A stretch of DNA of 64,000 nucleotides from Chromera velia (taxonomy: Eukaryota), in NCBI GenBank assembly GCA_018398765.1, contig JAHBMJ010000101.1, positions 1 to 64,000 of the forward strand, given 5' to 3'. The notes under the pieces were generated by a model, which made no database searches, was not told the origin of the DNA, and saw only the letters and a program-made list of their open reading frames with translations. Positions within the stretch are counted from its first letter, which is position 1, and each line of letters begins with the position of its first letter. Position numbers and translations under genes: made by a program. Positions 1 to 64,000 of the stretch are shown here, piece by piece.

Positions 1-3000
1 GGAAGCACTGGACCTCCACTTCTCTCATGTCTACGTTCCCTGTTTCACATTGGACAGCAACCTCGTCCCTCTGAGGGTCTACCTGCAGTGATGCATCCTC
101 AGTCTCTCTCTCCTGCACACCCTCGGTTTGCACACACGCTTCCTCTCTCTCCTCCCCCCACTGCACACCCAACTCCTCGCTTTCCGTCTTCTGCACACAC
201 TGCACCTCTGCATCTTGATAAACACACACAGGGGGCTCCTTCTCCTCTTCCGAAATCGACTGGGTCCCCTCAGTACCGCTACTCCTCACCAACGAATTCG
301 TCAGACCTAGGTGTCCGTACAACCTGGTCTCCTCCGCTTCCTCTTCCTCGTCAACAGTCTGGTCGAGACTCTGACTCAGGCTCTGACTCTCTCTGACTGT
401 TGCCAGGGCAGACGCACCCGCGCGATGAACAAGGAATCCAGAAAGGACCGCGGCAAACGCGCGACGGTCCTTCTCGGCTTTCTCTGCCTGCATGACAAAG
501 GAGGCCATCTCGGCCTGTGCCAGAGACGTGCGACGTTCGTTGTCTCTTTTCGCATACAGGAGGGAGGTCTCAAGAGATGCGGCGGAGGCCTTGGCGGCAG
601 CCAGCTCGGATCTGTCCCTTGCTGCTGCTGCTCGCGTCAGGGCCAGTTGCTGTAACAGACTGGACGCCCGCTCTTCTGCAGACGCTGCTTGTTTCTCTAG
701 GAGCTTGTGCTTTTCCATGGCAACGCTCAGCTCTTTGCGTGCGTCAGAGAGATGCTTTGAGAGGTTCTCTCGTTTTTCTCTGAAGTTCTCTGCTGCCTCC
801 TCCACTGCAATCGTGTTACACGCAGAGGCCAACATTGTCTCGGCAGCCAGGGAAGCAAGGAGGGTGGCACGCTCATCTGCTTCTACCTTGCTGACTTTGG
901 CTGACAACTCATCTAAATGGCTGAGCCGCAACGCCTGGATTTCCTCCTCTGCTGCCTTGTGTGCCTTCACAAGGTTTGCCTGCAACACACGACAGCGACT
1001 CTCACTTGCCTCCTGCTTCTTCCTCATTTCCTCCAATTCCGCCTTAAGCCTTGCGGCATCTCCTCTAATCTCCTCAAGTGCCTTTCTCTTCTTCTCCTCC
1101 TCTGCTCTTGTGGCCTTTGTGAGGGTAGAGTCCCTGCGTGCCTGTTCTTCGGAGAGACGGGCACGGGCACGGAGGTGGAAATTTTGGGCGGAAAGGTCCG
1201 CAATTGCCTCTTGTTTGGACTGCAGATCCACCTTCAGACTTGCCATCTGACTGTCTAACTCTCGCTTTGCTGCCTGGAGATTCAGATTCTTCCGCACCTC
1301 TCTCGCCCTCGTCGATTCATGCCACCCGATTTCTCTCTTTAATTCCTCAATCTCCCCTCTCAACTGTTCTTTCTTTCTCCAACAGTCAAGAGGGGCAGGA
1401 CATTCCGCACAACTATTCGCAAGAACAGTGGATGTGGCAGCAGAGGCAGCAGAGACTGACAGTGCGTTCGGAGCAGCAAGGCTTTTGATATTGGGCTGCT
1501 TTGGGAGAGTTTTGGAACGGGCGTGTCGCCTGGTCGGGGCAGCAGAGCTGGACCGGGCAGGGGGGGAGGCGGGAGCGGGTGGTAGGGAGGCAAGACGTAC
1601 TGATGCTTCCCTGAACTTCCTTTCCAATTCTTTCCTTTCTTCGGCCAAACGCTCGCATTCTTTCTTTGCTTCTGAAAGACTTTCTTCCGCATCTCTGGAG
1701 ACTTTCTGCAAGTCACTCATCTGCGCTTCTAAACGTTTTGTTTCTGCGCGTGCAAGCTGCTCTTTCTTATTGGTTGCCCTCTCTTTATCTTCCAATTCCT
1801 CTTTTTGCCGCTCTGCATCTGCTGCTCTCTCCTCTGCTGCTTGCAGCTGTTCATGCAAAGCTGCCAGCTGCTTTCTTAGCTCGGCATCTGTCTCTCTCTC
1901 TTTTGAACTCTCCGCCTTCTTCTTCTCCTTCTCCTCCTGCGCACTGAGACGCGAATCTCCTAAGGCTTCCAACAGGGCTGTCATCGCCGTCTCCCTCTCT
2001 GCTGCTACACGTAAGTCCTCTTCTAGAGAAAGGGTTCTCTTCTGCTGTTCTGCAATCTGTTTCTCTTTCTCTTCAAGGGATTTCTCCAATTCCTCTATCC
2101 GGTCAAACAGCTTGCCTCGTTCAGAAAGCAGGGCGGCGCCGTGGCGTTGCGTTAGCGCAGGGGCGGGACTGGAGGGAGCGGAAGGAATGGAAATGGGGAG
2201 ACGGACTTTCACTGGACTGCTGTGCTCACCTCTCTCTCGTTCTCCCGTCTCTCCGTCTCCTTCTCTTCTCTCTTGCTCTAACTCCGACGCCAAGTCCCGT
2301 CCCACGTCCACACTCACAGAGGGGACCCCACTCTCTACCTCCATTTCCGGAGATGTCCCCGTCTCCTCTGCCCCCGTCTCTCTCTGCCTATCCACCTGCT
2401 GTATGTGTCCAAAGGGGGAGCTGAGGTGAGTGTCACCTTCTCGGGATATGAAGGGGGGGGAAGAGGTGGCTGTGGTCATGGTCACATCGCCCCCCCTGGC
2501 TCCTGGCAATCCGATTTGACTCCGTCTTCTGAAACTGGTGGTGGCATCATCTTCGGCAGCTTGCTGCAATGCGCTCTGGAGACTGTCTATTTTCTGGTGG
2601 CAGCCTACGTTCTCCTGCATCAGTGCGTGTGTCTCCTGTTGGAGAGCAAAGAGTCGGGAAGAACGCTTAGACAATGCGTCTCGAAGGTTAGTGCCTTCTT
2701 TGACTGCCTTGGCAAGATCGGACTCTAACCGAGCTATCCTCTGTAACAATTCCTCCTTTTCCTGGGACTCCCACGCCGTCTTGTTGGTGTCTTTCTGACT
2801 CTCTTTCGACGCTTCTGACGGTAGGGGCAACAGTGTTGTCTGTGCTTCTTCCTCTTCCTCCCTTGTTCGGTGGGTTTGGTCTCCCTGTCTTCCTCTACTA
2901 GAGAGGGGAACCCTCGGACTAATGCTGAGCACCCTTCGCTCTGCCGTCTTGGCACGTGTGAGTGCGGCGTCTAGGTCGGTCTCTAATTCCTGCAACTGGC

Positions 3001-3778
3001 TTTGAAGAGAGTGCACCTTCTCGTTTCTTTTTGACAACTCTTCACGTAGAGCATCCCGGTCTCTTTGCACTGAAAGTAACTCGGCCTCTACTCGTGCGAG
3101 CTCAGAGGAGAGCTCAGAGACCTGTGCCTCCTTCCTTCTGATTGCTTGGGATTTGGACTGGAGTTGGTCTGCCACACTGGAAGATTCAGAAGGTTGGGTG
3201 TGCAGTCTTCTGCCCCTCCCGTCTCTCTCCCCTCGTGCCGCGGGGGGCTGGTCCCTCTCTCTTTCCCTCATTTCCTCCAACTGCCTCTCTGCCTCCTTCC
3301 TTCCTTCCCTCTCCTTCTCCAACGAAATTCGAAGGGACACAAGCTCAGAAGAGGAATCTACACTGTCCCTCTCCCCACCCCTGCTGTGGGTTATGAACAC
3401 ACTCCCAGTGCTCTCTCTCGCCATGGCAAGGGATGCTCTTTGAGGCAGGCGGGAGGCGAAGGTCTCAATCTCCGCTGTGCTTCTTCTCGCAGTTGCCATA
3501 AACTTGTTCATAAACGTCTGCATATCATCCACCCTCGACGCCGCCACAAAGGCCTTTTCGGCCCTAGAAAGGACTTCAGAAGTCAGTGACTGCGCCTGTT
3601 CCACCTGACTCTGCAGGTCTTCCAGAAACTTCCGAAGACCCGCGTCTGCCTCTGCGTCCATGCGCTTAGCCACTGCGGCCTGAATGCCCTGCATCTGTCG
3701 CCTCAGAGCATCTGCCTGCGCTTCCTCCACGGACTGCCTCAGGCTGGGCACGGACTGGCCCAGCGCCTGCAGTTGCAT
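1..3778 (-). CDS. Large E/K/R/Q-rich coiled-coil protein, partial (runs off the window start; >1,250 codons in one exon)
   Basis: The minus-strand frame starts MQLQALGQSVPSLRQSVEEAQADALRRQMQGIQAAVAKRMDAEADAGLRKFLEDLQSQVE. No ORF in this frame appears in the track, consistent with no stop before position 1. The Ser/Ala/Leu-rich + strand ORFs (492, 1428, 2538, 3153) are its antisense shadows. The true start may be a small upstream exon spliced to the TGCAG acceptor at 3767-3772. Confidence 0.8.
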   Translation of the reverse strand, partial: MQLQALGQSVPSLRQSVEEAQADALRRQMQGIQAAVAKRMDAEADAGLRKFLEDLQSQVEQAQSLTSEVLSRAEKAFVAASRVDDMQTFMNKFMATARRSTAEIETFASRLPQRASLAMARESTGSVFITHSRGGERDSVDSSSELVSLRISLEKEREGRKEAERQLEEMRERERDQPPAARGERDGRGRRLHTQPSESSSVADQLQSKSQAIRRKEAQVSELSSELARVEAELLSVQRDRDALREELSKRNEKVHSLQSQLQELETDLDAALTRAKTAERRVLSISPRVPLSSRGRQGDQTHRTREEEEEAQTTLLPLPSEASKESQKDTNKTAWESQEKEELLQRIARLESDLAKAVKEGTNLRDALSKRSSRLFALQQETHALMQENVGCHQKIDSLQSALQQAAEDDATTSFRRRSQIGLPGARGGDVTMTTATSSPPFISREGDTHLSSPFGHIQQVDRQRETGAEETGTSPEMEVESGVPSVSVDVGRDLASELEQERREGDGETGERERGEHSSPVKVRLPISIPSAPSSPAPALTQRHGAALLSERGKLFDRIEELEKSLEEKEKQIAEQQKRTLSLEEDLRVAAERETAMTALLEALGDSRLSAQEEKEKKKAESSKERETDAELRKQLAALHEQLQAAEERAADAERQKEELEDKERATNKKEQLARAETKRLEAQMSDLQKVSRDAEESLSEAKKECERLAEERKELERKFREASVRLASLPPAPASPPARSSSAAPTRRHARSKTLPKQPNIKSLAAPNALSVSAASAATSTVLANSCAECPAPLDCWRKKEQLRGEIEELKREIGWHESTRAREVRKNLNLQAAKRELDSQMASLKVDLQSKQEAIADLSAQNFHLRARARLSEEQARRDSTLTKATRAEEEKKRKALEEIRGDAARLKAELEEMRKKQEASESRCRVLQANLVKAHKAAEEEIQALRLSHLDELSAKVSKVEADERATLLASLAAETMLASACNTIAVEEAAENFREKRENLSKHLSDARKELSVAMEKHKLLEKQAASAEERASSLLQQLALTRAAAARDRSELAAAKASAASLETSLLYAKRDNERRTSLAQAEMASFVMQAEKAEKDRRAFAAVLSGFLVHRAGASALATVRESQSLSQSLDQTVDEEEEAEETRLYGHLGLTNSLVRSSGTEGTQSISEEEKEPPVCVYQDAEVQCVQKTESEELGVQWGEEREEACVQTEGVQERETEDASLQVDPQRDEVAVQCETGNVDMREVEVQCF

Positions 3779-3959
3779 GCATGAAGACAGAAAGGGCGTT
3801 TGTTGATACAGACAGAATGTGCAGGAATGAAGAGGCCGACCTATTAATTGACCACTTCTCCACTGCTCATGGTGAGTCCGTCTACTCAGGCTCACTGCTG
3901 ATGCCCAGCAGCTCGATTCTTGACTTGATCATCTGGACCTTGGTTGACCTTCATGTGGT

Positions 3960-4270
3960 ATATAAGTGTGAGTCATGCATGCTTTGAAATCTCATGTCTA
4001 TTCGGTGACGCGTGTCCACACACGGATTCTTCGGACCGGAACGGGCGAGTGTCCGTCTAAAAAGTGCAAAATGGGAACAGAGTGCACAGATGCGCACGTT
4101 GGACAGCGAAACAAACGCCAGACTTGCATGGGCGCCTTCAACCTTCTGTCCCCCCTTAATTGGCTGCATGGGATGTTGGCTCTGTATCGATCCTGCATGT
4201 AAATTCTTGCATGCGTGCATGACCTGCGGATCGATTGGCGCGCGCGTACCGCGCGCCCCTTCACCCTGCC
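3960..4270. promoter_or_regulatory. Putative bidirectional promoter with a TGCATG motif cluster and a GC-rich GGCGCGCGCGTACCGCGCGCC element
   Basis: Lies between divergent genes (3778 minus, 4675 plus). Several TGCATG copies occur at ~3976, 4126, 4166, 4194, 4208 and 4216; TGCATGCA is a known ApiAP2-bound motif in apicomplexans. Function is inferred. Confidence 0.4.
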
Positions 4271-4674
4271 CGACATCATCTCAATTTTTGTTACCAAAAT
4301 TAAATTTTTGCTTAAATTATATATAATTGATTCGGCCAGTGCTACGGGTGCGTAATCAATTAGGACACGCTTCAGAGCTCTGTACAGCCGTAACACAGTT
4401 ACACGAAAGAGATTCAGAGTAGTGGTGCTTTATGGCGCTCAGCGGCGTTTGATGAGCAGCAGTCTACTCGGTGGGTGCAGAATCACTCAGAGACGGCTCC
4501 CTCGAAATGTTCGTCTCCATCGCGGCAGTGTGCCCCCAAATCAGTTCCAATTATTCGTCGCGTGTGTTCGCTCTCCACCTGGCACCAGTTGTGTTGCACC
4601 CCTTGCCCCACCCCTTGGGTTCAGGGTGAAGCACTCAGACAGAGGGCGACGACGACCGAAAGAGCTCTGCCACG

Positions 4675-6387
4675 ATGTCCCGTCTCCTCAAATGGCGTCT
4701 CCTCCCCTCATCTGCCCACCCCTCTCAGCCCCAGCCCTGTCAGAGACGGGCCTTCTCCCTGTCCGCTTCTGCATTAGGTGCCAACCCGGCCACTGCCGCC
4801 TTCTCTTCTTCTAGCACTTTGGGTTCAGATCATGTGAGCGCCTTTCACGTCCCCTCTGCAACAGGGCTTGCTTCTTTCCATCCGTCTCCTCCGGTCCTCT
4901 CCCACACCGCTGCTGCCCATCAGCAGGGAGATGCAGAGAGAGATGCCTCAGAAGGGGCCCCTGGCCTCGGGTTCAGTCTCCCCGCTGGAAGACTACGGAG
5001 GGTGCAGGATAAAGTTACGCACGCACAGACAAGGACCAGCGGGTTGAGAGATTGGCGGACGGGACTGTACAGAGAGAGTACACTATTGGAAAGGGAAAGG
5101 GAAAGCGTTGACCCCGGAAAGCAGGCATTGCGTCAACTGCTGGACCTCTTGAGGGGAAAGTCGGCCTCGCACCACCTGTCTGATCTCGCGTCCCGTGAAC
5201 AGTTGGAGAATTTATTGGAATTTGTGGCTGCGAATTCGTCGAATTTAGATGCCCACGAGGTGTCCCTTGTGTGTCAACAGTATGCAAAGTTGGAGAATGG
5301 AGACGGCATTGTGTTGCACAAACTTCTGCTGAGGGCGTCTGAGGTTGCGCCCTCCATGAGCGTCGGAGACCTTGCGCAGATTCTTCGTGTATGTGCGGGA
5401 GCAGACGTTTTCTTTGAGCCTTTCGTCGTGGCCGCGTGTGAACGGCTGGCCACTGTCTCGGCAGACATGAGGGCATGGGAGTTGGCGGCCGTCGTTCTGG
5501 CACTAGGCAAACTAATGCCCCGTCTCCCTCCTAGTCTAGAGGCATCTCTGTTCACCTCCCTTTCCAGAGCGGCACTCAGGGTTAATATTACTGATGCAGT
5601 TGCCACTCAGGTCCTAAATGGGTTCTCTAAGCTAAGGTTGAGAGACGAAGAGGTGCTCTCTCGTGTGGGGTCTCATCTTGCGTTCTGCTTCAAGAAAGGG
5701 AGGCTGAACGTGAACCTGGGGGCCTTGGCATTGTCTCACATGGCACGTTTGGACTTCTTTCATGGGCCCTTCGTTGTGTCCGTCTCCAGGTCTCTTTTCA
5801 TGCAGGTGGGTTGGTCTGCTGCTTCGATCTCATTCTGCTTTGTGGGGCGGTGCTGGGGGGGGTCTGTGGGACACAAACAAAAGGCAACAGACAAGAAAAA
5901 AGTTTGAAGTAAACCTGACCATTCTGTTTCCTCTGATTGAAAACGGGAGTGTCTGACTTTTTTGACTGCACTAAGCCCGCTCCAACGCTTTCTTCCGAAC
6001 ATTTACTCTCAAGCTCTGAACCCCCCCCCCCTCCTGTGTCTGTTTCCATGTATGTGTATGCGTGCAGGCGATGACAAAAGACATGAACGGTCCCTCTGCA
6101 CAACAACTGCTGGGAACACTGGCGAGATTCCGTGATCGGGAGGAGGTCGTGAGTCTCATGGAGACACCGTCAAAGGACAACATCCTTAAGTCAGTTGGTT
6201 CACATTCGCGGCCTTTTCCTTCCTTCCTTCCTTCCTTCCTTCCTTGCTTGCTTCCTTCCTTCCTTTCTTTCTTTCTTTCTTTCTTTCTTTCTGTCTTTCT
6301 TTCTTTTTTTCCGTTTTTCCTTTTTTTTCTTTCTTCCTCTCTCCCTTTCTTTCTTTCTTTCTTTCTTTGTTTGCTTCTTTCTTTGCT

Positions 6388-6418
<31 letters not shown>

Positions 6419-6421
6419 GCT

Positions 6422-6473
<52 letters not shown>

Positions 6474-6479
6474 TGCTTT

Positions 6480-6520
<41 letters not shown>

Positions 6521-6567
6521 CTTTGCTTTTTTCTCTCTCTCTTTCTTTCTTTGCTTCTTTCTTTGCT

Positions 6568-6599
<32 letters not shown>

Positions 6600-6600
6600 T

Positions 6601-6635
<35 letters not shown>

Positions 6636-9043
6636 CTTTCCCTTGTTTCCTTTCCTGTTTCTGCTGATCTCCCTCTGCTACCATTCTTCAATTTTTCTTT
6701 CGTCGTTATTTCGTCTCTCACTCAGTCCCCCTTTCCTCCCTGCTATCGTGTGGCTCTCTTTTCCTCTTTCGTTTTTGTCTTCATTTCTCCCCATCCCGTT
6801 CCGAATTATTATTTGCCCCCCGTGCAGGTGGCTCTCGAGCGATGCCGCCCTCGAAACCACCACAGGAACTCAAGCTGCTCTCATCCTCAGTGCACTCGGA
6901 AAACTTCGGGTATACGGGGGGATTGTTTTTCTTCTTTCTTTTTGTGTTGGTTATGTTCTTACATACAAATAAAAACTTTCTCGTGGTTCCTTTTCCTGAG
7001 TGGCTTGGTCCATTTTTCTTGACTGAATCCGGATGGAATGTCTCGCGCGGGTCCGATAGTCGAATGGCTAGAAGGTTGAAGGACCAGTTTTTCCTCTTTT
7101 TTTGCCTGCGGTTTTCTGCTTTCTCCTTTAAGCTTGACAATCCTCAGTCCGTACATTCAGTCAGTCAGTCAGTCAGTCAGTCAGTCAGTCAGTCAGTCAG
7201 TCCAAGCAGTCAAGCAGTCAAGCAGTCAGGCAGGCAGTCAGTCAAGCAGTCAGTCAGTCAGTCAGTCAAGCAGTCAAGCAGTCAAGCAGTCAGGCACGCA
7301 GTCAGTCAAGCAGTCAGGCAGTCAGGCAGTCAGTCAGTCAGTCAGTCAGTCAAGCAGTCAGTTAGTCCGTCAGTCAGTCAGGCAGTCACTCAGTCGCTCT
7401 GTGTGCATTCTCTCTCTCTCTCACTCTCTCTCTCTCTTAGTTTCCTTCTGTGGCCTGGGTAACCCCCCTCTCCCGCCGGCCGAGCTGTGTGATTTGCAGC
7501 TGAGGAACAAAAGGACCATCGAAAATTTGCTGTTAATCCTCACCGGAGCGTCTCCTGTCAAGTGCAAAATGGACAAAGACAACGAAAAGAGTGTAGGGAC
7601 CGTCCTGGCGCCCTCTTCCCCCTCCGCCCCCTCTCCATCATCTTCACAATTGTCACAGGAGGCTCTGTTCAGCCCCTTTGGGTTTGTGGAGGTCTGTCTT
7701 GTCTGTCTGTTGTTCGGTTAGCTGAAACGACAATCACTCCAGAATGCCCCCCCCCCACTTAATTGAGAGGGGCTTGTTGTCCCTCCATCCCAACTCCATC
7801 CATCCTATGCTCGTTTCCTTCTCTCCGTATGCTCTCTCTCTTTCTCCCTCTCTCTCTTTCCGAAATTCTTTCTCTCTCTCACTGTGTCCCTCTCTCTCTG
7901 CATGTCTGCGGGTGTGTGTGCTGACTGTTCTCTGTCACTTGAAGGTGACCGGTCTCGCCCCCCCAGAGGCATCACCAACAGAGTTTCTACGCAAATTGGT
8001 CCCTCCCAACGTTGGCATGTTGCATGATGGAGAGATGAGATGATCGGTTTGGTTCTTCTCAAAAGGTCTCAGGGCCTCTCGGAGGCACCTTGCTTGAGGA
8101 GAGTCGATGCGTAATAGAAACCTTTGTGTTGTTCGTTGTCTTGAACTTAATCGACTAGCGGTCTTTCCTCCCTCCCTCCCTCCCTGTCTGCCTGAGGGGC
8201 TGCCTGCAGATTCCTCCCTGCCCGTTTGACCTCCGTTCGTGCGAAGAGAGGCTGTGTGAGATCGACCTCGCACACCTCTGCCAGGCCGCAGAGGGCCTCG
8301 ATGACCTCTGCTTCTGGTCCCCTGCCTCCATGCATCTGCTCAGACTCGTCAGTCGATCGATCGATCAGTGGCCGCATTGGATTGGGTGGCCTGACTGCCT
8401 GGCTCCTTACTCCTTCCTTCCTTCCTTCCTTGCTTCCTTCCTTCCTTGCTTCCTTCCTTCCTTGCAAATCTATGAACAAGGCAAGAGAGGAGAGGAGAGG
8501 AGAGGAGAGCAATGAAGGAAGGAAGGGACAAAAAGGGGAGCGCACCATGCGAGCGAGCGAGAAAACAGAAACGAGGGATTCACGAACAGAGACAGGACGA
8601 GGACATGCGTCGATAAAGATTGGAGGTTTGCTGACGCGTGTGCTTGTTCAATAAAGTAGCGGAGAAGGAGCATAATTTTCTTTCTTTTCCAAAGATGTCC
8701 CTTAGCATGTTTCTGCTTTCAAAAGGGGTGCTGCTCCCCTGCTTTCTCGACTGTCGTTCCTTTTTTGCCTTTTCTCTTCTCCATTTCCTTTCACACATGC
8801 AGTTCGGAACAACACTTCATTGTGCTCCTTCCCAAGGTCTGCATTTGCCTGCATGCCCCGAATTTCTCTCTTCCCCCCCCCCTTCCTGTCTCTCCCCTTT
8901 TTGGTTCCAGATCCGCAAAAAGGTGTGCAGCTCTGTTCACGATCTGAAGGCCCTCCCTATTTTGTCCTTTGCCCTCTCCTTCAGGGATTGGACTTTCCTC
9001 GATTGGTCGGTCGGTCGGTCGGTCAGCTGGTTTTTCACAGTTC

Positions 9044-9076
<33 letters not shown>

Positions 9077-11031
9077 GTGTGTGTCCTCTTTGAAGTTTAA
9101 TTCCCTTCTCGGCTGGCTTGTGGGCCCGCCCGCAGGCTATCTCTCCTGGTCGTTTTCTTAGGCGGGAGGTTGCTCTGTTCTTAGAGTCTTTCTGTTGCTA
9201 GGCCTGGGGGTGTTCAGAAAGAACTCCAGATCGACCTGCAGAATGACAGACTGATGGATGGATGCACAGAAACGAAATCCGAAGTGCAGACAGTCACGTG
9301 ACCAAAGCTATTGATCTGTTGCTGCAGGGACTTTGAAGTGATTAATGTTCATCCGTTAATTCAGTCAAGTCATTCAGTCGTTATTCATTTCTTCAATTCA
9401 TCCGTTGACTGATTCGATCGATCATCAAGTCATTCATTCCTTCATGATCCATACCTTCCCCCTGCCTGCCTGCAGGGAGTTTCCCGACGACTTGGCAGAA
9501 GAAGAAGGAGACGGAGAAACACACCACGCGGCGGGAGGAGACGATCACGACTTGCCGCGACCCACCCCTGCTCTTATGGCTTTGACACGCTCTTCGGGAG
9601 GTGTGGAGAGGGGAGAGAAAGAAGCAGAAGAAGAAGAAGACGAAGACGAAGAGTCCGGGGACGAAGAAGGACAAGACGATGAGTTGGCAGGAGCCTTCGG
9701 ACAATCGGTAGCTCGGTTTTTGCATGGAGATGCACAGGTGAATCTGACAGGAGACGAGGAGCCTGGCGAGGAAAATTTGGATGAAGAAGCGACTGCTGAG
9801 GGGGTGTGGAGGATGGCAGAGGAGCTGCGAGAGAGTCTAGATGGTCAGATGGGGAGGGCAGTGATGGGCCGGAGCTTGTGGAAGGAGTCCCTTTTGTCGT
9901 CTGCAGTTGAGGGCATTCGGAGACATGAGGCCTGGATGCTCTCTTCGTGGCCTGGGGTCAGACGCGCAGCTGCTTTGCATTTGAGGTCGGTCGGTCGGTG
10001 TGACGGAGGCGGGCAGACAAGAATAAAGTACACAGAGAGAGAAAGGAGCGCATGCAGTAAGATGCTGATATCGATATGCGATATGCAGGCAGAGCGAGAC
10101 CCAAGTTTTCTTTTCTTCGCTTGAACGAAAGTGCATATGACACATGCTTTTCTTGTGCAGTCTCTTGTTGGGTCTCTGGGTGACTCCTGAGCACAACAGG
10201 AATGTGACGAGGCTGTTGAGGAGAGCGGTGCTGGAGGGGAAGGAGTGTCCATCTTTCGACGGGTCAGAGGGACAGAGAGAGGGGGCACTAGACGATTCTG
10301 TGTTGACGGCTTTTAGCTTCCACTTGCCTTCCGTAGCAGTGCACAGCCGCGAGGCCGCACTGGATCTGTTTGGTCATTTAGACGACAACAGAGACTCTGC
10401 AGCAGGAAGAGGAAGGGGCGTGACGGAGGGCGGGGGGAGGGTGAGGGAAGAGTCGTTGAGGCTTTGGGGTTTCGAGAAGGAGGAGCTTCGGGAGTTGGAG
10501 AGAGTGGGATTTCGTGTGGACTTCCAACGATCGCATTTGAATTTTGGCTCGGGTTTTCTGTCTGTGCCCCCCTCTGGGAGTGGAGAGGCGGATTCTACTC
10601 GCACGTGGCTGGGGGGGTGGGCTCTTGAGCATTGGCCCTATGGGTTTGCGGTCCCGTCTCTTCTACAAGGGGGGGGCAAAGGAGAAGGAGAGGCAGGGAG
10701 AGAATCTGATGGGACAGATCGAGGGGGGGGAAATTTAGGGTTGAAGGTGGATCGTGGTGTTCTTTCAGGACATCTGGATGCCTTTCTTTCTCGTATGGGA
10801 ACACGGTCGCGTGTGTCTGTGTGGAGTCGCGAAGTTGGACACGGGATCTGTAGGGAGAGGGCCAGGCAGAGAGATCTTGAGATGTATGGAGGGAAAGAGG
10901 GGGGGGGGGAAGAGGCGGAGAGAGAAGGGAGCGGAGAGGAAAATAGTGATTCGAATCCGGGAGTACTTTGCTCATTTGAAGAGATTGGTCGGTCGGTCGG
11001 TCCCTTTTGGGGGGAAGAAGTGGCCCTAACC

Positions 11032-11081
<50 letters not shown>

Positions 11082-12019
11082 GTGTGTCTGTGTGTATATA
11101 TATATATATGTGTGTGTGTGTGCCCATTACTGTGACCTATTTGTATGGTCTCGTTTGTTGGTCTTTTTAACAGTCTCCGTCGGTATGGTTTGCATTTTTT
11201 TGCCGCTGGATCGGTGTCCGCTTCCAATATGTATTTTCACGTGTCTTTTTTCGAACGTTCTTGGCGGCTGCGGCAGGGTGGGTGGTTCAGCATCATGGCA
11301 CGTTTCTTGGAATGACGAGCCTTCCTGCATTCATTAGCATTTAATTTCGCTGCATGTATGCAGGTGAGACAACATGGGGTTCCTCTGGAAAAATGGCATT
11401 AGCGCCCAGTGAGAGCGTGAGGGCACCTGAGGAGATCAGGTCTTCTTTGAGTGTTCGGGTGAGAGACCGGTCCTCTGGTGCCGTCTCCGTTGGGGGCATG
11501 GATGTGTGTCCTCTGTTTCTGTCCTGGAGGGGGGAAGAGGGGTCTTCAGATTTTTGTGGTTTGTCGGAGGATGGGGGAGGGGGAGGGGGAGAAGAAAGCG
11601 AGAAGGGAGGAAGTGTGGAGGGTCTGTCTGAAGAGGGGGCAGGACTGAGAAGAGATAATTTTAGACAGCAGGACAGTGCGGTGTTGTCTGAAGAATCCGA
11701 GCAGAGGGACGGATTGTCGTTTGTGTGCAATGCGGGGAATCATATGGGGGCTGGTGCGGTGATTGCCGTACAGAGGCGTGAGAACGAGGAGGGGAGTTTC
11801 AAAGAAGAAAATTTGCACAGAGGAGAAGCCACCGCAACGAGCATCTCGGCGATGCAACTGTTGTCCGATCCGGAGAGTAAAGTCACAAAGCCCCCTGTGT
11901 TTGTTTATGTAGACCCTCTGCTTGCTGGAACGTTCCGCGTCTCCTGTCTCATCGTTCCGTCAAATGAAGAAATCCGCTTACCGCATGTTGAGTTTCTCCG
12001 ATGGACTGGCATACAATGA
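4675..12019 (+). CDS. Heptatricopeptide-repeat (HPR/OPR-like) helical-repeat RNA-binding protein, probably mitochondrion-targeted; ~10 exons
   Basis: The N-terminus is R/S/L-rich and lacks acidic residues. Repeats show exact 37-aa spacing (LDAHEVSLVCQQYAKL / MSVGDLAQILRVCAGA / MRAWELAAVVLALGKL). Phase-consistent GT-AG exons: 4675-5805, 6068-6189, 6828-6909, 7500-7691, 7945-7998, 8210-8347, 8911-9005, 9476-9985, 10161-10987, 11364-12019. Confidence 0.75.
6215..6645. repeat. Intronic (TTTC)n/(TC)n pyrimidine microsatellite
   Basis: Directly visible; it generates the spurious F/L/S and K/E/R ORFs in the track. Confidence 0.95.
7145..7395. repeat. Intronic (CAGT)n/(CAAG)n compound microsatellite
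   Basis: Directly visible. Confidence 0.95.
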
Positions 12020-12924
12020 TTTGAATGCATTGATTTCATCCATCTGAAATTTAAAACTTCTTAGTTACAACTAATTGCTGCTAATTGCAAGAGTAAATAA
12101 CAAGTCGTTTTGTATATCTATAGTCAAATAAGTATAGATACTTGCTAATATGTACAAACAAGTCGACTGTGATACAATATTCACTTTATAAACCACTATA
12201 AATCTAAATACTAACCTAAAATTATAGACATTTATAGACGTGCTTCGTCGTAACTTTCAGTCTTTAACATATTTATATGCAGAAAATCATAAATAACATC
12301 TGGGGCTAGTTTTTTGGAAACCTCTCTGAACAGTGCTGAACTTAAGTGCCATTGGAAAAAATATAATCTAGAATGTAATCAAGATGATCTCTATGTGCGG
12401 CATCGTTTTTCAAGAGACCGTCTACGCCACAGATGGTCAAGATACTGTCTAGATATGCGGCTTTGGCTTTCAAGATACCGTAAATGATCTGCGCCTGTGG
12501 CACAGACTTTCAAGCTTATCCAAAAATGCGGCTTAAACTTTTAAGTGATAGTTAGGTTCAGGGAGGTCTTCTTGGATAAAGATTTAAAAAGATTAAGTAG
12601 TAATCTCTAGGATAATTAGGGATAATCTTTGTCTGTTATCGACTGGAATAGATCATAAGTAATCATAAGTCCTAACAAATCTGCGTAAGTTAGCGTAAAT
12701 CAATTTTATAATGTGTCCATAGGCATCCGCCCGATGGTAATCAACCCTAATCAACCCCACGGTTTAGCCCACGGTATTTCTTAGACCCCCTGCCGGACCA
12801 TGAGATACTGCATGATGCCGCATGATATCGCGAGACCAGCTAGCACCCCCCTTTAGTATATTAATATGTTAAGAGTAGCGTAGAAGTTAGGTTGGGCTCG
12901 GCGGGCCATGCATCCATGTGAGCG

Positions 12925-12984
12925 GCGGGCCGCGCGCCTCGGATCCTCCGCGCGGCCCGCGGATATCCGAGGCGCGCGGCCCGC
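12925..12984. repeat. Perfect 20-bp GC-rich inverted repeat (GCGGGCCGCGCGCCTCGGAT / ATCCGAGGCGCGCGGCCCGC) with a 20-nt spacer
   Basis: Arms are at 12925-12944 and 12965-12984, ~320 bp upstream of the MEKHLA gene ATG. Confidence 0.9.
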
Positions 12985-13304
12985 GGATCCATGCTTGTAT
13001 GCCCGTTCCACGCACACGTCTGCAGTCTGACACAAAGGCAGCCTCGCTGCCTTCCGGGCATTTCCAGGCCGTCTCTGGGCTCTGTGCCTTCTGGATGGCA
13101 AAGTGACCGACACGCTTTCATGAGCGCCGAGCCGCGAGCAAAAGAGGTCCACAGGCTGATAGTTGACGGTTCAGACTGAGCTTCACGTACTGACCTGACT
13201 TTCGCCTTGTCACCGTCTCCCAGCAGAGCTGTTCTCAGTCTAAGCAGCACTCAGCAGCACAGGATTGGGAGCACCTGTGCTTTTGCACAAGACACAACGA
13301 GACA

Positions 13305-16300
13305 ATGTTCCTTCACGGCCAGCGTGGGGCAGGAGTCCTCTCCCGTCTCTGTGCCTGCTTCTCCAGCCGTCTCCCTCTCCCTTGCCGTCTCCTCCCTTCC
13401 CCCTCCAGACTGAGCCCTTCCCCTCTCGAATGTGGCTTCAGCTCGGAGGCGGGAGACAGAGACGCGCCTGCCAAACCCGCTTGGGAGTCTGAAGGCAAAG
13501 TAAAGTACGCGAATTTCCTCTTGGAGTCTTTTGATGGCACCTTCGGGAGGGGCCTCCTTCCAGATTCTTTGGAGGGCCTCTCGGAACTTGAAAAAGTCAG
13601 ATCGTTCACCCGTTGAGTCAGCTACTGCCTACGTAACGTTCAATTAGGTGTATGAATATGCACCCACTGCTCCCCCTTTGTCTCAACGTTCCTTTTGCAT
13701 TCTTGGGAGCTGAAAGGAGAGGGAAGCGAGACGCAGCTGCATAACCGGACTGGTGCATCTCCACATTGCATGCTTGCTTCGTCTCGCATGTTTCTACGTG
13801 CCATTCCGATGGTTTTGGGGTTTTGCTTCAGTCCATCTGTCAGCTACGAAGGAACAGTCAGCCAGGGAGCCGTAGAGGAGGCAGCTGGACCACATGTCGG
13901 ACTGCACCATCTCTCTTTCTTCTCTTCTCTTCTCTTCGCGCACTGTCTTGATATCGCTTGCCGGCATGTCTGTTCCAAAGTCCCATCGGGGCTCTGTCTT
14001 TTGTTTTTTCTGGGGCTTGTCTGAGTGCATGCTGTCTACGTCTATCCGTGTCCCAGACTGCCTGTCTGCATCCGTCTTCCTTCCCGTCCGCCTGCTACTG
14101 TGGTCGACTACCAGGGTGATCAAGAATACAACGAGAAGTGTCGTTTTTAGGAGAAGTGCCGTTTTCACTCTGCTAGCGTAGAAAGATGAAGTGGCAGGAA
14201 AGGAAGACAGAGGAAAGTGGTGTCAAGTTTGTATGCCTTTGTCTATCTGGGCCTTCCCGTCCGTCCCCGTCTCCTTTTTCTCCTGCATGCCGCACCCTGA
14301 CACCAGAGTCTTTCCTCATCGCCGACGATGGACTCCCATGCCCATCTTTCCTTATTGTTTCTTCCTCTGTGCGCATAGAGTTTCTCCTGCAGGCCCGGAA
14401 ACTCTACGAAGCTCCCTTCGTCTGTGCTGCCCATGAATTCACTGAGAGAGGCGTGAAGGCGGGACAAGGGCCCGTGATGGTGTACGGCAACCTGAAGGCT
14501 CAGAGAGCCTTCGGGCTCTCTTGGGATGTGCGTCTAGCTGTCGGCTCTCTCTTCTCTTCGATCTGCTGGCTGTCTTTCCTACCAAATTCAATCTTAGTTA
14601 TACTGATGGATTGCACTCTCGGTTTTCCTATATGACTGCTGCCCATGCTCTCACTCCCTCCGTCCCTCCCTGCCTCGCTCCCCCCTCCCCCCATTCTTCT
14701 CTATCTATCTCTTGCCGCCAAGGGGGGTGAATCTGTTGGTCTCACGAGCGAGCTCGTTCAAATTTCGATCAAGAGACTTCCTTCGCCCTTCTTCTTTGGG
14801 ATCCGGTCGCCTTACGCCGATGTCGCTGCACCCCTTTTGGTTGAAGTCTGTCTGAACAAAGAAAACCCTCCCTGTACGTTTGTCTGTCTGTCACGGGCGA
14901 AGCAAGAAATTGAGAAAGGACGAAGTCGTGTCTCCGTCCAATCTGTTGATGTACCTCTCTTACTGTCTATTTAAAAAACACACCACAGTTCGAATCTCCA
15001 TCCGTCTCTGACCTCAATCTGGTTTCTTTTCTTTGCAGGACTTCCTCGGTTTCCCCTCCTCGAAGACCGCCGACCCCTCTCAACAGACAGAGAGGAACGC
15101 CCTCATTCAGAAGTGCTCTGAGAACGTGAGTGAGTCATTCAGCCAGTCAGTTAGCCAGTCCGTCTATCTTTCTCGCCAGAGATTGTAAAGAGTGCGCTCT
15201 GTCCCCTTGAATGGTGAATTGAAGAAGCAACACAGTGCTCATTGAAAACAAGCTGCATGCTGATCACGTGCACGTTCAAATGTCGTAACGATGCGAAAAA
15301 AGCTCAGGGGATCTGTCAGTCTGTCTGGATAGTCTGTTTCTGAGCCTTTCTTTCTGCTTTTTTTCTCCCTTCCCTTCGCAGTTCCCTCTTTGTTGCCGCC
15401 ATTCTTCTGTCCATTTCTTTCTGGCAAGCACCCTCTTCCTTCTAAGCAGTTGCATGCCAACGAAAGGAACGAGACGAGGGGATCGACTCTCACAGAAACG
15501 AAACCGTCCGTTCATGTCTCTTCTCTTCCCTTCAGGGTTGGGTGTCTGTCGCCGGGATTGTGCGTGTCCGAAGTGACGGCAGTTTTTTCAGAGTAAAGGA
15601 CGGGGTACTGTGGACTTTACTGGAGAGAGTGGGGGGGAAAGAGGGAGAAGGAGAGACGGGTGTCCCGGCAGGAAGAGAAAGCGAGGGNNNNNNNNNNNNN
15701 NNNNNNNNNNNNNNNNNNNNNNNNNNNNNNNNNNNNNNNNNNNNNNNNNNNNNNNNNNNNNNNNNNNNNNNNNNNNNNNNNNNNNNNNNNNNNNNNNNNN
15801 NNNNNNNNNNNNNNNNNNNNNNNNNNNNNNNNNNNNNNNNNNNNNNNNNNNNNNNNNNNNNNNNNNNNNNNNNNNNNNNNNNNNNNNNNNNNNNNNNNNN
15901 NNNNNNNNNNNNNNNNNNNNNNNNNNNNNNNNNNNNNNNNNNNNNNNNNNNNNNNNGGGGGGGGGGATGGCGATCTGGTCTTTGGACACGTGAGTGAGTT
16001 TGGAATGAAGTTCAGAGGGTACAGGTGGTCAGGAGCACGTTCCAGTCATTCGACTGATAGTTGCGTTAGCAAAGACAAGCATTGCCTCGTGTGGGTTGAA
16101 TGGCAGAAAGGGAGGGCCTGGTCCAGAGTTCTTTCTCACGTTGTGACGCTCGAAGGCCATCCAGACCGCGTGTGGCCGGGAGTCTTTTCATGGATCCCGA
16201 TTGCTGTTCTTGGCTGCACACACTATTCTGTTTGTCTGCCTCCCTGCTTGCCTGTCTGCTGTCCCACAAGATGTGTTTTCTTTCTTCTCTGCTTGCAGGC

Positions 16301-16478
16301 TGTGGTATTTTCTGCTTGGGATTCTTTGGGCTCCTCCACGACCAACGAGGGACCGGGTGAATGGACGGGGTCCAAAAATAAGTGCATTCACCCATGGAAA
16401 TCAGCCGCGACTGCTTGTCCGGATTGTCCTCGGCGGGCAAACTCAAAAACAAACAGGCAGTCACAAAAGCGCCGATAA
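13305..16478 (+). CDS. Stand-alone MEKHLA (PAS-like) domain protein with a presequence-like N-terminus; 5 exons, spans an assembly gap
   Basis: Exons: 13305-13595, 14393-14527, 15039-15125, 15536-(gap)-15989, 16299-16478. The spliced product reads FLLESFDGTFGRGLL..ARKLYEAPFVCAAHE..PVMVYGNLKAQRAFGLSWDDFLGFPSSKTADPSQQTERNALIQKCSENGWV..GIVRVRSDGSFFRVKDGVLWTL..GHAVVFSAW. This matches the MEKHLA pattern (AP..H..P...Y.N..A...F...W..PS..A...ER..G.R...G..F....W...G.A..F..W). Confidence 0.85.
15688..15956. other. Assembly gap (269 N) inside MEKHLA exon 4, flanked by G-runs
   Basis: Run of N characters. Confidence 1.
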
Positions 16479-17069
16479 AACTAGAAAAAGAACAGAAAAA
16501 AGAAATTGAATGGAAAGAATGATTGAACATGTGATGATATTTAAATGTTAATTCTCATATACTCAACATTTTCATTTAAAAACAGTTTTAGTATATAATG
16601 TTAAGTACTAAAAATAGAGGTGGTAGTTAAACAGTAACGAATGCCCTGCAAAGCCCCCGCTGCCCCCGGGCTCGACGATAACAATTTTTTTTATCTTAAA
16701 TATGCATGTTTTGTCTTAGTGTCCCCATACGTCTCCTTATGCTCACTTCTGTTTTGAATGGCTTTGCCCCGCTCTCCTATGATTGATATGTAGGGTGATG
16801 ATCCTCTGGTGATCTGTATTAAGTATAATACTGGTAGGTCAGACCGTACGTGGTGGCCAGGAGTAGCCAGATAGAGCTGAGACTGGGCTCGTACGCTATA
16901 CCCGGATGTCAGTCATCATTCTGGCCAGGATTCCGAGTAGTTTTAGGTATGTTAAGAAAGGTCTGCAGCGTATCGGCGCTTTTCAGCAGGAATACCTCCC
17001 TGACACTATAAGCCACTTAAAACATAAATCTTCAAGTTCATCTGCTTAGGCGACTTAAGAATTAATCCA

Positions 17070-17319
17070 CGAAATTGAATTTTTATTTTGGGGTTCACTA
17101 TTAAGTCATCCCAAACTGCCGCTGCGACCCGAAATCGGTTTTTTATTTTGAGGTTCACTATTAAGTTGTCTCAAACTGCCGCTGCAACCCGAAATTAGAC
17201 TTTTAGTTTGGGGTTCACTATTAAGTCATCCCAAACTGCCGCTGCGACCCGAAATCGGTTTTTTATTTTGAGGTTCACTATTAAGTCGTCTCAAACTGCC
17301 GCTGCGACCCGAAATTAGA
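17070..17319. repeat. 60-bp tandem repeat (~4 copies) with alternating A/B variants (120-bp higher order)
   Basis: 17101-17160 is identical to 17221-17280; 17161-17220 is nearly identical to the copy starting at 17281. The core is TTAAGT..CAAACTGCCGCTGCGACCCGAAAT..GGTTCACTA. Confidence 0.95.
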
Positions 17320-17411
17320 GCAGGAACTCAGCAGCGGGCTTTTGTAGGCTTGTGTAGAATGCATGTGGGCCGGACTGAATTCTGGGTGTGCGTAAAAGCT
17401 ATCTACGCCTT

Positions 17412-17432
17412 TTTCGCGCAAAACGCGCGAAA
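17412..17432. promoter_or_regulatory. Inverted pair of E2F-consensus sites (TTTCGCGC-5nt-GCGCGAAA)
   Basis: Both half-sites match TTTSSCGC. A CACGTG at 17459 and TGCATGCA copies at ~17609 and 17653 lie upstream of the 17913 ATG. Function is inferred. Confidence 0.35.
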
Positions 17433-17912
17433 CCGTCCTTCTTTTTGTGGCCTTTTTTCACGTGACACCCCAAAAATTTTAGTTGGTGACTCGCGTTACA
17501 AGCATTTTTTTCAATTGATCGAAGTACAGATATCGGATTAATCAATCGAGTCGCATAATTTTCTCAGGGCCTCTTTTAGCTGAGCAGCCCTCCATGACGA
17601 ACCTGCATTGCATGCACTTGAAAAGAACTATTCGATTTGCTTCATGTATATATGCATGCATGCACAAATCAAACGAACTCCATAGAAGCCGCACGTAAAG
17701 AAACTGGTACATAGGTAGTGGGGGCATGAAGTCTCATTCAGACCCAGTCATACAGCCGTTTGACTCGTTCTACGTTCGTCTACCATCTTAGACTTACGCG
17801 TTCTTCGCAATGTTCCCACACAAAGTCCAAACCAGAGGACCTTTCTTTGGCTCTGCCTTTCTGGACTCTGACGACAGACCTGTTTTCTTCTTCCAATAAC
17901 ACAAGCACCAAG

Positions 17913-20900
17913 ATGCAGTCCAGTTTAGCCAATTCAACCACCCCGAAGAGTGAGAAGAAGGGCAAAGTGAAGCTGAGTCCTCTCGCCCTTCAGGAGGTTG
18001 AAAAGACCAAAAGCCACGAAGGTCCTCCTGGAGGGAGGATCAACACCCAACAGAGTGCAGGATGGGGTACACAGGACACGCAACAAAGTATGCAGTCGAC
18101 AATGAACATAGGGAGATTGTTCCATGGAGAACTGAGCGGCCTATCGAGGGCCTCATCAGACCTCTCATCACCCAAGGGAACTCCACGGCCGACTGGGAAG
18201 AGTGCAGTCGATCAAAGGGAGTCTCTCGGGGACACGGTCAGAAACTGTTCAGAGTCTCTGGCCAATTTGGCGGTTTTCGCGCGTCAGTTGGGGGAACCGG
18301 GGGTCAACCCCCCCCGCACAATGGCAATGTTTATCCATCATGAGAAGTCAGTGCGGTTTCTGTTGAGAAAGATAGCCAAGGGGCGTGCGCAGATGCAGGC
18401 AGAGATCTCGTCCATGCGCGCTCAAAGAGACGACGCAGGATTTGATGCTGACAAGCGTGCGTCTGTAGCCGAGTTAGAAGGGTCGTTGTCACATGTCCAA
18501 GCGCAGTATCAGAGAATGAAGAGTCAATTTGAGACCCTCAGAGCAACAAAGGACAACTGGAAGGAGGAGGACAGGGAGATGTACAGCAACCTGGTAGAGG
18601 AGGTTGCAGCCAACGACGCGTGGAGATTTGACAAAAACGACTTTGAGGCAGCTCGGAAGGGGGAGCAGCACGAGAACCTGGGCTCTGCTGTTGACGACAT
18701 CAAATTGCGTATGCAGGTACGTCTGTACAGCTTCTCTCTTGTGTTCTGTCCTACTCCCTCTTTTCCCCTTCCCTTCTGCTTCCACTATTTCCTCTGTCTG
18801 CTGCTTCTGCTCTCTCATACCCTCTTTTCACAATTTCCGAATGCCTGATTTCTCTGCCTTCTCTGCTGCAATGAGAACGAACGACTGAATTGTCTGCATG
18901 CTATCGCCACCCTGAAAGAAAACATGAAGGCCGCCTTCCTTTCAGACCTTGACCGACTTGATTGCTGCACAAATACAACATGTGTTGATGTCGTGTATTA
19001 CGCTTTGGCTGGAAACTTGCATCACGTATTATTGTATGAAAGCCTCCCCATCCCCACCGCCTTCCTTTCAGGCCCTGACTGATTTGATTGCAAAGGTGGA
19101 GGCCTCAGACGAGGACTCGGATGACTCTGACCTTCTCTCTGACGATTCGGACGATGACGAAGACGACGATGAGGAAGATGACGAAGGCGGGGAGGACGGA
19201 GAAGAAAACGCTGTGACTGCAGCAGCAGAGGGGGCAGTGGCAAAAGCGCGATCTAGGCATCCGACCAGGGTGGGAAGACGAAAGAGAAAGTCGGAGGGCA
19301 CGAGCTCAGGAGAAGAAGAGCCGATGTTAACCCCCAGAGCGTCGGAGCTTTTGGGTCGGGTTGTTGAGTTTTTCCATTTCGTTGAGAAGAGTGCGGGCAG
19401 TGGGGAATTTGGGGCAGCACTGGGTGGGGAAGGGTCAAGTAGTAGTGGGGATATCGGGACAGGGGAGGGGCCCACGGCATTAAAAGATCGTGTGCCCCAG
19501 GGTTTGGGCCACGGGTTGAGTGACGAAGCCAGCCAAATTCTGGAGCTTCAACAGATGGTGCACTTGCTCCAAGAGCAGCTACATGAGAAAGAGGAGATGA
19601 TCGAAAAACTAGAATCCCATCTATCGGCCTCCGGGCTTCATGAGTCTGGAGCACCCGGGGGAATATCCCGACCAGGCACCCAAAGGTCGCTGGGACATTC
19701 ACTCCGTCGATCATCTTTCCATTCCAGAGGTGCGAGGGGGGCGGTATCCGGTGTTTCAACACACTTGGACACAGGGACCACCCCCGCCACCATCCATTCG
19801 AGGAGACGGCTTTCCTCTGTGCATGATGCGCTCCATGCGCTCAAAGGAGCCGGTTTGTCTGGAGTTGCAAAGGCCGTCCGTCGAGCGAGCCAGGCCGAGA
19901 TGGGTCCCGTCACTCACGAGGCCCTTCTCAAAAGCTTCCATGAGCAGGCAGCAAAGAACGCAGGAAGCAGAGAGGACAGAGGCCCCGTTCTGCCTGCCAG
20001 AAGAGCGCGGTATGCCTCCAAGGAGGACACTAGGGTGTTTGACTCCAAGCCGCAGCAGCAGCAGCAGCAGCAGGAGCCCGCGCACCCTGCAGGCCCCTCA
20101 CGTCTCCGTTCGAGAGCCGTCTCTGTGGATATGCTCTCACCCAGTCAGACAGACGCTGCAGGGGCCAACATAGGGCCTCTACCGCTGCAAGGGACCTCTG
20201 GAGTCCAGGTGTTTGACTATGAGGGGGGTACCTACCGAAAGTCTCTTTCCCGAAAGTCTTTCAAAACCCTGTCGGGCAGAGAGATGAGAGGAAGCCTTGC
20301 AAACAGCAGAGAGCTTGAGCAGCTCGCAGCCGCAGCAGCGAACGAGAGTCACTCTGCCCGATCTTCTTTCGGAGCAGGTGTGAACAACCGCCTTGCTGCC
20401 GAGCTTCTACATCCCTCCAACCCCTACGGTCTGAAACCCTCCACGCTCGCACGTCTACACAAATTCTCCCAATTTAGAGACGAATCCAAACTCCACGCAG
20501 TGCAAGAAGGCCTCAGACAGAGGGTCCGAGAGACGCACCTCGCGCTACTTCAGAAAGTTAGAGCCACCGCATTGGAGCATCGGAAGAAATTGGCAGATGA
20601 GCGGAAGAAGACGACTGTGAGAGGAGACGAAGAAGAGACGGCTTCTTCCAAACCCCCAAGGCTGAGAGTGGGAAAACAGGAGGACGCTGGGCCGCCGCCC
20701 ACTGCCGCTCCCTTGCCCGGATGGGGAAGGCCGGTGCCCTTTGCCGTCGGGAGTGCTCCGGTCAGCTCCTTTTGATCGCACTAGAGAGACTGAGCCCTAC
20801 TTTCTTTCGCGTGTCCATTACGGTGTGATCTTATAGTTTGGCTTCCCTAATAACTCTCTGTCAGTCTGTTTTTTTCACCCTCCTTTCCGTTTTCCTGATT

Positions 20901-21317
20901 TTTTCACGTGATCTGCCTTTCTGCTCTCTTGCTACTTTTCTCTTTTCTTTTCTGCATTTCTTTCACATCCTTTTTCCCTGTGAAAGTGTCACGTGCCTTC
21001 GTCTCACCGTGGCAAGAAGTTTGTACACCGACTCCTTCCTGTCTGTTCGTGTGTGCAGAATTCGCCTACGCATCTCGCGCCCCCCACAGCTCAACTCTTC
21101 ATTGAGAGAGAAAAGTAAGTGAGGGCAACGGATTGAAAATTCTATGCTCGCCGTGTTTCTGGCCTTTCCATTTGTACATGCACTGTGCGAATAGGGGTGC
21201 GATCGGAGCGCCGAACAAAGTAGACGACAGCCAAAGACATGAAGCGAAAAATCGTCGGAACGCGCAGGCAGGCAGATAAATATTAATAGACAGACAGATA
21301 CACACATTCACGCACAC

Positions 21318-21359
<42 letters not shown>

Positions 21360-21444
21360 ACACACTTACACACACTTACACACTTACACACTTACACACA
21401 CACACACGTACGCACGCACGCACGCACGCATGCATGCATGCATG

Positions 21445-21480
<36 letters not shown>

Positions 21481-21489
21481 ACACAGACA

Positions 21490-21523
<34 letters not shown>

Positions 21524-21608
21524 ACACACTTACACACACTTACACACTTACACACTTACACACACACACACGTACGCACGCACGCACGCACGCATGCATG
21601 CATGCATG

Positions 21609-21644
<36 letters not shown>

Positions 21645-21647
21645 ACA

Positions 21648-21725
<78 letters not shown>

Positions 21726-23677
21726 CCTGGAATGGGAAGCAATGAATGCCTCTCAACTCTCTCCTTCCAGCTGTGCCGCCTGCCCCCCTCGCTGCCAATG
21801 CTGTCTCTGGTTCTCTGCATGAGTATGTACGCGCACGTGTGTTTGTCTCTGTATGCTTCTCTGGCTGCCTGCAGGCTCCAATATCAGGTGGCTCTTTACA
21901 AAGACGAGCTTACACAGAAGCTGCGGCTCTTACGGCAGAAACAGACGGAGAAGCAGCAGAAAGAGGCTCAGGAAGCAGAGGGAGCGAAGGCCGCAGCGGC
22001 AGCGTCACCTGAAGCCAGGAGTGCAATTAGGGGGGAGTTAATCAACGCAGTCATGAAGCAGAAGGCCAAGTGAGTGAGTGAGTGAGTGAGCGAATAAGGA
22101 GTGAGTCAGCGAGTGAGGGAGTGAGTGAGTGAGGGGTGTCGTTTAGTCAAAGACGCGGAAATGCTGATGTTGGAGGAAATCATTGCGTCAAGTCTCTCCA
22201 CTCTGATTTGTGCTGCAGCCATCTGTGCCTTCTGCTTTGGTTCCTCTTTGAGGAAACAAACATACGGTGCATTGCGCCCGTCTGCTCTGGTGAATTTTCT
22301 ATATTCTTTCCTCGCTTTCGAATACTGCGCCAAATACATTTGACTGCTCTGCAATCTCGAATTGACTTTTTGAATTTTCTTTTGCGTTGCATTGCAATCC
22401 TCTCGCAGGCTTATGAAGCTCCTTGAGACCCATTCAGGCAGGAAAATGGTAAGGTGTCCCTGTGTGTCTTTCCGTCTGTTTGTCTGTCTGTTTGTCTGTC
22501 GGTCTGTCTCTGTCATTCTGATACCGTTTCACCTCTTCTCTGCCAAATCTGTCTCTCGTCTGATTGACTCCGTTGATTCTGTCGGTGCATGGGTTTGGTC
22601 TCTTTTGAATTCTTTCTTTTCCGTTGATTGTTCGTTCACATCTATCTGTCTCGGTGCTATCTGTGTATATCGATATGTGAGCAGACTGCCAACGACATCT
22701 TGCGGACAGGCATAATTTCCCGTCTGGTCTTACCAATGCCAACTGGGGCCTCTCCCTCGGCCTCTCCCTCCAGTCCGCAGCTGCAAGAGACGAACCCGAC
22801 CAGTCCCTCTGTTCTCTCTCCCCCCCTCGCCAAGATGTTTGCGCCTTTGGCCGCCCCCGCAATTGTGGGATTTGAGGAGGAGAGCAGCAAGCCGAGGAAG
22901 AAAGAGAAAAAGGCAAAAGACAAGACGAAAGAGAGGGATAAAGACAAGAAGGAGAAAGAAAAGGACCCTGAGAAGTCGAAGGAGAAGAAAGAGAGGAAGA
23001 AAAAGGAAAAGAAGGAAAGAGAGAAAGAGAAGAGTGAGAAGGGTGATAAAGAAAGCAGAAAACACAAAGAAAAACACAAAGACAAAGAAAAGTCGCCCAA
23101 AAAGAAAGGCACTTCACATCACCTTGTAGCAGGCCAACCGCATCCAACCCTCCCCTCATCATTCACCGAAGCCTCGAACACCCCCACAATTCCCGTCTCC
23201 TCCTTCCTTCCACTTGGCGATCCAATGTCTCCCCCCTCAAAGCCCTCAGGGGGCCTCATGGCGCAACCCGGATCGATCATGTCCCCTCAAACTAAGGGAA
23301 CCACCACCACTCCACAGAGCGCAACCATGCCCTCCGGATCCCCCACACCAGCTGCCGTCGGCTTCTCCTCGGGATTCCCTTCCATCGCCTCGCCAGTGAG
23401 GGCGCAGCCGTTTGCGGGCTGGCAGATGCTGGTACCGCCCGGGGCCCCACCTCCCCCTCCCGGCTCTCAGGGAGTGATGGAGGCTGGCGGTTTGCCCTCA
23501 AGCAGCGGATTTGTGCCGGTGCCGTTCATGTCTGCTAACTTCGGGGCAGGAGGGGATAGTGGGCGGGCGCATGAACAAGGGGCAGCCGGGGATGGAGGGA
23601 AACCGGGACACAAGAGCCAGAGCTCTCAACGAAATTTTACCCACGTCAGGGACTCCTCCTTTCGCGTGGTCAGTTGA
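17913..23677 (+). CDS. Hypothetical protein with coiled coils, an acidic tract, a KE-rich segment and a Pro/Ser-rich tail; 6+ exons
   Basis: Phase-consistent exons: 17913-18716, 19072-20760, 21059-21114, 21875-22069, 22409-22448, 22685-23677. Extra 3' exons near 24177 are possible. No recognisable catalytic domain. Confidence 0.75.
21300..21725. repeat. Intronic compound (CA)n/(CACACTTA)n/(CGCA)n/(TGCA)n/(GA)n microsatellite, internally duplicated
   Basis: The block CACTTACA..CGTACGCACG..CATGCATGCATA occurs twice (near 21407 and 21571). Confidence 0.95.
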
Positions 23678-26124
23678 ATTAATTGAAGGGACTCATACGT
23701 GTGTGTATGCATAAATTCATGATGAAATGATACAGGGGAGTGGGAATGGAACCGCGTGTAAGGCTAGACAGCGCACACACCGGAGGGAAACCACCAGCAC
23801 AATCGACGGACGGATAGACACACAAAAAAGCAGAAGACGGACAGACAGACAAACAATACAGTAAGAAGCATGGATCAGTCTGTCTACCATTGCTTCTCTT
23901 CCTCTGTTACGTTTGCAATTGCGCTCTCTGTGTATTCTTTGTATGCACAGCAGCTTTGAAAGGATGCATGGTTTCTCCTTTCCTGCAGTACACAGGTCCC
24001 ACCTACTTTTTTCGTGGGTACTCTCCGTCCACAACATGCGGCCTTCCTTCCTTCCTTCCTTCCTTCCTTCCTTCCGTTTTCCTCTTTTCGGTCGTTGCTT
24101 CTGATCTGCTCTGGCCACATGCATACAGTGATTCTTTCCCTTCTACCTACCTTCTGCTTCAATGCTGTCTCTGCAGGACCCCGGACAACATTAGACGAAG
24201 GGCCGGCTGGCAGGCTTGGAGGGGAACTGAAGGAAAAGAAAAAGAAGGGTGATTCCTTTCCAGGAAGGAAGCTTGTGCGGACTCGTCCGTCTGTCCTTCC
24301 GTCCTTCTTTCCTGCCTGGCTTCTGGCTTTCATTCTCGTTTCTCTCCTTCCTCCCTTGCCTGCTTGCTTGATGGATTGATTGATTCGCTTCTGGTTGTTT
24401 CTGTGTGACGACACTTCACAGGTGGACTTGGGGGGGGTTGATTTAGACATGCACGGGTGTCGTTTTATCGGGAAAGGGAAAAAGAGCTATGTGTCTGTGT
24501 GTTTACAGCAAAGAAGTAGATCCATCAACCAACGTTGCTCGCCTTCTCTGTCTGATCGGTCCCTCTCCTTTTCCCTTCTGGCATCCTTCCTACTTTTCTT
24601 TTCCATTATCGTGCGTTATTTTTGTCTCCTGCCTCCAATTTAGTCCTCGTTCGACCCTTTGCTTTCTTCTGGTGGGGCTGCAGCATTCGAGAAAGGGGGG
24701 AAAAAAGGATTGGAAGACGGAGGGAGGGTTGAGTGGATTTTCCCTTTCTCTGCCTCTCCTTTGTCTCATTGTACGATGGCAGTTCAAGCATGTGAAGAGA
24801 CACATACGCAGAGAGATGGACAGAGTGGCGGTCAGAAGAGAAAGGAGGGGTGGGCGATTTGGTCGTCGCGATTTTATGAAGGCGCCTCCGTTGCAAGACA
24901 CTAATACTGTCCTTGTGCGCGCAATAAGAGAGAAAGCAAGGAAATGTGGGGTACATGAGTGAGGGAAAGGGAACGGGAAAGAGGGGGTGAATAAGCGTTT
25001 GCATGAAAAAAGTGGGAGTGGGGAGTGAGCTAAGAAGAGAGGATCTGTCTCAATCTCTCTTGTCTGGTTTTTCTTTCGTTCTTTTCCTTTCTCTCTGTGT
25101 GTATGTTTGTTTGAGAAGAGAGAAAGAGCCAGGAAGATTCTGAGAGATGTATAGGCAGGGGCAGGCTTCACTATTTAAACCCGTGGGTGTGTGTGTGCAT
25201 GTGCGATGTGTGAGTACGATATCATGTGTGCGTGCGTACGGCCCTTTCTGAATAGTCGACAAATTGACGTGCATGCATTACATGATTGATTCGGAATCCT
25301 TCGATCTACTTTTTGTTTATTCGATCGACAACCTTTGACCAACAGGTCTTCTAGCTCTCCTCTCTCCCCCCGGTTGTATTCACACACACGACTATTTGTG
25401 GATTCGTGAGCAAATTAATGAGGAAAATATCAGAGAGACAGTCAGATTTACCAACAAACAGACAGACGAGAAAGACAGAACAGCTAGAGAAACGGAGAGA
25501 CAGCTAGAAAGATCAAAACTTGACGTATCACTGCACGATCCATTTGGTTTTGCCTTTTGTTTACCCTGCTTTAAGCACAATAAAGTGCTCTCCCTCTGTC
25601 TCTCTTCTTCCTCGGTCTTGAAGAAAGGCATGCCCATGCCTTTTCTAAACACAGGCACGCACCTTTGATCGAACAACGCACACGCAACTCAAATTACTAG
25701 AAAAGTACCCGATCACCGTGATGGCACTGTGATGCCCCCATCACGGTTTGTTTCCTGCATGAACACAGGCATACATATCGCTGCACACAATCAAATTAAG
25801 TTATAAAGGTTTTCACAGTGAAAAACTATGTTGAAAACTAAGTTTAAAAACTATAAAGCACTCTACTGGGGACTCTAGTATTGAGCATCATGACTAGACC
25901 TGGATTCTAGATATATATATTTCTATCATATCATTCAATTCAAGTCATATATATTTTCTGGGGGGGCATTGACTTAAAGTTTGTTCCTAGCATCTGGCCT
26001 ATACGTCTTTCGTCTCTTCCTTCTGTCCTGGTTACTGCTCTCACTGCTAGCTCTCTCTCTCATGCGACCTCATACTTGACGCTCCTCCGTCTGAATGCCT
26101 TCTTCGGCATTTGCTAAGTACTTC

Positions 26125-26301
<177 letters not shown>

Positions 26302-26424
26302 CTATATATATTTTCTGAACTAAAATATAATATATAAATATATAAAAAAATATATTACCTCATCTGTGTCTACTACCTAGCATACTACCCATCATAAATT
26401 GTTTTGATAACTTCGATTGACAAG

Positions 26425-26457
<33 letters not shown>

Positions 26458-27109
26458 TTGAAATTTAGTACATATATTTATATAAAATCCAGGCCTAGCA
26501 CTAGGCCTAGCATCATGAGTATGATATTAAATGATAACATTGATAAGTGATAAGTGATTTATTAGTGCTTGAATAATACTGTTGCGTATGAGTAACATTA
26601 AGAGTGATACTAGTTCATAAGAAGTTGTTTGCTAGTTAACCTAAGCCAGGTTGTTTGTTGGGTATACTAGTAGCGCCATGCAGCCTAGCTGGCCTTATCA
26701 TTTTTTTACTATTTTAATTTTTAGCCAGCACCAGGCCTAGGCATATCACAGCAAAAAAAAAAACCTAAACCACAATTGGCTTAAATTATTATTTTTTTTT
26801 TTTTTTGCACAACACCTATAAGCAACACTTGTGCAACATAAAAACAACACTTATCAACACTTGAACAACAGTTGTTTGTCACCTAACATTGTCGGGCCAG
26901 AAAAAAAAAAATTAAGCGAGAACGGGCTTAAATTATTTTTTTTTTTTCTCTGTGATAGGCCTAGCACCAGGCCTAGCACCAGGCTTCCCTTGTCAGAGAC
27001 TTTCCTCCATATATGCTTTGTAACTTTATTCTTTATACAAGAAGGCTTTGCTACAGTAACTACCTAAGTCTACCTTTGGTAATTGCTTCCCATGGATTCT
27101 GCATGGTCA

Positions 27110-27630
27110 TGTCAGACCGCGTGGGTCCGAGATCACGGCGGAAGCAGTAGCCGGGCCTGGCGGGGTGACGCACGCTGTGATCCTGGCCGGTGAGCCGGAC
27201 CAGGACATCATTCATGATTGGGATTTATATCGGCACGGCTCTGTGTGGCACGGATGGCAGTACTGCAGGATCGTTGCCAGGCGTGCGTGCAGGAGGGTGT
27301 GTCACGGGAAATTCCTGACCGTTATTCCCGAGCCACCTGATTGATCAGATAGACAGTGAGATGTCTATAGATGTTATATGATTGTGTAGGTCTGTACTGA
27401 CATACCTTTATATGTTCTGTGTGCGATATGTGTCAGGGAGGACTCTAGGGTTACATAGAGTCCTACAGAGTGAGATTATTAGACACTTATTCTCTGAGGA
27501 GCCCGGCTCAGTCTCCGTATCGGTCCTGATAGAGACTGGGCCTTACCTATGAGTGTAGAGGTCACTGGGACCTGACGCTGGTGAGCCAGCCCCACATTTT
27601 GAGAGCGTGCATGTACGTGCTCGTTTTCAC
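27110..27630 (+). repeat. 5' LTR (521 bp)
   Basis: Starts TGTCAGACCGC and ends GTTTTCAC. Colinear with 42960-43480 at a constant offset of 15850, with 33 mismatches by hand count. Confidence 0.95.
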
Positions 27631-27648
27631 TGGTGCCATCTGAGGGAG
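27631..27648 (+). other. Primer-binding site TGGTGCCATCTGAGGGAG (tRNA ending ...GAUGGCACCA, His- or Leu-like)
   Basis: Starts with TGG, complementary to the tRNA CCA end, immediately after the 5' LTR. The tRNA identity is inferred. Confidence 0.7.
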
Positions 27649-30600
27649 CGACGGTTCATTCCGGCGATTACACTCACATTCTCACTCATACACCTTCCCT
27701 TTCACGCGCACGTGTATTCGTGCAGGTTGAGTCTGAGGCTCGCACTCCGATGGAGACTGGCGGAGGTAGAGCGCCTGAGGGCCCCCTACCATTACAACTT
27801 CCTCCCGTCAATGAGTCCACCATATGGATAAGATAGCTCCATGACGTGAGGATTCAAGTCTCCGAGTGGCGAGCGAGATCGGTGGTGAAGTCGTCGAAGG
27901 AGCTGGAGGCGGGGTATCGGGTTGTGAGCCTCGCCACCGCAGAGCTCTCAGCGCTTCGCACCCAGATCAAAATCCCTGGGTACCTCTCTATTATCGAGAC
28001 AAAGAAGCAGCAGATGTACTAATTGGAGGGGGCGGACAGGGAGATCTCTGAGGAGTACCTCAAGGCTTACAATGCCCGACCGTGCTCCATCTTCTCAATC
28101 TGTCTAAACAAATTGACAGAGGAGAGGAAGAAACTCCAGCGCCCTCCGACGGGATTTGGTCTGGGGGGGACCTCCGAGGAGGTTCCTGAGGACGGCGTGT
28201 TGCTGTCTCCACTACGGCCGGCTAAGGCTCCAGAAGCAGCAGCATCGTCATCTTCCTCAAGTGCGCCATTTTCCTTACCCCCTACTGATGCCTTTTCCAC
28301 CTTGGTCCCCTTCTCTGCATCCCAGGAAGCCCTAAAGGCGTATATGAGGTCCCTCCTCTCCGATGCGTTGGGAGGGGGACAGCTTCAGGTAGTTACTATT
28401 CCTAGGTCGGGGGAGGGTCAGACTGTGACCATCACTGTTGATAAGATTGTTGACAGTGTTGCTACAGGGTTGAAAACTGAGAATCTCTCAGAGAACCTGT
28501 CCCTATCCCTCATTTAAAACTTCGGTCAGCAGTTGGGGGCATCGAATCCGAAACTCAATGTCGCCACAGCTGATGGGCAGGTGGTATCCATCAAGCAGGA
28601 GGAAGGGACGGAGTCCGAGGGCAGGGAGAAGGAGAAGGGTCGTTTCAAGGAGGGCGGTGGTGGAGGTGGGGGGGGGAAATCCAAGATAGAAATCCCTTAT
28701 CTCTGATGGGAGGAAATCCTTCAGAGACCCCCCCGTAACATCCTCAAACTGCATGACTATTCATATATCCTGCTGACTAACTACTTTCTCATCTACCTTG
28801 AGAGGGAGGAGAGATTGTTGTGCACATGGTTGGTCCAGCAGGCAGTCATACGGAAGACCTTCAGGACATTCCAGAAGCTCCTCACCTACCTGGATGTCAT
28901 GATAACCACCGTCAACACCTACTGCCTGAATGGCCTCGTCCCCGATGCTATTTGGGGGTGTATGTTGGGGGGCCTCATCCTTGATTCCCTCCTCCACTCC
29001 TGGGGCCAGTACAAGGGGGTGGACGTCAAGTTATACCGTCCTCTGAGGAGGATAGTTGAGGAGTTTGCCAAAACCCCTGAAACAAACTCCCTCATCGCCA
29101 TATCCGGCCCCGTCTTATACTGACTCATGAAAGACTTGGTGGAAATGGCTACCCACATCACGGGGGTAGGCCAACAAAGCCAGAACGTCCTATTCCTTGG
29201 TCTGGCCCACGTGCTCCCAAGGGGGCACTCCCGCTCTCCTGCTCCTGCAGGTCTCAGAAAGCAGGGGAAAACGGGTGGGTCGGGTAGCCCTAGAGGCAGG
29301 AGTGATGGAGATGACCTCCGTCCTTCTAAGCCCACTGACAACTGCCCTCACCGGTGGAAGCGTGAGAACCAGCAGTTTTGGGGGGTAAAAAAGGAAGGGA
29401 GTAAGTACGTCTGTAAAAGGTGTGGCAGGAGTGACGGGGTCACTTCTGCAGGGCACACTCCTGGCCCCTTTTGTCACTGCCCCTACTATGATATGACGTG
29501 TGATGGCTGTGGTTGGTTAGGGCATAAACGCTCTATGTGCCCTGCCAGAGATCATGAGCACAAGCCAGGCCATCAACGCATGGGTGGGGGGGGACGTAGA
29601 GGGGGCCCGGGGGGTCGAGGAGGTGGGTCTGGAGATGGCAGAGGTGGCTCCCCTGGTGGGGGAAGAGGAAACAGCCCAGGGGGAGGCAGAGGAGGAGGAA
29701 GTGGTAGTAACCGATCGTCCTCTCCGGGTCCGAAGACCCCGAGAGGTAACACGCGAGGAGGAGGGGGAGGCCGCAGTCAGGGCCTCCGGCCGGCTTATGG
29801 CGCAGGAGATGGCCGGTTCAATTCCCTGCATGTGCTGGGAATTACCCCGGGGGATAACACGGTTATGTGCCCTCAGGGACCGGTCACCCTCCCCGACTAG
29901 GCTGTTTGCGATTACTTGGACGGTAATAAGGTGAACATCCTGGATGATTCAGGGTTCCCTCATGAGGAGGAGGTGTTTGATCGGCAGGTTCAGCCGACCG
30001 ATGGCGCCTTCTCCCGACATCTGCACGTGGACGTCCCCTGTCTCTTCGGGGGTCTTCTCATTCCCCCTCAGTCGTTCTCCACTTTCGGAGAATTCCTCGA
30101 CGCACATGAGGAAGAGCAGCCAGCTCTCTTCGAGGAAAATGACTAGGGGGAGCAGGTGCATATTGGGGGGGTGGATATCCTTTTTCAGCAGGTCATCCAA
30201 GGCCTCCCACCGTATGCCCTGCGTCAACGTGTAGATGAGGGGGAGAGGGGAGGAAGGCGGGTTAATCGGAGCGTTATCTCAGGTGCATCCCTCACGCGGT
30301 ACGAGGGAGCGCGGTTTGCCTGAGAAAGGCACCAGGCGAGGGGGAGGAATCTTACCAGGAAGGGGGAGGATCAGCAAGTTTGCTTCACTCGCACTGTCCC
30401 AAGTGCTGAGGCAGACTCAGTCATCCGATCCCTCTCCCGATCGACTGCCACCTGTGACGTCAGGGTGGAGTCTGATCCTGGAGACCTCCAACCTCGCAGA
30501 GGCAAGGATCGTATCTACGGGGAGAGTAGGTACGCCTCCGCTATCCCGCAGAGTGACACGATGTGGCCGTACAGGATCAATCCAAGGGTATAGGCGGATC

Positions 30601-32618
30601 CACAGCCTGAGGTCTCTGGTCTCTCTCTGGTTTTACGGCAATATGCTGAGGCTGCCGCCTACCTAGGAGAGGACCAGATGAGACCTCCCAGGGCCCGCTC
30701 CCTATCTGTCTTCAACAGAAGAAGAGAGGGGGTGCGATCTCCTGCCCCTCCGATCACCCCGTTGGGTGAGGAGGGAGTCCCATCTGAGCAGCTTGCTTTC
30801 CGTAGAGGGGAGCATCTCGCCCAAGAGTACTCTGAGGGCGTTTCCTCCCTCATTGAGAGATGGAGGGAGGAGGTCAGAAGGGAAGAGGAGATCCTGGATC
30901 CTGATGTCCTCGGGCCGAGCGTCCAATTGAATGACGTGAGGAGGAGGTTGTTTAATCGGATTAGGAGGGAAGCTCAGCAGCTTAGAAGGAAGCTGCGGAG
31001 GCAGCATAAGAAGGAGCGCTATAAATGAGCTCGGTCGTTGATGGAAAGGAAGGAGGAAAGAAGGAAGAGTAGGGAGGAGAAGGAGGAGCAGCAGATGCAG
31101 ATTGCCCTGCAAAGATCGCTTGAGGACGCTCAGGCGGTGGGGGGGGACAGTATGGCCATGTCCTCCTCCGCTCCACCACCTGCCCCTTCCTCCTCCAGCC
31201 TTCCATGCCCATTAGCGCAGCCATCACAGATTGTTGCGCCTGTTGCTGCCGCTGCTCAGGCCGCCCCTGAATCTGATAACAACGCTCCAACGCCCGTCGC
31301 GTCTGAATCAGGAGATGAGGACGATGATGTCCACCCCTCCCTGGCTGGGGATCTTGTGGAGCCCCCTGGTGGGGATCACTTGATTTACAGGAGCTGGGTA
31401 AATGTCCCTCCTATTTGGGACGGCTACCCAGAAGGACCTCTCGAAAGAACGCAGGCCCAGTTTATGGCTATACATAGGGAGGAGGAAGACAGGGCCATCG
31501 AGGACGTGAGGTCCATGGAAAGGGACCCTGAGTTGCGCAACAGGGTCCGAGATTTCGTCCAGGGAGATGTGGATGTGTCTGATTGGTCAGACCAGCACAC
31601 CTCCCGGATGATTGAGTTGAAGGAAGCCTACCTCCGTCGATGGGGTGGGCCGGGAGAGAGAGTCACGGTTGAGCCGCGCTCCCCCAGTCGTATACGTGCC
31701 CCTATGACGGGTGGAAAGATGCAGGATGGGACCCTGCAGACCAGGGGCCGCCCCTCAGATGGTGATGGCAGGATGCATACGTGGCAGTCGAGCAGGGATC
31801 GACTCGCACGCTCCTCTCCCAGGGTTGAGGTAGCTGCTGCTCAGTCGGGCTTAAACATTTTGATGGGGGGTGGGCCAGTCGGCCAGGCTGGTAAACACGG
31901 TAACTCGGCTGACTCTGAGGGGTCAGGTGGGGAGGAGGACATGGCAGTCTCCTCCGCTCCCGAGACACCTGGATGGCACCCGTCCCCTCTGCAGTTGTGG
32001 GGAGGTGAGGATGCCATTCAGACTGCATCCACCCATGCCTTGCAAGAAGCCTTCCATCATCATCATCAGCAGCAGCAGCAGAGACAGAGTTCTCTTGCCC
32101 ACCCGATCCGGGTCGTCACTGAGAACATGAGGGGGGTGCCTCCGATCCTCCACCCAAATCCACCAGCCTCTCGCAACCTGCGAAGGAGAATTTATGACAA
32201 TGTCATGAATTTCCCTGCCAATTCTACTCAGCTGTCAGCAGAGCTGAAGAGAATGGAGCAGTTGGCTGGACGATTGGGTAGGAGCCTCACTGGTAAGCCC
32301 AAGGACCAAGATGATCCCGAGTCGGATCCAGACGGGGGATTCGGTCAGGTGGGTAAGCGGGAAAGGGTGAGCAGGTGGTCTCGGGACCCACCTCGAGATA
32401 CCGCTGGGCAGCTTCAAGCCCGCGGTCTGGCTAGTGTGGGTAGAGACTACGCGCCAGGCATGCGCCCCGACTTTCCCGTTGTTGCACCAGATGGGACCGT
32501 CATAGAGGGGGAATACGATAGCAATCCAGAGAGGGGGGTGTCGGATCTGAAGGCCTTCTAAAGGGGCTTCCTGAGCCGTATCCGCGGGGTATGTTATCCT
32601 CCCAAGGATGGCAAACCT

Positions 32619-32672
32619 AGGGAGAACACCCAGTTCGCCCTTGTCAGGGAGAACACCCAGTTCGCCCTTGTC
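32619..32672 (+). repeat. 27-bp in-frame tandem duplication (AGGGAGAACACCCAGTTCGCCCTTGTC x2) within the polyprotein
   Basis: Two identical adjacent copies. Confidence 0.95.
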
Positions 32673-34002
32673 CTGAGGGGCAGGGGTGTTGACAGGGTCA
32701 CCCGCACGCGCACGGTGGAAGAGAAGGAGCCAACTGGCTTGGAGCGGAGGGAGTGGGATTACCTCGAGGACCTCAGGGCTAATACCACTCACCGAGTCAT
32801 GCAGGATATGACTATCCGCCCTCACCTCCCCATGTGTGAACTACTGTCCCCTCAGAGGGTGTATGTTGAGGAGGATATCACCCCTCCTGCCAGTAGTTTC
32901 GACCAGCGACGTGGTCGGAACAGGCGGGGCTACCGGGTCGAGTGCCTGAAGGAGCAGGAGTCCTCCACCCTATGGTTTGAGGTGGATTCAGCTTGCTTCT
33001 ACAATCTCATCATCCACGCACTCTTTCAGGCAGCAGATGCAGTGGGGGCGATTGTGTGGAAGTAGAAGCTGGACCCTCCCATATCGATCAAGGGGTATAA
33101 GGACTCCAGAGGAGATGCGGACCTCTGCGTCGGTATGATGTCGGGTTACTGGGACATCAGGGGGAATGGCAGGAATGCAGTGGTCCCTTGTGTAGTTACC
33201 CCCCCTGATCAGAACATCTGTGGAGACCTCCCTGGTCTCTTCACCAATGTTTTGGGGGGGGCAATGTGGATTGCAGAGCATCCCGCCATTCGCCAGTCCC
33301 TTATCCAGGCTGAGGCCGAGACCCGAGCCCTCACAGGACATCAGGGGGCATGGCACATTACCGATGCGACTGACCAGCCCCAGATTCCCTCCTTCGTCTG
33401 GTTGGAGCAGATGCCTAACAAAGGTATACCTTCACACCCTGTTCAGGCACTGATCTAGCAGCCGTGGGGGCAGAATAACACTGAGGACCCCGATGACTCT
33501 CGGTGGCTTGCATCTATTTATAGACGCACCCTCAGCATCATTACAACTGACGGGGATATAGAGAGAGCCAGAGAGGTGACGGAAGAGACTCAGAACGAAA
33601 TCTGTGGAGTCTCTCACCTCCCAGTCATGAGAGTCATTGTGGGGGGCCACCCGCTTGAGGAGAAAACCGGGAAGGTCAGTGAGGCATAACGAATCCTCCC
33701 AGTCCGTCAGGCAGCCCAGGTTCCCCGCCTTAACCATCGTCTAGGTCGGAAGAATGGAGCCAAGTTCACCTACTGGAGAGAGCCTCAGTTTGTGACGGAT
33801 GTGTACATTCTGAGGGCCCTCCATCGACGGTTCGCTTATGCCTTGGGGAGACGGTTTCAGAAGACGCTTGAGCGCCGAGGTGTTCCAGTACAGGAGAAGG
33901 AGGTTGTCGCTATAGAAAGATTGGGGGGGTGCCGTATATATCCTCTCAAGAATGCGACAACCCCTAATCTCCCAGAATCCTCATCCCAGAATCAGGATGG
34001 AG

Positions 34003-36994
34003 TGATTCCTGGGTGGAGGATTAGGATTGACAGCGTCTTCCTCAAGGATGAGGAAGCCACCCGCCTGAGTAGTGGGTTTATCGGGTGGATCGTGCTCATC
34101 TGTATGATGACTCGAGCCTACCTAAACTGGCCCGTTAAGTCCTGGAGGGGGATTGAAGTCATAGAAGCACTTTTCTATTGGGCCCGCTTCTTTGGCTTCC
34201 CTGTCATCATCGTCTGTGACCTCGCAAAGGAGTTCACAGATGGAGTGTTTCCCGCCTTTTGTGTAGGGTGGGAGACGTCGGGCTTTCCTCATCACATTTT
34301 TATTGAGGAGGCCATCCCTTATGTCAAAGGGCAGATGGGACGCACCGAGAGAGCCAACCAAATCTCTTGAGAGGCCCTCGCGGCCTACATGTCCGATCCC
34401 ACGAAGAAGTTCCCCGTGCACGTCTGGCACTTGGTGTGTATGGGGAGCGTGTGGGCGGTCATGTGCGTCTATTCCGTTTCATTGGAGATGACGGCATTTG
34501 AGGCGATGATAGGGTATGAACCTCCGGGGTGGATGTTGGGAGATTTGGCTGTGTTATCCATTCCTGGGTCAGGGATAGACCCCAGAGGGCAGTACGTAAC
34601 TGTCCTCACCCCTCTCTTACATGAGCAATGGGCGGTCATGCACCTCCATCCTCTTGACCGCGTGGAAGTGCAGCCGGGAGTGACATCCCACAGTCATGAG
34701 ATCTGCACTGTCCTGAGGGTACACGTGCAGCAGCTCTCTGTCTGTGAGTTCAATTTCATGTTGTCTTGGTTGACTCCAGAGGAGAGATTCAAGATGACCG
34801 TCCATCGGGACAAGAAAACGGGAAGGGAGAAGAAGACGTTGGAGTTACGGTCCTTTGAAAGGGACTGGGAGAAGTATGGCCCCCTCTTCAGTGGGGGTAG
34901 TGGTCGCGGAAAGAAGCACAGAGCGATTGCAGGGGGGCTTACCCATTTTGCAAGACTGGACAAGGTCCTGCAGGCTCTGCGGTATGTCCCTGAATCGGGG
35001 GTGGGCCCTCCCACAGAAGAGCTAGGCAACGGAGCGGGTAGCCCCACCGCACCCACCCAAGCTCCCGTTCCCCTTTGGCCTACACTCTCATAATATTATG
35101 AAGCTCCCTTCATTCCCGCGTTCCGTCAGCGTATCCAGCAACCGATTGTTGAGGGAGGGGATATTCCTGGAGATTTTCTTCAGCCCGGGGATGTCCTCGA
35201 AAGGAACCCCTCAGATGTTCACAAGGAGGGATCTAACTGGCGACAGATTTACTTGGTCAGTGGAATAGGGGATTCATGGCGGGTTGAACTGGACCGGAAT
35301 CCTGGTCAGGGCACCGTCGTGGAAAGATCCCTCTCTCCCTCCCAACGACGCGGTCCCACCCTGGAGGGTGATCCTCCTGTATCCGGGCCGCCTCCCAGTG
35401 GGGGGGTGGCCCCTCCTCCAGCTTTTGACTCTCCCTCCACTTCACCTGAGAGAAGTGATGAAGAGGAGGTCAGTCGAGGGAACGTGTATAGAGCAAGGGA
35501 TGATTCCTGAGTGGAGGATTGGGATTAACACCGTCTTCCTCAAGGATAAGGAGGCCACCTGCCTAAGTGGTGGGTTTATCGGGTGGATCGTGCTCATCTG
35601 TATGATGACTTGAGCCTACCTGAACTGGCCCGTTAAGTCCCGGAGGGGGGTTGAAGTCATAGAAGCACTTTTCTATTGGGCCTGCTTCTTTGGCTTCCCT
35701 GTCATCATCGTCTGTGACCTCGTGAAGGAGTTCACAGATGGAGTGTTTCCCGCCTTTTGTGCAGGGTGGGAGACATCGGGCCTTCCTCATCACATTTTTA
35801 TTGAAGAGGCCATCCCTTATGTCAAGGGGCAGATGGGACGCACCGAGAGAGCCAACTGAATCTCTTGAGAGGCCCTCGCGGCCTACATGTCCGATCCCAT
35901 AAAGAAGTTCCCCGTGCACGTCTGGCACTTGGTGTGCATGGGGAGCGTATGGGCGGTCATGTGGGTCTACTCCGTTTCATTGGGGATGACGGCATTTGAG
36001 GCGATGACAGGGTATGAACCTCCGGGGTGGATGTTGGGAGACTTGGCTGTGTTGTCCATTCTTAGATCAGGGATGGACCCCAGAGGGCAGTACGTAACTG
36101 TCCTCACCCCTCTCTCACATGAACAATGGGCGGTCATGCACCTCCATCCTCTTGACCGCGTGGAAGTGCAGCCGGGAGTGGCATCCCACGGTCATGAGAT
36201 CTGCACTGTCCTGAGGGTACACGTGCAGCAGCTCTCCGTCTGTGAGTTCAACTTCATGTTGTTTTGGTTGACTTCAGAGGAGAGATTCAAGATGACCGTC
36301 CATCGGGACAAGGAAACAGGAAGGGAGAAGAAGACGTTGGAGTTGCGGTCCTTTGGAAGGGACTGGGAGAAGTATGGCCCCCTCTTTAGTGGGGGTAGTG
36401 GTCGCGGAAAGAAGCACAGAGCGATTGCGGGGGGGCTTACCCATTTTGCAAGACCGGACAAGGTCCTGTAGGCTCTGCGGTATGTCCCTGAATCGGGGGT
36501 AGGCCCTCCTACAGAAGAGCTAGGCAACGGAGCAGGCAGCCTCGCCGCACCTACCCAAGCTCTCGTTCCCCTTTGGTCTACACTCTCATATGAAGCTCCC
36601 TTTATTCCCATATTCCGTCAGCATATCCAGCAACCGATTGTTGAGGAAGCGGATATTCCTGGAGATTTTCTCCAGCCCGGGGGTGTCCTCGAAAGGAACC
36701 CCTCAGATGTTCATAAGGAGGGATCCAACTGGCAACAGATTTACTTGGTCAGTGGAACAGGGGATTCATGGCGGGTTGAACTGGACCGGAATCCTGGTTA
36801 GGGCACCGTCGTAGAAAGATCCCTCTCTCCCTCCCAACGACGCGGTCCCACCCTAGAGGGTGATCCTCCTGTATCTGGGCCGCCTCCCAGTGGGGGGGTG
36901 GCCCCTCCCCCAGCCTTTAACTCTCCCTCCACTTCACCTGAGAGAAGTGATGAAGAGGAGGTCAGTCGAGGGAACGTGTATGGGGCAAGGAATG
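34003..36994 (+). repeat. ~1.5-kb internal tandem duplication of the integrase core and C-terminal region
   Basis: Copy 1 is 34003-35502 and copy 2 is 35501-36994. The offset is 1498, then 1492 after a 6-bp indel near 35092. ORFs 34389 and 35887 are near-identical. Confidence 0.95.
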
Positions 36995-39900
36995 CTCCAC
37001 AGGTCTTTGAGCAGATGTTTAGAGGCCTGCTGACCGGTAATGCTGAGGCAGTCCGGGCAGCTGTGGAAATGGGGAATAGATGGAGTCCGGGAGGTCCACA
37101 AACGAGCGGAGAGGCACAGCTCAAGGCTAAAGCCTCTCCCTCTCCTCCGCAGGTACGCCCATCTTCACCCATTGTACCGCATCCTGAAGCCAGTTCGTCA
37201 AGCCAACACGCTCCTTTGCCCACGTAGCAGCAGGAGGCCCCGGCCCCCCAACAGCCTCAACAGTACGGTGATCCTCCGGAGCATCACCGTCCTGTTCTTA
37301 CATCCCACCTGCAGATAGTGGAGTCTGTTCTCTGCCCTGTACCTGATTTCTCAAGGCGGGGCATTCAGAACCAGGTGGCTAGGTTGCCTGATAGACAATC
37401 CAACCGCCCGAGGCTGTTGAAACCTCTGATGTTGAATGGCTGTCCCTTGGCCTACACATCAGAGATTGGGCACGGGGAGAGGGAGAGACCGAACGGTCTG
37501 GCTGTTGATGCTAGGCAGCTGTGGAGGGGGTTCTGCAGTTGCCCTAATGGCAGGAGGAGGTTCTATACAGTGAGTCGGACCCGTTTTGATGACACCCTGT
37601 GGGGCAGCCATCTGCCGGGTAACCTCGGGAATAGGCACTGGTCCCAGTGCTACTCAATGATTCCCGAGGTGGCATAAGTCACTTGTAGGCAGGTGCATAA
37701 CTCGGCTAAGGTCCAGCTTCCATATGGGTGGGGGGAGTATGCTACTCCCTATCCCCGAGATGTTGTCGATAGGATTTGACAGCATCAGCCGACCTGAATG
37801 TCGGTGTCTGAGGACCTTGACTTTGTCAGGACAGAGTATGTTGCCCGTCTCCGTCCTAACAGGAAGCAGAGGTTTGATGCGTACTATAACAAGTACGTTC
37901 AACTTGTCCATCAGCTCAGTGATGAGAAGTTCCCCACCGGGAATGATACGTACTGCACCCTCTGTAGGGATGAGCACCTGGTCTACTTCCCTTTCCACAG
38001 GAGAGATGATCACCTGGACGGTGAAAACGGCTGTGAGGTCGCTCTATGTGGGGAGGCCCCCCACTCCTATCACACCGCTCAGTAGAATTTTAGAAATCTC
38101 AGGTTTCCTACCCTCCGCTATCCAGGATGGAGGCTGCCTCCTCTTCCGGCGGTCCAGGACTGTGGCTCCAGAAGAAGGGGTAGAGACGGTGGTGGCAAAG
38201 GGGGTGGGGGAAGGGGAAGTCCCCCTCCAGGAGGGAGGGGGTCCGGTGGATCAGCTGGTGGTTCCTCTGCGGGTAGGGGAAGGGGATCCTCTGCGCCCCG
38301 GGGAGGCCGGGGAGGGGGTAGCGCTAACCCCTCAGGTCCCGGAAGCAGGAGCCAGGGGCCAAGTCGTGGACAGAGGAATCCGGGGAGGGGGTAGAGACCG
38401 CAGGGGAGGGGTATGGTGAGCCAAGCATGCTCGTTTCTTCGGTCATGCCTCAAAGACCCCTCCACTTCCCCATCACAGAAGTCTGTCCGTTTCTCTCTCC
38501 CTGATTCTCCTGTAGGGGGGAAAGCAGATAGGGAGAGGGAAAGGAGAAAATAGAAGGCGCAGGAGTCCCGTGCAAAGGACAGGGAGGAAGGGGCGTCTCT
38601 TCGGAAGTCGTCCGTCTCTTCTGCTTCGACTGTGCAGACCGTGATGGAGAGGTTCTCCCCCAGACCCTGGGAGACCGGGCCGAGGCTCGCTCCCGAGGGT
38701 AATCCTCCGGACCCCTGGTGGCCAACCCTTCCCATCTATGGACTAGGTACCGCCTATGGGTTGGTCTACCCCCCTAATATGCCGTATGAGCCTTTTCCCA
38801 CCACGTGGACTAATTCTGCCATAGGGAAGGAGGAAGAGGTCAAGCATTAGAGGAGGGTGGGCTACTCCCCAACTTGGTATGAGGCTGAAGCACCGTGGAC
38901 GTCTGGGGGGTCGCACAAGCAGCAGGTGCATTTTGATCCCGTCTTTGACTCGGACGAGATCTCCCCTGAGCACTCAGGCCCATACACTAAAATAATGCCT
39001 GAGACGGAGCTCACTCCCAAGCCAGCTGCCATATCTAAGAAGCAGACACGGGATGGTTCTCTCGACTGGGAAAGATACTTCTGGCCTGGTGGTGAGGTCA
39101 CGGATGTTGACAACCCCCATGACTTCGGCACCTATGGGAGGGTGTTCAGCTCTTTGCGTGACCTTGGTTATGCTGGAGAGCCGAGCTCCCAGGAGATCTC
39201 AGCTCCGGAGTTGGGGGGAAGGCGTATGACTGAGCATGTCAAACATGCGGAGAAGAGCAGGATTGTGCATGGGAAACACGTGCACAAGGACAGGTTTGGG
39301 TACGATCCAGGTCCCCCGAACATGCCAAGTCCTCCTCCCGGTTGGCAGATCCGGTTCGAGTCCTTCCCCGACACCCCTCCTCCTCTTCCTCGCCTCACAG
39401 CAGCACCTAGGGAAGGAGGGTTCTTTGGGTAGCCCTCTCCCCTTCGTCTCAGTCCCGCCTTTTCCGTCCCCTCTGGTGCCGATGTGGTTAAGATCGGGTC
39501 GGAAGCAGGGGCAGATCCATGGCAGAGTGACTGGGAGGACAGAGTGGAGGAGGCGAACGCCCCCCCTTTCTCTTTGCTGCATTAGAGCAACCCTCTGGTC
39601 CCGAATACTGACAAGATACATCGAACGCAGGCCAGAGAGGTCATAAAGGGAGCTCTGATCGAGCGCAGAAGGGAGATGGAGGCAGTGTGTGTGTCAGGCA
39701 CAACGACGAAGAAGATCGGGATTTCCACCCTCCGACCGGACCTTTGGTCTGAAAATCCGAGGGATTTCAAGTTGGGTGAGTTAGATGGGACGGTCAGGAA
39801 GGGAAGGGTGTTGGAGTATTTTAACCTTGCAGATGGGAGGATCCCTGAGGGGGTCTTCAGCAAGATCACCCACTGCTTGCAAGTTCCACATCAGCTCCGA

Positions 39901-42900
39901 CAGCCTGCCGCAGAAAGCCTCGCAAACGGAAGGCAGGATGGGGGGATTGATGGAGTGGAAGAGAGTGGGGGGATCCCATCTGAGTCAGAGAGGAATCCTC
40001 CTGGTAGTGATGTGGCTGAGGCCACCGACCAGGGGGAGTTGGATGAGGAGAGGCAGGTGCAGGAGGTTGAAATCGACGATGTCGATGTTGTGCCTGCCTC
40101 CCCTCAGAGCTTGGATGGTCCGGTTATGTCCCTGTTTGATCAGGTTGTTGAGGGGAGGTCGCTTGTCCATCTGTGTTGATTGCCCTGGGGGGTATGTTGC
40201 TTCCCCGGGAGGGAACCAGTCAGTCGGTAGGCCCCCCGGTCAGAAGGGACCGATGGCAGGGTCCCCTTTGTCTCTACTGCCTTCGCCCAAAGAAGAAGCC
40301 GCCATCCCCTCCCAGGGATCCCTCACACACGCCTAAGCAGCCAAAGAACACTGAGGGGATGTCCAAGTCACAGAAGCGTAGCTTTCGCAGGAGAGCGAAA
40401 GCATTCTTCTCCTCAGTTCTCCAAGGAGCAGCTAAGATTCTTCATGTGGCCTCCCGCGCAGGGAACGATGGGTCGTCCTCTTCAGAAGACGAGGGAGGTA
40501 ACAGGGCCCCCGTGGGGGAGGTTAGGCAAGGGAAGGGCGGGAGGTAGGATAAGGGAGTAAAGAGGAAAAAGGGGCCCATTGAGATGGATGATGAGGTAAA
40601 GGAGACAGTCAGAGGATTCAAGAAGGGGTCCACCCAGGTCCCTGCCTCTGCTGAGGATGTGGCTAGCGGGGCCTTTAAGCAGGCCTGCCTTTCCGAGTGG
40701 GCCAATAACATCGTAGGCAACGATATACTCGGAAAGGAAGTCATGCACCAGCAGGTTAAGGCAGTGGTCAAGATAGGGTGGCGCCTCACGTGGAAGGAGC
40801 AGGAGGGGAAGCCGAGGAAGCCCAAGACGCGGTTTTTCGGCAAGGGGTTCACTGATCACAGGAAAGTGGACACCTATGTCGGTACTCCCCCCCTGTGGGT
40901 TATTTGTACGATGATCCTCTTCTGCATTTCTTAGGGGTATGAGATCGATGCCGCCGATGTAACAGCAGCATTTCTCACCTCAAGGGACCACAATGTCGAG
41001 TGCATTGGGGCCCTTATCCCTGAGAGTATCCCTGATCTCCCTGCTGAGTGTCCGTTCCCCGACATAACACAGAAGGAGTGGGAGGAGCGCCAAAGGAAGG
41101 CTGCCCAGTTCAAGCCAGGTAAGATCTACCTGGTAGAAATGGGGCTGTATGGGTTACCCTGCGCTGCAGCCCTCTTCGATGCCAAGCTCCTGTCTGTGAT
41201 GACAGAGTTGGGGTTCCAGAGGCTTGAGACTGGTCTCGCTGTCAAAAAGGATGACAGGGGGAACACAACAGCCGTCGTAGCCTCCTGGATCGACGACCTC
41301 CTTGCCGGCACAAAAGCAGCAGCACTGACGCCCCTGATGGACTCCTTAGACAAGAAGTTGGGGTTTGGCAGCCGTGTGTCCATTGTCCCAGGCAGTACCC
41401 ATAAGTTCTCGGGTATTGACATTGAGAAGGAACATGGGGGGGACATTGTGTTGTCGTAGGAGTCATATCTTGCGCAGTGCAATACGGACTCCCTATGGAC
41501 CCTTCTAGGGGAGAAGCGGCCCGCCAAAATCCGAGCTCTGACGTCCAAGGATGTGGAGTTGGAGGAAGGGGAGGAGGGAGACGCTCATTGGGAGGGCCCC
41601 CTGAGGGCGGCTCTCGGCACACTGCAGTGGGCCGTACGTCTCAACCCCCTCCATACCGTCTGGGCTTCCATAGCCGCCAAGTCAGTCTCCAAGCCCTCTA
41701 GAAAGGTTTTCAAGGAGGTGGTTCGGTTGATTGACATGTTGAAGGCGCAGAAGGAGGGTCGGAGGTTTTCTTTAGTGGGAGACACCCCCCATATCCACTG
41801 CTTCACTGACTATGGAAGACACGCAGCAATCTACACCGGAAGGATGGGATGGTTGGTCCGTATTCTCCCGGGGCCTCAAGGGATGAAGGTGGAGGAAGAC
41901 CTGTTTGAGAACTGGGTGCTCTGGCACACCGCCAGAACCACCAAGAAGATCTTGAGTAGGACGGCCGGGGAGTTGATGGCAGTCGAGTCTTGTGTAAAGA
42001 AGGTGGGGAGGCTTATTGTGCTGGTAGGAAAGTTGTAGAACTGCCAGGCTGAGCCTCCCGTCTTCATCCATATTGACTGTGGTCCTGTCTACGACCAGAT
42101 GCACTCTGGGGCGGCAGACAGCGATCATACGATGCAAGGGTGCCTTGACTTCTGCATCCAAGAGCAGAAAACCATGGGTGCCACTCTCCGGTGGATTCCC
42201 AGGAACCTCCAGATCGCCAACGTCCTCACCAAGTACGCATGGTGGGGACAGGAGCTCTCCTGAGGGAGAGCTCGGCAGTAAAGGAATGCCCTCTTCCCTA
42301 TTTTGATTGTATCTGTTATCTCCCTAAGGGGGGGTAATGGGAAGAGCAGGGGGCATGCGGAATAGGGAAGTAAGAAGTTCGTATTCTCCTCCTCCTCCAT
42401 TGTTGTTCCAGAAGTTGCAGCGTCAAAGAAATGAGCTGAAGGAGGAGGGGAGGGAAAGAAGAGGAGAAAAGGAAGTGAGGGGGGCAGCGTACTGAGGCAC
42501 ACTGGCTCCTGTTCTCTCCCCCCTGTCCGGTCAGATAGGGTGACACGCAGCAGTATCGTGTGCCCAGCCCTACGTCTGGAAGGAACGCTACGTCCGTGAC
42601 AAGAAGGCGAGAGAGAATAAAGGACGAAACGAAGATAGAGGTACGGAGGCAACCATATGAAAGGCGGGGTCATATTGGAATGAAAGGGGGTGATCGATGG
42701 AGATGGAGGTGGGAGTGGGGGAAGTGCACACGAGTAATGATGCCACCTCCCCCCATCGCCATCTTTGGGTTATAAAGGTGGGGGAAACCTGTCTCCTACC
42801 CCTCTGCTTGTTGTTTCCCACCCCTCCCGCCCGTCAGTTCTCGGGTTCCTCTGTGTTTGTATTGTGGTCTTACCCCTTACGCCTCTCAGCTATCTCCGAT

Positions 42901-42948
42901 CGGCTGGGGGGTGGAGTTTGGTGTGGAGCCGACCAGTAGCTACACGCC

Positions 42949-42959
42949 GTGAGGGGGTG
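42949..42959 (+). other. Polypurine tract (GTGAGGGGGTG) abutting the 3' LTR
   Basis: Copia-typical GAGGGGG tract directly before the TG of the 3' LTR. Confidence 0.8.
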
Positions 42960-43480
42960 TGTCAGACCGCGCGGGTCCGAGGTCATGGTGGGAGCAGTGG
43001 CCAGGCCTGGCGGGGTGATACACACTGTGATCCTGGCCGGTGAGCCGGACCAGGACATCATTCATGATTGGGATTTATATCGGCACGGCTCTGTACGGCA
43101 CGGATGGCAGTACCGCAGGATCGTTACCAGGCATGCGTGCAGGAGGGTGTGTCATGGGAAATTCCTGACCGTTATTCCCGAGCCACCTGATTGATCAGAT
43201 AGACAGTCAGATATCCATAGATGTTGTATGATTATGTAGGTCTGTACTGATATCTCTTTATATGTTCTGTATACGATATGTGTCAAGGAGGACTCTAGGG
43301 TTACATAGAGTCCTACAGAGTGAGATTATTAGACACTTGTTCTCTGAGGAGCCCGGCCCAGTCTCCATATCGGTCCTGATAGAGACTGGGCCTTACCTGT
43401 GAGTGTAGAGGTCACTAGGACCTGACGCTGGTGAGCCAGCCCCACATTCTGAGAGCGTGCATGTACGTGCTCGTTTTCAC
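42960..43480 (+). repeat. 3' LTR (521 bp)
   Basis: Direct repeat of 27110-27630. Confidence 0.95.
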
Positions 43481-44380
43481 TGGTCATATCATGCAATGCA
43501 AAAGCTTCTTTCTAAATTAAAAAAACACTTTTTGCATTTTAAAATCTTCTTCCTTCTCATGTTTTTTCACCATTCTCATCTCCGTTTTCTCTTTTCTCTG
43601 TCTTTTTTATCTTTTGTCATTCCTCTCTAGATTCTTTTTTAGTCCCAGTTCTGGTCTAACTTCTGGACTAGCTTTCTCTACTCAATTAACGTAGTACTCC
43701 TCCGAGTCTCTCTTAGCTATAATGAACTGCCACTTAGCCTTGTGAATGCTAAACAGCCTGAGTTCTGATAGGACAGAATCAGTCTATCGCAAAAGGGGCT
43801 GCCCCACCGTAGGCCCTACCGGACGACCTCTATAAATGCCGTCGCCATCTAGATCGTCATTAGCCTATATAGCTAAGCGCCCTTTTCTACTGTTCAAAAA
43901 ATAATTATTTTTTTCTTTTGTGGTTAAAGCCGGTGAGACAACCCCTTAATTGGGCTCTAACCAACTCGACTATGTCATGAAAGTTCAGTTAGCATCCATT
44001 CACCAGTGTGTGAATCACCACTAGATTCACCATCATTCACAGTTAGAAGTGTACATGACTGGTCACTGGTAACATGAGGCAATGCTGAGAGCTAGACCCT
44101 CATTTGTCGCTCAATGAAAAGTCGATCGCTTCTCAAGTTGCTGATTTTGTATATGACCGTTTGAGATTCAGGAATTAAGCCACCCCGGTCTGGCTACCCG
44201 CTTTTCCTTCCCGAAATGAAACCACATCAACCAGGGCCTGCGCTCACATTCTTTGTCCCTCGTTATCCTCTCGGCGCAGCTCCACCTCGAGCATCTTTCA
44301 ACGTTCTTCCCATGAGAATGTGGGCGGGCGTCAGCGAAAAAGCAAAATGCGTGGCCTTGTTGCATGGGAAGATGTCCCTT

Positions 44381-45614
44381 TCAATGTCGCTTCTCTTTCT
44401 GTGCTGGAGCCGTTCCAGAGGGTCCGCTTGCCGTCCCAAACGGGGGGGAATGGGCAGATGAAGGACGAGGAGCAAACGTCCCACCCCCTGGAGAAGAAGG
44501 AGCAGGAAGTTCGGGGAGAGGTGGGGGAGCTGTAGGCTCACCCTCTTTGCCTCTTTTCGGACCAACGGCTGCAGACTCTGAGGCGGTCGGAGGGGGAGGG
44601 GCAGCAGCCTTTGGGACAGAAGATGAGGCGAGTGAGGAGCCTGCCGGGGAGGGAAGAGAACTGCATGGGGGCAAAACGGGACGCACATCCAGGGGGCCCG
44701 GCCCCGGCGGTCCCCTTGCGGCCGCAGCTGCCGTAGAGGAGACAGAGACAGGAGGTGCTGCTTCGGCTGTGGAGCGGGGGGGCGAGGGGGCGAGACGGGC
44801 AACGCCTGTGGAAGCGTCTTGAGGCGGAGACGGGGAGGGGGGAAGGGGACCGGGGCGTCTCTGTACAAAACCCCCGGGGTCCGGTGCGCCGCCGCCTGTT
44901 CCTCTGGCAATGGGGGGAAAGGGTGAAGGAGGGGGGGAAGGGGGCGGAGGGGGAGGGGGGCTTACTGGAGGTGAGTGGTGCTGTGGGTGTTGGTGTGGGT
45001 GTGTGTGGACTCCGTGTGTGTGTGTTTGCTGAATTTGTTGCTGCTGTTGTTGGACCAGCCGTTGGTGTTCCTTGAGTTCCTCTCGTTGATGCTCTGGGAT
45101 GAACCTGAAAGGGGGGGGGGGGCAGAGGTGGCAACAAAGAAAGGAGCACGTGGACTGAGCAAAGGACGAGAACGTTTCCTTGTCTTTCCTGAAAAACGTT
45201 TCCCCCCCGAGTTCACAAAGAAAAGAGCAAAGAGGAGAAAGAACAGATTCTGTGACACGGTCATCTAGTACGAATGCCTCTCTTCGTGCATGCAACCTTC
45301 TTTTCGTTAGCGCTCTCCTACTGTTTCGCTGGCTGCCGCCTATCCCATTTCCAGGTTCCGGGTGGTGGAGGAAAAAAGAAAAGGGGGTCGAACGTCTCGT
45401 GTGTCTGATGTTCTGTCTTTTCCTGGTGCTCTGACTCAGTGCTGCCCTACCTTCCATATGAGGGACGGTGTCACTAATAAACGAAGACTGACATCAGCTT
45501 GAGAAGGGGAGGGTCGATTCTCATTCTCTCTCTTTGTCGCTCTCTGACTGAGTGATTCATAGCTTTACCGATTGACTGATCGACAGACACCAAGCTTGAT
45601 GAACGAACGAACGA

Positions 45615-45647
<33 letters not shown>

Positions 45648-47272
45648 TCAGGTTCAGAAGGGGAAGGTCCGGAATCTCCTGAGCGTGCGGCATCTGGTTG
45701 AGCAGCGCCTTCAACTCAATCAAGTGCAATCTGCACATGCATGCACACAAAAACGCACAGACACACATACACATGTAATATGTACAAGCCAAACATGAGT
45801 GAAACAAAGAAAAAGAGATTACCGAGAAAATGAAGAGAGATCAAGTTCTCGGGTATTGTTCTTGATCAATTGATCGATCAGTCAATCTGTGGTGCATGCA
45901 CGCAGCGTCCGTTTACTCCTTTTTTGTTTGTTTGTTTGCTTGTTTCTGGTTTTTTGTTGGAGCCTCGATTTCGTCTACTTATTCTTCCTCGCGGACTGAC
46001 TGACTGACTGACTGACTGATTGACTGACTGACTGACAGGAAGTGTTTCATGATCACTTCGTTCCCCTCCAGTCTACTCCTCTCTATTCTCGAGTCAAGGT
46101 AATGGAGGAGCTGCTCTGCCCGGAGAAGGGGGACCAGGGCCTCCTCGGAGACGAACCTGCTGTCCAACTGCACGCACGCACGTATGCAGAAAAGAAAGAA
46201 TTGAGGTTTGTCTATCCATCTACCTGTCTGTATGTATGTATGCATGTATGTGGATATGTGGATACTTGGGTGTGCAGATGAATCTGCTCTATAAGAAGTG
46301 CACGGCACAAGGGGGGAGGATCGACGAAGAGAGGAAGAGATGAAGAAAAACAGACAGAAATATAGAACGATGCTTTGCATGTCTGCATATCTGTCTGCGA
46401 GTCCCTCCATCGATGTTTATCAAAGTCTCTGTTCACCCCGCCCGCTCTGTTCATCAATTTATTCCCTCCCTTCTTGATCCAAGAATCTACCTTTAAAAAA
46501 ATTCCGTCGGTCGGCAGTTTGTCAGTCCCCCAATAGCAACAATAACAATGCTCTTGTGTATTTCAACCACAATTCCACTCTCTTCTCGCTGCCTAATTCT
46601 TTCAGGGCAATGCCGCCTTTCTTTCCTTCTTCGAAAGTCCCTCTCGCTGTCCCCCCAAAAAACAGGTCCCCATTTCAATTTCAAAAGTGCCGACGTGACA
46701 CCGACGGATACACCCCGCTGAGACCCCCCCCCGCACCAACCTCTTCCAATGCCTTCAGAGAGTCGGCACTGCACAAATACAGCCAGACAAACAAACAAAG
46801 TGTCCTTTAGCTTCTTTTCTTTCTCTTCACTGACTAACAGACAGATCGTTCTTTGTTTTCTTTCTTCTCTTTCACGCAGGCAGAAGAAATGTGCAAGGGA
46901 CGGGACACGAAGGCAAGGCGGCAAGGAAGAAGTAGACAGGAAAAGCAGGACAGACAAAAGAAAATAAAAGGAAACAAAACAGGGAAGAACGTTGCGGGGG
47001 GGCAGGGAGACAGCGAGTGCATGCGCACGCGAGGTTGAGATAGAGCCACACCAACAAAGATAGGGACAGCAGGACAAACAAAAAGAAACACCGACTCACA
47101 AACCGACCTAGCAGCCAGTGCTTTCTGTGCTTGGAAAACTTTCATTTCCTGCAGAGAAACAAACGTTTGAGGAAGTGAAAGATCAAAGAACAAAGAAGCC
47201 AAACACATCCAACGCATTTGAATCGGTCAACTGGTCAATCAGTAACACCGAAAACGCGACACTTTCTCTCCT

Positions 47273-47309
<37 letters not shown>

Positions 47310-47961
47310 GCGCGCGCGCGTGTGTGTGTATCTGTGTGTGTGGTGGTGGTGGGGTTGTCGGTCGTCCGTTTCTCTGAGCGCACTCGCTGGTTGGGCAGGC
47401 AGGAGACAGAGACTGCGACACAGAGACGGACACTCGGACAGACAAAGTCTGAGGCAGAGGCACACATCGAAACAGCTCTAGAGAGAGGCCGCGACACAAA
47501 GGGGGGGCATTATACCTCCGGGGCGCCCCGTCTCTACTGGCTACCCATCTATCCGGCCGATCAACTGGACTAGCTCTCCTTCTCTTCATTCCGAAAAATG
47601 GTCGTGCCTCAAAGGCAGACAGACGGACAGACAGACTGAGGAACGGGGTGGGACAAAAACGCAGAGAAACGCCAAGGGCCTGCGTCAGCAAGTAACGATA
47701 AACTGATCGAGTGGCTTCTTCTAACCTACAGCGACGGACTGACAGACCGTCTGGAGGAGATGGCGAAGACGCACAGCGATGTCCCGAATGCTCCTGTTGG
47801 GAAGGTGTCTCTTCAGCTGCATTCGTGCGTACAGACAAGGAAGGAGGCAGAAAAGGAGAAGGATCGAGAAACAGGCATACGTACATGCATACATATAGAC
47901 TACGTGTCTACATGTTTCAGACAGACGGTCAAATAGACAAGCAAACAGACACACGCACACA

Positions 47962-48025
<64 letters not shown>

Positions 48026-48833
48026 GAGAGAAAGAGAGAAAGAGAGAAAGAGAGAGAGATTCAGGCTGGAAATAGACAATGCAGAGGGCATAAGTGCAGA
48101 CCACCCCTCCACGCATTGCCTGACTGGCGCTGCATTGCTTGATATCATTCGGCAAGAATCAATCGTGTGTATGCCAGTGTGCATCGGAACAGAAAGGAGA
48201 GGAGAGAAGAGATAAATTGAAAGAGAGTTTTGACTCGATATTCAGCAGTCGGAACGAACATTCCACGAAGAGTGCGAGCACGCGAAATCCGATCATACCA
48301 GACCAGAGCGAGGCCTGCCTGAAGAGAAGTGAAACGCCCATGCAAAGCCGTGTGGGAGGGAGATCGTCTCTCATGCATGCGGCAACATCTTCAGGAGAAG
48401 GAAGCCAGGCAGGGAGGGGAATTTTTTTTTCTGCCATGCAAACGACCAAGAGTACACTAGCTCTTGTGCATGTCCGTCTCATTTGAGCACAATTCTCCAT
48501 TTCGCTAGGTTCCTGGTGTGTCAGAAGATTTCTTTGAGGAATGCAAAACCAATCGCAGCCAAGAATATAATCTGATTCAGGAATATTATCCCTCACCATC
48601 ATGCACCGATCCACCAGGTTCCAGGTGTCTGAAGGAATCTCCCTGAGGGCGTTGAAGAAGACTGTCTTTTCCTTCTCGTCCCAGCCCGTCTCCGGATCGC
48701 AGGGAGAGACGAAGTAATAGCCCTCCTCCTCTTCTTCCTCTTCGTTCTCGTGCTCGTGCTCTTGATCCTGAGCATGAGGGTCAACACGGCCCAAGCCGCC
48801 AGGACCCTCCGCACTCTCGTACTCTTCCTGCAT
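44381..48833 (-). CDS. SANT/Myb-like + DUF3755-like protein with a Q/H/P-rich tail; 7 exons
   Basis: Phase-consistent exons: 48833-48597, 47816-47748, 47148-47108, 46768-46741, 46167-46037, 45730-45647, 45104-44381. The spliced product contains GWDEKEKTVFFNALREIPSDTWNLVDRCMMLKRHLPNRSIRDIAVRLRHL (SANT-like) and NEVIMKHFLLHLIELKALLNQMPHAQEIPDLPLLN (DUF3755-like). Confidence 0.75.
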
Positions 48834-49540
48834 GATCGATCCTGTCACAGTCTCCGTTTGACTCACTCACACTTCTCTCAGTGATGAAAGCCGGCCTGCC
48901 GAATCCCTCGATGAATTCTGTGCCCGTTGCAAATTGCCCTGTATCCTCTTTCAATTCATGCCAGTGTACGAGCAGCTTTTTGGGGAGACGGCCATTGGTG
49001 CGGGTACGGAGACGCTCATCGATTGCGTGACGAGGAGCACCGTTCCAACCAAATGAAGAGTCTGCACATGAATTCAGTAAATCTGACAAACAGCACGAAG
49101 AACACGGGACCTCTCTTACACTTGGTTCACGTCAGTACGGGAATGAAAAAGCCTTTTGTCATATATAGGTCATTTCCAGCTCTAGCTATCGATCTACCCA
49201 TATCATGGTGGGGAATGGTGGGGATTGGTATGGAGTTGGGGGGGGGGCGGGGCAGCCCCACAAAAGCCCGATCAACATGCGCATATGCATGCACTTTTGC
49301 GGTCGCCCGCCCGCCGCCGAGTTATGCCTGCCCCCCCCTTTCAAGCTGCGGTTCGGCGTCCAGAACCTTTGTCCTCAGGAGTCAAAGTTTTGAACATCCT
49401 TTGTTTTTCCACAGAAGATGGTGCCGCTTGGCGGAATCCGGTCCACGCAGAACTGATGAGGATGCGTTCCTGCAGAAAATTTATTGTCTTGAGATCAAAC
49501 CGATGTAGAATTGTTCAGTGAGTCAGACCTGCCAACAATT

Positions 49541-50556
49541 ATGTACGAGGGAGTGCGCCTGCCGCTCCTGCTGGGTGGTGTTCGCTCAGTGGTTCTCATT
49601 TCTTTTTTTATCTTTCTGTGGCGCCAAGGATGGAGGTGGCAAAGTGTGGATGCATTGAGAGTGAAGGCAACTGGTGAATGCAATGGAGACGATACAGACC
49701 GCGATCCCGTCTCGTTGTACATGTATCCTCCTGCTCTCTTTTCTGGCTATACCGACTGCCTGCACCCAAACTATCCAGACCTCAAACATGGTGTGGATGC
49801 TGTATTATTAAGGCACTTGGCAAACCATCCCTGGAGGGTGGGACCGAAAGAGGCTGAAATTTGTTTTGTGCCGGTCTATTTCGACCGCCTCGCTCAAGGG
49901 GATTGCAAAGGAGACTCGCACGAACATCTGCTCCAAGCCCAAAAGGTGATGGAGGAACACGACGCCAAAGATAAAAAAAACTGCCGACTGTTGGGCATTG
50001 CCACACATTGGGACACGCTGTACAACCTGACCCAGATCCGGGAACACGTACGTGCAGTGCTCTCTCTCTCTCTCTCTCTCTCTCGCTGTGTGGGTGTGTG
50101 CGTGTGGGTGTGTTCTCCTGCCCTGTGAGTGTGCGAGACGGGTGGGGGGGACAAGAAATGATTTTTGCACATTCACGTGCGTGCGTGTGCATTTATGTGT
50201 GCAGCTGGGGCCGATGGCGTTTGTGGTGCACAGCCGGGCGGACGTCTGCACTGTGGTGACTCCTTTCCTGAACTACAAAAGCTCTGGCCTCGATCTGTAC
50301 GGGAAGGGAGACCTTGAGTGGAATGTGTACACGGACAGGCCGTCGGGGGAGTTGGAGAAGAAATTTCTGGTCGAATTCGGGGGACAGGTGTGTAGGTCGG
50401 GCTCTCTCTTTTTTGCCTTCCTGCCTCCCTGCCTGTCTCTCTCTCTCTGTCTTGACACAAAGAAACAAACGCATAGCATGTCTTTAGACTCTCTCTCTCT
50501 CTCCCTCTCCCTCTCCCTCCCTCCCTCTCCCTCCCTCCCTCTCCCTCCCTCCCTCC

Positions 50557-50617
<61 letters not shown>

Positions 50618-50695
50618 ATACTGTGTGTGTGTATATATGTGTATATATGTGTGTGTATATATATGTGTATATATGTGTGTATATATATGTATATA

Positions 50696-50768
<73 letters not shown>

Positions 50769-51827
50769 TTGTGTCTAAAAGAAAAAGAGAAAAAAAAGGA
50801 AATTCGCAGTCTGTTTCTCACAAGACTGAAAGGGGAAAGCAGAAGCACGCCATCTCTTTTTCGATCTGTTTCTATGTCTATATGTCTGTTTAAGTAAGGG
50901 AAGAAAGTGAAAGATCACATAGACTGTCCGTGTGTTTGCGTTGCCGCCTCTTTGTCCATTTCTTTCTTCCCTTGCTTGTTCTTCTACTTTTTCTTCACAG
51001 TCGCCAAATAATCCACCCTTATAGCTCCTTTCTCCGTCTCTTCAGGGTGAGGGGCACCCGCCTACCTTCAACTGGCTTCCCTGTTATTTGTTTCCTTTCT
51101 ATCATTGGGTGCTGTACGTACGTGTGCGGTGAAGACCGAAGACGGATACGTGTAGTTGTGTGTGTGTGTATGTATATATGTATATTAATATATGTATGTT
51201 GTGTGTGTGAGGTGTGCAGGTGAAGACCGAAGACGGATACGAGGATCGACGGGCCCTTTTTAGCAGTGCTGGCGAGATCCCCAAGTCTTACCTGGTGATG
51301 GTGAACAACGACCCGACGACTTCGACTAATACGGACGTGAAGGAAGTGAGGCTGTGTGAGGGACCCGACGACACCGACAGATGCAAAGCGCCCAAAGTGC
51401 CCATCCAGGAATTCACGGAGGTTCGTAATCATTCTGGAGGAGGTTCCTTCCTTTCAGATAGTAAGAAGAAGACGTCAGCAAAAGAAAGGAGAGAACGCAC
51501 AAGAAAGGAAACGAAGGGTATCGCGTCTTTTCCGACAGCCACAAAGGCTCCCCTGTGCTGTCTTGAAGATACTCTCGATGGATCGTTCCATTGTGACTTT
51601 CCTTTTTCTTTTCTTTTCTTTCATGCAGAGAATGTCTGGCAGCCTCCTTTCCAGTCGCCTACTCGATCCCTCTAGCTCTTCTTTTCTCTCTTTGTGATCT
51701 TTCTGGGAGCATTTGCAAGGAAGGTTGCCTGCCCTCTAGGACACAGGAAGAGCTTGCAGCGTTGTAGAAGGACACCAACCATACTGCTTGGGTGCACACA
51801 ACCATATGCAGATCCTCCTTTTGACGT

Positions 51828-51870
<43 letters not shown>

Positions 51871-52976
51871 ATCATGCACAAATGCAGATCCGAGAGTCAG
51901 CGAAGTTCAGTCTGTTGCTTCGAGGTGACGACCCTCACAGCGACCGTCTCTACAACGCCATTGCCTCCGAGGTGCCCGTGGTGGCTGTGGTGGACCCTTG
52001 GGACGGGAAGAAACCGGGCCCCCGGGGGATGTTTTCAAATTCACCAACCTGCTGGAGGGGTGGCTGCCCTTTCCGGATAGAATTCCGTGGAAGGATATGC
52101 TGATCATCATCGAGGGTGAAAGTCAGTCTGGCAGAAAGAATGGCCATGGGACGCGTCCGGGAATTTTTTGTATTTTTGTGCGAATTAATGTCAAATCCCG
52201 GTCTTCACTCATCCTATCGCACATTGGAAAGAAGTGCTGATCATAAGTGAGAGGAAGGGATAGTTAGTGGGGAGAGGCAATGTCGTGTCGGATGGGCGGT
52301 GAGTGAAGTCACGAGGGCATGGACGAAGAAAAATTTGTCTGAGGGGAGAGATGGTAATTAATCGTTTGTGACTGAGGGAGAACACGAATGCGGAGAATTT
52401 GACTTATTGAAACCGTCGGTAAGTGGAAGGAACGTGGGTCCTCTTTGGAGAGAGAGAGAGGGTGAGAGAGAGGCTGGGAACTTCCCGAGGCCCCGTGGAC
52501 CCACAGGCAGGCAGGCAGGCAGGCAGGTGTGAATGAATTCGGACACTCTTTTTTATCCTGTTTAGTCGAATAATATGGATTTGACTTCGTTGTGTTCAAA
52601 TTTCGTTGCAGAGTTTCGTGAGGACCCTGCTGCTTCTCTGAGTTCCCTGGAGGACATTTGGGACTCCGAGATTGAACTTCGCAAAGAGCTGATGAGACTT
52701 CACAGACCGGACTTGGATTTTGGGGTCGTGAATTCGAGAGTAGCATCGAACATTCTACGGGCAGCAAAGCAGTTGCCGCAATTTTGCTCGACAACCCAAG
52801 CACCATCTCCCCCGCCTCTCGGACCTTCACCAGAGCCGTCTCCTTCCTTCGTGCAGAAAGACATAAACCAAGAACATCGAGACGGAAAGAAGCGAAACGA
52901 TGACCGCAAACCCGAAGCAGAGCACTCTGTCCTCGTACCGGCTGGGCAGAGTCTGCTGCAAATGTCGAACAGCTGA
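49541..52976 (+). CDS. Exostosin-family (GT47) glycosyltransferase, type II membrane protein; one apparent frameshift
   Basis: N-terminal TM segment followed by motifs LYMY..HPWRV..EAEICFVPV, KKFLVEFGG, RRAL, SAKFSLLLRGDDPHSDRLYNAIASEVPVV and LPFPDRIPW. Exons: 49541-50047, 50205-50387, 51220-51420, 51888-52121, 52612-52976. One base is needed near 52014-52030 to keep the frame. Confidence 0.85.
50490..50765. repeat. Intronic (CT)n/(GT)n/(AT)n compound microsatellite
   Basis: Directly visible. Confidence 0.95.
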
Positions 52977-54643
52977 CTGACCATTCGGTGGCAGAGAACG
53001 AAAAGAAATTCAGCTGGAGGCGGCCCACCCCTTGCCGTCCTTCTTTCCGGAATAAGGGTAGAGAGTTTTGTTCTTAAAGTAAGACATGCGCTGGCGTATT
53101 GTATCATACTGGGCTAGATACTGGGCGGAGGCAAAAGTCTGACCCAGAAAGTGCAGCTCCATATGTTGCATCCGGCCACTTCTAGGTCGATCAACAATGA
53201 TAGATTCAAGTGCCCAGGAAGTATACATAACCGAATAGCTGTGCTTGGAAAGATTTTGGAATCTGTTTTCAATCATATTTAAAATTGTTACCAATGACTC
53301 ACCATCATGATAATCATACGCTATTCGATAGCTAATCCTATGGCTAATCCAAGTTAGTAGCTATCTGACGGTCATTGTCATCTACCCGTGATAGGCGTGT
53401 AGCCTGACTGACAGTGAGCGTTCAGCAGGTGATTACAGGTCACACACTAAGTTATATTATTATGTGGTAGTTTATAGAGTCAGGATATAGTTTTTTTGAC
53501 GAAGAGTGATTGGAAAGAAGTAGAGAGAAGTGAAATTAAGTAGTTTTAATTTCGCTCCGCAAAACCGTTTTCTATATAATTTTCCATATGATGGTTATGT
53601 TTCACACTTTTTTGAACAACTTTGAATTGCTCTCAATTTATCCCTTATTTAATCGATTTGAATCTATCCCTTAGACTGTGGTGTTATATGGTGTTGCTAA
53701 GTTGTTTTCAGTTGTTTCTAATTATTTCATTAGCTTGTGTCACATAGTGCTAGATAATGTTAGACACTATTACATGTTTATTTGCATGTACTTACATGGA
53801 GTATACTTGATCAGCTAGTATCAGCTAGTCAAAGTTAGTCAAAGTCTGTTTTCATTATAATCTGTTATGATCTGTTCAGTTAGTATATAATGGCTGTTTG
53901 GAACATCGATAGACAGATTGGCGTGCTCGGCATGAACTGTTGTGCTCCAGGCAGTAACCTGGCAGTTGTCAACAACTGCGCGCCTGGCAGCAGCCTACAG
54001 CAGCCCCTGTACCTTCGGGGTACCTACCCCGGCCTATCCGTGCAGTCCCAGGCTCCCAGCAGTCTCTCAGGGGACCGAGCTAGCTATAGCTGCGCGGAGC
54101 AAGGCTGTCATGCAGAGCTGCGGCCCCCCGAGACGCCGCCGCCTCGCTCACGCTCACACGGTGACTCTGGCGATCTCTTGCGATCATCTTGCGATGCCTT
54201 GCCCTTCGACATTTCGACTATTAATGCAAACTGTCAGCAAAGCCTCCCTCGATGACAGGAGGGTATGTACATTTGCTATTGATCGATAACTCGCCCAGTG
54301 TGAATAACTTTGACTCGTGTGGAGGAATCGGGGACTTTCGCTTTTCGTCGGTACTGCATGGTCCTCCAGCTAAGATCTAAAGGTACGGAGGTAGATGGGG
54401 ACCCCTTGACGCCCAGCAGATGCGAAAGCTAGAACGTGCCGACCTCTTCCGTGTCGCAGCAACGTGCTGCCTCGAAAAGATTACGTGTGCTGCCTCTTCT
54501 TCCGAATAATGTCATGTCAAGGTGCTGCATTTGTTGTACAGGAAAGGACGTGAATCAGTCTGTCGCTCAGTCTGTTGCCGCTACCGATTGACCCTCTCGA
54601 ATTGGTGTCCGTCTCTGTCTTCGTGTGCGCCTTCTGGTAAGTC

Positions 54644-63889
<9,246 letters not shown>

Positions 63890-64000
63890 TGATGAGCAAA
63901 CTTTCTTGTAAAATGACTTAGAAAGTCGCCAACCTAGCATTCGCTTAAATTGCTTTCTAAATTTTTACTAATTTTTCTAGTTAAATTTGCTTCTCAATTC

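What the first reader, a model, noticed from the sequence alone, without database searches (positions are those of the whole stretch)
27110..43480. RIP-like hypermutation signature (CpA->TpA plus CpG->TpG) between the two LTRs in an apparently non-fungal protist
The LTRs were identical at insertion. By hand alignment they now differ at 33 of 521 sites with no indels: 31 transitions and 2 transversions. Of the transitions, 13 are CpA/TpG->TpA (e.g. 27149, 27245, 27276, 27363, 27366, 27376, 27384, 27401, 27421, 27423, 27489, 27549, 27567), 12 are CpG and 6 are other contexts. Both LTRs and both strands are hit. CpA->TpA bias on repeated DNA is the hallmark of fungal RIP, while ordinary 5mCpG decay would explain only the CpG half. 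The inference is a repeat-targeted methylation/deamination genome-defence system in this lineage.
Basis: partly seen in the sequence, partly recalled or inferred. Interest (0 to 1): 0.88.

Follow-up and report, generated by a model that had tools for sequence, protein, structure and literature searches.

The report
RIP-like transposon decay in an alga
Retrotransposon copies in the coral-associated alga Chromera velia, a free-living relative of malaria parasites, have been riddled with one-way C-to-T mutations that favour CA and CG sites, likely because the host methylates its transposons, a pattern that resembles the repeat-destroying RIP defence so far described in fungi.

Summary
Observation confirmed exactly: the LTRs (27110-27630, 42960-43480; perfect 6-bp target-site duplication) differ at 33 of 521 sites, 31 of them transitions (CpA 13, CpG 12, CpC 4, CpT 2). 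The host is Chromera velia and the element a 16.4-kb copia. A 1.5-kb tandem duplicate inside the element repeats the spectrum: 82 transitions, 3 transversions. After normalising, CpA and CpG mutate about 3 times faster than CpC/CpT (p=4e-6), on both strands. Family copies polarise the changes as C>T (27 GC>AT against 1 AT>GC in proteins). Stop codons match neutral expectation, and a second copia family shows weaker one-way decay. Host genes keep CpA and avoid TpA. Two RIP hallmarks are missing: no single-strand clusters, and linked duplicates are not hit harder. One 920-bp polarised subset shows no context bias. Best reading (0.55): transposon-targeted CG+CA methylation converted to T site by site, like Zymoseptoria Dim2 'mitotic RIP' and Symbiodinium transposon CH methylation. 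True homology-sensing RIP 0.12; genome-wide mutation bias 0.18. Enzyme, methylome and the single-copy mutation spectrum were not tested. No prior report found in the library searched.

The parts
27104..27109 (+). 5' target-site duplication TGGTCA
   Evidence: identical to 43481-43486
27110..27630 (+). 5' LTR, 521 bp (TGTCAGA...TTTTCAC); carries 12 of the 31 T/A-side transitions
   Evidence: 7 of the 12 appear among the 40 rows shown, each with family copies carrying C/G
27631..27645 (+). putative primer-binding site (starts TGG directly after the LTR)
   Evidence: sequence; the function is inferred from the recalled PBS rule, and the tRNA was not identified
27753..35500 (+). first part of the long gag-pol frame: 16 in-frame stops in 2582 codons, no frameshift
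   Evidence: 16.2 stops expected under neutral C>T decay
34003..35502 (+). copy A of a direct tandem duplication holding the putative integrase core (motif identity recalled; no Pfam hit)
   Evidence: 38 T/A-side transitions
35501..36994 (+). copy B of the tandem duplication; against A: 82 transitions, 3 transversions, one 6-bp indel
   Evidence: 44 T/A-side transitions
40302..42260 (+). Ty1/copia reverse transcriptase (RVT_2) and putative RNase H region; 4 stops, all TAG
   Evidence: PF07727 E=1e-6, just under the gathering score; 34 of 34 homologues are C. velia proteins, most named copia-type RT
42951..42957 (+). short polypurine tract before the 3' LTR
   Evidence: sequence; function inferred
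42960..43480 (+). 3' LTR, 521 bp; carries 19 of the 31 T/A-side transitions
43481..43486 (+). 3' target-site duplication TGGTCA

Best explanation
Chromera velia copia retrotransposons accumulate neutral C-to-T mutations on both strands, fastest at CpA and CpG, likely because a host cytosine methyltransferase marks silenced transposon DNA at CG and CA (less at CC and CT) and the marked cytosines would then be converted to thymine one at a time. Shown: the spectrum, its direction, its neutrality, its presence in several copies and (weaker) in a second family, and the lack of CpA erosion at host fourfold sites. Inferred: that 5mC is present, that a DNMT targets transposons, and that conversion is by deamination (spontaneous or enzyme-assisted) in dividing cells rather than by homology pairing before meiosis. 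The practical effect is RIP-like: at about 5% of cytosines changed per copy, the gag-pol frame gains roughly one stop per 160 codons and is dead.
For: Per copy per site: CpA 7.2%, CpG 9.0%, CpC/CpT 2.6%, transversions 0.12% (LTRs plus tandem, after moving 4 double-hit CpG sites from CA to CG). CA vs CC+CT p=4e-6. Direction: 31 of the 40 best-supported differences have T/A in this copy and C/G in the family; 3 are the reverse and 6 are transversions. At 265 codons covered by at least 2 of 3 sibling proteins there are 27 GC>AT, 1 AT>GC, 1 transversion and 1 multi-step singleton, with equal opportunity (960 vs 969); siblings alone give CA 13/224, CG 11/140, CC 2/446, CT 4/248, p=5e-5. Neutral: 16 stops observed, 16.2 expected; synonymous 32 of 72, p=0.11. 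Second family (42 of 43 other C. velia copia gene models): 170 GC>AT, 30 AT>GC, 31 transversion-only, 40 ambiguous or multi-step. Host contrast: the polarised ratio implies equilibrium GC near 6% (upper bound 16%), yet host introns are 48.5% GC with TpA o/e 0.41 and host GC4 is 0.55. Fourfold C/(C+T) before A is 0.82 in host exons against 0.68 in the element (p=5e-4); before G it is 0.40 against 0.38. This pattern of CpG loss everywhere and CpA loss in the element parallels Symbiodinium, where CG methylation is genome-wide and CH methylation is transposon-targeted (PMC5890265, passages). Chromera has 5 DNA_methylase genes and Vitrella 0. No strand runs and Poisson-like spacing, equal loads across the four window segments (p=0.46) and equal stop density in non-duplicated DNA (14 vs 13.1) fit site-by-site conversion.
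Against: No methylome, enzyme class or direct single-copy spectrum. The 24 polarised transitions in 27631-28550 show no context bias (CA 7/120, CG 4/98, CC 5/157, CT 7/151; p=0.53); this subset is the top 40 of 284 rows and may include pre-insertion changes (27342 is T in both LTRs). Over all places listed for family contigs, Ts:Tv is only 186:79 (run X1; 17 of 135 contigs are under 90% alike). The second family's excess is milder (5.7:1, or 185:27 with 52 transversions under a stricter filter) and its CA bias is not significant (p=0.08). Its C>T load is mildly overdispersed (p=0.03) and uncorrelated with other changes (rho 0.06, low power), which is not what a pure clock predicts. Composition arguments can be offset by GC-biased gene conversion or selection, and TpA avoidance in genes is common. 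One of the 5 DNA_methylase genes may be the tRNA methylase DNMT2 (inference).
Confidence: 0.55

Rival explanations
1. Genome-wide mutation bias: every cytosine in Chromera mutates this way, and transposons show it only because they are free of selection; host GC is held up by gene conversion or selection.
For: No direct single-copy spectrum was obtained (the host protein has no other-strain member). All four C contexts are elevated. Host genes show CpG depletion as deep as the element.
Against: Implied equilibrium GC of about 6% (at most 16%) against 48.5% in introns; intron TpA o/e 0.41 and CpA o/e 1.13; host fourfold sites keep C before A (0.82). A nuclear genome-wide Ts:Tv above 20 would be far beyond values I recall for eukaryotes (recalled, not checked).
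Confidence: 0.18
2. True RIP evolved or retained outside fungi: duplicated DNA is recognised by homology and mutated by a RID/Masc1-like enzyme at a defined stage.
For: Ts:Tv of 113:5, one-way C>T, CpA excess, both strands, all copies hit. Mild overdispersion across second-family copies. RID-related DNMT4 exists outside fungi in diatoms (PMC9998398, passages). [quoted passage not shown] Many weak rounds could erase strand runs.
Against: About 92% of Neurospora RIP clusters are single-strand (PMC7296669, passages), whereas runs tests here are null (19 vs 19.8 and 25 vs 23.0 runs). Unlinked duplications are mutated less often than linked ones in RIP (PMC3318451, passage), whereas non-duplicated parts of this element carry the same load (14 vs 13.1 stops). 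CpG is hit as hard as CpA, and sliding-window RIP indices are mostly negative over the element. DNMT4 was not found outside diatoms in the MMETSP survey (whether Chromera was included was not established).
Confidence: 0.12
3. Methylation-free route: a deaminase acting on genomic transposon DNA, or poor uracil repair in silent chromatin, yields C>T with a purine-following preference.
For: All four contexts are raised at least 20-fold over transversions, and the process is strand-symmetric and unclustered.
Against: The preference lies in the 3' base (A or G). No clear 5' TC or CC preference of the APOBEC kind (recalled) is seen in the trinucleotide counts. DNMT genes are present. No deaminase search was run.
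Confidence: 0.12
4. Editing or errors during reverse transcription, or a chimeric assembly of different copies.
For: Retroelements can be edited as cDNA, and the assembly is repeat-rich.
Against: Strands are balanced (50 plus, 63 minus, p=0.26). Both LTRs and both tandem copies carry private changes. The target-site duplication is perfect. Copy-specific alleles are present in public contigs. Stops accumulate neutrally.
Confidence: 0.03

Closest known systems
Dim2-dependent mitotic CA>TA mutator of Zymoseptoria tritici (PMC8016269; abstract and passages)
   Same: C>T transitions concentrated in transposon DNA, a CpA preference, a proposed DNMT cause without need for a sexual cycle, and transposon inactivation.
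   Different: There more than 98% of C>T are at CA and CG is spared; here CpG is hit as hard as CpA, and CpC/CpT make up 30% of transitions. The host here is an alveolate and no enzyme is identified.
Repeat-induced point mutation (RIP) of Neurospora and other ascomycetes (PMC4858203, PMC7296669, PMC3318451; passages)
   Same: Almost pure C:G>T:A change in repeats, CpA among the favoured targets, both copies hit, open reading frames destroyed.
   Different: No single-strand clusters, no extra load on linked duplicates, CpG equal to CpA, and a low load (about 5% of cytosines). Homology dependence, premeiotic timing and RID are untested.
Transposon-targeted CH methylation with genome-wide CG methylation in Symbiodinium (PMC5890265; passages)
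   Same: Related alveolate lineage; it would predict CpG decay everywhere and extra non-CG decay in transposons, as the host-versus-element fourfold sites suggest.
   Different: Symbiodinium mCH is about 1% overall and 3'-biased, and the passages read report no CpA preference or RIP-like mutation load. No Chromera methylome was found.
Passive 5mCpG deamination in methylated transposons (PMC3318451 and PMC9246332, passages; plant LTR pairs recalled)
   Same: C>T excess at CpG on both strands, accumulating site by site.
   Different: It does not by itself explain CpA equal to CpG. Ts:Tv of 23:1 is far above the roughly 2-4:1 I recall for plant LTR pairs (recalled).

Membership tests
Fungal RIP | Near-exclusive C:G>T:A transitions in repeated DNA, polarised | tested here: met
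   113 of 118 differences are transitions; 58 GC>AT vs 4 AT>GC polarised
Fungal RIP | Dinucleotide preference (CpA in Neurospora) | tested here: inconclusive
   CpA about 2.8 times CpC/CpT (p=4e-6) but equal to CpG; absent in the 920-bp polarised subset (p=0.53); p=0.08 in the second family
Fungal RIP | Mutations in single-strand clusters per round | tested here: not met
   runs tests p=0.46 and 0.78, dispersion 0.5 and 1.0 in the two tandem copies; many weak rounds are not excluded
Fungal RIP | Linked duplications mutated more than unlinked ones | tested here: not met
   non-duplicated frame: 14 stops vs 13.1 expected at linked-duplicate rates; small numbers
Fungal RIP | Restricted to repeats, sparing single-copy DNA | tested here: inconclusive
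   composition only: host fourfold C before A 0.82 vs 0.68, intron TpA o/e 0.41; no SNP spectrum
Fungal RIP | Triggered by sequence homology regardless of origin, premeiotic | not testable with these tools
   needs engineered duplications and a cross
Fungal RIP | RID/Masc1 (DNMT4)-family methyltransferase | not testable with these tools
   no whole genome was available; the literature gives only a count of 5 DNA_methylase genes
DNMT-dependent transposon 5mC decay (Dim2-type or Symbiodinium-type) | Host encodes C5 methyltransferases | not tested
   5 genes listed in the PMC5890265 supplement; not verified here, classes unknown
DNMT-dependent transposon 5mC decay (Dim2-type or Symbiodinium-type) | 5mC at CG and non-CG sites on transposons | not testable with these tools
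   no methylation data accessible
DNMT-dependent transposon 5mC decay (Dim2-type or Symbiodinium-type) | Unclustered, both-strand C>T across the whole element | tested here: met
Ty1/copia LTR retrotransposon | RVT_2 reverse transcriptase downstream of integrase, paired LTRs, target-site duplication, PBS and PPT | tested here: met
   PF07727 hit just under the gathering score, copia-type RT homologues, LTRs and TSD; integrase, PBS and PPT assigned by recalled motifs

The most novel reading that the evidence does not exclude
Chromera velia has its own RIP: a repeat-recognising, methyltransferase-driven mutator that destroys transposons, evolved outside fungi in the sister lineage of apicomplexans and working in many weak rounds with a CpA/CpG target.
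Probability: 0.15. Interest if true: 0.92.

Novelty: new variant of a known kind. Interest (0 to 1): 0.66.

Why it matters
A 2022 review lists RIP as fungal and calls it the only known exploitation of methylation's mutagenicity, while noting that it may exist elsewhere (PMC9246332). A cultured alga whose transposons show Ts:Tv near 23:1 with CpA as mutable as CpG is a concrete candidate, and one methylome plus one DNMT tree would test it. Even the milder reading predicts strong non-CG (CA) transposon methylation in the closest photosynthetic relative of apicomplexans. Chromera has about 30 Mb of transposons and 5 DNMT-domain genes; Vitrella has 1.5 Mb and none. It also means that LTR-divergence dating in Chromera would overestimate insertion ages many-fold (inference).

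Tried and rejected
No whole genome is held for this window, so no genome-wide RIPCAL-type analysis and no DNMT or deaminase search was possible. I first read the internal 1.5-kb repeat as inverted (a meaningless alignment); it is direct, and was redone. A homologue search with the integrase-region frame found nothing. A metagenome scan for sibling DNA found nothing. A search with a host exon returned only the 100% identical C. velia protein in a one-member cluster, so there is no other-strain control. Runs X1 and X2 give matching contigs and are not independent strains; no single-copy SNP spectrum was obtained. No RNA holder was listed and run X5 laid nothing, which is no evidence on expression. 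P0003 was dropped from the sibling set because it has no differences from the window and is probably this copy's own gene model (one search included it in the opportunity counts; one search is the corrected run). P0035 (61% identical or less) was left out of the sibling analysis, and 5 codons with 2:2 splits were left unpolarised (all are transition-type). Classical sliding-window RIP indices are positive in only 2 of the 500-bp bins at or in the element and are not informative at this load. Paper searches found no report of RIP or a methylome in Chromera: Chromera velia + repeat-induced point mutation, 0 papers; + 5mC + DNMT, 0; + DNA methylation + transposable elements, 4, none on topic by listing; Chromera + DNMT5, 0; + cytosine methyltransferases + retrotransposons, 1; + cytosine methylation, 3 listed, off topic. 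RIP-like outside fungi returned listings that were almost all fungal. Chromera does not occur in the main text of PMC12695648, PMC5890265 or PMC9998398, in the 2 supplements of PMC11244446, or in the 12 of 23 supplements of PMC9998398 that were searched. The 11 unsearched files, the figures, the closed bioRxiv supplements of 10.1101/2021.11.30.470311 and subscription journals may hold DNMT classes or a prior report. The ploidy and meiosis search gave nothing usable. Three look-ups of earlier scan findings were empty. No tRNA genes in the window.
Full report
Observation. The two LTRs lie at 27110-27630 and 42960-43480, flanked by a perfect 6-bp target-site duplication, so they are the two ends of one insertion. 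They differ at 33 of 521 sites without indels: 31 transitions and 2 transversions. Per available cytosine the rates are 13/85, 12/59, 4/74 and 2/71; CpA exceeds CpC+CpT with p=0.005.

What the element and host are. The internal 15.3 kb is one long frame broken by scattered stops, with an RVT_2 hit just under the gathering score near the 3' end. All 34 homologues of that region are Chromera velia proteins, most named copia-type reverse transcriptase, and a flanking host exon is 100% identical to a C. velia protein. The genome paper gives about 30 Mb of transposons in Chromera against 1.5 Mb in Vitrella, with 3.7 Mb of copia (PMC4501334, passages and one supplement row). It does not mention RIP.

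Independent replicate inside the element. A direct tandem duplication (34003-35502 and 35501-36994) differs by 82 transitions, 3 transversions and one 6-bp indel: CA 34/216, CG 20/137, CC 17/296, CT 11/212. Four CA calls are CpG sites hit once in each copy. Moving them gives pooled values of CA 43/297, CG 36/200 and CC+CT 34/653 (p=4e-6). Per copy that is 7.2%, 9.0% and 2.6%, against 0.12% for transversions. Strands are balanced at 50:63. In the LTRs 11 of 13 CA hits fall on TG, which TG abundance accounts for (p=0.15).

Direction. Contigs of two DNA runs laid on the LTR and start of gag (135 and 123 contigs; the two runs give matching contigs) show many family copies. Of the 40 best-supported rows shown (of 284), 31 have T/A in this copy and C/G in the family, 3 the reverse, and 6 are transversions. 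Seven of the 12 LTR1 transitions predicted as derived are among these rows; the other 5 are not shown. Three sibling proteins at 84-91% identity over the aligned blocks (P0002, P0007, P0031; P0003 dropped as this copy's own model) give 27 GC>AT, 1 AT>GC, 1 transversion and 1 multi-step singleton at 265 codons. Sibling-borne changes alone are CA 13/224, CG 11/140, CC 2/446, CT 4/248 (p=5e-5). So the process is C>T and acts on other copies in the genome.

Neutrality and generality. Using the rates from the duplicates, 16.2 stops are expected in 27753-35500 and 16 are seen; synonymous changes are 32 of 72 (p=0.11). A second copia family (42 of 43 further gene models, roughly 40-55% identical to this RT) shows 170 GC>AT, 30 AT>GC, 31 transversion-only and 40 ambiguous or multi-step private changes; a stricter filter on 39 models gives 185, 27, 52 and 17. 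The direction is the same but weaker, and the CA excess inferred within codons is not significant (7/143 against 41/1820, p=0.08).

Results against a clean CpA story. The 24 polarised transitions in 27631-28550 show no context bias (p=0.53); the subset is selected, and at least one listed LTR change (27342) predates insertion. All places listed for family contigs give Ts:Tv of 186:79 in X1, a count that includes contigs under 90% alike. CpA is never above CpG.

Is it repeat-specific? No single-copy SNP spectrum was obtained. Composition argues for specificity. The polarised ratio is 58:4 (95% interval 5.4-55), implying equilibrium GC of about 6% and at most 16%. Host introns picked by eye are 48.5% GC with TpA o/e 0.41 and CpA o/e 1.13, and six host exons have GC4 of 0.55. 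At fourfold sites C/(C+T) before A is 0.82 in host exons and 0.68 in the element (p=5e-4), while before G both are near 0.4. CpG erosion looks genome-wide; CpA erosion looks confined to the element. Gene conversion, selection and general TpA avoidance weaken this argument.

RIP or methylation decay? Neurospora RIP is premeiotic, homology-triggered and mediated by RID/Masc1 (PMC4858203, passages). About 92% of its clusters are single-strand (PMC7296669, passages), and unlinked duplications are hit less often than linked ones (PMC3318451, passage). Here runs tests are null (19 vs 19.8, 25 vs 23.0) with Poisson-like spacing. Loads are homogeneous over the four duplicated segments (p=0.46), and non-duplicated sequence has the same stop density (14 vs 13.1). 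Two testable RIP features are thus not met, although many weak rounds could hide the first. Closer analogues are the Dim2-dependent mitotic CA>TA mutator of Zymoseptoria (PMC8016269, abstract and passages) and the Symbiodinium methylome, with genome-wide mCG and transposon-targeted mCH (PMC5890265, passages). That paper's supplement lists 5 DNA_methylase genes for Chromera and 0 for Vitrella; their classes were not found.

Mechanism committed to (0.55): a host DNMT likely methylates silenced transposon DNA at CG and CA, and less at CC and CT. Methylated cytosines would deaminate, spontaneously or with enzyme help, and be fixed one at a time, killing each copy. The spectrum, polarity, neutrality and spread are shown; methylation, enzyme and targeting are inferred. 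Rivals: genome-wide bias 0.18, true RIP 0.12, deaminase or repair defect 0.12, cDNA editing or artefact 0.03.

Novelty. The library searches found no report of this signature or of a methylome in Chromera; most subscription journals are not covered. A 2022 review lists RIP as fungal but allows that it may have evolved outside fungi (PMC9246332, passages). I file this as a new variant of methylation-linked transposon decay that works like RIP in outcome but fails two RIP membership tests. Interest 0.66; 0.92 if homology sensing is shown.

Noticed in passing
window 27110-43480: Very large copia element (16.4 kb; about 14.9 kb without the duplication) with one long gag-pol frame. It holds several Cys/His knuckle-like motifs (near 29430-29530 and 37950) and two possible protease-like motifs (near 29950 and 32990); motif identities are recalled, and Pfam finds only RVT_2.
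   Followed up: partly
window 27624-27630 and 43474-43486: Both LTRs end in ...TTTTCAC rather than ...CA if the perfect 6-bp TSD is accepted (the alternative is a 7-bp TSD with one mismatch).
   Followed up: no
window 34003-36994: The 1498-bp offset of the tandem duplication is not a multiple of three, so it shifts the frame; short microhomology at the junctions suggests a template switch. Its divergence (5.7%) matches that of the LTRs (6.3%), so it likely arose at or near insertion.
   Followed up: partly
window 16480-17070, 25800-27109, 43481-44250, 53060-53960: AT-rich intergenic blocks (GC 0.39, TpA o/e 0.96 against 0.41 in introns); the element sits in one. They may be old repeats eroded by the same process; untested.
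   Followed up: partly
window 32619-32672: Perfect in-frame 27-bp tandem duplication inside the element with no differences.
   Followed up: no
window 17070-17319: 120-bp tandem repeat outside the element: 6 differences in 130 bp, 5 of them transition-type, two at CpG; too few to test.
   Followed up: partly
six host exons in the window: Host fourfold sites are CpG-depleted (C/(C+T) before G 0.40 against 0.56-0.82 before other bases), hinting at genome-wide CG methylation or decay in Chromera.
   Followed up: partly
window 57560-63889: Host exon of an uncharacterised 1868-aa low-complexity protein (P0049) with no other homologue among the candidates scored.
   Followed up: partly
literature (PMC12695648 supplement): Chromera is listed without the 6mA methyltransferase AMT1 and with METTL4, METTL3 and METTL14.
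   Followed up: no
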